From Azolla caroliniana (lineage: Eukaryota > Plantae > Polypodiophyta), in assembly GCA_043228905.1 (NCBI GenBank), contig JBHGNT010000008.1, positions 992,001-1,056,000 of the forward strand: DNA of 64,000 nt, read 5' to 3'. The notes beneath the pieces were generated by a model that worked only from the letters and a program-made list of their open reading frames with translations, was not told where the DNA came from and did no database searches. The position numbers were made by a program, and so were the translations under genes. The stretch's first letter is position 1; the number at the start of each line of letters is the position of its first letter. Below are positions 1 through 64,000 of the stretch, piece after piece.

Positions 1-2066
1 CTTTCGGCCACACCGTTCTGTTGCGGTGTGTATCTGCAGCTGAATTCTCGCCGAATTCCTTTTTGTTGCAGGTAGCTGTTGAATTGGCCAGAAAAGTACT
101 CTTTTCCGCCATCCGACCGTAGGCATTTGATCTTCCTCTCCGATTCCCGTTCCACCGTCTTCTGGAGGCTTCGGAAACACTCGAAGACTTCGCTCTTCCG
201 CTCAATGAGGTGGATCCATGTATGCTGCGTGTATTCGTCGATGAAGGAGACGAAATATCGACTCCCGCCAATGCTAACATTTTGTGTCGGTCCCCACACA
301 TCCGAATGGATAAGATCGAGCTTGTTATGGCTTCGATTTTTTTTGGTGGGGAATGGAAGCCGGTGTTGCTTCCCGAGTTGGCAGGCTTCACAAATCTGGG
401 CTCTCCGGCCGCTAAACTTCGGCAAACCGAAAACGACTTGTTCCATTTGCAGGTCTTGAAGCCTCCGGTAGTTGACATGGCCGATCCGCTTGTGTCACAG
501 GTCGATATCCGGCTCGACCTTCTGTCCTTTGGCGAACAGTGCGGTGCCGACATCATTGTTGTTGAGGATAAACATCCTCCCATCTCTGCGCCCTTGCGCA
601 ATAACTTCGCCCTCATCCTCAATGAAGCACCCGAGGTGCGTAAACCGCACCCGGATCCCCTGGTCGACGATCTGTCCGACCGACACCAAGTTCTTCGTGA
701 TAGTCAGAACATGTAATACATTCATCAGCTTCCCCCTCTGTCTGACATGGCTCAAAGGGACTTCTCCGACGTGCACAATCGGGTGGGGAGTGTCGTCTCC
801 GGTTTTGACAACTCCCGACTGATCCAGCTTCTCCAAAAAGGAGAACCACTCCTCGTGGCTCATCATGTGGTTCAATGCGCCGGAGTCAACGTACCACACT
901 TCCTCCGATTTGGAAGTGGTATTCTTCATTGAGTTTGCCTTGTGCTTCATCACCAAGGTTGGTCCCTTACCGTTCTTGGATCCTCCTGATCCGTTTGCGT
1001 AGTGCGAGCTTTGCCGACCTTCCTTACCGGTCTTGCTGGATCCGGATTTGTCCGAATCGACACACTTTCTCTAGCACTCGCTTTCCTTGTGGCCCTTTTT
1101 GCCACAGTACCAGCATTCCGTAGCGGATTTGTCTTGCCAGCCTCCGGCACCACCTTGACTCCCCCTGCTTGTGGAAGTCTCGAAACTGCTGTCGGCACGC
1201 TCATTGTGCCTTCGTTCCTGCTCTTGCCGGCCGCCTCCATTGCGTGCCGACCTGCCTCATCCACCACGCCCGCGGGACCGATCCACTCCCGTGTACAACA
1301 TCCGGTTGTCTGGGGATGCATTGGTAGATGCACCGGCGTGGTTCTCCTCTACAAGGATCATTGACTGTAAGTCGAAAAATGAGGGCGTATTCTCCCTTGT
1401 ACAAACCGCAATCCGGAAAGCTCCGAACTTGGACGCCAGGCCTCCAAGACAGACACGCACCATCTCGTCTTCCTCTACGGTGACGTTAATAGAGGCAAGC
1501 GAGTCACAGATCACTTTGATCCGTTCTGTGTAATCTGCCACCGACATGTTCTTTTGTCGAACATTGCTCAACTCTTGTCTTAGTTGTAGCTTCCGAGCAG
1601 TGGTGCTTGCGGCGAAGAACTTTTTCAAGTTTCCCCAAGCATCCTTTGGTGTCTTGGCGTCATGGATATGGCTGAGCAGCTGGTCACCGACATTGGACGC
1701 GAAGCAGTACATCACCCTGCTTGCCGCCTGTTCCCACACCGGGAAGTCCTTGTGTGTTGTCTCTGGTGCTGAGTCGTTCACTCCATCAACATAACTCCAA
1801 TAGCCATGCCCAAGCAGGTACTGGTGCATCTTGTATTACCAAGATGTGTAGTTGGTTCTGTCGAGCTTCTCCACCGGGAGCGACGTAGCCATACCTTTGT
1901 CCATTTCTCCTTTTGTGTCTGTTTTCTGATTTGTTAGGGTTTCCTTCACAAGCGTAGATGTCTGCAACAGAGGTTCTCAACCCACACGCTCTGATACCAT
2001 GTTAAAGATTGCTTGTGGAAGCGTTAGAAAGAACAATACACAAAGAGAGAGAGAGAGAGAGTACGC

Positions 2067-2146
<80 letters not shown>

Positions 2147-2483
2147 AGGACACACTATTCTTCAAAATTATATGAATACTCTGTGTTCTGTATCTACAAC
2201 GCGCTCATTAGCGCTATTTATACAAGTCCACACGGGACTGTTAGAAGTACGGTGTACTTCAATGCTCACATGAGCATCTGACACTAACTACGAGACTATA
2301 ACTGCCTAGTAGTCTAACCTATACTAGGCTTTCGGTTACGGATTGGATCCGGCATACCGGCTCCCTAGCTCACCGGTCCTTACTGCTTACCGGCTCGGAT
2401 GCTCACCGGCATACCAATTCATCTCGCGTACCGGCTCAGGCTTATTCAGCCGATCCGGGTCCGGTTGAGCTTGCCGCTCAACA
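1..2483 (-). mobile_element. Ty1/Copia LTR retrotransposon, 5' part (5' LTR, PBS, gag, protease, GAG-pre-integrase, start of integrase); degenerate, runs off left edge
   Basis: LTR 2000-2483 (TG...CA) containing (GA)n; tRNA-iMet PBS revcomp GCTCTGATACCA at 1988-1999; ORFs 1257-1829 (copia gag) and 495-956 (protease WYVDSGA); same family as 46617-59705. Confidence 0.93.
2000..2483 (-). repeat. 5' LTR of left Copia element with internal (GA)n microsatellite (~2044-2145)
   Basis: TGTTAA...CTCAACA termini next to PBS; homologous to split LTR 9989-11890. Confidence 0.88.
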
Positions 2484-5400
2484 TAACCCAATCCTTGAAT
2501 GCAATAAAATACTCGGATAACGCCTTATATGAAGACGTTAGAGGATAATCCTCGGGCCCTTGTTGCTAAGTTATACATCCAAGTTGTTTCATCATAACTT
2601 CTTGGATCTTCATGTACACCTTACGACTATGAAATTAGAAAACGAGATTAGAACTTTCAATTGCACCATATTGAATTCAATATCACTATTTGAAATACTT
2701 ACTTATTGAACTCAGTAACCACTTCTTCAAGGCTTAAAACTTTCGCCACAACCCTTGACAAAACAGACACAATAAGCTGCTCGTCCTTAATACCTTGCAT
2801 CGCTCTCCACAGAGACAACTTCATGTTGCGAGGCGCTTCTTCAATTGTCAAATCAATTTTCTTGGCCACTTGTGACTTTAATTCTAGTTGAGGGTCTACC
2901 TTACATTTCTTTTGTCGTTGACCCTTGACCTCCTTATTCTCCCACATTGAGAAGATTTGATATTGTAGGTCCCATACTTCTCCATCTCTAAAGGCAAGTT
3001 GAAACCAGGACTCATATTTCTGAAGATCATCAGACTTAACATTATCATCCACCACAATGCCGACTTCATGCAACTATTGACGTCGTTGGCCTGGATGTAG
3101 CTTCGCACCGAACTTTTGTTTGACGTCTAAATACTCGTGGTGGAAGAACCTTATACGCTCAATCGATGACATTTTCTGCCTATAGTCATTATCATTATTG
3201 TGGTCCCATGCCAACAACTTTGCCTCTTCAGTTGTGAAGCCCACGTAATTTTTGCACTCGGCATACTTGAAGAAGAAAGTCGTTGGATGTTCTCTCACAA
3301 GTTGCCGGCGTGCCTCCGCCAAATGCGATCCACCAATTACAAAGTAATTGTATTGATCATGCTTTCTAATGTCGAAATCTTCAATGGTTTCACATTCTTC
3401 GGGATCTACTATAACAATAAAAGGCACAATGGTAGCATGTGGATTAATTTTCATTTTTTTCTTGAGATTTTGAACATGCATTTGGTGTGGCTCTTTGATC
3501 TCAAGTGGTTTTCGTCTTGTTTTTTCATCTATAGGGGGCCGATGGATGTGGGTTATAGGCATATTAAACACTTGCCCTTTTCTGACCAGTTTACGTTGCA
3601 TTAACTCGCTCCGTATGTTATTCTGCTCGGATGAGAACACACCCGATGCCAGCTCAGCTCCTAGCGTCCCCTTAGTGTCCTCATCTTTGTTTGAGCTTGA
3701 TGAGTCAGAGTCCGACATTTTAGTGGTCTTCTTTTTTGTTGGTCTTGATTGCACTTTAGATGCCCTTTTCGAGGCCTTCACTAGGGAGGGCAAGGGCTCC
3801 CTTAGAGTTACATGGCCTTGTATATAAGGCCTCAAGGTGACAATAATGTTTTTGGAGCTTTCTAGATCTTTTTTAAACGATTCTGGCCCACATGATTCCT
3901 TTACTAGTAGATCTTCAGAAAGGTACACTTTACATACCCCCTTAGAGCACTCAATCATTACAAGTATGTTGGCTGAATCTGAATCTTCGTAGTCAAATCT
4001 TAGAATACGGCCATACATAAATGCGGTTTCATTTTCAAGCTGAACGTCGCCCTTCTTCTTTGTTGTATACAACACGACTTTTTTCTTGGAGTCAACGTAT
4101 TGCATACAACATTCCTTGTCCGTTAGATCACGGTCAGGAAGGTCCTCACCACCAGTAGTTGCTAACATTTTCTTTTGGCTGACCTCATTGGATGGTTGAG
4201 ATTTTGTCTCCTCATTGAAGAGAAGTTTTTTTCCTCTCTTCAGGTTCTCAGGAACTATTAGGGTCTGGGTCTCAATTGGAGAGCCCTATATCTAAAGCTT
4301 TATCTTCTTCACAGGTCGGCCTGACAAGTTCTCAAACGACCTATTTAAGAAAGGACATGCGAAAACATAAGTTAGGTGGTCACGTAGATTAAGGTTATAT
4401 ATTAAAATATACATAATTAGACGAAGATTAAAACTAGCAGGCGATTTGTGGTAAACTATAAATATCAATCATGTATTGAGTGAACATGATAGTCCTTTAT
4501 TTGGAAATCCATTCTAGTAAGGGCTATTCAACTTTGAAATTTATATATTTTAATAAGTATACAAGGATATATATCATCTTGAAGGGTAGGTATGACTTAT
4601 ATTGATTCCATATCCTTATTGTAGAGAATTTGCATATGACAGACTTAAATTTGGTATCATAAAGGTAATTCGTGGGTTATTTCTATTATTTTAAGCTATA
4701 ATAGGTCATAAAACCTTTTTAAGTAAGGCCCCTAGTTGTTACAGAATATGGCAAATGTCACTAAAAAAGTCTGAATTTGACAGAAAGTTTGGTATCTTTT
4801 CACACATATACTAAATTGTTCCCCCAAAGACACAATAATCCTGTTTAAATTTTGTGTTTTATACAGTAACTCGATATGTCGTATACAGTTCCTGTATAAA
4901 GTTTGTGTTTATACAGGAACTCAATACAGGGTATCGAGTTACACATACTTTACACGTTCTTATGCAAAACATAAACTTTAAACAGGAACTCAATACGGCG
5001 TATCGAGTTCCTTTATAAAACACATACTTTACATAGGAACTCGATACGGCATATCGAGTTCTTGTATAAAACACAAACTTTTTACAAGAACTCGATATGC
5101 TGTATCGAGTCCCTGTATGAAACAAGAACTTTATACAAGAACTCGATACGCCATATCGAGTTCCTGTATAAAACACAGACTTTATACAGGAACTCGATAC
5201 GCCATATCGAGTTCCTCTATAAAACACGAACATAATACAGGAACTCGATACGACGTATCGAGTTCTTGTATGAAACAAGAACTTTATACAAGAACTCAAT
5301 ACGCCGTATCGAGTTCCTCTATAAAACACGAACATAATACAAGAACTTGATACGGCGTATCGAGTTCCTATTGAAAGCGCAAACTTTATACAAGACCTCG

Positions 5401-5656
5401 ATACGGCGTATCGAGTTCCTGTTTAAAACAAAAACTTTAAACAGGAACACGATACGCCATATCGAGTTCTTGTTGAAAATGCAAACTTTATACAGGAACT
5501 CGATACGGCGTACCGAGTTCCTGTTTAAATCAAAAACTTTAAAGAGGAACTCGATATGGCGTATTGAGTTCTTGAGTGCTAAAACATATTTACAAAAATG
5601 CCCAGAGTGTCAGACGATTACCTGGAGTCTTGGCGCTCGATTTTCTGTGAAGACAT
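2484..5656 (-). pseudogene. ParB-like/DNA-methyltransferase gene, copy A (exons 1-3 only; in-frame stops)
   Basis: ORFs 3074-4168 and 2699-3073 closely match 25190-26803; exon 1 (MSSQKIERQDS) and GT/AG sites conserved; premature TAGs (e.g. 3074-3076); Copia inserted at start of intron 3. Confidence 0.9.
4867..5571. repeat. Array of 14 palindromic 25-bp repeats (GAACTCGATAC-GSC-GTATCGAGTTC), 51-bp period
   Basis: Units start at 4867, 4917, 4986, 5037, 5088, 5139, 5190, 5241, 5292, 5343, 5394, 5445, 5496, 5547; lies in intron 1 of copy A gene. Confidence 0.95.
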
Positions 5657-6493
5657 GGTGGACGTTGTCGATGCTTAGGGGGAGATCTGAGTTTGGTGCT
5701 TCGTGCTCTGTGTGCTCTTGTGCTCTTGTGCTTTGTTCTGCGCGTGTGCTTCGTGTGATTGAAATATGAGGAGGTCTTCCTATTTATAGGGATTGACCAC
5801 AATCACTTTAACCAGGGTTGGCAACCTTAAGGTTAGTTAGTTAGTAACCACAACACTTTAACCAAAGTTACTTTATTTAGTACCTAATCTTGAGTGTACC
5901 AATCACTCTCTAATGGATTTGAAATAAATGATGCTTATGAATGCATCAATGATTAAATAGTTAAACTAACATAATAATGATTATTTTATAGTCAAACTAA
6001 CATACAATGACTTTGAAGGTCATGAAGGAAGCAATGATTGAATACTCAAAGCAACATTTTTATGACTCTTAATTGCTTTATAGTAAAGATGTGGTCATGA
6101 ATGAACCAATGATTGAAAAGTCTTATATTTAAAAGGTGGGCCTGAATGAACCAATGACTGAGAAGTTCTATATTAATTATGGGTGCCATTAATTAACCAA
6201 TGATTTTAACTTTAAACCAGCATATATGTGGCTTGGTAATGATTGTAATATATTATACTTGATTTAACTTTATACAGACTAGTTTAAGTAATTATTAATA
6301 TGTTGAATACAATTATTATATTAAAAATAATATCTTTATTTATTCTATTAATATAATATTAAATAATATAGACATTATATTGAGGGAGCTTCTGTTTAGA
6401 GAGGAGTTTATATTTAGAGAGGAGTATATGCTTATCAGTTTTTTATGTTAGCCTAAGCACATAACTTAAACAACTTTGTGTGGACCTTAAGCC

Positions 6494-7060
6494 ATGAGTG
6501 AAGACTCACCATTCTCGATTGAAGAATATTATTTGTCATCAGACTCTTCGTTTTCTACCGAAGAGTATTGTTTGTCAACAGACTCACCATTTTCTATCGA
6601 AGAATATTGTCTGTCGACAGACTCACCATTTTTCTATCGAAGAATATTGTCTGAGCTCATCTTCACCTACAACGCCTGTGAATAATGACACATGTGAAGA
6701 GTTCTCTATTGAAGAAGACGATATTAATAAATATACGGAGAATGAAGGTAGTGCCAATGAAACATCGAATATCATGGGCGATGGTCACAACAAAGAATTG
6801 GATAGTAACAAGGTTACACCAACTTCTATGTAGGAAGAGAAATCTGGAAGCCCTACGCATATTAGAAGAATCCCACAAAGAATTCGTCTGGCTAGATTTA
6901 ACTTGGTGACATCAGATAAGCAGATTGGATTTGATGTCAAAAAAATATGTTGTGCTCGTGGTTGTATGTCTATGATTGGAAAATCAAAGTTGCGAGAATT
7001 AAGGCGATACTATTTTTCGATGACTGGTGATGAGCAAGACACTTACCTTGGGTCACATAT
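6494..7060 (+). pseudogene. 5' fragment of Sola-like transposase, copy A
   Basis: MSEDSPFSIEEY... matches N-terminus of the 926-aa ORF; frameshift near 6630, TAG at 6831, truncated after ...DTYLGSH. Confidence 0.92.
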
Positions 7061-9988
7061 ACTCTTTGTGCATTAAGCTTCTCCATTAAACCTTCATCTT
7101 ATTCTCTGTTGCTATCCGGCTGAGCCGGTTCTGTCTAATGCTTCCACATGTTAACATTCACATGGTAGCAGAGCGCGAGGGTTGAGAACCTCTACAGCCG
7201 ACACTTGCTTTCGTAGACGAACCTTAGAACCTGGTAACAACAGACAGAGAGAAGATATGGAAAAAGGAATGATGAGTTCACTTCCAACAGAGAAGCTCGA
7301 CCGGAGCAACTATGGTGTTGTGAAGATCCATCACTACGCGCGGATCGTGAAGCGGAACCACCGGGGTTCTGGACCGGAAGGACTCGAAGTTTGCACTAGC
7401 TTTAGTGAGAAAGGAATTAAGATAGATTGAAAGAGAGAGAGCTTGAGATAAGATAAAACACTTGACTTTATATTGAGAGAGATTAAGATTGAACTCTTGA
7501 CTTTAGATTTGAAGAACAAGATTGATACATCAATTGGATAACGAATTTCTTACTTTTAATTTCTTGATTAATACATCGCCCTTTTTTTCTTTTTCATCCA
7601 CTCTTTATAGATGCCCCCATGCATATGATGCATGTGGGGTACAAGACATGCATAAAATGCATGATGCATGTTTGCCATTTGGCGCTCATGCGTTACATGT
7701 GACGCATGATAACCATGTCACTCATTTAAGCTCTCATATGAGAATTTTCAAGTAAAACTATAATGATAAAAATATAATTTTAAGGAAATGACTTGGCTTA
7801 GTGGTAAGTAAATTGCTTTCTATCTTGGAGGCGCAAGGTTCAAGTCTTGCTTATTGTTGGGAAATCGGTCTCTCCGGATGAGATCCGGTGATGAATAAAG
7901 AGAGCCCGGTGAGAATCGGAAGAGAAAACAGATTTGTAAATATATCTTAAATAAGCCCATTGAGGCTATATTTGTAAATAGCCCTAAGTTCATATAACTA
8001 TAAATATGACTTAGGGCAATCACTTTAGCGTAGTGAGTGTGATTGTGTTGTTGTCATATTGTGTGTAATTGTTGTACAGAGAGTGAGAGAGGGAGAGAGA
8101 GAGAGAGATACAGAGCGATACTCTATTGTAACCGCCACTGTGCGAAGAAACAGAGCTTGAGGTCGTTGCCTCCGAGTCTCTGATTGTACCCCTTCTCTTC
8201 ATAGTGATAGTTCGGAGTCTCTGGGCTCCTGTGGTTTTTCCCTATTAGGGTTTTCCACATAAACATCCTGTGTCATTTTCTTGTGTACTCTTCACTTCCC
8301 ATTTTCTGTGTTTGATTCTTATAGAAGTGATTTACTACTTGGTTGTGGCCGAACGATATTCTGTGTACTTCTCTTCACTTACATCCCTTTTAAACCACAA
8401 AATACTATTAATTAGGCTTTTGGACCAAATATCTTTAAAACACCATGCACCACGATCAACCGACTCAATCGATCCGTCCGATTTGGAAAATTTTCATCGC
8501 GAGTACCACAACCCGTAAGTTGCAGCTCTGACAAGAGCTGAACAACATTCGACAAAGAGATATGTTGGTTTTAGATTACACCACCAAACTAAAGGAGATT
8601 TGTGATGCGCTTGGGTCCATCAATGTGATGATGGACGAAGACGAGATGTTCCAAATCTGCCTCAGTGGTCTAGTGCAAAGGTATGGACCAATCCGGACAT
8701 CGATTTGCACCTGGTAGAAGCCACCAACTTTCTTCAACTTGCAATCGATGCTGATGATCAAAGAAAACCACGCGAGTGGGTCCAGGACCACTCAATCGGA
8801 CGACCGGATGCTATACACGGAGACTGATCGGCCCCATGGACGTGGTGGACGAGGTGGGTTGGCATGAAATGGAGGCGGCCGGCAAGAGCAGGACCGAAGG
8901 CACAGAGGTAGTGCCAATAGCAGCTATGGACCCTCCACAAGAAGGGGGAGTCAAAGTGACGCCGGAAGCCGACACAGAATGCTGGTACTATGGCAAAAAG
9001 GGCCACAGGGAAAGCGAGTGTTGGAAAAAGCACGCCGATTCAGACAAATCCGGATCCGACAAAACATGTCAGGAAAACCGAAAAAGCTCGCACTACACAG
9101 AAGGATTGAAAGGATCTAGAACCAAGAAGACTTGTAAAGGGCCAACCTTCGTGATGAAGCACAAGGCTAACTCGATGGGATGGATAAAATGGGGATGTGC
9201 AACATTGCACATGCACTTGGAAGATTTGTAAAAGAAACAAATGTAAAAAGGACGGGTAAATGTAAGGTGTTAAAAGTGCACTACGAAGATTCATAAAGTG
9301 TAAATGTGATGTGCACTTATGTGCATGCACATGCACATGTAGACTAAAGGGAGAGTACATGAAGTACATGTACATGTGTAGTGAGTAGTGGGCATAATGT
9401 GTGTGCGAGGAGAGGGAGTTAAAGCTCCATCAATCTCTCCTCCTAAGATCAAGGCCAAATATTCCCCGATTGAAAGAAGGGGGGTTTGACCTCTTCTTTA
9501 TGTAATGTGCCTCACCCCTTACTACTATAAAAGGGAGTGAGGGGCATTTTTGAGGGGCTTCCACTTTTTGAGTTTCTTTGGGTTGCCATTAGGGTTTCGG
9601 AATTTTGGGTTTTAGGATCTCGTTTTAGGGGTTTCATTTGTCTTCTTCTTCTTCTTCTTCTTTTCCCCTATCCGGTTAGGATTTCATTTAGAGGGTTTAC
9701 ATTCGGCCTACACGGCCACGATTGTAATTGGTGTGTTGCTTTCCATATGTATCTTGTCTTGTTTAGATCTTATTCTCTTGAATCTTAATCTCTTGCATCT
9801 TAATCTTTCTCTTCCTTCTCAGTTGAACTCCCAAGCTTCTCTCCCTCCTCTTACTCCCTAGTCCAAGACCTCGTGGTCCCGTCCTATCCGACACGCACGT
9901 GCGGATTTCCGCGACACCGGTTATTAGGGTTTGTCTTCGAAAGCGTCTGTCGGATGTAGATGTTCTCAACCCTCGCGCTCTTATACCA
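7061..9988. mobile_element. Patchwork of LTR-retrotransposon remnants
   Basis: Copia LTR end + PBS-like TGGTAGCAGAGC (7163) + gag start MSSLPTEKLDRSNY; LTR-like repeat from 7316; LTR homologous to revcomp of 41990-42499 from ~7855; copia gag zinc-knuckle fragment 8575-9170; Gypsy-type LTR end ...TTTCCGCGACA (~9917); minus-strand copia leader with PBS 9977-9988. Confidence 0.75.
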
Positions 9989-10087
9989 TGTCAAAGTAAA
10001 CGTGCGGAAGCGTTTGACAAACCAGCTGAGCTGGATAGCAGCATAAGATGAAAGGAAAAGTCAACACACACATAGAGTACGCGTACG

Positions 10088-10127
<40 letters not shown>

Positions 10128-11890
10128 AGAATTAGAATTAGAATTAGAATTAGAATTAGAATTAGAATTAGAATTTTTATCGTCCATAAAGAGGCCAATT
10201 TTGACCTATCGGACCAGAGTATACATGTGTTCTTGATATATGTCTCCTTCCCAAGAAGTGGTATTCATATTTTGAAGCACAAAGTCTCTATGTGTTAATA
10301 AAGCATACACATATGAGCTCAACCTTCTAGGTGGTGTCTTAAGTATGGATCTTAAGTTATCACTCCCTCTTAGTATGTCAACATATCTTGAACGAATTGC
10401 ACTATATGTCGAGCATGTGAAGAGCAAGTGACATTCATCCTCTACCATGCCTTCATTGCATACTTTACATGTCTTCAAATTTGTTACATTTTGATACCAT
10501 GATGCAACTTCAATACCTAACTTGTGAGATTGAGTGCGAAGTAGTGTAAGGGCTCTACGAGCATTGCTATTGATATTGGTAATGAGATAAGGTTGGATAC
10601 GATCAATAGACATTCTTGCATTATATTGAGACCAACATTCAGGGTTGACATTTGCAATGTAGTATTCTAGCTTTGTCCTCTTAGCATCCTCCCACTTCAT
10701 CCTTAATGATTCCACCAACCTTTCCTCAATCATTACATATTGCATAGTATTGCCTGAAAGCTCTAAAAGATCATCCACACCCCATGTTCTAAACCATTTC
10801 TTTATGTCAACAACCCAACCAGATGAGAGAATCTTACTTTTATGATTCTTTTGTAGCTTACATCCAACATTCCAAGAAAGATGTGGTAATCGATGATTTG
10901 GCATATTCTTGATTTTTGTAATGTATTTATATACTCTTTGGAGTGCCAATAGTTCTATGGGTCGAACACCCGTTTCCAAGAGTATAACCTGGTAAGAGGT
11001 AGTGCATTTAACTCCTAATTGCCTCCTTAAAAACATCTTTTGAATTTTCTCAATCTCGTTCCATGCATTAAGAGAGATGGTGCCACCCCATACTTCTACC
11101 CCATAAAGCAATACTTGAGTTACCATGGCATTGAACAATATTAATTTTACTTCCCATCCACAAGTGCCACTTTGGTTGCATTGGTTCTCCAAAAGGTAAT
11201 ATGATTTCCAACCAACTTGGAGTCTTGAATCAAAGCATGCACTCCATTATTTGTGCCAGGTACATCAATACCAAAATATTTAAAGCTTTTAATAACTTGT
11301 ATATGTTCACCTTTATATGTGAGCATAGGGTAATGATGAGGTTGGATCGTTTGCACTACCATCATTTTTGTTTTCTTCACATTCACTGCTAGTCCACTAC
11401 TATGGCAAAATTCTTCTAATACCCCAAGTAAATGTTGCATACTATCAACATCATATGAGAAGAGTACCACATCATCTGCATATAGAAGCAATAAGATAAC
11501 ATGTTGCATCAAGAGAGAGAGAGAGAGAACATAAAACTCTATTCAAAATAATACTCTCAATATTCTGTGTACATGGAATGTGCTCAGAGAGAACTTTTAT
11601 ACAAGTCCATAAAGGATTGACAGAAGTACTGACAGGTACTTCAATGCTCATACAAGCGACTGTCACTAACTCCCAAAAATATGCCTACGTACTAGGTTGG
11701 ATCAGTAGGCCTCTAACAGCCTACCGGTTTCAATCCGATCCGGCTCCTGGTTCCGGATATCATCTAGACACCGATCTGATTCTCCAATCCGGATACCGAT
11801 CCGGCTCTTGGTTCCAGATATCATCCAGACACTGATCCGGCTCTGGCTTATTCAGCCGATCCGGATCCGGTTGAGCTTGCTCACTCAACA
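9989..11890 (-). repeat. Copia LTR split by a LINE inserted in its (GA)n tract
   Basis: TGTCAA at 9989 next to PBS; (GA)n at 10091-10122 and 11512-11528; remainder matches LTR 2000-2483 and ends CTCAACA at 11890. Confidence 0.85.
10123..11510 (-). mobile_element. 5'-truncated non-LTR retrotransposon (RTE/RTEX/CR1-like LINE) with (TTCTAA)8 3' tail
   Basis: ORF 11147-11512 with LLYADD RT motif; ORF 10206-11192 with C-terminal CxxC...EDExH...C motif; GAATTA x8 at 10123-10170. Confidence 0.88.
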
Positions 11891-13735
11891 ATTATCTGTA
11901 TTTCTATCTCGTTTATTGAAATTTCCTTTTACTTGGTTGACCAAAAAATTGCTAATATTGGCCTGTTTTCTATTTATGTGAAGTATAAATGTATTATTAT
12001 TTATATGTACTTTTTTTAATGTGTTTGAATGCATGGAACATTATGTCAAATGGGCATACTTCTCAAATGTCAACCTTATGTTTGTCGATTAGCATATCAT
12101 GTGCAATAATTCTTTCTACATGTGCCAGATAAGAGGATACCTAAAGATATAATGTGTAGAGAAATGTACACATTTTGTGTGAACTACTTTCATGTAGGTT
12201 TCCATCATCTATACTAGGGTTTTTTATGCACATTTCATATTCAAAGAGTATACCATTTTTGTAGTTACATGCGACATCATGAAAGTGTTGTCACTTGTAG
12301 GCAATTGTTCATAATATTTGTTTTATCAATTGCTTTTAATTGACAATTCTTATACATTGCACTATTGCAAATAATCGAGTAATGTTTGTTAACGAAAGTG
12401 ATTTCATAAATGATTTCTTCAAGTAGAAAACTCTTATTGTGCATGTTGTTTACATATGAAGAATTTCATTACGCTATTCTATTGCATATGAGTTAGTGTT
12501 TGATTTTCAAGGCATTAGTATTGTTTGTTTTGGAGAGTGATCTCTTTTTTAAGAAGAATTTATGGAGACTTTTGTTCTAGTGGATACTCTCAAACTAAAA
12601 GGATGAATAATTTCTCATACTCTTAATATGCACCCACAGTCTTGCTAGCATTTCCTTAAAGGCAATGATATTGTTTGTTGTGGAAAGTGATATTTGAAAA
12701 CCATATTTATAAAGCCAATACATAGCCTACATGATCCCAACTTGCAAAAATATGAAGAATAGGGTTGAAGGTTTAGGCTTATGATTGGATAACAAACAAC
12801 ACAATGCTGCCACGTTTGTTATATTATATATTTATTTGAATAATGTCAGATGGCAACAAATCCATGTATTCCTTTGACTTTGCTTTAGCATGTCTAATGT
12901 GGTCTTGTTTACGTGACTTCCTCCCATGAGCTATTGCATGTTTCACATTATACATTCTTTTTCTCATGAATTATAAATGCACGATCTTGATCGTTTATCC
13001 ATGGCTCACACAAGTCCAAAAGCATACATATATTCTTGTGGATATTAGCCATCACAAAAATGACATTGTTGATTTAATTGGTTTGCCAATTCAAGCAAAA
13101 TTCAACATGCCACAAATTCCTAGCCCCCCTCCCCCGGTGAACATATTGCCCATCTAAACCTAGAGCCTAAAAATATATAATAGATTGTACACTTTTCCAC
13201 ATCTTGAATTAAGTTATTGGGAATTAAACAAAGCTTCACTTTCCATTGTGAGGTTCTTGTTTGAAAAGATATTCATGTAGACCTTGTAACAGAAAAAACT
13301 TAACTTGTCTCTCATCTTGTCAATCTCTCTTGGATTTCTATTAAAGTTTAATCCATAGTGCCTACATACTTCTTGAAAACAAGAGGCAACGTAAAACTTG
13401 TGCTTTGCACGTAATGTCTTGTTAAATTATATATGTATATTGTGTGTCGAGAGGTCATTCCCAATTTGTAGTATAGAAATCCAACAATCGAGACAATTCA
13501 CGTTGACCCCTCTATCCTCATGTGCCGTCAGTTCCATGAAAACATCACTTATGAGATAGGGTTGATGAGCCACTTGAGCCGTTTTTTGACGATAATAATA
13601 ATTTAAAAGATTGTGATTATTATCCTTAATCAACACCTCAATTATGAGACCACCGTCGATGATGCCGATTGTAAACACATGGTATAAAAGCGAGGCAATC
13701 CACACAAGTTAAATCAACATCAAATTATTATCATT

Positions 13736-13745
13736 TATATATAAG
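13736..13745 (+). promoter_or_regulatory. Putative TATA box of pectate lyase gene
   Basis: TATATATAAG ~65 bp upstream of the ATG at 13807. Confidence 0.45.
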
Positions 13746-13806
13746 GTCTCATTGAATTACATACACACACACACACACATATACACATATCTCCCTTATT
13801 AGTAAT

Positions 13807-15825
13807 ATGGCTCATTGTATTAATAATGTGAAGACAAATAGTCATAAAATGCTCTTGGTTCTAGCACTACTAATGCTATTGCTTGGTAATATTATGTTAG
13901 CTACAAATCTTACTATGGCTGCATCCAATTACAATAGGTAAACATGTTGGCATTAACATAATATAAGGCAATTGAAGATCATAAATTTTGTTTCCTCACT
14001 AATTAAGTGTGAAGTTTCGTTAATCATAGGAGCAAATACACTTTTTTATACATGAAATCATAGAAAGTTATGAAATGACGACATAAATAGATATAATTCG
14101 ACTAAGACCATTTAGTAGGAAACAAACATGTCATAACTAGGAAGTTGTAGCCTATAGGTTCCCCTCCTTGTGATTTATTTGTACTCTTATCTAATTTAGT
14201 TGGAGAGATGGTCATAATCTAGCAAGCTGATAATGCTAAAGTAGCTTGAAAGGTCTTTCACAATTCAGTTACTTGGATTTCCCCGAAATGAAGTTAAACT
14301 AATTCCACAATGAATCAATGATGTTTGAAAGTAATTGGTTATTTACTGTAAAGTTAGACAAATATAATATCTCAAGATTGTTTTTCATAATTTAAAATAG
14401 ACAAACGCTTTTCAAAAACCATGAAAAGTAGCCATTGCTATTTATCTACATATTGGAAGTTAAAAGTTGGCTAGAACAATTACATTGCAGGATTGATAAG
14501 TGTTGGCGAGGCGATACGAATTGGGCACAATCTCGGATGAAGCTAGCTGATTGTGCCATAGGCTTCGGTAGCAAGACCACGGGTGGGAAGGGCGGGAACT
14601 TCTACGTAGTCACCAATGACGGTGACGATATAGACAACCCCAAGCCCGGTATGTTACGCTATGGTGCGATCCAGAAAGGACCTCTCTGGATCTACTTCGG
14701 GGGCAGCATGACCATCAACCTCAAGGCACAGCTCCTCATTAGCAATGACAAGACTCTTGATGGTCGTGGCACCAATGTCCATATCGCGGATGGGCCGTGC
14801 ATTACGATTCAAGACGCGAGCAACGTGATCATACATGGTCTTCACATCCATGATTGTCATGGTGGTGACTCCGATGGCGATGCCATACGTGTCTTAGCCT
14901 CGCGCAACATTTGGATTGACCATAACTCCCTCTCCTCCTCCGCGGATGGCCTCATCGATGTCACCCATGCTTCCTCGCTCGTCACCATCTCCAACAACTA
15001 CTTCTCCGATCATGACAAGGTCATGCTCCTTGGCCATAGTGACACCTACTCCGCCGACACTGCCATGAAAGTCACCGTCGCATTTAACCACTTCGGCACG
15101 GGCCTAGTCCAACGTATGCCAAGGTAATAAATAATCGTCATGTACCCTTAATATTACTTCCTTACTTAAACTCAAGTTAATATTATATAATGGCCAAGCG
15201 ATCCTTCATTCATCAAAGCTGATTGCGAATGATTATTCGCAGGTGTCGCTTCGGTTACGTCCATGTCTTTAACAACGACTACGACGGATGGGCACAATAC
15301 GCGATCGGTGGTAGTGCCGCCCCCACGATCCTCAGTCAAGGCAACCGCTTCCGTGCGTCTGGCACAGTCAAGGAGGTAAATATTATATAGTAATGCACTT
15401 CTATTACATAAAGATTCAAACATCTATGAACCAGCCATTACATGCTAAACAACATTATTGGTCCGTGTCTTATAAGATTGTTGTTCTAGTGTTTATTACC
15501 TTGCATAGACCATACCATGAACCCAAAATACATTCAATACCTAGTACTCTATAAATGTTCATGATGTGTACTGTCTGTCACTCAAGTACTTATGGTTGTA
15601 ATGGGTGTATAGGTGACCCAGCGCCTCGACACAAGCGCCTCGGTGTGGCAGAAGTGGAGGTGGAGATCCATCAATGACACTTTCGTGGATGGGGCATACT
15701 TCGTGCAGTCGGGTACCAACACCGACACCATCGACAATGACACTTTGCAAGGTAACGGCGAGTTTGCCGCTTACATGACGGGATCGGCCGGAGCCCTCTC
15801 GTGCACGACGACATCGGCTTGTTAA
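13807..15825 (+). CDS. Secreted pectate lyase (polysaccharide lyase family 1), ~369 aa, 4 exons: 13807-13937, 14491-15123, 15243-15375, 15613-15825
   Basis: GT-AG introns join in frame (1110 nt); hydrophobic signal peptide in exon 1; IDKCWR, DGDAI, WIDH, DGLID, RMPRCR and YAIGGS motifs. Confidence 0.95.
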
Positions 15826-16939
15826 GCAAAATATTGCATGTACACTACATTGCACACTCCCTCATGGATTTGAAGTATATATATACATACACATAGTATG
15901 GTAACTTCCACCTTCATGTGGGCATTTATTTATACATATTACAAAATCACATATTATAATAATGTGCATATAGGGATAGGTTATGACAAGTATATCAATA
16001 ACCATTTATACTTATTCTAATAACAACCTTGTAAATTATGACAAATTATGTGAACAACCTACATCCAAATAACAACCTTGTAAATTAAATGTAGTTGCCA
16101 TTTGCAACAATGACAGGCAAGTCACATTGTAATCATCCTTTACTTTATTACTACATCGTGTTATACGTAACGCGTCAATAAAAGTCGTTACAATTGTTAA
16201 ATAAATCTTTGACTCTACCATCATCTTAAAGATCAGCTCATGTAGAGCTGAAAATTGCTCCACTCATGAAATGTCTCTTGTTTATTTATTCCTATGACGG
16301 TAATGCTGAATTGCTTTGATGTTGTCCCATCACACATGAAATTGTATGTAGGCTACAATTGTACAATTTTTTGGCTTAAAAACACACGACTGTGTATACA
16401 TAATTTTAACTTCCGAACAACAATCATAGTTATCAATAAAACAAACATTGGTGAAGATAAACTTGAGGTAATAACAACAAAAAAAGTATATTTAAGTTGT
16501 TTGCACCATCTTCTCGATCGAAGATTATACAAAATGTTGCAATTAGTTATAGTGTATACACGCTATAAACCCATAAGTGTGAGCGTGCTAATGCCAAACC
16601 TTTGGTCATGAGTGTAACCTTCTTTGAATGCATGAGACATAAGTAGATGTTTACTAAAACTACTTCTGATTCAAGTTTTTGCAGATTTAAGGTGTCATTA
16701 TATTTTGTTACTATCTCTTTGCATTAGCTGTGGAATGAAGCATCCTTTTCATGGATACCCTCAAGTTGCGTAAACACATGTGTATGTGCTACTTGAAGGG
16801 GATCGCCAAGAACACGAACTAAGGAGTGCGTCGTGCAACAAGATAAGACTTATGAAACCCTTTATGGGTCACCTCACGTAAAATTCCCTTTTATCTCAAC
16901 TAGCACCCTTGGGATCGAGAAGTTTATTCGAGTTGAATG

Positions 16940-17635
16940 TGTTGTCGAGTAGTCGTGGTTCGTGCGGCGAAGTCACTAGGACTAAGGTTAATTCGAGTTT
17001 GAGCAAATTTTTTACAAGGCTTGTGTGGTGATGTCACAAAGATATTAAGGATAGGAGGAATAGGAGTTAAAAGTAATACATGTGTGAGAGAGCTGAGCAC
17101 AAATAAGAGATATTAAGGATAGGAGGAATATTAGGAGTTAAAAGTAATACATTTGAGAAAGAGATGAGCACAGATAAGAGATAGAGACAATGTATGATTT
17201 AAGAAACAAGAGTATATGATAAGAACATGACGTATATTGAGAATACAAGATTTTACCAACTTTACAATGCTTGAATTAGCTTATTTGATTGATCCATTAT
17301 TTGATTTTTTGACTTTCTCTTGATTCCTTTCCTTCATACTTTCCCCTCTTTTTATAGGTGTCCCCATGCATATGATGCATGTGAGGGTACAAGACATGCA
17401 TGATCGCCATTTGGCGTACATGCATTACATGTGAAGCATCATAGCCATCTTGCTCATTTGAGCTGTCATGTATGAAAATTAATATGGGAAAGAAAATATA
17501 GTTTTAAAAAATAACTTGGCTTAGTGGTATAAATGTTTTATTTGGTATATAAGGTTGTGGGTTCAAGTCGCCATAATGTCACTTGATCTAATATTTGAGC
17601 TTATTTTTATATCATGAAGCAATTTCTTCACGACA
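16940..17635. repeat. LTR-like repeat (left boundary approximate) with tRNA-like A/B boxes
   Basis: 17330-17570 homologous to 7600-7850; ends TTTCTTCACGACA like the Gypsy LTRs at 51811/58334. Confidence 0.6.
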
Positions 17636-17690
17636 ACGTGTTGAATAACTTGCTAGAATCAGAGGCTCCCTAAAATTAGAGGCTTCTTAG

Positions 17691-18213
17691 TGTTTTAATG
17701 ACTAAAACACGTAGTTAGATACTCAATCCCTGAGTACCCTTCACCAAAGGTTGTGGACGGAAGGATGGAATTAACACTTAGAAATTGATAAACAAATAAG
17801 TTACTTACTAGCTCTGTACGATCGGCTTATGTCTGATTGGCTCTGTGCTTAAAACTTCAAACTAAAATAAGTAACACAAACACAGTAACATAATAGACAT
17901 GGTGTACTCCAAAGCTAATTTATATTAAAAACTTACACACACTTGTACAATACACATGCCCCTTCATATAGGAAGCATGGAACGATTACATCAAGAAATA
18001 CATTGTCGTTCAGCAAATCGTTACTAACTAACTTCCTAATATTTTGCATTTCTTACTTTTATATTTTTCGGCATATACTATTTCAGCTATTAGTGATTCG
18101 GCTTCAGCTCTGTCCGGCTACACTTGTTTCGGCCTTTCGGCCACAACCTTTCTTTTACACATCATTTGGCCTTTCGGCCTTTTCACCCTCTTAAGTCAAC
18201 CTCCGTGGTAACA
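17691..18213. repeat. Probable solo LTR inserted in a 17-bp minisatellite
   Basis: TG...CA termini; flanks CTTAG / CTTAC (4/5 TSD match); same minisatellite on both sides. Confidence 0.55.
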
Positions 18214-18224
18214 CTTACGATTAA

Positions 18225-18495
18225 AGGTTCACTAGGATAGGAGACTCCCTAGAATCGAATGCTCTTTGGAATCGGAAGCTTGCTAGGATAGGAGGCTCCT
18301 TGGATGTCGAGGCTCGCTAGGATCGGAGGATGGAGGATCCTTAAAATCAAAGGCTCCTTGGAATTGTAGACTCCCTAAAGTTGGAGGCTTCTTGGAATTG
18401 GAAGCTCACTAGGATAGGAGGCTCCATGGATTTGGAGGTTCTTTAGAATTAGAGGCTCCTTGGAGTCAACCCCCCCTTAGGATTTAGGACTCTCT
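18225..18495. repeat. Degenerate 17-bp tandem repeat (~15 units, CTTGGAATCGGAGGCTC-like)
   Basis: Direct reading of periodic units; 2-3 more units at ~17650-17690. Confidence 0.75.
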
Positions 18496-18843
18496 AGTGA
18501 GCACTATGTTACTCTCTCGCACTCTCCACCACAATGGCACTCGAATGGTTAAGAACAAGTTTAAGGATAATCACAATAGATTAACACATGGAAACATTGA
18601 TGAAGATTGAAACATAAGTTTTTAACAAGAAAGTCGCTTTTTTATTTTAGGCTTTAAATCAATAATGGTGGTTACAAAATAAAGTAAAATTACGTAGGAT
18701 GAAAATTAAGCTTTCGGTGAGGACCTACGCTTGCTTTTGAGGAAGCTTATATGTTGTTTGTTTAGTTTGATCAATGAGTTGGAGATAGATAGATATCTGA
18801 TTGTTGATGGATTTTATTATCATCTTTTAAGGTCAAATATGAC

Positions 18844-18895
<52 letters not shown>

Positions 18896-20820
18896 TTAAC
18901 GTCTGCTAAGGCCAAATTTAGCCCATGAGACAAATGGTTTACCAAAAATGGGATATTTACCCATTCATCGAAAGTAAAAAAATCAAAATAAGATAAAAAA
19001 TAGTTCTTAAAAAAACATGTTCTACAATGAAAAGATGTTATACTAGGCCTAATTTCATTTCCATCCAAGTCTCTCGAAGAGAAGCGGGAGGTCAAAGGGT
19101 TGCGATGTGGATGTGGCCCATGGTCCCAATGTAAAAGGTACCCCAACCATAGCTTCTAGTTGACGTAGCTCACGTTCCCTTATCTTCTTAATCTTTTCTA
19201 CTCCATGTCGACTTGTTTTGAAGCCCAACATCTGAGGGCATTTGGTTGTTCTATGTATTTCTACTTCCTCAAGGGAGAGGCTGAGCGGCGTAAGTGTATC
19301 CACATTCATCGTCTCCCCTTGTTCCTGAAAAATTACACTAGTTACATGTTGATGAATAGTAAAAGGGTTATGATTAACACTTTGTAATTTATTCTCCCTA
19401 TGTTGTTTTAGCTCTAAGATATACCTACCTAGTCTTTTTACACTCGGGGTATCTAATAGTTTGGAGAGGGTGGGAGAGGGTCCTAATATGTCTTGGTATT
19501 CCGCCCGTATCTCGGCATAAGTTGGGCACTTGCATGTGCAGTGATACTCATCCTCTATCTCTATGTGGTATAACCTACATAGTCTTTCCTCTCTTGGGAC
19601 TCTATTAGCTTGACCATTCTCAATCTCACGTTGGTGAGATGATATCTTAAGTTGTCCAATGGCCACCCTTAGTGCATTTGATAAGAATGTATCTAGATAT
19701 CTTGGTCGTGTAATAAAACCTAACTTAGAAAAGTGCAAGAAGTGTTCCTTATAGTACAACATTTTAGATGGGAGTGGCTCTCGTGGGGTGATCCATTTAT
19801 ATCGAGTGTAAATTTGCCATATTTCTTGGCGTATCACTTTATTACGGTCTTCATGAGAGATTAGAGTTTGATCAGTCCCATGGTTGTACTTAAGAGGAGG
19901 TAGGTTATTAATGTCTATGCCGTTTGCAAGTAACCAACTCACACAATGCTATACCAAGAGCTAGTGTCTCCAGATGTAGGTATGGATTGGGATGCCTCAA
20001 AGGCTCGACGGGATATCCTATCTTGTGGTTCTACTAACATCGGGGGTAGACTAAACTCTGCTCTAATAATGTCATGCGGTACTGTCGATTTGCTTCGGAG
20101 TTGACATGATAACATCATCACCAAAGGTCTCTCTAATTGCGTCCACATGAAGGATGGTAGACCTGGAGCCCATACTACTGATGCATACATGAGTGAAGGG
20201 GTCACTAATGAGTCGAAGAGCCATCCCTTAGTCCGTGGCTCTTGAAAGTATGCCTGGTGGCATTGTCTCTCTAAGAGTGAGAGGGATGCATACCCTCTCG
20301 TTAGCCTATCTTTGGTTGCCTGGGTCATCGAGAATTTACTTGAGCGAGCACTAAAAGTGACTCCCAAGTAGCAATGGGCCCGGTTTGGTTTCGGTTCGGT
20401 TCAGTTTCTTTGCCTTGAAACCAAACTGAACTGAACCAAACCATTTTATATAAAACGAAAAAACACGTTCGCGTTCACAAGTGGAAGGATCGCGCATAAA
20501 TGGAAGGATAAGGGTAATTTTAGGGGTTTTTCAATGATTTTACAAAACACATTGATACCAATATCATACAAGTTCAAACATACTATGAAAAAGGTTAAAA
20601 ATCCACTATTTTCGTGATTTAGAAGTAACTAAAAAAAGACGAATTTCAAAAACGTACATTCTCAATTTATATCACAAACTTTACAACCAATGTTATTTTA
20701 TAAGAAACGATTTTTGGGAAATCATAAGAATTCAAAACACATGATTTTATATTACTCGATTTGTTACAAGCGGAATGTAGTTACACTTAATAGCCAAATA
20801 TACATTCATGATAGAGTCCT

Positions 20821-23601
20821 TTACGGAGAATCACTACTATAACTAATATACAATGACGATTCCTCCTCATCATCCTCGGATGTACCAATCAGTGCATTAT
20901 CTTCGTCATAAACCAAATGGTTTGACTCTAGATTATATGTAGCAGATCTCGTTTGCCTTTGACTCGAGCCACCTTGTAGACCTGGTAATTTTTCTTTTAT
21001 TATATCTATTGTTGACTTCCTTAATCGTCCGGCTTTTGTAAGTGTGAAGTCGTACACGATGATATCCACATCAGAGATATCAAGGGTCGAGGTGTTACGA
21101 GTGTTTCGCTTCCTCTTCCTACCTCCCCTTCTTGTTTGGCATTCAATCATCTCCAATGTATACTTACCTGTAAAAGCATTTGCACTTCTAGTGTTGTACC
21201 AATGAACATTTATAGACTTGATCGTGTTTTCTATTTCATGCATTAGCACTTCTAGAATTTTACCAACCCAAAATTGGTGGCCATGTGAGTTCTCATCAGC
21301 CGGCGTTGCAATCAACATCCCCCCGCTGAGCTCTTGCAAATTTCCTTGCCATCTAGCTTCGGCTGCTTTGGTCATCCTTGGTCCCACATAAATGTCTCTT
21401 TGTTGTGGATGGACCAAGCTGTCATTAATCGCATTTACTAGTTGCTCCGGACTTCTATTTACGCGATCATGTTGCAGCGACCATGTGAATGGCGTTTCCA
21501 AATTCCAATTATCAACAGATACACAATTGTCTATAATTTCATTCCGATCACTATAAAATACATCCCACCATGACGTGTCTTGTTGTGCGGCATATTTCTT
21601 GGCGGCCTCAATATGCTTTCTTTTTTCTTCTAAGGCTTGGAGCCATGACCGTTTTTGTTCTGATACCAAGTCGCTCTGCAACTGTCCTTTCTTCTCAATT
21701 GGCATTTTCTTAGCTCCATGGACAATTGTACTCGGCATACAAAGTAATAACTGGCAACCACCTTCAGGTTCCCATGTTGTAGAAGATGAATATTGTTTAG
21801 CATACAAAAGTGTAGAACCACTTATTCCATTTTTCTTTATCAAAAAAATGTGATTGAAACTTATATTGTTTAACTGAGCAAGCACTTTAACATTCCCACC
21901 ACCCCCATCTAATATATATCTCTTAAAGTCATATACCTCCTTCAAGTGTAACACTTTTGGGCGTGGTGTATATGCATCACAAATGACATCAAATAGTTTA
22001 GGTAAAGTGAAAGCATCATGCCGAGACAACTGTCTGGAGAATGTGCTAAACATCTGATCTATATGGTCATGTGTGTGGCCAACCAAAAGGAAATTGACTT
22101 TCACTTTCCTAAACAATTCTAGGTTGACCAACATACTTAGATAGCCAAATACAATTGAATTTTTGTTCTCTCTAGCAGTATTGTCCAATTGAATGTATAG
22201 AACAGGGGGGAAAGGTTGTCCCCAAGACATCAAAACTCGGTGAATCACTGTAACTGTTAGGTTAGGGTCATTGTGAACATTGGGGTAAGTAATGAAGACG
22301 TGAAGTCGAACAGACCTATTATAAGCCAAGCATCCCACCAAGTGCATTTGAACAAGGCACTCATCATTGACATCTTTGGGGAGCCTCCGCATATGCGGCA
22401 AGCATGTCTTCTTCTGGTCCATGCCATCTATCATCAAGCACATGTATTGTTCGGGCCTCTTCAAACACTTCTCTCTATGATGCATCGCCTTCCTTCGTTC
22501 TAAGGATTGTGCCTCACGATGCTCTTGTAGTAACTTCTTACTCGTATCCTTTTCCATTGATGTCTTTGCACCTTTAGCCAAACTTTTAAGATTTGCACAA
22601 ATGGAGCAATACCCCATACGTACTTTACGAGGAATAATAACATTTGAAAACCGAGCTCTCCATAATCTTGTGAATTGGCTATAGGTGATAGACTTATTAC
22701 GTGAGCCCAGCATTTCAGATCGATAGACATCATAAACTTCCCGACGGGTATAATTATCAGAAAGATGCATCCTACCTGTAGTGGGCATTACTTCACAATT
22801 TAACTGAAAGTAAGTTTTCATCCAGCCAATAGCTAGTCTTCCAATTGCACCTTTCATACTTGGAACCTCTTTACAATTGAGCATCTGATCCCCGCTAAGT
22901 AGACGTTGTTGTACTCTATGTAGCCGCATGTTACTAACACATAACGCAATTTTGAATGCAACTCTACATATCTGTTGCGCATGGAAGATATAATACTCGA
23001 ATGATACTTTGATCCCCGTACATTTGTCAGATACTAGTTGCATATGTGATCCGAGGTAAGTGTCTTGCTCATCACCGGTCATCGAAAAATAGTATCGCCT
23101 TAATTCTCGTAACTTTGATTTTCCAATCATAGACATACAACCACGGGCACAACATATTTTGTTGACATCAAATCCAATCTGTTTATCTGATGTCACCAAG
23201 CTAAATCTAGCCAGACGAATTCTTCGTGGGATTCTTCTAATATGCATAGGGCTCCCAGATTTCTCTTCCTGCATAGAGGTTGGTGTAACCTTGTTACAGT
23301 CTAATTCTCTGTTCTGACCATCGCCAATGTTATTCAATGTTTCCTGGGCACTTCCTTCATTCTCGGTATCTTTATTAATATCGTATTCTTCAATAGAGAA
23401 CTCTTCACATGTGTCATTATTTACATTCCCTGTAGATGAGCTCAGACAATATTCTTCGATAGAATATGGTGAGTCGGTCGAAAGACAATATTCTTCAATC
23501 GAATATGGTGACTCTGTTGACAAACAATACTCTTCAGTAGAAAACGATGGGTCTGATGACAAACAATATTCTTCAATCGAGAACGGTGAATCTTCACTCA
23601 T
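20821..23601 (-). CDS. Sola/DUF7869-like DDD transposase, 926 aa
   Basis: Uninterrupted ORF; CCxxxC, CxxAF and CSIC Cys motifs; candidate catalytic motifs IDGMDQ, LDNTARENKN, VGHTHDHIDQMF typical of Sola-type RNase-H-fold transposases. Confidence 0.82.
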   Translation of the reverse strand: MSEDSPFSIEEYCLSSDPSFSTEEYCLSTESPYSIEEYCLSTDSPYSIEEYCLSSSTGNVNNDTCEEFSIEEYDINKDTENEGSAQETLNNIGDGQNRELDCNKVTPTSMQEEKSGSPMHIRRIPRRIRLARFSLVTSDKQIGFDVNKICCARGCMSMIGKSKLRELRRYYFSMTGDEQDTYLGSHMQLVSDKCTGIKVSFEYYIFHAQQICRVAFKIALCVSNMRLHRVQQRLLSGDQMLNCKEVPSMKGAIGRLAIGWMKTYFQLNCEVMPTTGRMHLSDNYTRREVYDVYRSEMLGSRNKSITYSQFTRLWRARFSNVIIPRKVRMGYCSICANLKSLAKGAKTSMEKDTSKKLLQEHREAQSLERRKAMHHREKCLKRPEQYMCLMIDGMDQKKTCLPHMRRLPKDVNDECLVQMHLVGCLAYNRSVRLHVFITYPNVHNDPNLTVTVIHRVLMSWGQPFPPVLYIQLDNTARENKNSIVFGYLSMLVNLELFRKVKVNFLLVGHTHDHIDQMFSTFSRQLSRHDAFTLPKLFDVICDAYTPRPKVLHLKEVYDFKRYILDGGGGNVKVLAQLNNISFNHIFLIKKNGISGSTLLYAKQYSSSTTWEPEGGCQLLLCMPSTIVHGAKKMPIEKKGQLQSDLVSEQKRSWLQALEEKRKHIEAAKKYAAQQDTSWWDVFYSDRNEIIDNCVSVDNWNLETPFTWSLQHDRVNRSPEQLVNAINDSLVHPQQRDIYVGPRMTKAAEARWQGNLQELSGGMLIATPADENSHGHQFWVGKILEVLMHEIENTIKSINVHWYNTRSANAFTGKYTLEMIECQTRRGGRKRKRNTRNTSTLDISDVDIIVYDFTLTKAGRLRKSTIDIIKEKLPGLQGGSSQRQTRSATYNLESNHLVYDEDNALIGTSEDDEEESSLYISYSSDSP

Positions 23602-24423
23602 GGCTTAAGGTCTAGATAGGGCTCTCTAAGTTATACTCCTCTCTAAACATATACTCCTCCCTAAACATAAACTTCTCTCTAAACAAAAGCCAAATCAATA
23701 GAATGTCTATATTATGTAATATTCTATTAATACAATACATCTAAAAATTATTTTTAATAAAGTAATTTTACTTAAATTATCAATCATTATATAAGCTAGA
23801 TCTAAATGATGTTAAATCAAGTAAAATATAAAACTAATCATTAACAAGCCTTGAATATGTTGGATTAATGTTAAAATCATTGGCTAATTAATGCCACACA
23901 TTTTGATATAGAACGTCTCACGCATTGGTTCTTTAATGCTCACCATTTTAAATATTAGACTTATCAATCATTGGTTAATTCATGCCCACATATTTAATAC
24001 ATAACATTTGAGAGTCATAAAAATTGTTGGTTTTAGTAATCAATCATTGGTACATTCATGAACCTCTATCATTGTCTCCTTCATAACCTTTGAAGTCATT
24101 GTAGGTTGTTATGACTATAAAAGATTGATCAATATGTTAGTTTGACTTTGTAATCATTAATACAATCATAAGTTACTCTAGTTAATGTGACTATGGTTAC
24201 CAACTAACTATCCTCAAAGTTACCAACATTGGTTAAGGTGACTATGGTTACTTTAACCATGTGTTCAATCCCTATAAATAGGTAGACCTCATCATATTTC
24301 ACTCACCAGAGCGTACAGAGTGTACAGAGCACACAGAACGTAGAGAGCACATAGAGCACACAGAGCACTCAGAGCACAAAGCACGAAAGCGCGATCTCCG
24401 CCTCCACTTCAACACGATCAACC
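23602..24423. promoter_or_regulatory. Divergent promoter region between transposase and ParB-MTase gene
   Basis: Head-to-head ATGs; CCTATAAATA at ~24271-24280 conserved in copy A (~5780-5789); clustered AATCATT motifs; AGAGCAC repeats in probable 5' UTR. Confidence 0.65.
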
Positions 24424-27400
24424 ATGTCTTCAAAGAGAATCGAGCGCGAGGACTCCAGGTAGGCCTCTGACACTGTGGACATTTTTGTAAATATGTTTCG
24501 TTTCTCAAGAACTCGATACGGCGTATCGAGTTCGTGTATAAATATTTGTATTGTATACATGAACTCGATACGCCGTATCGAGTTCGTGATTAAAGTGTAG
24601 GTTTTAAACACGAACTCGATACGCCGTATCGAGTTCTTGTTTAAAGTGTAGGTTTTAAATAGGAACTCGATACGCCGTATCGAGTTCGTGTTTAAAACCT
24701 AGACTTTAAACACGAACTCGATACGCCGTATCGAGTTCCTGTATATAAGAAGGCTTTGAGAGAGAAAAATCGTTTATGGGGTGGAAATGATATCAAATTG
24801 TCTGGCAAAATCAGTCTTTTTTATGTTGACTTTACTTACTTTTAAAGAAATACATGCTCTAATTATAGGGGTTTTATGACCTACTTTAGCTTAAAATAGT
24901 AGAAAATGATCTACAAATTGCCTTTACTATGGCAAATTCTCCTCAATATAGGTTTAGAATCTATATAAGTCATACCTACTATTTAAAAGAATATATAACC
25001 CGTTTTACTTATTACGATATATATTTTCTAGGTTGAATAGCCCTGCCTATAATAGATTTTTGAATATGTAGCTACTCCTGGAAACTGTTCTTCATTATAA
25101 TATACAACTTCAATCTACGTGACTGTCTAACTTATGTTTTTGCATATACTTTCTTAAATAGGTCGTTTGAGAACCTGTCGGACCGACCCGTGAAGAAAAT
25201 TAAGCTTCGCATACAAGGTTCTCCAATCGAAGCCCAGACCAAGGTAGCTCCTGAGACCATGAAGAGAGGAAAAAAGCTTCTCTTTAACGAAGAGACAAAA
25301 TCTCAGCCACATAGTGATGTTAGCCAAAAGAAACTTGTCGCCGCTACTGGAGGCGAAGACCTTCCTGACCGAGATCTAACGGACAAGGAATGGTGTATGC
25401 AATATGTTGACTCAAAGAAAAAAGTCGTATTGTATACAGCAAAGAAGAAGGGTGAGGGGCAGCTTGGAAAAGAAACCCCATTTATGTATGGCCGAATTCT
25501 ACAATTTGACTACGAAGATGCAGATTCGGCCAACATACTGGTAATGATAGAGTGCTCCAAGGGGGTACGTAAAGTGTTCCTTTTAGAAGACCTTTTAGTA
25601 AAGGAATCGTGTGGGCTTGAAGTGTTCAAAAAAGCACTTGATAACTCACAAAACCTGATTGTTACCTTGAGGCCTTATATACAAGGCCATGTAACTCTAA
25701 GAGATGAAGAGCCTGCCCCCTTGAAGGCCACAAAAAAGGTATCCAAAGTCCAGTCAAGACCAGCCAAGAAGAAGACAACGAAAATGTCGGATACGGATTC
25801 AACAAGTGAAAATGAAGAAGAGGATAATAAGGGGACGCCAGGAGCCGAGCTGGCCTCGGGTGTTTTGTCATCCGAGCAGAATAAAATAAGGAGAGAGTTA
25901 ATGCAACGGAAGCTGGTCAGGAAAGGGCAAGTATTTAATTTGCCTATAACACACATCCATCGGCCCCCTATTGATGAAAAAACAGGTCGAAGACCACTTG
26001 AGATTAGAGAGCCTCACCGCATGCATGTTCAAAATCTCAAGAAAAAAATGAAAATTAATCCTCATGCCACTGTGGTGCCTTTTATTGTTATGGTAGATCC
26101 TGAAGAATGTGAAACCATTGAAGATTTTGATATTAGAAAGCATGATCAATATAATTATTTTGTCATTGGTGGATCGCATTCAGCAGAGGCACGTCGGCAA
26201 CTTGTGAGAGAACATCCAACCACTTTCTTCTTCAAGTATGCCGAGTGCAAAATTTATGTTGGGCTCACAACCGAAGAGGCTAAGCTATTGGCATGGGACC
26301 ATAATAATGATAATGACTATAGGCAGAAAATGTCGTCTATTGAGCGTATACGGTTCTTCCACCACGAGTATTTAGATGTGAAACAAAAGTTTGGTGTGAA
26401 GTTACATCCAGGCCTTCGACGTCAATGTCTGCATGAAGTCGGCATTGTGGTAGATGATAATGTTAGGTCCGATGGTCTTCGAAAGTATGAGTCTTGGTTT
26501 CAATTGGCGTTTAGAGATGGAGAAGTATGGGACCTCCAAGATCAAATCTTCTCAATGTGGGAGAATAAGGAGGTAAAGGGTCAACGACAAAAGAAATGTA
26601 GGGTTGACCCTCAACTAGAATTAAAGTCACAAGCCGCCAAGAAAATTGACTTGACAATTGAAGAAGCGGCAGACGACATGAAGCTGTCTCTATGGAGAGC
26701 GATGCAAGGTATTAAGGACGAGCAGCTTCTTGTGTCGGTTTTGTCAAGGGTTGTGGCGAAAGATTTAAGCCTTGAAGAAATGGTCACTGAGTTCAATAAG
26801 TAAGTCTTTCAAATACTGAAATTGTAGTCTATCTGGTGTAATTCAAAGTTCTAATCTTGATTTCTAATTTTACAGTCATAAGGTGTACATGAAGATCCAA
26901 GAAGTTATGATGAAACAACTTGGATGTATAACTTGGGAACAAGTGACCGAGGATTATCCTCTAACGTCTTCGTATAAGGCGTTATCAGAGTATTTTATTG
27001 CATTTAAGGATTGGGTTAGTATTCATGTTTTTTCATTACCCTTTCATCATATGTAGAGCTTGTATAATAATACCTGATGTCCTATTGCTTCTATTAGAAA
27101 CCGTGTCAAGGCAAGAAACAAGGAGAAGTTAAGGATATACACGATTTCCCTACATCCTTCCTTGCACATCTCGAGCGAGCCAGAAAAGAAAAGGATCGTC
27201 GCTTAGTCAAGGCGTACGAAATGGAGGAAGATGGCTCGTTTAAAAAATTTAGCCACAAAAAAGATATTACGAGAGATCTTTTCTACAATGTGGTTTGCGG
27301 TGATGTCATCGACTTGATCCAGAAGGTGCCAAAGAAGGAATATACGCTAATGATTGCGGATATTCCTTACGGATTTCGAATGGCTGGGTCATCATACGAC

Positions 27401-28382
27401 GATGAACCGTTTAGGTTTAAACAATTGGAGAAGATGGTCAAGGATTTCGCTGAGCTAACGACCGCATCCTTGTGGCGAATAGTTGTCTTTCATAGTATGG
27501 ACCAAGGGTACTCGGTAGCTCAAGCTTTGAGATCTCGTTGCCATGGCATCGAGAACCTTGCATGGTAAGGATTATTTGTAGGTGTCTTTCATTATATTGC
27601 AATTCTTAAGGTTGTTGAATCTATTCTTAACTCGATGAATTATTTTTTATAGGATCAAGACCAATGTAAATAGAGGGCCAACTTTTCGGTTCGTTAATGC
27701 CATTGAATACATAACGGTTGGCTACTTCGATGAAATTAAAAAACAGAGAATCAAAGAGCATTCTAATGAAGTGGGAGGTTCAAATCTGTTGGTATATCCA
27801 GCAGTGACTCGGAAATTGCGACATGTCACCACGACAGAACGGGGACTTGTCAACCCATACCAAAAACCTCAACGACTTATGATGCGCTTGATCGAGATGT
27901 TTTCTGTCGAAGGAGACTGGATATTAGATCTCTTCTCTGGCATAGGTATTCCTCGAACTAGGGTAACGATCTTGAGATAACCAATCACTTTTTTTTCGTT
28001 TGACAACTAAATCTTCTATTACATCATAGGAACTACGTCAGCATGTGCATTGAAGCTGTTTAGAAATATAGTTGCATTGGAGAAGGACGAGGACCAAGTT
28101 ATATTTATTAATATGCGGATTAAGGCTTTGTGGGAGTGCCCAGACCAGGATGAGGAGGTCAGTGCAAAGAACCTCGCCAATACAGAAAGGTTTCAACCTG
28201 CTTCGCGAGAGCCTATTCCTCCGTTAGCCGGCGAACCGGGGGAGCTAATAGAGCTTGATGATGAGCTTATAGAAGATATTTCGTTGGCTCGGCTAACAGG
28301 GGAAACCAATGCACGTATAGCCGAAGACAGTTCTACACAAGATGATGAAGAAAATGACGTTGATGAATTGATTGCTATGTAA
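24424..28382 (+). CDS. ParB/Srx-like domain fused to beta-class N6-adenine/N4-cytosine DNA methyltransferase, ~974 aa, 6 exons: 24424-24458, 25162-26799, 26876-27014, 27098-27564, 27653-27945, 28030-28382
   Basis: All five GT-AG introns join in frame (2925 nt, no internal stop); ParB-like YFVIGGSHSAEARRQL and EEAKLLAWDHNN; MTase CGDVIDLI...LMIADIPY (motif IV), WIK, QKPQRLMMRLIEMFSVEGDWILDLFSGIGTT (motif I), VALEKD. Confidence 0.88.
24509..24738. repeat. Array of 5 perfect 25-bp palindromes (GAACTCGATAC-GSC-GTATCGAGTTC), 51-52-bp period, in intron 1
   Basis: Units at 24509, 24561, 24612, 24663, 24714; arms extend imperfectly into the spacers (TTTAAACAC...GTGTTTAAA). Confidence 0.97.
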
Positions 28383-31300
28383 TAGACTCTATAAAGAATA
28401 TGACACTGACGATTTGTTAAGATTTCACATTATTAATACAAATTTTGGGTTTTACCTAGTGGATTCTATTCTTTATAATCATCTATATGTTTCAATTTTA
28501 TTTTTATATACTTGATTAGTAGATTTATGATATTGGTTTCACCGCGTGCATAGCTGACTACCAAACTTATGGAGAAACATGAACTAGCTTAAATGGAGGC
28601 TGATTTTGGTCCAAGCTAACCTTAACAGAACATGGCCCTATAATTGTTGCCATGACTGTCCATGTTGTTATTATGGATCTTTGTCTTATATTGTTAAAAC
28701 TATTATGTTTCTATTCCATTGCTGCTTAGATTGTGTAGTGTGTTGATAATGGTTCCAGTTGCGTTATCGTTCGGAGTTTGATCTTGTGTGAATCACCTAA
28801 GCAATAGAGTAGATCAATTTTAAATACAGGTATGAAAGCCTAATAGGTTTGTTATTTCCACGACATTATCCTAAAGTTCACTGCCTTACATTGTGCACAA
28901 TTATATACACATATGGTTTGATCCCATATGAACAAACTGAGGAATAGATTAGATCAACTTTTAATATAAGTATTGAATACTTTAATAAGTTAGTTATTCC
29001 AATCACTTATCCTAATGTGCACTATCCTACATTTTCCACAATTACATACATGCACGTATGGGTCAAAGTATAAATTATATCTCATTTTATTAGTATGGAT
29101 ACAAGTACACCTCATATTTTTGTAAAACCTACCTAATTAATATAAGTCTTTAAGTTAGTGTTTCCCTTGTCGCACAATAGTGCCATATTGAGCCATAGTT
29201 GAACTTTATTATGCCTACATTAACTTATCAACATGTCTAAACTTGCATGATTTCTAATGATCTCCACTCGTAGATCTATCATGTATTTTTATATTTGCAA
29301 ATTCTTATCAAGTTGAGGAACATGTGATACTAGTGCATCCAATTATTGTAGAGAGGGTGTATTTGCTTCGTTTTAAGAAGATTCTACAAGTGGAATGCGC
29401 AATCCTTCCACTTGTGAACGCGAACGTGTTAAAACCAAACCAAACCATTTATGAACTTTCAAGCCATTAAACCAAACCATTTAAGAAAAGATAAACAAAA
29501 CTATTTAAACCAAAACCGTTTAAGGGAAAAGTTGAAACCAAACCAAGCCATTTAATAAAAGGTTTAAACCTAACCCCATTTAAGCCAAACTAATTAAAAA
29601 AATAAAAAAATAAAAAAACACTAAATTAAATAAGCATGTATGTTTAATTAATTAAATAAACATTAATTAAGCCATTAGATAAAATAAACATTTAAGTTAA
29701 GTGAATTAAATCAATAAAAAACATTAATTAAACCATTAAATTACATAAACATTTAAGGGATAAAAAAAAGTTAGCCAAAAACCTATAAACCTTTAAACCA
29801 AACCTCTTAAACCTATAAACCGATAAACCCCAATTTCAGAACCAAACCAAACTAAAACCGAACCGTTTTTTAATAATTAAAACCAAACCAAACCATTTAT
29901 TTATTTTGGAACTTATAAACCTTTAAACCATGGCTTAACAGTTCAGTTCGGTTTGAGCTGAAACCGGGCCCATTGCTACTCCCAAGTATACATATGATCC
30001 CACTACCTCAACTAGTTTATGAGAGACGGTTAGGTGACATTTACTCCTAACTTGGGACGATGTATGAAAGATAAGGACTTTAGTTTTCGTTAGATTCACT
30101 ACCAGTCCTCGTTGTGTACAAAAGTCATCTAGGGCATTAAGATGCTTTTGTAGGTCGTGTTCCGACTCCGAGAGCAAGACAATGTCATCTGCGTAGAGTA
30201 AGAGACTAACTTGCGTATCCCAATAACTACTCCCTTGCCTCCCTTTCGAGCAATAAAATTAGTGATCTCATCAATGTAGATCCCAAAAAGAGTCGGTGAC
30301 AAGGGGCAACCCTGTTTTTCACCAATGGTGCTAGTGAAACAATCGGATAGGCCACATGGGCATCGTACGCACCCAGAGACTTGCTGATATAAGGCATAAA
30401 TGGCCCAGATCATGTCATTTGGTATCTCCAAGCTCTTAAGTCTATCAAACAACTTCTCCCTAGGAACTGTGTCAAAGGCTTTGCGGAAGTTCACAAAGCA
30501 ACAATATAGTTTCTTCTTATGAGCCTTTGTTTGGTCAATTAAGCACCTAAGTGTGAAGATATGGTCAATAGTGGAGAAGGCTTGTCTAAAGCCAGCCTGC
30601 TCAGGTGCGCGATGACTTAACGTTTCCATATAATCGCTGAGCTCCGCTTCCATTACTGCACCATATAGTTTAGCGAGCATATGACCTATCATAATGGTCC
30701 TATATGTATTTGGGTCCATTGGGTCCCCTCATTTATGTATAGGGGCCACTGTGTTCATGGCCCATTGTGGTGGGCACGGTTGAAGATTAGAGTGAGAAGG
30801 GGGGCTAGGCACTCTCGAGCATATATGATGTGCTCGGTTCGCAATCCTGTGTGGTCCATGGATTTCCTATGTTGTAACTTTTTTATGACCTTCGTGACCC
30901 TAGAGGTCGTGAAAAGTGTCCCCATGGTAGGTCGAAGTGTGGAAGGCATTGGAATGGGTGGTTGGTTCAGGACATGGTAGAGTCTCTCGATATATGTGTG
31001 CCAAATATTGGGATCCTCGATGGGTGTTTATGGTCTCAGTTCCCGTATTCTCTTCCATGCAAGGGCGTAGTCCCTACTCATGAACATATGGTAGAGTTCC
31101 CAATATTGAGATTCTTCCCATGCTCGTCTTTTACGACTTGTCATCTTGCGCATCTCTTTGCGAGCCTGTACTGAGGAAATAGTACCGCTAAGTCGCGACA
31201 CCTTAAGTTGTCTATACAACTCTCTACAATCCTCATCATACCACTTGTTCTGTGGCATAGACCCTATTCTACTATGATTGGAACCTTTCGTGCATGGGAA

Positions 31301-34300
31301 ACTACTAGTTGTTGCTGAGTGAAGGATGTGTGTGAGTTCTATAGTGAGGTTCTCTAAAGGCAAGGAAGAATCAAAAGAGGAGAGATGGGCTTGTACATGT
31401 CAAGAGTAGATGTAAATGAGCTCATGCGTGAAATGTATTATGGTGTGATGGGTTGGTTGACTAGAGTTGGTGGCGTGGGAGATGTCACATTTTAGCTCAA
31501 AGTATAGGAAGCTATGGTCTGCACCAATGGGGCATGGGGCCACTCGGAAGGAGCTAACCATGTGGGTAGCTTCAGGGCATCCTATTAGGTAATCAACTGT
31601 GCTTTCCCCTCCTCCATGTGGGAAACATGTGAGCTCTTCTGAGCCCGGCCACTTGGCTAAGCCATTATATACGATCATCTAGTGTCGGCTTCCAAGTTCA
31701 AGCAGATGATGGCCAATGCTTGTGGTGTCTGCACCTTGATCTTTTGATGTACGTGTTATGCCTAAGGCTAAAGGGTCGATATTCACCATTTCTAAGTTTC
31801 TATCCATCTGAATTATTGTGCATTGTTGGGATTGGGTTCTCGCATTAAAATCCCGTACAAGGAAGACTTCCCCTTGAGAAGAATATCGGATTATGTCATC
31901 CGATAAAGGTTCGTATGGAGAAGGCCCATGTGGCGTTCCTTCATCAACTATACTCGCCTCTCCAGCCGTATTATACCGGGATCCTTTCGGAGGGAAGTAA
32001 CAAACGGCGATAAATATCACCTGATCCTTGCTAGTGAGGATTTTCACCCACATAAAAAAGGCTTCTAGGTCTTTCTTTAGTATTTCTATCCTATTATGTA
32101 TCTCTCTCTGAAATGATATCACAACCCCTCCAGACCCTCTAGTAGTGTGTCGACATGATGTTTGTCTAAGGACAGATTCCCAACAAAAACCGTCAACTCG
32201 TGGCAGTCCTCGATTTGGACTTTGATGTGTTTCTACTAAAGAAAGTATATTAGATACCTTCAAAATGTCCTCTAGACGGCCAGGGTGTGTCCAAAGTGCA
32301 CCGTTACAATTCCATAAGGTCATCCTAAGTTTATTGTCTGTCACATGGGCCACACGCCATCAATTGGCAACGCGATCATTAATTATCACACGTCCGTCTC
32401 GATAAAAAGCACGATGCCCCTCTTTACGAGCTTGTATGATTCGCGGCATACAAGTTTTACGATGGTCAATTTGTATCTTGGTCAAGTCTTCATCGAGGTA
32501 GATAGGGTCCCCGCCCAATCCTTGAAGAATTGGTCTCTTTTTAAAAAAGGTGATCCTTGATTCTGAGTCCTTAAACTGAAGGACAAAAGCTCTTTTCCTA
32601 GTGGTGTCACGTCCTACTCTCCAAGTTTTAGTGATTGGTAGGGCTTCGTACCCCAACATCTTCCCTAATGTTTGTGCATCTTTGTCAGGAGATGCCCCTT
32701 CCTTGAGCCAAGTAACTCTTACGTTTAAGCGTCGAGTTGCGTAGACGAGAGAGTGTAGAAGCACATTTGTACTCTCTCGTCTACGCAACTAACGACGTCG
32801 TAAGAGGTGTAGGTGACATCGACGGTTGAAAATGGCAACTGTGGCACAAACCAAACAACGGCAAAGGACATAGCAATAGAGGCACCAAGTAACCAAGATG
32901 TTGCGAGAACAACGAAGGCCAGGTGGGCCGAAACGAGCAACGGTGATCCTACGTGGGTAGCAGCATGGAAAGCTACTAAGGACACCCAAGTGGGGAGCGG
33001 TGTGTCGAGCCAAAAAGGGCACACCCAAAAGCGGATCGGAAGACGTGTGTGTGGCCATCGAGGGTTGAAGTAAAGCACGGGTACAGGAGGGTGTTCGGCA
33101 CAGGCGGTGCCGAGCAAGGAAGGTGGAAGACGACAGATGGTGGTGCCGGGTCGGAAACCGGGCGTGGGATAGGCTGCACGGGTCGGTAGCCGGAAATGGT
33201 ATCGGTGACCGAAGGAGTATCCTCCACACGCACTTCAGAGACCTCGGCAGCTCAGTCGGAGTGGCAATGACTCGCGTGGCAAGCCAAGCCCGAGATAACA
33301 AGCTGGTGGGGGCGAGGGGACGACAACAAGTGTATGGCCGAACCAGTTGCAGTAGCGCGGAATGAAAGGGGCCAAGGGGGCTGACACGGGGTGTTCCTCG
33401 AACGCGGAGGACACCGGTATGCAGAGAAATGACAAGCGGCAATACACGATCTGGTCGGGGGAGGGTTGAGGAAGCGTGCATGGGGGGAAGACTGGAGTTC
33501 AGCACGGGCGGTGCCGAGCAAAGGAGGATGGCGGACTGAGCCTCTTGCGAGGCGAAGTCAAGGGTTACGCGACACACGGAGGTGCCGGATGAGAATACGG
33601 GCGCAAAGATAGGTTGTTCGGGTTGGTAGCCTCGAAGAACATCGACGGCCCAAGAAGGATCCTTCACAACAGTTCCGGTGACCCCGATAGTTCGGCCGAC
33701 GTGGCAATGTGAGACCGAGGGAGATGGACGGTGGCGGCAAGGGGACAAGGGCAATGGTAAAACAACGGCATCGGACAAGTAATCAAGGCATCACGACGAT
33801 CAACGGAGGCCAAGCGGGCCATTACGGGGTGTTCCTCAGACGCGGAGGACACCGGTATACGGGGAAGCGAGGAGCATGCATAGGGTCAATCAAGGGCCAC
33901 ACGACGAGCACGCGTACGAGAAGAGATCGCGGAGAACGACCTATTGAATGGTCGAACGAGCCTACTAAGAGGCAAGCACGAAGGAGGGACCGGACCCGAC
34001 GGTTCGGAACTGGCGGAGGCCAACACGGCAGTTGGGATGCGGATTACGGAAGACCGGTTGCTCGTTATGACCGGAATCTCTCACGCTTCTTTGGATTGGC
34101 ACGTACTGGTGGACATGCGGTTTGGTGGGGGCGGATGTCGTGAAGATTCCCGGCCTTAGCGAGAAAACCGGGACTAATGGGAACATTGGCGGGGTGCGGT
34201 GTGGGCAGCCACCCTTGTGTATACGTGCAAAATAATATGGGCGCCTTTATGGCACCAAACATGAGTTAAGTTGGGACAGAGAATCCCATGTAATATGGGA

Positions 34301-34311
34301 TTTATCCCACA

Positions 34312-34960
34312 TTGTTATTCACCTCCCTCTTGTGCCATAAAAGGAAGGGAGGGTCCCTTGTAGAGGGGTTGCCGATTTTGAGTTAGGAGGGTATACCACT
34401 TAGATCTAGGGTTTGGTAGCTTTCTTCTTCTTACTTTAGAGTTTCTTTGAGGTCTTTTTCTTCGTGTCTGTTTAGGGTTTAGTCTGGTTAAGAGCTTATA
34501 TGTCTTATGGGGTTTTCGCTTCTGCTCTGTCTCATGTGCAAGACCCCGCTCGACGCGACGAACCCGAGAGCTCCCCGATCGGCAGCTTGGCAACAGACTG
34601 TTGTTGTAACCTAACATAACTTGGTCCGGCTCAAGGCCGAAGTTGTATCTTGCTCTTGTATATATATATATATATAGTGAAGTTCTGTGCATCTGTGTCT
34701 CTGTCGGTGCCTTTGGAGTTCCTTCTTTCTGGTTTCTGTACATAGGATGCGTGTGACATCTAGTTAGTGTTGCGTGCGTGTCCTTTTCCCTCTCCCATTC
34801 AGTTGCTCCTGTTACGTATCCGGAAACGCTTTGGTTAGTGTCCTAGCCGATTGTGGGAAATAGTGAAGCTCGACCTTTCGTACTCCGTCTCTCTCTGGTC
34901 CAAGACCCTTGTGGCCCCGCCCCAGATCTAACACGCACGCGCGGATTACCGCGATAACGT
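34312..34960 (+). repeat. Gypsy-type solo/partial LTR
   Basis: 3' end GTCCAAGACC...ACACGCACGCGCGGATTACCGCGATA matches ~9860-9917 and revcomp of the 51009 LTR terminus. Confidence 0.6.
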
Positions 34961-37900
34961 ATATACTAAGCCCTAACTCTTTGGACGAGTTCACACTAGG
35001 ATACAAAATGTAAGGAGTCTTCCTTTTATGCAAACCAACTCCCTTGTAAAAGGACTACTCTTTTCTACATGTGCAAGTGTTTGGGATTATCTCCCTCGTA
35101 AACCTAGATTAGAAAACTAATCTAAATTTATGTTACAAGTCGGTCGACATATAGCCGAGTTGGTAGAGATGAGGTCTGTGTCAAGCCTACCCTGGCTCAT
35201 TATCATGATTGACTTGGTCGACTCTTACCTTCTGCTCCTCGTTCAACTTTCTTCTGCTCGGTCGCTTGTCGTAGTCCCATTCTGGTCCTGAGTGCTCCGA
35301 AGCGTTGATATGGGAGTGGCTTCGTTAGGCAATCGATGATGTTCACCTCGGTGTCGATCTTTCGGACTTCGAGCCTCTTCTCAGTTATGAGCTCCCGGAT
35401 GTGATGATACCGCGCCTCAATATGCTTTGTCTTTGCGTGATAGACAAAATTGTTGATGAGATGTATTGCGCTCTATGAGTCGCAATAAATGGTCGACATT
35501 GGTCGGTTGATTCGGCCTATCGCTGAAAAATCACCAGATAGTTGGTGCAACCAGATCGCTTCCTTCGCTACCTCTGATGTTCCTATGTACTCGGCCTCTA
35601 TGGTCGACAGACCTGTGCACTCTTGAAGTTTTGACCTCCATGATATTGCTTGATGTTGACTTTTAATTGTCCGTATTTCCGGCATAGTCGAAGTTAGTGT
35701 AGAATTCATCTTCGGTTGAGGTTGTCAAACCAAAAATCAGTTGTGCATCCATGGTTCCTTTTAGATACCTAAAGATGTGCTTGACGGCTTCTCAATGCTT
35801 CCGTCCTAGATTCGATATGTACCGGCTGACCACCCCTACGACATAGGGTAGATCGGGTCGGGTCGCCACCATTGCGTACATGATACTTCCTATGGCCGAT
35901 GCATAGGGCATCTTTTCATTAAGCTCTCTCTCCTTGTTTGTTGAAGGAGAGGCTCTGTCCAATAGTCTGATCGACACCGGAAGCGGTGTTGGTGCTGGCT
36001 TGACATTCTCCATGTTGAAATGCTTTAGCAACTTTCGGATGTAGTCGGATTGGGAGAGTTGGAGAATCTTGGTCGTCCGATTTCGCTCGATCCTCATGCC
36101 TAGTATGTGACAGGCTTGTCCGAGTTCCTTCATCGCAAACTTGTTATGAAGGATCCGCTTCAACTTTCCAATCTCTGGTTGATTGCTTCCTGGAATCAAC
36201 ATGTCATCGACGTATAGGATCATGTAAATCCTAGACTCGTCAGCCAGTTGCTAAATGTACATGCATGGGTGGGAGTTTGATCGGCAGTATCAAAGTTGTC
36301 TGATGTATCAAACTTTTGGTACGACATCCTCGGTGCTTGTTTCAAGCCATAAAGACTTTTCTTCAGGCGACATATGAGGTGACTTTCCTCCCCCGTTGCC
36401 GTGAAGCCTACCGCTTCAGACATATAAATGTCTTCTTCCAGATCTCCGTGTAGAAATGTCGTCTTTACATCTAGCTGCTTTAGCTCTAGGTCTTCTGTCG
36501 CCACAACTCTTAGTAGGAGTCTCAGGTTGGTCATCTTTAGTACTAGTGAGAATATCTCGTCGTAGTTGACCCCGTGTTCTTGTTTGAACCCTTTCGCGAC
36601 AACCTGAGCTTTGTACTTGGGTTTCTTTGAGTCAGAAACATATTTGTATCGGAAAACCCATTTGCAAGGTAGCGGCTTTCTTCCAACTAGTAGTTCGACC
36701 AGTTCCCATGTCTAATTCTTGTGAATCGAGTCCATTTCGGATTTCATGGCTTGTAGCCATGTTTCGGCGTCCGGTGCGGCCATAACTTCTTTATATGTGT
36801 TTGGTTCGCCTGCATCGATGTAATTGACATAGTCGAGGTCCGGTTGCTAGAACTCTGTCAGCCTTCGAGCTCGTCCACATCTCTTGGGTGGCAAAATAAC
36901 TGGTTCGGATTCTTCGATCGGCTCTATTGGTTGATCGGTATTTGTTGAACCATTTGTGTAAGTATTCTTGTTAGATGATCCGCCCCCAAGTTGGGATTTC
37001 GGTGGTGTCACGTTGTCCTACCCTATGGATTTTGTTGACTCAGTTCTGTTTCCAACTCACATCTTGTGGACTTTGCTTTGTTCGACTCTTGTCGACTCAA
37101 TTTTTTCTTTGATGGCTTTGTCTTCGAGTTCGACTAGTGGACCTCCTACCGATTCGGTGTCGGCAGGTATGTTGTCGGCTTGGTCGAGTTCAACTGTATG
37201 TCGAATCTCCGATTCGGCTTGATGGGACGGTCCTTCTACGACATCTCTATCCCCTTCAAAGGATACCTTTTTACCAACTATTTTCTGCTGGTTCCGGTGA
37301 GAGAAGATAGAGTCTGCGTTGAAGACTACATCGCTGCTCCGGATCAGTTTCTGGTTCGTCGGGTCCCATAGTCTATAGCCGAAGTCCCCATCGGTTCCAT
37401 CGCATGGGGTGCTAACTTGGTCCTTTTCTTCCTGGGGATAAACGTGAAGACTACACATCTGAATATATGGAGCCTATCGTAGGTCGGCTATTTCCTTGAC
37501 CATAATGCATGCGGCACTTCGAGCCTGATTGCTCTCAATGACGACATGTTTATCAAGTATACTGCCATCTGCAATGCCTCAACCCAAAACTCCAACTTTA
37601 GTCCAGCTTGTTGGAGCATTGTTGTCACCCTCTCCTGGATTGTTCGGTTAATCCGTTCTGCCACTCCATTCTGCATGGATGTGTAAGGAACGGTCTTTTG
37701 ATGCCAGATCCCTTTGTCAGATAGGTACTGTTTGAAGGCTCTAGATGTATATTGTCCTCCATCGGGTTCTCCACTTCAGATGTTCACTGAGTGAATACCT
37801 CGAGTGCTTCATCTTTGGACCATATCGAGTAGTCCTAGACCTTCCGCATACAGTCATCTACAAATGTGATGAAGTATCGGGAGACTCCTAGGGATCACTT

Positions 37901-39822
37901 TGGCATAGGCCCAGATATATCTATGTGCACGAGTTCTAGGGGTTGTCGTATCATCTCGTAGTGGAGAGAGTGTGCACATCGGGTCTGTTTCCTGTATCGA
38001 CAATGCTCCCAGAAGTCCATCTTTACTTGGAGTTTACGGATGTAGCCTACCACCATCAACCAATTGAGTCCGGCTTGAGACATATGACCAAGTCGACCAT
38101 GCCATAGGTTCGGGTCGGTTTTTTCAGCTACATTCACGGCCCCTTCTGGATTTATCGCCATCATTGGATACAAGTTGTTGTACTTGTGCCCGCTTCCAAT
38201 CTTTAGATTTCCGCGGTTAATCATCCATGTTGACTCATCAAGAGTCGTTCGGTACCCGTCTTCGGCAACATGCCGATGGAGACCAGACTCCATTTCAGAT
38301 CAGGTATGTGCCGGACTTGGTGCAGGGTGATCATGTTGCCATGGGAAATCGGATGGGAACCTCTTTTGTCCTTGTGATTTTGCACTTTTTCCTGTTGCCT
38401 AGTCGAACTGTGCTGCCGGCGTCAGCTGAATTGTTCGAAAACCATTCAATATTAGGGGTCACGTGGAATGCGGCACCAGAATCCAGTAACCACGTGTGTG
38501 CATCTTATGCACTATAGAGGACTTCTCTGATCATTGAATCCTCTATGGAGAGAATTTTTCTAGATCGGGTGTTGGCAACGTTAATTTGATTGTTAGCTGG
38601 AGAGTGGTCCGAGTCGGGTCGTCCTCGATTCTGCCTGGATCGCCGGACACTCTCTTTGCTCTTGATTGACCAACAGTCGTAAAGAGTGTGGCCAACTTTT
38701 CTGCAATGTGTGCAAAATTCACCTGATCGGCCCGTTCTCAACTTCCACTATTGTCGATCTCCCCTCGTTTTCGATCGACAATGGTGTTGACCGGCTTTGT
38801 CAACCTGTTCTCTAGATTGACTCAATTGGTCGACTGACTTGGTCGAGTGGTGGGCTTCTGCCGACTCATCGATGGTGAGTCCCATTGATTTTCACCGAAT
38901 GTCTGTGGTGAGGACTTGGCCGATTGTCTCATCCAAGTTTAGGATCGGTCAACTGTTGCCATATGTCATGCAGAATACCTCCCAGCTCGCCGACAAGCAT
39001 GCTAGGAGGGTAAGGACGTTCACTTCTTCTTTGAAGTTGATCCCTTGTGAGGAGAGTTCTGACAACACCCAGCTGAAGGTGTTGATGTGGATGTAGCCGG
39101 ATCGGTCTCTCTCATCTTCATGTTGAACAGTTGTTTGATCAAGATTAGTTTTGAAGATGAGGATTTTTTCTCATACACGGCTTGTAGCTTTTCCCACAAT
39201 GAGAACGTTGTCTTCTCTTTTGCCATGCTGAAGTAGACATTTTCGAACAAATGCATTCGGATGGTGAAGCATGCGATTTCGTTTGTAGATCTCCACTCTT
39301 CGGTTGTCATTAAGGCAGTTTTTTCCCTGTGTTGAATGGCTTCAACTTTTCTTCTGATGATCAACACGTCTTGCATCATCTCCTTCCATAGGGCAAAGTT
39401 TTTGCCATCGAATTTTCTGATTTCAACTTCTGTTCCGGATGTTGAAGCCATGTTCTTCTTTGAATGTGAGAATTTACTGACCTGGTCTTTTTCCTTTCAG
39501 GATTTTCTGTTGTTTGTTGCCGCCAAGCCGTGGATCACTCTGATACCAGTTGAAGGGTAGATATGCACGGAAACGTATGTGAGGATTTGTTGTTGTGTTT
39601 AGCAAACAACATAGAAGGAAAACAAGAGAATGGACAGAAGATATACGCAGTTTAGCTTAAATGGAAGCTTTGTTATTACGTTCTCTCTCTCTCAGAGTCA
39701 TTGTACAAGAATGATCAAGAGCTACCTTTACAACGTTAGGTTATCGCTTATATACTAAGCCCTAACTCTTTGGACGAGTTCACACTAGGATACAAAATGG
39801 AAGGAGTCGGCCTTTTATGCCA
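34961..39822 (-). mobile_element. Degenerate Tnt1-like Ty1/Copia element with partial LTRs
   Basis: PBS revcomp 39537-39548; gag 39020-39451; integrase, RT (QLDVKT, YVDDM) and RNase H fragments; 34961-35030 repeats 39750-39820. Confidence 0.88.
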
Positions 39823-42800
39823 ATAGCTTCATCATGAAGGAAGGCCGACTCATCGCTCATGGTCGAAGGTAAAGCCGAATATTTATCCTCGAATCGAATG
39901 AGGTAAAATCTGCAATGTTTGCAAAGTGCCTGAAAGTCGACACCGACATAGAGCTATGGCACAAAAGAATTGGCCATATCAATATCAACAAACTCAAGGG
40001 CATGCAATCGAAAGGATTCATCATTGGACTTCTAACATGTAAAGAGAAAGAGATTGAAGGAGTATGTGGAGCTTGCCAATTTGGCAAGCAACATCGGCAC
40101 CCATTTCCAAAAGAGAGAAATGTGAGCAAAGGACTTCTAGATGTGATCCACTCGGATGTGTGTGGACCGCCATAGAAGGCCATATTCAGAGGATGTCGGT
40201 ACTATGTTACCTTCATCGACAACTTCTCTAGATACACATGGATCTTTCACATGAGGATAAAGAGCGAAGTGTTTACACACTTCCAAAAATTCAAAAGCAA
40301 AGTCGAAAAGACAATTGGCCACCATGTATGATGTCTTTAGTCAGACGGAGGAAAGGAATACTTCTCCGATGCATTCACGGAATACCTTCACCAAGAAGGA
40401 ATTTGGTGAGAATTCACTTGCTGACACATACCGCTATAGAATGTTGTAGCTGAACGCAAGAATCTGCACATCCTCATAGTAGCATGGGCCATGCTAAACG
40501 AGAAGCATATGCCAAAGTCATATTGCGCAGAAGCTGCAAATACCGTTGTCTACCTCATGAACCAGTGCACAACATTTGGAGTGCATGAGGTCACTCCTCA
40601 TGAGGACATTAATGCAAAGAAGCCGGATCTATCCCACGTAAGGATATTTGGCTCAATCGCATACGTGCATATTCCCTACAAAAGCGGCAAAAGCTAAATC
40701 CCAAGTCGGAGAAGTGTATCCTCGTAGGGTACTCACTAGAGAAAAAGGGGTACAAGTGCTTCAACCCCTCCACTTGGAAGGTTCGTGTATGTCGGGACAT
40801 CGTCTTTGACGAATCAACATCATGGTGTGAACTGGAGCTGACTCCTCATGAATCATGTCAAGTCGACCCAAACTTGGCCAACCAAGAGATAGAAGACGAA
40901 GATAAACTACGGCATATGTTCAACGAAAGTCCGATCACCACTAGGCTTAGTGGGCCACAAGAGTTGCCAACCGACCAGAGCACATCTTGGCCAAGTCCTA
41001 AGATGGACAAAGGCAAGACCAAAATGCCAGAATATGAAGACCATCAATTCGACGATAACGAATTGACTCAGTCACTCGACAATGAGTTTGGTGGCTTTGA
41101 TGTACCTCTTATGAGGTCACTGGGAGTTAAGAAAGCACTCACATCGACAAATGAGAAACTCCAATGCTCCACCCGAGAGAAGAATCCTGTTAGCTGATTC
41201 GACGACAATGATTATATGGCATACCACTATGCCTTTATGATGTAGGTGGGAGCAAATCGTGAACCAGAGACGTTTGCTGAAGCTGCGAAGGATCCACAAT
41301 GGGTCGAAGTATTGAACGAGGAGATGCAGGCATTATGCAATAACGAGACATGGGATCTCGTTCCCTACTCACCTCAGAAGAAGGCAATTGGCTCCAGATG
41401 GATTTACAAAGTGAAGTGTAATACTGACGGCTCCATCAATCACTACAAAGCCCGACTCGTAGTGAAGGGATATGCACAAACACATGGAGTCGACTATGAA
41501 GAGACCTTTGACCCAGTGGCAACCATGACGACTATGCGAACGGTGGTTGCATTTTGTACGGAAATAACGCTCTACCACAACCGAGTCTTCAACAAGGAAT
41601 AGAAGAGAACAAACTAAAACCGAGATGACACAAGATGTTTACGTGGAAAATCCTAATCGGGAAAAACCACGAGAGCCCACAGACTCCAACTATCACTATG
41701 AGAGGAGGAATACAAAGTGAGACTCAGAGGCAACGACCTTGAGCTCTATGTCTTCTCCAATGGCAGTTACAAATAGAAAACTAGTTTTGTACATCTCTCT
41801 CTCTCTCTCTCTCTCTCACTCCGTGTATACAAGAATTTATTCAACAACCTATATAAAGTGATTGCCCTAGGTCATATTTATACTTATACGACTTTAGGGA
41901 TGGGATACGCACAAACACATGGAGTCGACTATGAAGAGACCTTTGACCCAGCGGCAAGCATGACGACTATGCAAACCGTGATTGCATTTTGTACGGAAAT
42001 AACGCTCTACCACAACCGAGTCTTCAACTTGGAATACAAGAGAACAAACTAAAACCGAGATGACACAGGATGTTTACGTGGAAAACCCTAAACAGGAAAA
42101 ACCACGGGAGCCCACAGACTCCAAGTATCACTATGAGAGGAGGAATACAAAGTGAGACTCAGAGGCAACGACCTTGAGCTCTATGTCTTCGCCAATGGCG
42201 GTTACAAACAGAAAACTAGTTCTGTACATCTCTCTCTCTCTGTATATAAGAAGTTATTCAACAACCTATATAAAGTGATTGCCCTAAGTCATATTTATAC
42301 TTATACGAATTTAGGGGTATTTACAAATATAGCCTTGGTGGGCTTATCCAAACATATTTATAAATGTCATTGGATCTGGTTCGCACCAGATCCATCTGGA
42401 TTCACTAGTTCCGGTTTCCGGATCTTATCTGGAACCCTTCCGAATCCGGCTCCTCCGGTTCTCATCTGTATCCCATCTGGAGGGACCGAATTCCCAACAA
42501 ACTCCCCCTTCACTCCGGCATGGGATTTGTCGTCAATCCGATCCGTCTTCAGCATGCTTCCAGCTTGTCGGTTAGAAGCACCTTGGTCAGCTTGTCTGAT
42601 CCGTTCTCCTTCGTGTGGATCTTCGTCAACACGAAGTCTTGATCTTCTTCTCTCTCCCGGATCCAGTGATACCTCCGTTGGATGTGCTTCATCCAGGAAT
42701 GGTATGTCGAGTTCTTTGCAAGGTGGATGGCACTTTGACTATCACAATAGAGCCGGTATCCCTAGCTCTATGATGAAGTCCTTCATCTAGATTACTTCCT

Positions 42801-45800
42801 TGCGGGCTTCCACAACTACTATATACTCTGCTTCTGTTGTTGATAGTGCAACAGACTTTTGCAACCTCGACTACCACGATACGACTCCCCCTCCATATGT
42901 CATGACGTATCTAGATGTGGACTGGATGGTATCCGCATCAGCCGACATATCCAAATCTGTAAAACCTACCAATTGGGGTTAACTTGAGCCAAATCGGAGG
43001 CACATACTCGAGGTACCTTTCAAATACCGGAGTATCCTTTTGACTGCGTTCTAGTGCTCTCTTCCCAGATTGCTCATGAACCGGCTAACAACTCCGACAA
43101 CATATGCAATATCCGGCTGGGTGTACCCCATTGCATACATTAGGCTTCCAATGGTAGAGGCATATGGTATCTTTGTCATATCCGACTTCTCTGCCTTTGT
43201 CTTCAGGGCTTTGCTTTCCGGACAGATTGCAGTTTGATGGAAGTGTAGATCCAACCGGTTTTGCCTCCGACATGTTGAACCGTTGAAGCACCTTTGTCAT
43301 GTACTTCTCCTGTGACAACCACAACAACTTCTTTGACCGGTCCCGGATGATGTGCATCCCCAAAATCTGTCTTGCTGGACCCAAGTCTTTCATTAAGAAG
43401 GTTCGGTTCAGGGCCTTCTTCAACATTCGTATCTTGACTTGGTCTCATCTGACGATCAACATGTTGTCCACGTACAGGAGCAATATTAGGGGATCTCCTC
43501 CGTCAAATTTCTTCACAAACACGCAGTGATCGGCTTGCGTCTTGTGGTACCCTTGATCGTTCAGGATGGAGTTGAACTTTCGGTACCATTGCCAGGGAGA
43601 TTGCTTCAAACTGTATAAGCTCTTCTTCAACCGGCACACTAGGTGCTCCTTCCCTTTCTTCTCAAATCCTTCCGGTTGTTGCATGTAGATCTCCTCCTTG
43701 AGCACCCTATGGGAAAACGACGTGTTGATGTCTAATTTCTCTACCTCGAGGTCCATGCTTGCTGCTATGCTCAACAATGTCTGGATGGAGGTCATCTTGA
43801 CTATCAGGGCAAAGATCTCATTGAAATCCACTCCTTTCTTCTGTTTGAACCCCTTGACCACGATCTGGGTCTTGTACCTTGGTTGATTTCCGGCGTCTCC
43901 CCGTTCCAGCTTGTAGACCCACTTGTTTCGGAGTGCCCTCTTTCCTTTCGGCAACTCCGTCAGTTCATATGTGTGGTTCTCAGCCAGGGAATCCATCTCG
44001 TCCTGCATGGCACTTAACCACTTGCGGTTGTGGGTGTCATTCCTTGCTTCTTCGAAGCTTTCTGGCTTCCCCTCGTCGGTTCACAATACATGCTCTGCAT
44101 CCGGAAATCTCTTGGGGGCTTTTCTTTCCCTTAGTGGATATCTCCGATGTTGGTCTTCGGCAACCGGTTCTTCCATCTGTTCCTCTTCCGAATCCATTTC
44201 GGGGTCTTGTCTAGTTCCGGTTTCAGCTTCCTCTTCTTCTTCTTCGGTCGGTTCTGTTTCTACTTTGAATCCGGCTAGTTCTTCAAGTGTCATCCAGATT
44301 CCGGCAGGATGGGTCCTTAGTTCCTTGAGCTGATCTTTGCCTTTCGACCCGAAATTCATTATCTTCTTCTCCTATTCCCAGTCGGCAATGGTCTTATCCT
44401 CCATGAAGATAATTTCCCGACTACGGAAGACCCTCTTGTCGACTAGGTCCCACACTTGGTAGCTGAACTCGTCGTCACCATATCCGAGGAATATGCATGC
44501 CCGGGACTTCGGATCCAACTTTGCTCTCTTGTCCATTGCAACATGCACATATGCAAGACACCCGAACACCTTCATATGCCGGTAAGACACATATTTATCG
44601 GTCCATACTCTCTATCGTGTGTCTCCATCCAAGTGTATTGAGGGTGATCTGTTAATCACGTACATCGCCGTCATCAACGCCTCAACCCAAAAAGTCTTGG
44701 GTAACTTTGCATGTGCCAGCATGCTCTAGACTCTCTCCATTATGTTCCGGTTCATCCATTCGGCCAACCCGTTCAATTCCGGTGTCTTCAGCATGGTGAA
44801 TATGAGCCGGGTTCCCTTCGACCGACAGTACTCCGCGAACTGCCTTTGGTATTCTCCTCTATTATCTACTCGAACCGCCTTCAGCTTCTGGTCGGTTTCT
44901 ATTTCCACTCTTGCGTGGAGCTCCTTGAAGACAGATAACACCTGATCCTTCGTCTTCAATGGTGAGACTCACAACTTCCGACTGAGTTCATCTATGAACG
45001 TCACGAAGTACTTCAATCTGGCCTATGACTTCGTGTCCACTTGACACACATCGGTATGCACTAGCTCCAGTGGTGCATTCCGTCTCATCGGTGGTCTTGA
45101 CCAGAAGGAGGTTCGGTTTTGCTTGTTGGCCAAGCAATCGGTGCACTTCTCAAGATGCATGTATTTCACCTCCGGAATGAGGTTATCTTCGACAAGTTTT
45201 CTCATCCCCTTCTGGCTCATGTGACATAGTCTCTTGTGCCACAACTCACCGGCAGTGTCGGATACTACGTTCACTTCTTCCCGGCCTATCTAGGCATTCA
45301 ACAGGTACAATCTCTTGATCTTCCAGGATCAGGCTACGATCAAGCTCCCTTTGCTGAGCTTCGTGACTCCGCTTCGGATGCTACCCGTGTAGCCTTCATC
45401 ATCTAGCTGACCTGTTGATATCAGGTTCAACCGAACCTCCGGAACATGTCAGACATCCTTCAGTAGTAACTTGCACCCAATTGATGTCGTCAACCACACA
45501 TCCTTTAGTAATAACTTGCATCTGGTGCAACGTGCTGATCTTTCAGCCTCAAGCCACGATCAGGCTTCCTTTGCTGAATTTCATGACTCCGTTCTGGATG
45601 CTACCTGTGTAGCCTTCATCATCTAGCCGATCGAATGATATCAGGTTCAACCGAACCTCTGGAACATGTCAGACATCCTTCAGCAGCAGCTTGCACCCGG
45701 TTGATGTCGTCAACCACAAATCTCCTATGCCGACAATTCGGCATGCACCTTCATTCCCCATCCGAACACAATCGTGATTACTGACTGTGTAGGACGAGAA

Positions 45801-48800
45801 GCATCTTCGGTCCGGTGTCAAATGAAACAACGCTCTGGAATCGACAACCCACGTTGTCTCATCGCCGACAAGATTTAACTCATTCTCCTCAGTGATGAGC
45901 AATAATTCTTCTTCACTTGTCGCGATGGCCGACGTTCCTTTCCGATCCAAGCATCTCCGGTTTGAACCGTTTCGGTCCGAACTCTTCTTCGACTTCGTAC
46001 TGTTGGTCCCTTTCTCTTTCCGGAAATGCCAACAATTCTTTTGGAAGTGACCCGGCTTTCCCCAATAAAAGCAAGTGGGCCTTCCTCTTGACTTCGATCT
46101 CGCCCCCTATTTGTCTCGGTCTTGGGGACTCCGATACCGGCCTCTTCCCCAGTTATGGTCATCTTCCGTGACCAAGTCCTTTGGATCGGTTCTTGACTCT
46201 CGGTCCTTCCAACGAGCTTCTTCATCTAGCAAGCTTGATTTTACCATTGCTAGGGACAACTGCTTTCCTTCCGGCCCGGCGTTGCCCAAAGTGACAAATA
46301 GCGTCTCCCAACTATCCGGGAGGGAACCGAGCACGAGCAATGCAAGTATCTCTCGACAAGAGGTACTTCAAGCGAAGTTTTTTGATTTATAAGCCCTTGA
46401 AATGCGTTCATATGCTCCGTCATGCTGGATCCATCCTGGTACGAAAGTCTCACTAGCTTCTAGAATACTGAAACATGATTTACGGTGTTTTTACTCTCCA
46501 GCATGGTGCCGATTTTCTCCCAAAGCACATGAGCCTTACTTTCTTCATTGAAGTTTTTATATAGGTTCATATCGATGAAAGCACCGGATGCACACCGTTG
46601 TCTTCATGTGCATCACTGTTGAGAGACAAGCTCAACATCGGCCGGATCGGCTGAAGAAGCCGAGGACCGGATCGGTTGGCACCGATCGGTTAGGCCGAGT
46701 GCGTAAACCGGGAGGCCGTTAGGAAAGATATTCCGTGAGGAATATATTTAGGAGTTAGTGTAGGAGCTCTTAAAGAGCATTGAAGTACGGTCAATACTTC
46801 TGTCAGTCCTTCGAGGACTTGTATAAAAGTGTTCATGGAACACACATATGTATAGAGCGTGGTGAATAGAGATTTTAATATACTTCTTGTGTTTTCTCTC
46901 TCTCACTCTCTCTGTCTCTCCCGCGTATTCTGCGTAAGCTCAAGCTCTCTATTAAACCTGAGTTTTCTTCCTTCTGTTCTGTCTTCATACTTGCTTCCGC
47001 ACGCTACTTTTTACATGGTATCAGAGCGCGAGGGTTGAGAACCTCTCTGCAGCCGACACAGCTTGACGAAGAAGAACAAGAAGAACGATCGATAGAGGCA
47101 TGGCGAGCTCGCTTCCAACAGAGAAGCTCGATAGAACCAACTATGCGTCTTGGTCCTACAAGATGCACCAGTACCTGCTCGGGCACGGCTACTGGAGTTA
47201 CGTCGAAGGAGCTAATGACGTGGCACCCGAATCGACACACAGAGACTTCCCGTCGTGGGAGCAATCGGCGAGCAGGGTATTATACTGCTTCGCGTCGTGT
47301 GTGGGCGAACAGCTATTGAGCTATGTTCGGGATGCAAAGACGGCGAAGGGTGCGTGGGAAAATCTGAAGAAGATTTTCGCCGCGAGCACCACAGCCAGGA
47401 AGCTTCAGCTCTGACAGGAGTTGAGCAACCTACGACAACACGACTTGTCGGTGGTGGACTATACTTCGAAGATCAAGGATATCTGCAACTCCCTCGCCTC
47501 CATAGAGGTGAACATCGAGGAGAGCGAGATGGTTCAGATCTGTCTCGGAGGTTTGACGTCGAAGTTCGGAGCGTTCCGAACGGCTGTGTGTACCCGGGAG
47601 AATACGCCGTCCTTTTTCTACTTACAGTCAATGCTCCTGGTAGAGGAGAACCACGCGGGTGCATCTACAAGCACGCACACCGACAGCAGAATGCTGTACA
47701 CGGAGGGAGATAGGCCCCGTGGACGTGGAGGACGAGGCGAGTCGGCGGGCAATGGAGGCGGCCGACGAGATCAAGGAAGAAGGCACCGAAGTGATGCCGA
47801 CAGCAACTCCAGACCCTCCGGAAACAGGGGGAGTCGAAGCGATGAGAACCGGAAAGGGAAGGCCATCGCGGAGTGCTGGTACTGTGGCAAGAAAGGCCAC
47901 AAGGAAAGTGAGTGCTGGAAGAAGCGCGCCGATTTAGAGAGAACCGGTTCCGGAAACGGCTCCGGACACGCGCCGATTCAGAGAGAACCGGTTCCGGAAA
48001 CGGCTCCGGACATACCGACAAGGGAAATCGGCAGCGATCGCACTACGCCGAAGACTCCGGGAGAGCCGGAGAAGGGTCTGCCTTCGTGACGAGACACGAA
48101 GCAAACTCAATGAAACGGACCACCCCGAGATCGGATGAGGTGTGGTACGTAGACTCCGGCGAGTCAAACCACATGACGAGCCATAAGGAGTGGTTCTCGT
48201 ACCTTGAAAAACCGATACAACTTTGGAGTAGTCGCAACTGGAGACGACACTCCGCATCCGATCGCGAATGTCAGAGAAGTTCCCCTTAGCCATGTCGGGC
48301 AAAAAGGGAAACTCATGAACGTGTTGCACGTTTCGACAATCATGAAGAACTTGGTCTCGGTTGGATAGATCGTCGACCAAGGGATGGAGGTTCGGTTTAC
48401 ACACCTCGGGTGCTTCATTGAGGAAGAAGGCCGTGTGATTGCGCAAGGGCGCAGAGACGGGAGGATGTTCATCCTCGACTCCACTAACGGCGGCACCGCA
48501 ATGTCCGCGAAGGGAAGAAAAACCGAGTCGGACATCGACTTGTGGCACAAGCGGATAGGCCACGTCAACTACCAGCGGCTTCAAGATCTGCAATCGAAAC
48601 AGGTAGTGTTCAGATTGCCCAAATTTAGTGGCCGAAAGGCACAAATTTGTGAAGCCTGCCAGCTCGGGAAGCAACACTGACTTCCTTTCCCCAAGGAGCA
48701 AAACCGGAGCTGGAACAAGCTCGACCTTATACAATCCGATGTGTGGGGGCCGGCACAAAACGTTAGTCTTGGCGGGAGCCGATATTTCGTCTCCTTCATT

Positions 48801-51800
48801 GACGACCACACGCGGCACACGTGGATCTACCTCATTGAGAGGAAGAGCGAAGTCTTTGACTGTTGCCGGAACCTCAAAGGGTTCATGGAAACGGAAACGG
48901 GACGAAAGATCAAGTGCCTGCGGTCCGATGGCGGGAAAGAGTACTTTTCTGGTCAATTCAACGGTTATCTACAACAAATGGGAATTCGGGGCGAATTCAG
49001 TTGTAGATACACGCCAGAGCAGAATGGCGTGGCCGAGAGGAAGAATCGGTCAGTTGTGGAAGCGGCACGGGCAATGTTGGAGGAGAAGAGCTTGCCCAAG
49101 TTCTACTGGGCCGAGACGGTAAGGACCGCGGTATACATCCAGAACCGGATCGGAGACAAAGTGTCGGCGCACGAGCTGTATTTCGGAACGAAACCGAACT
49201 TGCGACACTTGAGGGTGTTCGGTAGCATTGCGATGTACCGAAGGAGAAAAGGAGGAAGCTGGACGCAAAGGCCGAGAAATGCATCTTGGTCGGTTACTCG
49301 GACGAGTAGAAGGGTTATAAGTGCTATAACCCTCGCACCAAACAAGCGTGTGTTAGCCGCGACGTTGTGTTTGACGAGTCCGCGTCCTAGTACCAGCCCC
49401 CGACTCTGAACCCCGACTCCAATCCGAGTTCTGACGATGAGGTCAGCGAGGCCGAGATGCCTCTGGATGAGCCTGAAATCGAGACCCACGAAGAGAGTTC
49501 GATTTCACTCCGTTTAAGTGGACCGATTGGACGACTGAGTCGGTACGACCAGTCCGATGAAGAGCCGGCGAGTAGTGGAGACTCGGCCGTGCATTCCCCG
49601 CGCAGGAAGCCGAGGAGACGGCTTACGCGCAAAGAGAAAGGGAAAAAGAAGGTGTCGGATTCCGGCACGGATAGGAACGAGTCAAACTGACGCAAGTCCG
49701 ACTCCGAGGGAACCGGTGACGGGTCTTTAAAGGTGAAGACCGCGTCGACCGAGAAGGCCTCGACATCGGCTAATGTGAGATTACGTCGATCTACCCGCCA
49801 GAAGAATCCTGTTTCGCGGTTCGGATACAACGAGTACATGGCACATCATTATGCGTACATGACCCGTGTAGCGGAAGTGCGTGAGCCGGAGAGCTACGCA
49901 GAAGTGGCTAAAGACACGAATTGACGTGCCGCGATGGAGGAAGAGATGCACGCATTGGCGGAGAACGAGACCTGGGACCTGGTTGACGCACCAACAGGGG
50001 TAAAACCGATCGGGTGTAGGTGGGTGTACAAGGTCAAGTACAACACTGATGGCTCGGTCAACTGGTACAAGGCTCGGCTAGTGGCAAAGGGCTATGCGCA
50101 GAAACACGGCATCGACTACGATGAGACGTTTGCGCCGGTCGCGAAAATGACGACCGTTTTTGTTTTGCTCGCAGTAGCCGCGGCCAAGGGATGGCACCTA
50201 CATCAGATGGATGTAAAGAATGCGTTCCTGCAAGGTGACCTTGAGGAACAGGTGTACATGGTACAGCCCCCCGAATTCCACTCCGGAACGAACTCCTTGG
50301 TAGTATGCTGACTGAAGAAGTCCCTTTACGAACTGAAGCAAGACTCGTGTGCCTGGAACACGAAGATCACGCAACAATTGCGTCGGATGGGCTTCGTCAC
50401 GTCAAAATCGGACTCTTCCCTGTTCATCCGGAAAGGTCGACTCGGACCAGTTAGTATTTTACTATATGTTGATGACTTGGTCATCACCGGCGCCGACCTC
50501 GGTGAAATCGACCGCGTGAAGCTCCAGCTTGCGGCATCGTTCGACATGAAGGATCTGAGGGACCTTCATTACTTCCTCGGGATCGAAGTGATCCATACCC
50601 CCAAAGGCATATTGATCAGCCAACGTCATTACGTGCTGAGTATGCTCTTCAAATTCGGGATGGACGACTGTAAGTCCGTCTCGACTCCTCTGAACAGAAC
50701 CGTCAAGCTTCGTCCCGATACGGGAAAGGTATGCGACCCGACGAGGTTCCGACAAATTGTCGGAAGCCTCATATACTTGACCATCACTCGACCCGACCTC
50801 AGTTATCCGGTCGGAGTGATCAGTCAGTTCATGGCGCGACCTACCGAGGAGCACCTTTAGTGTGCGCAACGCATACTTCGGTATGTCAACGACACTAAGG
50901 ACCGGGGACTGCTATATCGGACCGGTGCATCCGCGCAGTTAGTCGGCTACACCAATGCTGATTGGGCTTGCAATGCCGCCGATCGCCGATCCACGTCCGG
51001 ATACGCGTTGTCGAGATATTTCGCAAGTGCGTGTGGAGATGAGGCGGGACCGCGGGGGTCTCGAACCAAAGAGCAAGCGAGGGAGGAGAAAGAGAGAGAA
51101 CCGGCTACGCAGGACCGGGGATACACAGGGACACGGCCCTTCAGCACGGAGAACGCGAACAGACACCGACACAGACAGACGCGAACGACTAAATATGTAT
51201 ATTAAGAAAAATGGCTAACACGACTACAACCCTCGATGGGGCTCAGGTTGGTTACAACCGAACAAGCCGGCGAACAGATGCCGATACTTGTTCGCTTCGA
51301 TGCACAAAAAGGGGGAGGGGGAAGCAGGTCGGAGGTGCTGCCGGAAGCACTCGGGCGTTCCTCGAAGCAGCACGAGCCCCCTCGGAACCCTGCACAGAAA
51401 AGCTATGGAGCTCAAGAAGGAAGGAAACAGAGAGAGAAGCGTCCAGAAACGGTCCGACAGCACTTCGTCCTCTCCGCGCGAGATACCTGCAACAGCTCTT
51501 TCCTCCTCTTTTTATAGCCCGACGAGCAGGCCGTCCTGTCAGCTTTATTCCCCTGTCCCTTTTGGACAGGGATCCGCTCCGTCCTTCACGCGTCCGCGTA
51601 GTTACGCCGCCGACTCGTACAGTCCCTTCGCTCGCGCGCGCGACCGAAAAGACTGTTCGCGCGGTCTTTGTCTCCACTTGTGTTAGGGCCCGTTCCTGCC
51701 GGTTATCCTCCTAACTCGCTTCTATGTACAACTTGGAGCTTGCGCGCGTGAAGAACCGGTACCCACGCCTAGGTGCGCCGATTCCGCCTATGGACGGTTT

Positions 51801-51881
51801 TCTTCACGACATCCGCCCCCACCTAACCGCGCATCCTCCGGTATGCGCCAGAGAGTTGGGACGGAGAAAACCGGCCCGTCT

Positions 51882-54800
51882 TCATTCCTCGCCCGTCGGT
51901 TCTTCCTCGTTTTCGGATCGTTCGTCACTGCTGACTAGAAGAGCCGGGTCTGGCTCGTCGTCGTGTCGCTTTTTGAACGCTTTGATCCGCTTCCCTGCAA
52001 CCGGTATCGCCATTCTCGTGCCGTCGAGTTCCGCCAGGTGATATGTCCCGTTGCCATTGGCGCTCCGTACCGCGTAAGGCCCAAACCACCTACGTGCGAA
52101 CTTCCTTGTAGCTCGGTGCTGGTTGTCGAGACTGCTGTCGTAGACGAGCACCCAGTCACCTTCTTCGATCTTCTTCGGTCGGAGCCGGTGCGTTCGGTCG
52201 AACCTGGCTTTGTTCTTTGCCCTCGCCACCCGGAGCCTCTCCGTAGCCAGTTCCACGTCCTCCGGTCTCCGCTCGAGTTGTCGTATACGCGCGGCCAACA
52301 ACTCCTCCCGGCTCATCTCGTCCCTCCAATCGACCGTTGCCCATGAGGAGATCGTCCGTTCCATCGGCATGATCGGCTTCTGGCCGAACATGAGCTCCGT
52401 CGGCATGTACCCGGTTACCGAACTGTGCGTGGTCCGGTCTGCCCACAAAGCATAAGGTAGCAGCCGCGGCCAGTTACCGACTTGGCCTCCGCATGCCCGA
52501 ACCAACGCCTTGACGATCGGCCCGTGTCCGCGCTCCACCTTCCCATTCGCCTCCGGATTGTACGCAGTGGTGAGCGAGAGCTTAACTCCGAGCCGGTCGA
52601 ACAGCTCCGCGGCTTCTTCGGTGTCCAACTCCCCTCGATCAGCCACGATCTTCCCAACGCACCCGTACCGGCATATCACGTCCTCGATTAGGAATCGACA
52701 TACGGCCGCGGTCGTTTTGTTTGGGAGGGCTCGGCCTTCCACCTGGTTCGTCAGATCCTCCCGTGCTAGGACCAGGTACCGCATCTGTCCTACCCCCATT
52801 GGCATCGTCACCAGATCTACCATCCATTTGAAATGGATGGTCGGAGGGTACGTAGGGTGAAGCTCGTCCCGGTGTCGGACTATGGAGTGCATCTGACAGC
52901 TCTCGCAAGTTGTCACGAACCGATGCACGTCCCGGTACTGCCCCGGCCACCAATACTTCCCCTTCAGTTTCTCAAACGTAGCCCATGTCCCACGGTGTCC
53001 AGCCCAAGGGCTGTCGTGGCAGGCCGCTAGCAGCTCCTCCTGATCTTCCTTCATTGCCACCACCCGGAGCGGGACGCCGTTCCTCTTCTTCGGGTGCTTC
53101 CACAGGTATCCATCCCGGAGAAAGAATCGGTACGCTTTCTTCCGGATCCGGTTGGCCTCGTCTTTCGTCCATGACGCATCCGGCGCCATTGTCCTCAAGA
53201 ACCCGCCGATCTGCAGCCACTCCCCGTCGTACTTGCTCGCGTCGAAGTCGTTAAGCGCCGGAGTGCTCGACCCGCCGGTTGTTACGTATGCTGCCTCGAA
53301 GAAGTCCACGCCGACCTCCTCGTCCTCCGAAACCATGGCGCCCTCGTCATCGAATCTCGCCCTTGAAAGCATGTCGGCCATGGCGTTGTCTTTCCCGGAA
53401 ATGTGTCGTATTTCCGGGTCCAGGGACTTGATGTACGCTATCCACCTGAGCATTGCCAGGTCCGGCGTCGCGCATCCGTAAACCATGCCGAGAATCGGCA
53501 TGCAATCCGTCTCTATGATTACCTCTGTCCCGATCAGATAGTCCTTGTCGGTCTTCACTGCCGAAACGATACCCCAGAGTTCGCGTTTAACCTGGGCGTA
53601 TCCCCGTTGCCGCTCACTGAGGACCTTCGCGCCGAATCGGATTGGAAACCGATTGCCGTCCCCGTCTTCTTGGTTGACGACCCACCCGATTCCGGTCGGA
53701 CTCGTGTCAACCGTTATGTACACTGGGGTGCCCTTCCCGTAGACAGCCTTTCGGAGCGCCGGTGCTGCCGAAAGGGCCTCCTTCAGCTTCCGGACCGACT
53801 CCGCGTGCTTGTCTAGCCATTCGAATCTTCGCCCTTTCTTCAATAATCCGTACAGCGGCTCCGCGACGTGCGCGTAATGCGGGATCCATATGTGGTAGAA
53901 GGCGCATGCTCCCAAGAATCTTCGTACTTCCGTGACCGAGCTGCAGTCAGGCTTCATCGCGGAGATGGCCTCTACCTTTGCCGGAGACGGTTTCCGGCCA
54001 TATGGCCCGCACAAATGTCCGACCACCATGATTTCCGATTGCCCGAAGGCTGATTTCTCCCCCGAGAAGGTGAGCCTCGCAACCTCTAGCCTTTGCAGCA
54101 CCTTCTCGCAGTCGTCGATGTGCGCCATCACGAATCGCCGGCATCCGTCCGGCCCGACCGTCTCGTCCTTCTCTTCTACCGGGCATCCCTTGATCGGGAT
54201 GTCGTCTAGAAACGGCATGGTGATGTCCGGGATGCAGTCCCTCAGCACCTTGTTCATTGCATTCACCATGTGGGCCACCGAGTTGGTCCCTCCTTGCGGC
54301 AGCGTACACATCCGCACTAGGCCGAGGGGAGTTCGCATCGTCGTGATGTCTCTGCTCTCCACGGCTAGCTGGAACTGGTCGTACCCTGAGTATAGATCAC
54401 CGACCGAGTAAATCGACCTTCCGGCGAAGGCCTCCGCGAACTCGTCTATGGTCGGTCCGATCCCTGCGTTCCGAATGGTCACCCTATTGACCGGTTGCAG
54501 GTCCTGAATGAAGCGCAATGATCCGTTTTTCTTTGGTACGGTAAACCACCGGTTTGAATACGGGGCGCTCGACGGCTCGAGAATGCCCATATCAACTTTC
54601 TGCTTCAACAGCTCCATCAACATCGGGATGTGAGCTCTCGGAACCGAAATTGGCTTGAGATTCCACGGTACATGCGGTACCGTGAATATCACCATTGGCT
54701 CTACGATCGTCGGGTCTACGCACCCGATTTCCTCCGGTGAGAATGCGAAGGCTTTCCCGTGCCTTCCGAGCATTCTCCGAAACCGGTCTTCCTCCATCGG

Positions 54801-55238
54801 CAGTAGGAACCCGCCCCCACCGATCTTCAGCTCGCGGAGCGTCTCGTTGGTGAAGGTGTGTCCTATGCAGGCCGGATCTCGTAAGCTGGGGTCCGATGCA
54901 ACCCCTTTGATTCGGGATTCGCTGCCCTCCGGTAAGGGCGCCGCAACTGGCCTCACCTTCCGGTCCACCGTCTTGTACTTGGTGCTCACTCGGGCCGTCC
55001 GTTCCGACTCGAGCCCTCGACCGAAGTCCGCGATGACTTCGTACATTTCTTCGGAACATACCGGTATCGTCCGGTCTTCGTTAAGGTCTTCTTCGACTAC
55101 CTTCCCCAGCATCCCCAAGGTGTCGTCGAAGGAGACTGCCTCCACGGCTCCGTTGATTCCTTCGTCAGGGCCGAGAACTCCGCACGCCTGAAGTCTCCCC
55201 TCCGTCTTTGTTTTCTCTCGGCCGGTGATGCCGACCAT
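51882..55238 (-). CDS. Gypsy Pol (RT-RNase H-integrase), probably reached by -1 frameshift from Gag-PR
   Basis: DLYSGYDQ, LPQG, FLDD RT motifs; DTS...ADMLSR RNase H; H-H-CxxC and D-D-E integrase; GPY motif; no chromodomain seen. Confidence 0.95.
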   Translation of the reverse strand: MVGITGREKTKTEGRLQACGVLGPDEGINGAVEAVSFDDTLGMLGKVVEEDLNEDRTIPVCSEEMYEVIADFGRGLESERTARVSTKYKTVDRKVRPVAAPLPEGSESRIKGVASDPSLRDPACIGHTFTNETLRELKIGGGGFLLPMEEDRFRRMLGRHGKAFAFSPEEIGCVDPTIVEPMVIFTVPHVPWNLKPISVPRAHIPMLMELLKQKVDMGILEPSSAPYSNRWFTVPKKNGSLRFIQDLQPVNRVTIRNAGIGPTIDEFAEAFAGRSIYSVGDLYSGYDQFQLAVESRDITTMRTPLGLVRMCTLPQGGTNSVAHMVNAMNKVLRDCIPDITMPFLDDIPIKGCPVEEKDETVGPDGCRRFVMAHIDDCEKVLQRLEVARLTFSGEKSAFGQSEIMVVGHLCGPYGRKPSPAKVEAISAMKPDCSSVTEVRRFLGACAFYHIWIPHYAHVAEPLYGLLKKGRRFEWLDKHAESVRKLKEALSAAPALRKAVYGKGTPVYITVDTSPTGIGWVVNQEDGDGNRFPIRFGAKVLSERQRGYAQVKRELWGIVSAVKTDKDYLIGTEVIIETDCMPILGMVYGCATPDLAMLRWIAYIKSLDPEIRHISGKDNAMADMLSRARFDDEGAMVSEDEEVGVDFFEAAYVTTGGSSTPALNDFDASKYDGEWLQIGGFLRTMAPDASWTKDEANRIRKKAYRFFLRDGYLWKHPKKRNGVPLRVVAMKEDQEELLAACHDSPWAGHRGTWATFEKLKGKYWWPGQYRDVHRFVTTCESCQMHSIVRHRDELHPTYPPTIHFKWMVDLVTMPMGVGQMRYLVLAREDLTNQVEGRALPNKTTAAVCRFLIEDVICRYGCVGKIVADRGELDTEEAAELFDRLGVKLSLTTAYNPEANGKVERGHGPIVKALVRACGGQVGNWPRLLPYALWADRTTHSSVTGYMPTELMFGQKPIMPMERTISSWATVDWRDEMSREELLAARIRQLERRPEDVELATERLRVARAKNKARFDRTHRLRPKKIEEGDWVLVYDSSLDNQHRATRKFARRWFGPYAVRSANGNGTYHLAELDGTRMAIPVAGKRIKAFKKRHDDEPDPALLVSSDERSENEEEPTGEE

Positions 55239-55360
55239 CGTACATGCCCCGCTGTCGGAGAAGCAAAATTTCCTACCTATTGTACACGGTTTTATCGTAC
55301 AGATGTGGGGGTTTCCCGGAGCATCCGGACTGTCGCGGCCCCACGCCTTGGCAGTCCTCT

Positions 55361-57670
55361 CTAAAAATCCTCTCGGTTTTCGGAACCGAGGGAGTCGCGG
55401 TTACGTTCGTGGTTCGGCCGTACCGTCAGAAACTGGACCGAATGGCGCCCGTCTTGGCTTTTGACCCTTGCGTAGGCCGAACCATTGTCCAGCACTTTGG
55501 TCTCCATTCGCGCCGCCGTGATGTACGGCTCTCCCAGAATGACCGGATGCGAAGACGTCTCCTGCACGAAGAAGTGCTGGTCAATCTCAACGTCGCCGAT
55601 CTTGACTCGCACATTCGGACAGGCCCCGTGCAGTTCCTCGGTGGCGCGCGTTGCTGCCCTTATTTTCCACCCGTGCTTGGTGTTGATCGGCCATTTGCCC
55701 TTCTTATAGAAGTCCATGGACATCAAATTGATCTCCGATCCGTGGTCCACCAAAGCTATCACCGGTTCCTGGACATCGCCGATCTTTACCGGGGTTTCCG
55801 TGGTCGCTCGGGCCCAGTGTGGTCTCGAATAGTGGCTTTCCGCCCACTCGTCTCCCAGCGCCATGTCGTCTAGGTGCGTCGTCCGCACTTCCACCGGTCT
55901 TTCCGGTTCTGTCTCCGTCGACAGCCTTTTCCGTTTCACCAAGTCCACGATGGAGTCGTGGAACTCCTTCTTGGCGATTCCCAGCACCTCTCGTAACGAC
56001 AGCTCCACCTTGCTGTCGAGGATCCGTTCCTCCAGGACCTTTCGTAAGTCCGTGGTCCTTTCTATCTCCGTCCCCAGACGGTACCCGCCCTTCTGGGGTT
56101 TATCTTGCGTACCGGCCCCGCCGGCTTCGTCCTGTCGTGGCCCGGACCGGGTCTCGTATCGTTGTGAGGGCCCGGTCGTCCCGGGTCTCCCCACCCGCTT
56201 CTCTTCTACCAGAGCCTCGTAGTTCTGGCAAGCGGCTTCCACGAAGCCCGTCCTTTCCTCGACCGGGTCGCTCCACCCGGTCATCTCCCGTACCCGTTTC
56301 TCCGCACGGTCCGATTCCTCCCCTTTAAGCCTTGCACCGGCAAGGCCTTCCAGCATCGTCGGCCAGAATCCGGCTTTGCTTTCCTTTCGGGCCTCGCCGC
56401 CCCCGACTCGAATGCCGGCCGACGCCGAGTAGTGGACGGTTTCCGCGTGCCGGGCCGCCGCCTCTTCCATCAACCTTTTCATACCACCTTTTCCGTCGTT
56501 TCGGCTCAGGGTCCTTCGGGTGTCGCTGGCATGCACCCGTCCTTCCCACAGGTACACCACCCTGTCCCTTAGCGCCTCCGCGAAGTCGCCGCAGTCCTTC
56601 CGAATGTGGCCGACTTCATCGCACCACATGCACCTGTTTCCTGCCGCCGGCCGTCGGTCACGAGCCGGTTCGCCACCTTCCCTTCGGGCTTGCGCGATTT
56701 GGAGGTCCTTTACCGCCCTCGTCAATTCCTCCAGCGCCGCTCCTCCGGTTGAGCCTCTGACTACGCCGGTCGAAGCCGAACCGGTTTCCAACCACTCTCC
56801 GGTCTCTTCCTTTCGCACCCGTGGCGCTGGTTCGAACTTCCTTGCTGCGACCGAGCCCGACCCGGTTACCCCGTTATCCGCCCATTCTCGCCGTTTGTCG
56901 AAACGGCCACAGACTTTCTTGACAGCCGCCCAGTCGGTAGTGAGCCCGTCTTCGGTTTCCAGCAAGAGGCCCACTTGCTCCCGATCCCGCTCGTCGACCG
57001 ACTTGACAAACAGCAAGACCCGGCTCGTGTCCAGGATGGTTCGGTCGAGCGCCGAAAGGCGCGCAAAGTTTTCCTCGAACTCCCGGAGGAGTGCCGAAGC
57101 GTTTCTTCCCTTCCCCGGGGACTCCACCCATTCCATGAACCTTCGCTTCGAAAGCCGGAGCGCGTCGTCCAGCCCGTATTTCTCTAGGAGCCGACCTTCG
57201 AACTCCTCCCAGGTACGGCTCTCCGCCCGCACCTCAAGCACCTCCGCATGGATGCCCGGCATTGCGACTCGGGGAAATCCGGCAAGACGCCTTTCTTCCG
57301 GAATGTCCCGCATCAACATTTCCGCACCGTAGGACGCTAGATACTTCGTGGCATCCCTCCCATCGAACCGGCCGATCGTGCCGACGACCGCCTCAATAGC
57401 TCTGTCGAGGGCACCGGTGCCCTCGCGCGCGTTTACAATCCGATCCACGGCCGAAGCCATGGCCTCTGCAAGATCCGACCCCCTCATCTTCTGCTCTTCT
57501 GCCACCTCTTTCACGTCGGGTTCACCAAAGATGTCGAGATATTTCGCAAGTGCGTGTGGAGATGAGGCGGGACCGCGGGGGTCTCGAACCAAAGAGCAAG
57601 CGAGGGAGGAGAAAGAGAGAGAACCGGCTACGCAGGACCGGGGATACACAGGGACACGGCCCTTCAGCAC
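55361..57670 (-). CDS. Gypsy Gag-protease (true start probably MRGSDL at ~57487, downstream of PBS)
   Basis: CMWCDEVGHIRKDC zinc knuckle; protease ALVDHGSEINLM...VILGEPY. Confidence 0.9.
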   Translation of the reverse strand: MLKGRVPVYPRSCVAGSLSFSSLACSLVRDPRGPASSPHALAKYLDIFGEPDVKEVAEEQKMRGSDLAEAMASAVDRIVNAREGTGALDRAIEAVVGTIGRFDGRDATKYLASYGAEMLMRDIPEERRLAGFPRVAMPGIHAEVLEVRAESRTWEEFEGRLLEKYGLDDALRLSKRRFMEWVESPGKGRNASALLREFEENFARLSALDRTILDTSRVLLFVKSVDERDREQVGLLLETEDGLTTDWAAVKKVCGRFDKRREWADNGVTGSGSVAARKFEPAPRVRKEETGEWLETGSASTGVVRGSTGGAALEELTRAVKDLQIAQARREGGEPARDRRPAAGNRCMWCDEVGHIRKDCGDFAEALRDRVVYLWEGRVHASDTRRTLSRNDGKGGMKRLMEEAAARHAETVHYSASAGIRVGGGEARKESKAGFWPTMLEGLAGARLKGEESDRAEKRVREMTGWSDPVEERTGFVEAACQNYEALVEEKRVGRPGTTGPSQRYETRSGPRQDEAGGAGTQDKPQKGGYRLGTEIERTTDLRKVLEERILDSKVELSLREVLGIAKKEFHDSIVDLVKRKRLSTETEPERPVEVRTTHLDDMALGDEWAESHYSRPHWARATTETPVKIGDVQEPVIALVDHGSEINLMSMDFYKKGKWPINTKHGWKIRAATRATEELHGACPNVRVKIGDVEIDQHFFVQETSSHPVILGEPYITAARMETKVLDNGSAYARVKSQDGRHSVQFLTVRPNHERNRDSLGSENREDF
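57511..57527 (-). promoter_or_regulatory. Primer-binding site complementary to tRNA-Trp 3' end
   Basis: + strand TCACGTCGGGTTCACCA matches the plant cytosolic tRNA-Trp 3' end as I recall it; 4 nt from the 5' LTR. Confidence 0.8.
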
Positions 57671-60600
57671 GGAGAACGCGAACAGACACCGACACAGACA
57701 GACGCGAACGACTAAATATGTATATTAAGAAAAATGGCTAACACGACTACAACCCTCGATGGGGCTCAGGTTGGTTACAACCGAACAAGCCGGCGAACAG
57801 ATGCCGATACTTGTTCGCTTCGATGCACAAAAAGGGGGAGGGGGAAGCAGGTCGGAGGTGCTGCCGGAAGCACTCGGGCGTTCCTCGAAGCAGCACGAGC
57901 CCCCTCGGAACCCTGCACAGAAAAGCTATGGAGCTCAAGAAGGAAGGAAACAGAGAGAGAAGCGTCCAGAAACGGTCCGACAGCACTTCGTCCTCTCCGC
58001 GCGAGATACCTGCAACAGCTCTTTCCTCCTCTTTTTATAGCCCGACGAGCAGGCCGTCCTGTCAGCTTTATTCCCCTGTCCCTTTTGGACAGGGATCCGC
58101 TCCGTCCTTCACGCGTCCGCGTAGTTACGCCGCCGACTCGTACAGTCCCTTCGCTCGCGCGCGCGACCGAAAAGACTGTTCGCGCGGTCTTTGTCTCCAC
58201 TTGTGTTAGGGCCCGTTCCTGCCGGTTATCCTCCTAACTCGCTTCTATGTACAACTTGGAGCTTGCGCGCGTGAAGAACCGGTACCCACGCCTAGGTGCG
58301 CCGATTCCGCCTATGGACGGTTTTCTTCACGACAGCGTTCTCCCTCGGGAGTGCCGCGATCGCGTGGAGCAGTAAGAAGCAGCAGACAGTTGCACTGTCG
58401 AGCACCAAAGCTGAGTACTGAGGAGCGGCTGTCGCGACATGCGAAGCCATATGGTTGAAGCGGCTACTTAAGGACTTGCAAGAGGAGGTGTCAGATCCGA
58501 CGACGATCTACTGCGACAACCTCAGCAACATCCAGCTCACGAAAAACCCCGTTTTCCATGCACGAACCAAGCACATTGAGGTGCACTACCATTTCGTTCG
58601 TGAGCGTGTCCTTTTCGGTGAAGTCGAACTTCAATACGTTCCGACGGATCGGCAAACTGCCGACATCTTCACTAAGCCCCTTGGTCTGGACAAGTTGTGG
58701 CAATTCTCTGGTGCGCTCGGATTGCGTCACCTCGACGTGCCAAACTTGAGGGGGAGAACAGTCCCGAACGACCAAGCTGACCAAGCAAAGTAGCAGGAAA
58801 GGAGCGGAGGCCGCGACACCGAGTCGGTTGACTCGGTTGTTGACCTGGTTGTCGAGTTCGACTTCGGATCGGCTGAAGAAGCCGAGGACAGACCCGCGGA
58901 AAAGTCCGGAAGCGGACAGAAGGGGAGCAGCCGAAGGAGAAAGCCGAAGCCAACCATGCATGGGGAAGATGACGCCATCGAGGGCAAAAAGACCGAAGAC
59001 GAGTTGGAGACAACCAACTCGGACGAGAGCGAAAACCGATCGGAGGTAGCCGAGTCGGTTTGGATGTTCGATTCAGATACGCTGAATCAACCGAGGCCCA
59101 AGCGGAAGAAAAGGCAGCAGGAGAAGCGTCAACACCGCAACAACAAAAGAGCTGATAAGGGCCGCATGAGCAGACAAGCCGACCGGAAGGGTCGAAGCAT
59201 GCGGAGTCGAACAGGTCGAGGAGCGCGAGCGAGGCGTGAAGCCAGGAGGAACCGGAGGTGTGAGCCCGAGGATCCCGAAGAGCCTCGAGTTGAGCTTGAG
59301 GGGGAGTGTTGAGAGACAAGCTCAACATCAGCCGGATCGGCTGAAGAAGCCGAGGACCGGATCGGTTGGCACCGATCGGTTAGGCCGAGTGCGTAAACCG
59401 GGAAGCCGTTAGGAAAGATATTCCGTGAGGAATATATTTGGGAGTTAGTGTAGGAGCTCTTAAAGAGCATTGAAGTATGGTCAGTACTTTTGTCAGTCCT
59501 TCGAGGACTTGTATAAAAGTGTTCATGGAACACACATATGTATAGAGCGTGGTGAATTGAGATTTTAATATACTTCTTGTGTTTTCTCTCTCTCACTCTC
59601 TCTGTCTCTCCCGCGTATACTGCGTAAGCTCAAGCTCTCCATTAAACCTGAGTTTTCTTCCTTCTGTTCTGTCTTCATACTTGCTTTCGCACGCTACTTT
59701 TTACAATCACCTCCAATGTCGTAGCATCGATCTTGTCCGGTTTCTTGTCTCCAAACTGTACCGGCAGCTAGAGATCTTTGACCTCGAGCATGTCCCTCAT
59801 CTTCGACTTCCAGACTGGGTAGTTGGAGTCGATGAGCTTGAACATGTCGCCGAATGATTCTTCCATTTTCTTTGAACCACGCTCTGATACCAGTTTGTAC
59901 AGAAATAACGCTCAGCCACGATCGAGTCTTCAAGAAGGAATAGAAGAGAACAAACTAAAACCGAGATGACAAAGGATGTTTATGTGGAAAACCCTAAACG
60001 GGAAAAACCACGGGAGCCTACAGACTCTAACTATCACTATTAGAGGAGGAATACAACGTGAGACTCAGAGGCAACGACCTTGAGCTCTATGTCTTAGCCA
60101 ATGGCGGTTAGAAACACAAAACTAGTTCTGTATATATCTCTCTCTCTCTCTCACTCCGTGTATACAAGAACTTATTCAACAACCTATATAAAGTGATTGC
60201 ACTAAGTCATAATTATATTTATACGCTTTAGGGATATTTACAAATATAGCTTCAGTGGGCTTATCCTAACATATTTACAAATATGTCCTTGGATCCGGTT
60301 CACACTGGATCCATCCGGATTCACTGGTTCCAGTTTCCGGCTTCTTCATCTGGCTCATCCAGTTCTCATCCGTATCCCATCCGGAGGGACCGAATTCCCA
60401 ACACATTTGCAGTGGCGAAAAGGTGGCACCTCCATCAAATGGACGTCAAGAGCGCCTTTCTTCAAGGCAAATTAGAAGAGGTGTACATGGTACAACCACC
60501 CAACTTCGAATCCAACATCCATCCAAAAGCAGTCTACCGACTTAAGAAGCCTCTCTACGGCCTTAAGCAAGCACCATGTACTTGGCACTTGAAGATAACA

Positions 60601-61590
60601 TAATATCTTCATTGAATTGGCTTTAGAATGTTGAAATCCGACAACTCCCTCTACATAAGAAGTAATTCTGGAAATCCCATTGTAACCAAAGGTCATTAAA
60701 GGTGAAAATCTAGTCGACATGAACAAGGTCAAGTCCCTCCTCTCTGGCAAATTCGAGATGATGGCCATGAAGGAGCTCCATTACTTCCTTGGCATCGAGA
60801 TAATTCGGACTCCAACCGACACTATGATCTCTCAATGATACTACATCCTTAACTTGTTATACAAGTTCGGGATGATTGAGTGTAAGTTTGTGGCAACCCC
60901 TCTCAATTAGAACCTAAAGCTAGCTTCCGACTCCGGCATAGAAGAGTGCAAGCCGACGTAGTATCGACAACTACCGACGTAGTATCGACAACTGATCGGG
61001 AGCCTCATCTATCTCATAATCACTTGTCCCGACCTGAGCTACCCGGTGAGTCTCCTTAGCCAATTCATGCAAAAACCACGTGACATCCACTTGGATTGCG
61101 CTAAGCGAGTATTACGATATTTGAGCGGCAGAATGGATTGTGGCATTCTCTACAAGACAACAATGCCAATTCAACTCAGCTGGCTACAGAGGCGACCGAC
61201 GATCCATCTCCATATTTGTTTCCTCCCTCGGTAGCGGAGCAATATCCTGGAGTAGCAAGAAGCAGCAGACTATTGCGCTTTCGATCATAGAGGCTGATTA
61301 CAGGGGCGCGGTTGTGGCTGCATATGAAGTCGTATGGCTTAAGAGGATTTTGAAGAATCTGAGCGTTCCCATCAAGGATTCGACTCCCCTTTACTATGAC
61401 AACATGAGTAGTATTTATCTGCCTCCGAACTTAGTGTTTCACCCGTGCATGAAGCATATCGAGCTGCACTATCACTTCATCTAAGAGCGCGTTCAGGCTA
61501 GAGATGTCAAAGTTCATCACATCAACACGAATCTTCAAACAACCGACATCTTCACCAAAGCCCTAGGAGCGGACAAGCTTTGGCAATAGG

Positions 61591-64000
61591 AATATGTCCC
61601 TGCAATAAATAGCCCATAACGTGTATAAGCATAAATACACTTAAGGCAAAGCTTTAGAGGTAGCAGTGTGTGTAGAACAGAAAACTTGTGAGTGAGCCTC
61701 TGTTGTATAGCATGATAGAGAAGTTAGAGTGTGTGAGTGAGAGGGAACAACGTCATAGCTGAGTGAGCTTAGACATCAAGAGCCATTTGTGGTTGTTACA
61801 CTCTACAGTGAGAGAGTGTTGTAATATCATCGTCTTGTATATCCACTGTATAGTGAAGATCTGTTCTCCCATGGTTTTTTCCCGTTTAGGGTTTCCACGT
61901 AAAACTGCGTACCTCGTTCATTTTTTTGTTTTCTGTTCCAAGTTATGTATTTTGTGCATATCTTTATCACGAATATTCGATTCGAACTCATCAATCTTCC
62001 ATCAAACCTAAGGAGATGTGAGTGGCTTCCCAGGTATGATAGTTCTAACGTCTTAGAACTATGCAGATTGGAAGATAAAGATGGAAGACCTTCTCATAGT
62101 CAAAGACCCGCAGAAGCCAATCGATAGAGCAGAAATACCCACTAGGGTATTAGAGTCTGAATGGAAATTTCTTTGCAGAAAGACAGTGGACACCATCAGA
62201 CAGTGCGTCGATGTTAGTGTCCTTCAGCATGTGGCGAATGTCACAAATGCCTACAAGATGTGGCAGAAGCTGTGAGGTTTAGACGAGAGGAAGAACACCA
62301 TCAACAAAACCTCTTTGACGAGAAAGATCATGAGGTTGAATTACAACAACGGGGAAAGCATGGTGGAGCATGTAAGCACATTCATGGGGTATGTGAACGA
62401 ACTTGCTGCAACCAAGTTTCCTCTTGAAGATGCAATGCAGGCCATCCTGTTACTGTGTACCCTGCCAGACTGTTGAGAGAATCTAGTGGTGACTCCTAGC
62501 ACCTCGCATCAACAAGAGAACTTGTCTTTGAGGAGACAAAGAGGAAGGACAAGAGTGTCCTATGTCAGTCTGAGTCAAACCTGACTCAACTTACCAGCAA
62601 AGGAAGGAACATGCAAAGGAATCCACAAAGGAGGGACAAATCGCAAGCCAGATGCAAGTCCAGAGGAAAGTTGACATGCTTCTATTACGGGAAACCTAGA
62701 CATTTCTAGAAGGATTGTCGAGACCTCAAGAAGGACAAAGATGTTGGTAATGGTGGCGAATCCAAGAAGACTCTTGATGAAAAGGGCACATCAGCCGTAG
62801 CTACGAGTGTAGAGGAGATCATGTTCATTTCTGAGTAGACAAGCACAAATCTTGCAGGTGAAGAGTTCACATGGGTAATTTAATCAGGTGCATCTTTTGA
62901 TATAACTCTATGGAGAGAGTGCTTCTTGACTTACATAGCTGGGGACCATGGCTATGTAAAGATGGGAGATAATGGGGAGTGCAAGATACCCATCATAGGA
63001 GGTGTGTGCATGACGACGTCGATTGGTTGTCGATTGATGCTGAGAGAAGTTTTGCCGAGGAAATCTCATAGTGGCCAGAGCATAGAAGGAGGGCACTTTG
63101 TATATGATGCATGCCTGACTATGCAAGTTAGAAGTAAATGTGATAGCCGACTCGAGTGGAGAGTTATGACACAAGAGACTTGGCCCATGAATGAAAAAGG
63201 AATGCACATACTGGCTGACTAGAAACTTCTCTCACAAGTGAAAGGAGTTCACTTGGAGAAGTGTGTCGACAACTTAGTCGGAAAGTAGAACAAGAAAACA
63301 TTCCAGACAATACCACCAAGAAGAAAAGAAGTTGCACTAGAACTAGTGCACACATATGTGTGCTATGTAGATGCTCTGTCACATCGAGGTGGACAATACT
63401 TTGTAATGTTTATTCACGACTATATTCGGAAGACATGGGCCTTCGTACTGAAGTCGAAGGATCAAGTATTGTCAATGTTTAAGGAGTTCAAGGCTAGAAC
63501 CGAACTGGAGTCAGGTCGGAAGTTGAAGGCTGTCTGAACTGACAATGGTGGCGAATATAAAGGGCAGTTCGAGGAATAGTGCATGGACTAAGGTATTCAA
63601 TTGGAATACACAGTGCCAAAGAGCCCTGAGTTGAATGGGCTTGTAGAGAGGATGAACTGAAGAATCATGGAGAGAGTAAGGAGCATGCTCTCTCATGCTA
63701 AACTGCCGAAATCGTTTTGGGCTGAGGCACTGTACACAACTGTTTATTTGATCCCACAGTGCCACTGAAAGGTGATGTTCCACAGAGGGTGTGAATAGGA
63801 AAGGATGCCTCCTACCGACACCTGAGTGTGTTCGGATGCTTAGTGTATATGCATGTGGCTAGGAAGGTCGAAGCTCGACAGTAAGTTGAAACAATGCATA
63901 TTCATGGGATACTCGGAGGATGAGTTCGGCTACAGGCTGTGGGATTTAGTCAATAAGAAAATAGTGACGAGTCAAGATGTAGAATTCTTGGAAGGCAAGA
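61591..64000 (+). mobile_element. Degenerate Tnt1-like Copia (LTR remnant, gag, protease, integrase), runs off right edge
   Basis: LTR-like 61591-~62000 sharing GTTTTTCCCGTTTAGGGTTTCCACGT with the level-2 LTR family; gag MEDLLIVKD; integrase motifs with many stops. Confidence 0.85.

Follow-up and report, generated by a model that had tools for sequence, protein, structure and literature searches.

An intact 9-kb transposable element (positions 20462-29430) was found in a 64-kb stretch of Azolla caroliniana DNA, hereafter the window. It carries a transposase gene and, head-to-head with it, an accessory gene predicted from profile matches and fold models to encode a fusion of a ParB/HTH part with a beta-class N6A/N4C DNA methyltransferase, and a palindrome array lies in the first intron of the accessory gene. 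The best reading of the sequence is that the accessory protein would bind the array and mark its own element. As the basic design has already been published, the surprise is limited; what is new is the occurrence in a land plant, the intactness of the copy, and a candidate site defined in sequence and phasing.

Structure of the element

The element and its immediate flanks comprise the following features.

20458-20461 and 29431-29434, no strand: flanking duplication AAAA, likely a target site duplication
20462-20496, plus strand: left terminal inverted repeat (TIR), 35 bp, starting AACAC
20821-23601, minus strand: transposase gene, an intronless single open reading frame of 926 aa
23602-24423, no strand: intergenic region between the divergent genes; a TATA-like box lies at 24270, and 24307-24378 holds 9-bp repeats
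24424-24458, plus strand: accessory gene exon 1, 35 nt, encoding a short basic peptide
24509-24738, no strand: array of five perfect 25-bp palindromes with a 3-bp centre, core CGATAC-N3-GTATCG, inside intron 1
25162-26799, plus strand: exon 2, N-terminal, ParB-like and HTH-like domains
26876-27014, plus strand: exon 3, helical linker
27098-27564, plus strand: exon 4, motif IV variant DIPY (aa 692-695)
27653-27945, plus strand: exon 5, NPYQKP motif and start of the SAM-binding motif I (DLFSG)
28030-28382, plus strand: exon 6, rest of motif I, last strands, acidic tail and stop
29396-29430, minus strand: right TIR, one mismatch to the left TIR

The two TIRs are the sole matches at up to 11 mismatches across the window. 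The 4-bp flanks are identical and the 5-bp flanks are not; because the surrounding DNA is A-rich, the AAAA duplication is weak evidence on its own. Related loci were taken as the best 80 of 131 matches in one series of related assemblies, and TIR pairs are present also in four of them (L027, L031, L035 and L054). A 4-bp duplication flanks two of the five TIR-to-TIR elements, the one in the window and L027 (TGTT on either side), and is absent from L031, L035 and L054, where the contigs may have collapsed. All related loci compared have AACAC at the TIR start, and the base adjoining it on the outer side varies among them. The family has elements of 7.6-9 kb with TIRs of 34-37 bp. In three DNA runs, depth over the element is far above that at the neighbouring joints, which fits many copies and gives no copy number.

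The transposase matches Pfam DUF7869 (E 1e-51), which we take to be the Sola transposase domain, and D392, D473 and D515 are candidates for its acidic triad. As judged by this match and the Atlas neighbours, the transposase family is widespread in eukaryotes; no mention of DUF7869 by name was found in the literature searched. The transposase core has a dN/dS of 0.05-0.10 among related loci where dS is estimable. A preliminary description of the window had placed 35-bp TIRs around an intact Sola-like transposase gene and a second gene, and this layout was borne out by the TIR search, the open reading frame and the gene model.

The element is likely an autonomous cut-and-paste transposon of the Sola1 type. 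The AWWT target preference reported for Sola1 (PMC3845634) is matched by neither duplication seen here (AAAA and TGTT), and the target bias given for Sola1-1 of Ectocarpus, 'ending in A', also differs from AWWT (PMC12477816). The Sola1 assignment is therefore less certain, though still likely.

A second copy in the window is a remnant.

2484-7060, minus strand: dead truncated copy, with transposase aa 1-190 and exons 1-3 containing stops

This copy is ~87% identical to the main element in its coding part and lies in the opposite orientation. It had been described as repeating the layout of the main element, and does retain remnants of both genes and an array, but it is partial, interrupted by stops and without methyltransferase exons, and no TIR was found for it in a search of the 64-kb window. 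Its array (14 units, at about 4870-5570) has decayed mainly at CpG: 14 of the 112 CpG positions have changed, as against 4 of the 196 remaining positions, a pattern consistent with host 5mC on the array.

The accessory gene and its ParB-like part

The accessory gene has six exons encoding 974 aa without an internal stop, and each of its five introns has GT-AG borders. This exon structure is a gene model, backed by exon boundaries conserved among relatives; the 35-nt ATG exon with an identical donor phase recurs in 9 of the 15 related loci examined. Two presumed RNA runs had no coverage of the accessory gene and an unlabelled run contained unspliced DNA, which says nothing about expression. Exon 2 encodes an N-terminal domain with no assigned function (about aa 85-195), a ParB-like N-domain (about aa 270-405) and a helical HTH-like domain (about aa 405-557). 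The AlphaFold model of this region (pLDDT 78) gave Foldseek matches to ParB (7bnr, E 2e-5), Spo0J and Noc. VIA alignments were obtained with PadC (Z 10.2, rmsd 3.1, 100 aligned) and pNOB8 ParB (Z 8.4, rmsd 4.3, 205 aligned), and KorB was matched both as a fold (Z 8.8, rmsd 10.4, 131 aligned) and by its DNA-binding domain (Z 4.7). The accessory protein is thus predicted to have a ParB/Srx N-domain followed by an HTH domain.

At the sequence level, Pfam and PHROGs yielded no significant ParB match, with DUF6551 alone at E 0.02-0.1, and PDB sequence searches gave nothing informative. No relatives of the ParB region were found in the phage records or prokaryote genomes searched by sequence, and a search by the ParB region returned no annotated full-length relative longer than 954 aa, which is weak evidence.

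ParBs that act as CTP clamps carry GERR in Box II, with the arginine patch GxxRxxA. In the accessory proteins, Box II is GSHS in 49/49 stop-free rows, all of them lacking the patch, and G-G-x-H in distant homologs. Since the Box II arginines are replaced, sliding in the manner of ParB is doubtful, and the ParB-style spreading suggested in the preliminary description is weakened. A full scheme in which the protein would load at the parS-like phased array, slide as a nucleotide-gated clamp across the entire element and write a private 6mA/4mC mark that defeats 5mC silencing, as a system kept since before the split of Chara and land plants, is considered unlikely.

The methyltransferase part

Exon 5 matches PF01555 (E 1e-7, passing the curated cut-off) and the DNA methyltransferase phrog_67 (E 5e-8). 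The motif order is permuted, with motif IV (DIPY, aa 692) before motif I (DLFSGIGT, aa 852). Relative to the canonical (D/N/S)PP(Y/F), the Asp, the second Pro and the Tyr of DIPY are kept and the first Pro is replaced. ADIPYG is kept in 42 of 43 stop-free rows, and distant homologs have DFPY, DLPY, DAPY or DIPH at this position.

For the methyltransferase part, the fold model is that of a homolog, P0052 (~30% identical), and not of the Azolla protein itself; homology of the two is given by hhalign (probability 100) and by alignment. Foldseek assigned P0052 to the beta-class fold of the CcrM/RsrI/PvuII type (E 9e-14), and VIA aligned it with CcrM (Z 23.3, rmsd 3.5, 221 aligned), M.BceJIV (Z 22.4), M.MboIIA (Z 21.3) and M.PvuII (Z 20.1). 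The Azolla protein shares with the beta class the order of motif IV before I and, through P0052, the fold (Z 19-23). Identity to phage methyltransferases is 23-29% (25 rows of 574 matching records), and no relatives of P0052 were found in the viral contigs searched. The intact spliced gene for a ParB-methyltransferase fusion, as first described, thus stands as a 974-aa model with a PF01555 match, and both folds were predicted as anticipated, that of the methyltransferase on P0052.

The methyltransferase would very probably be active. The mark would probably be 6mA rather than 4mC, judging from the Asp of motif IV and the folds that match best.

The palindrome array

The array begins 50 bp past exon 1, and its units are spaced by 52, 51, 51 and 51 bp. 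Across the family, a 15-bp core, CGATRC-N3-GYATCG, is kept while the TIRs diverge. At least one core occurs in 33 of the 36 loci having at least 1.2 kb upstream (hand count), the motif having been derived from the same loci that score its conservation; three loci lack it, and the single core of L074 is at an atypical place. Arm positions beyond the searched core still match each other as complements in 171-179 of the 195 distinct sites, and the arm sequence varies among families. Modal array units are 32, 40-41 and 50-53 bp. The 60 family-level spacings gave a mean cosine of 0.62 at a period of 10.3 bp, a value reached in 0 of 20,000 random draws, although the spacings are non-independent (shared ancestry, sums of units) and the period is the best of six tried. 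The palindromes first noticed in intron 1 were recovered there as a conserved, helically phased array.

The presumed recognition helix of the accessory protein, SxG[LI]RKY[ED][SP]WFQLA, is nearly constant across families, whereas TIR sequences differ widely. Since both core and helix are nearly constant while the TIRs diverge, the ParB protein is favoured over the transposase as binder, and the palindromes are likely the sites that it binds. A search for covariation between HTH residues and site variants revealed none.

Alternatively, the methyltransferase may not load at the array at all: the array could serve the transposase or a host factor as a binding site, or act as hairpin RNA or a cruciform, with the enzyme using a short target of its own. 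The array as RNA does fold far better than shuffles (z -24). However, the fixed 3-bp centre and the whole-turn spacings across differing unit lengths point to a double-stranded DNA site rather than hairpin RNA, the palindrome is unlike the TIR and outlasts its divergence, a ParB/KorB-like HTH domain is predicted, and red-algal ParB genes also adjoin inverted-repeat arrays (10.1101/2025.02.11.637652). This explanation is accordingly considered quite improbable.

Two deletion derivatives bear on a further possibility, that the ParB-site pair tethers, protects or positions excised elements in a parS-like manner, methylation marking donor or daughter copies. L013 retains the array with most of the gene gone, which would suit such a role, as would the predicted complete architecture of ParB N-domain and HTH and a repeat layout resembling that of sopC. 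Against it, L054 has lost the array although it is bounded by both TIRs, the element has no ParA-like gene and Box II is non-canonical, so that a partition-like function seems very unlikely. Because L054 keeps both TIRs without the array, the array may be dispensable in cis, which counts against the main reading.

Related loci and selection

A transposase gene lies head-to-head with the accessory gene in 12/12 related loci with at least 2.4 kb upstream, and in 13/15 when at least 2 kb is accepted. Trees of the transposase and the ParB part (12 rows) contain three identical clades, those on the ParB side being less well supported, and both the layout and the clade congruence hold down to about 61% transposase identity. 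The accessory gene is under strong purifying selection, with dN/dS mostly 0.01-0.05 (80 loci); where dS is estimable, values are 0.01-0.02 for ParB, 0.03-0.11 for HTH and 0.01-0.05 for the methyltransferase exons. The proposed check for co-occurrence thus found both genes paired at every locus with enough upstream DNA, with the core at the frequency given above. The ParB-methyltransferase gene as stable, selected cargo of a mobile element is supported by these sequence comparisons.

Ceratopteris, Adiantum, Ginkgo, Riccia and Chara have homologous proteins, and the named matches are all streptophyte (20 profile matches examined, of 150 listed and 756 found). The evidence on genomic context comes from the related loci, and among the homologs from Ginkgo, Riccia, Chara and Adiantum the gene might be a passive passenger or result from the chance capture of a host gene. 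Such an origin is hardly credible overall in view of the very low dN/dS, the fixed head-to-head layout, the congruent clades and the number of paralogs in Chara, at least 12, on scaffolds that differ in length; for the Azolla family, the sequence data largely refute the passive-cargo reading.

Possible role of the accessory protein

ParB binds parS, and SopB binds sopC repeats. In a similar way, an HTH dimer of the accessory protein would, with good probability, read the two CGATRC half-sites. Spacing by 3-7 helical turns would set dimers on one face of the DNA and allow cooperative loading, and the loaded enzyme would methylate nearby element DNA, with adenine N6 as the most likely position; the model works without long-range CTP-dependent sliding. 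The starts of the two divergent genes lie 0.1 and 0.9 kb away from the array. There is an even chance that the outcome would be self-activation or anti-silencing of both genes, in trans on every copy keeping the site. The full proposal, that self-binding and amino-methylation (likely of adenine N6) keep the shared promoter usable against host 5mC silencing, is judged evenly balanced between true and false.

KorB and ParB repress their own operons, and Dam methylation gates IS10. Binding and methylation could hence be the same while the protein serves as an autoregulator that represses or times both promoters or gates transposition. The gene of the protein itself contains the sites, in intron 1, a position usual for feedback control, and KorB is among the fold matches. 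Decayed copies, though, appear to be already under host CpG methylation, making a further silencer less needed, and the known transposon accessory proteins with tandem targets activate (PMC5735166; 10.64898/2026.08.24.746577). Autoregulation is thus considered fairly unlikely, though it comes next after the activating role. The evidence at hand fits an activating and a repressing outcome alike.

Comparison with known systems

Bacterial ParB, Spo0J, Noc and KorB share with the Azolla protein, as modelled, the N-domain and HTH fold and a palindromic site in phased repeats; unlike bacterial ParB, the Azolla protein has GSHS for GERR, is without ParA and is fused to a methyltransferase. The Ectocarpus work cites Iyer et al. 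2011 for green-algal cases.

The element fits the design of Sola1-1_Ec32 from the brown alga Ectocarpus, which is reported to carry on the opposite strand a fusion gene for a ParB-like domain and an N4/N6 DNA methyltransferase (1104 aa); its authors suggest that proteins of this kind bind the element encoding them and modify it (PMC12477816). The two share an opposite-strand fusion gene, TIRs and AAC termini (AACCG there, AACAC in Azolla), and the likely Sola1 type and likely 4-bp target site duplication of the Azolla element agree with the algal one. The algal element differs in size (21.5 kb) and in its imperfect 282-bp TIR; the accessible description mentions no palindrome array or phasing, and the likeness compared is one of design.

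In red algae (Bostrychia and others), the accessory genes PAG2/PAG3 of Plavaka elements are reported to encode a methylase of the PF01555 family and a domain resembling ParB, for which self-binding was proposed (10.1101/2025.02.11.637652). Inverted-repeat tandem arrays adjoin the ParB gene there too, and 7BNR, the top Foldseek match here, is their best HHpred match; unlike the Azolla element, the red-algal elements have an EnSpm/Plavaka transposase, and ParB-2OG oxygenase and methylase-SET fusions as separate genes. The novelty originally claimed is therefore overturned, the two-gene design and the self-marking idea being published for Ectocarpus and ParB with inverted-repeat arrays for red algae. 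The narrower remark, that such cargo lacked description in a plant element, held: none was found for a land-plant element in the literature searched, including the accessible text of PMC13076208, PMC12695648, PMC5751038 and PMC9033089, although Repbase entries such as Sola1-1_PPa, the original description of Sola and Iyer et al. 2011 may bear on the point.

VANDAL/VANC and Spm TnpA of Arabidopsis are likewise plant-transposon accessory proteins with tandem noncoding targets (PMC5735166; 10.64898/2026.08.24.746577), and VANC proteins bind the tandem repeats of their own elements, leading to hypomethylation (PMC5735166). By analogy, their anti-silencing is likely the functional counterpart of the Azolla system. 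The proteins are unrelated, however, and cause 5mC loss, whereas the Azolla protein carries a writer domain; VANC targets also vary considerably among related elements, while the Azolla-family core is conserved.

A transposon-written DNA mark has so far been proposed from algal genomes (PMC12477816; 10.1101/2025.02.11.637652), and land plants are said to have few N6A-methyltransferases (PMC4738411). The compact 9-kb copy, with its 15-bp candidate site and spacing rule, makes the question of self-marking experimentally simple. If it is true, a multi-copy bacterial-type amino-methyltransferase would reside in the mobile DNA of plants as far apart as Chara, ferns and Ginkgo, and such genes would be a possible source of localized 6mA/4mC in land plants. 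Were the less probable scheme of loading, sliding and writing true, ferns, Ginkgo and liverworts would hold marks other than 5mC that transposons have written, and protein and site together would make up a compact epigenetic writer that can be programmed.

Two other eukaryotic amino-methyltransferases are reported as host genes, bdelloid N4CMT as a chromodomain fusion (PMC8885841) and Marchantia DN4MT1 with a TSPPY motif and no extra domain (10.1101/2021.02.12.428880). Unlike these, genes of the Azolla type are transposon-borne and fused to ParB, with D-[I/F/L/A]-P-Y at motif IV in place of the TSPPY of DN4MT1.

Organisation of the element

The ~9-kb transposon at 20462-29430 is genuine and intact, and represents in a land plant a kind of transposon cargo that was described recently and in brief. 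The parts named in the preliminary description, namely a terminal inverted repeat (TIR) pair, a transposase, a spliced gene without a stop codon and palindromes in its first intron, were all found.

Features of the element and of the MITE enclosing it
20462-20496 and 29396-29430: TIR pair, 35 bp, one mismatch; the sole such pair within the 64-kb window
Minus strand: transposase, a single 926-aa ORF with a DUF7869 match (E 1e-51)
Plus strand: accessory gene (predicted ParB/HTH-methyltransferase), six-exon model, five GT-AG introns, 974 aa, stop-free
Accessory-gene intron 1: five perfect 25-bp palindromes, one every 51-52 bp
20369-29978: hAT-type MITE enclosing the element, TAG termini, own 8-bp duplication CTCCCAAG

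AAAA adjoins both TIRs on their outer sides. The MITE splits a LINE-like reverse-transcriptase region (ORFs 19055-20400 and 29935-32359), and three DNA runs contain joints that leave out the 9-kb insert. A second copy with the same layout had been proposed at 2484-7060; a fragment is present there but the full layout is not, as it has stop codons and lacks the TIR, every methyltransferase exon and the bulk of the transposase. At its N-terminus the transposase has acidic 'FSIEEYCLS'-like units, encoded by a 39-bp tandem repeat (23443-23593) that also occurs in the second copy. Repeats of 9 bp, of the CAGAGCACA type, lie at 24307-24378 between a TATA-like box and the accessory-gene start codon.

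The accessory protein

For the second half of exon 2, a structure modelled with AlphaFold from a 28-row alignment (pLDDT 78) resembled ParB, Spo0J and Noc (Foldseek, best E 2e-5). VIA-align matched it to PadC (Z 10.2, rmsd 3.1, 100 aligned) and pNOB8 ParB (Z 8.4, rmsd 4.3, 205 residues), and weakly to the DNA-binding domains of KorB (Z 4.7) and ParB (Z 3.7). Given these structural matches, the protein as modelled has a ParB N-domain plus an HTH-like domain. CTP-clamp ParBs carry an arginine patch in Box II; this patch is absent from the accessory protein, Box II reading GSHS in 49/49 stop-free rows (20/68 locus rows were excluded for stops).

The methyltransferase domain is split over three exons in the element and lies in a single ORF in the homologous protein P0052, which was therefore chosen for modelling (pLDDT 83) and is the source of the fold described here. 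The P0052 model matched CcrM, M.BceJIV, M.MboIIA, M.PvuII and bdelloid N4CMT (Z 19.5-23.3). Motif IV reads ADIPYG in 42/43 rows (2/44 locus rows excluded); motif I is DLFSG in 38/40 and is truncated in the remaining two, where the alignment ends.

Phage methyltransferases matched the accessory protein in the methyltransferase domain alone (23-29% identity among the matches listed). As the ParB region had no sequence match among the phage records or prokaryote genomes searched, the acquisition would be old, or the donor unsampled. Named homologs occur in Ceratopteris richardii (72% over the query region), Ginkgo biloba, Adiantum nelumboides, Riccia sorocarpa and Chara braunii, the last with at least 12 paralogs; several include PF01555. 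Judged by these identities, the window probably comes from a fern.

Of two further proteins, P0036 and P0116, one, a Chara annotation, comprises two tandem ParB-methyltransferase units (1825 aa), and the other joins a SAM domain to the helical part. An N-terminal domain of the accessory protein (aa 85-195, about 25380-25710) is kept from ferns to Ginkgo under weaker constraint (dN/dS 0.08-0.26) and had no Pfam match.

Selection on the accessory gene

The comparison used 80 metagenome loci, the best of 131 related ones, all from a single series of related assemblies; they formed 12 families at 80% identity. The transposase lies head-to-head with the accessory gene in 12/12 loci that have 2.4 kb or more of upstream sequence, and in 13/15 at 2 kb. 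Trees of 12 rows gave the same three clades for transposase and ParB; in the ParB tree just one branch was starred. At unsaturated dS, the ParB and methyltransferase parts had dN/dS of 0.01-0.05, against 0.03-0.11 in the HTH part and 0.05-0.10 in the transposase. As judged by sequence, the accessory gene is selected cargo of the transposon family.

Every element end compared starts with AACAC, and a 4-bp duplication flanks 2/5 TIR-to-TIR elements and is absent in 3/5. At one metagenome locus (L013:3280-5883), a deletion derivative from another family sits in methyltransferase intron 5 of the window element's family; it keeps a TIR, an exon 2 piece and the palindrome array, most of the accessory gene being lost. 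At another (L054:506-6549), a TIR-to-TIR derivative has the promoter region and array deleted.

The palindrome array

The core, CGATRC-N3-GYATCG, was derived from the loci themselves and was counted by hand in 33/36 of those having 1.2 kb or more of upstream sequence. A 35-nt first exon, detected in 9/15 loci examined, precedes the array. Of 195 distinct sites, 171-179 keep complementarity at the outer arm positions, which lay outside the search pattern and whose sequence varies between families. The TIRs diverge between families while the core stays nearly constant, as does the presumed recognition helix. In the dead second copy, array decay is mostly at CpG (14/112 CpG vs 4/196 other positions).

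Spacings cluster at 31-33, 40-43, 50-54, 63 and 72 bp. For 60 family-level spacings, which share ancestry, the mean cosine was 0.62 at 10.3 bp, a period chosen from six, and 0/20,000 random draws reached it. The array is also predicted to fold as a very stable RNA hairpin; the phasing argues instead for a candidate protein site on double-stranded DNA.

On the leading reading, the HTH dimer would bind cooperatively to the palindromes along a single face of the DNA, the fused enzyme would methylate nearby element DNA, probably as 6mA, and this methylation would favour divergent-promoter expression against host 5mC. We consider the case for this scheme to be evenly balanced. The main rival, in which the same chemistry would serve autoregulation or timing, appears rather unlikely.

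Comparison with known elements

According to PMC12477816, Ectocarpus Sola1-1_Ec32 carries an opposite-strand gene for ParB plus an N4/N6-methyltransferase, for which its authors propose self-binding and self-modification; it has a 4-bp TSD and AACCG termini, whereas those of the window element's family are AACAC. The window element probably belongs to Sola1; the AWWT target preference of Sola1 was not seen at the element. In red-algal Plavaka elements, as described in 10.1101/2025.02.11.637652, the ParB gene adjoins tandem inverted repeats and PF01555 lies in a separate gene, whereas the window element has both in one gene. VANC is likely the functional analogue in flowering plants (PMC5735166).

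The preliminary description knew of no such cargo in a plant Sola-like element, and for land plants none was found in the literature searched, outside which lay subscription papers, Repbase entries, Iyer et al. 2011 and bioRxiv supplements. This analysis adds a candidate site that is both defined and helically phased, together with evidence of long-term selection, and these make the self-marking hypothesis directly testable.

Other features of the window

The only apparent host gene near the element is presumably the plus-strand ORF at 14432-15127, which resembles plant pectate lyase by motifs. A Gypsy-type LTR retrotransposon at 51009-58237 has open frames of 787 aa and 1172 aa; its terminal repeats are identical (300 nt compared), and its insertion is therefore recent.
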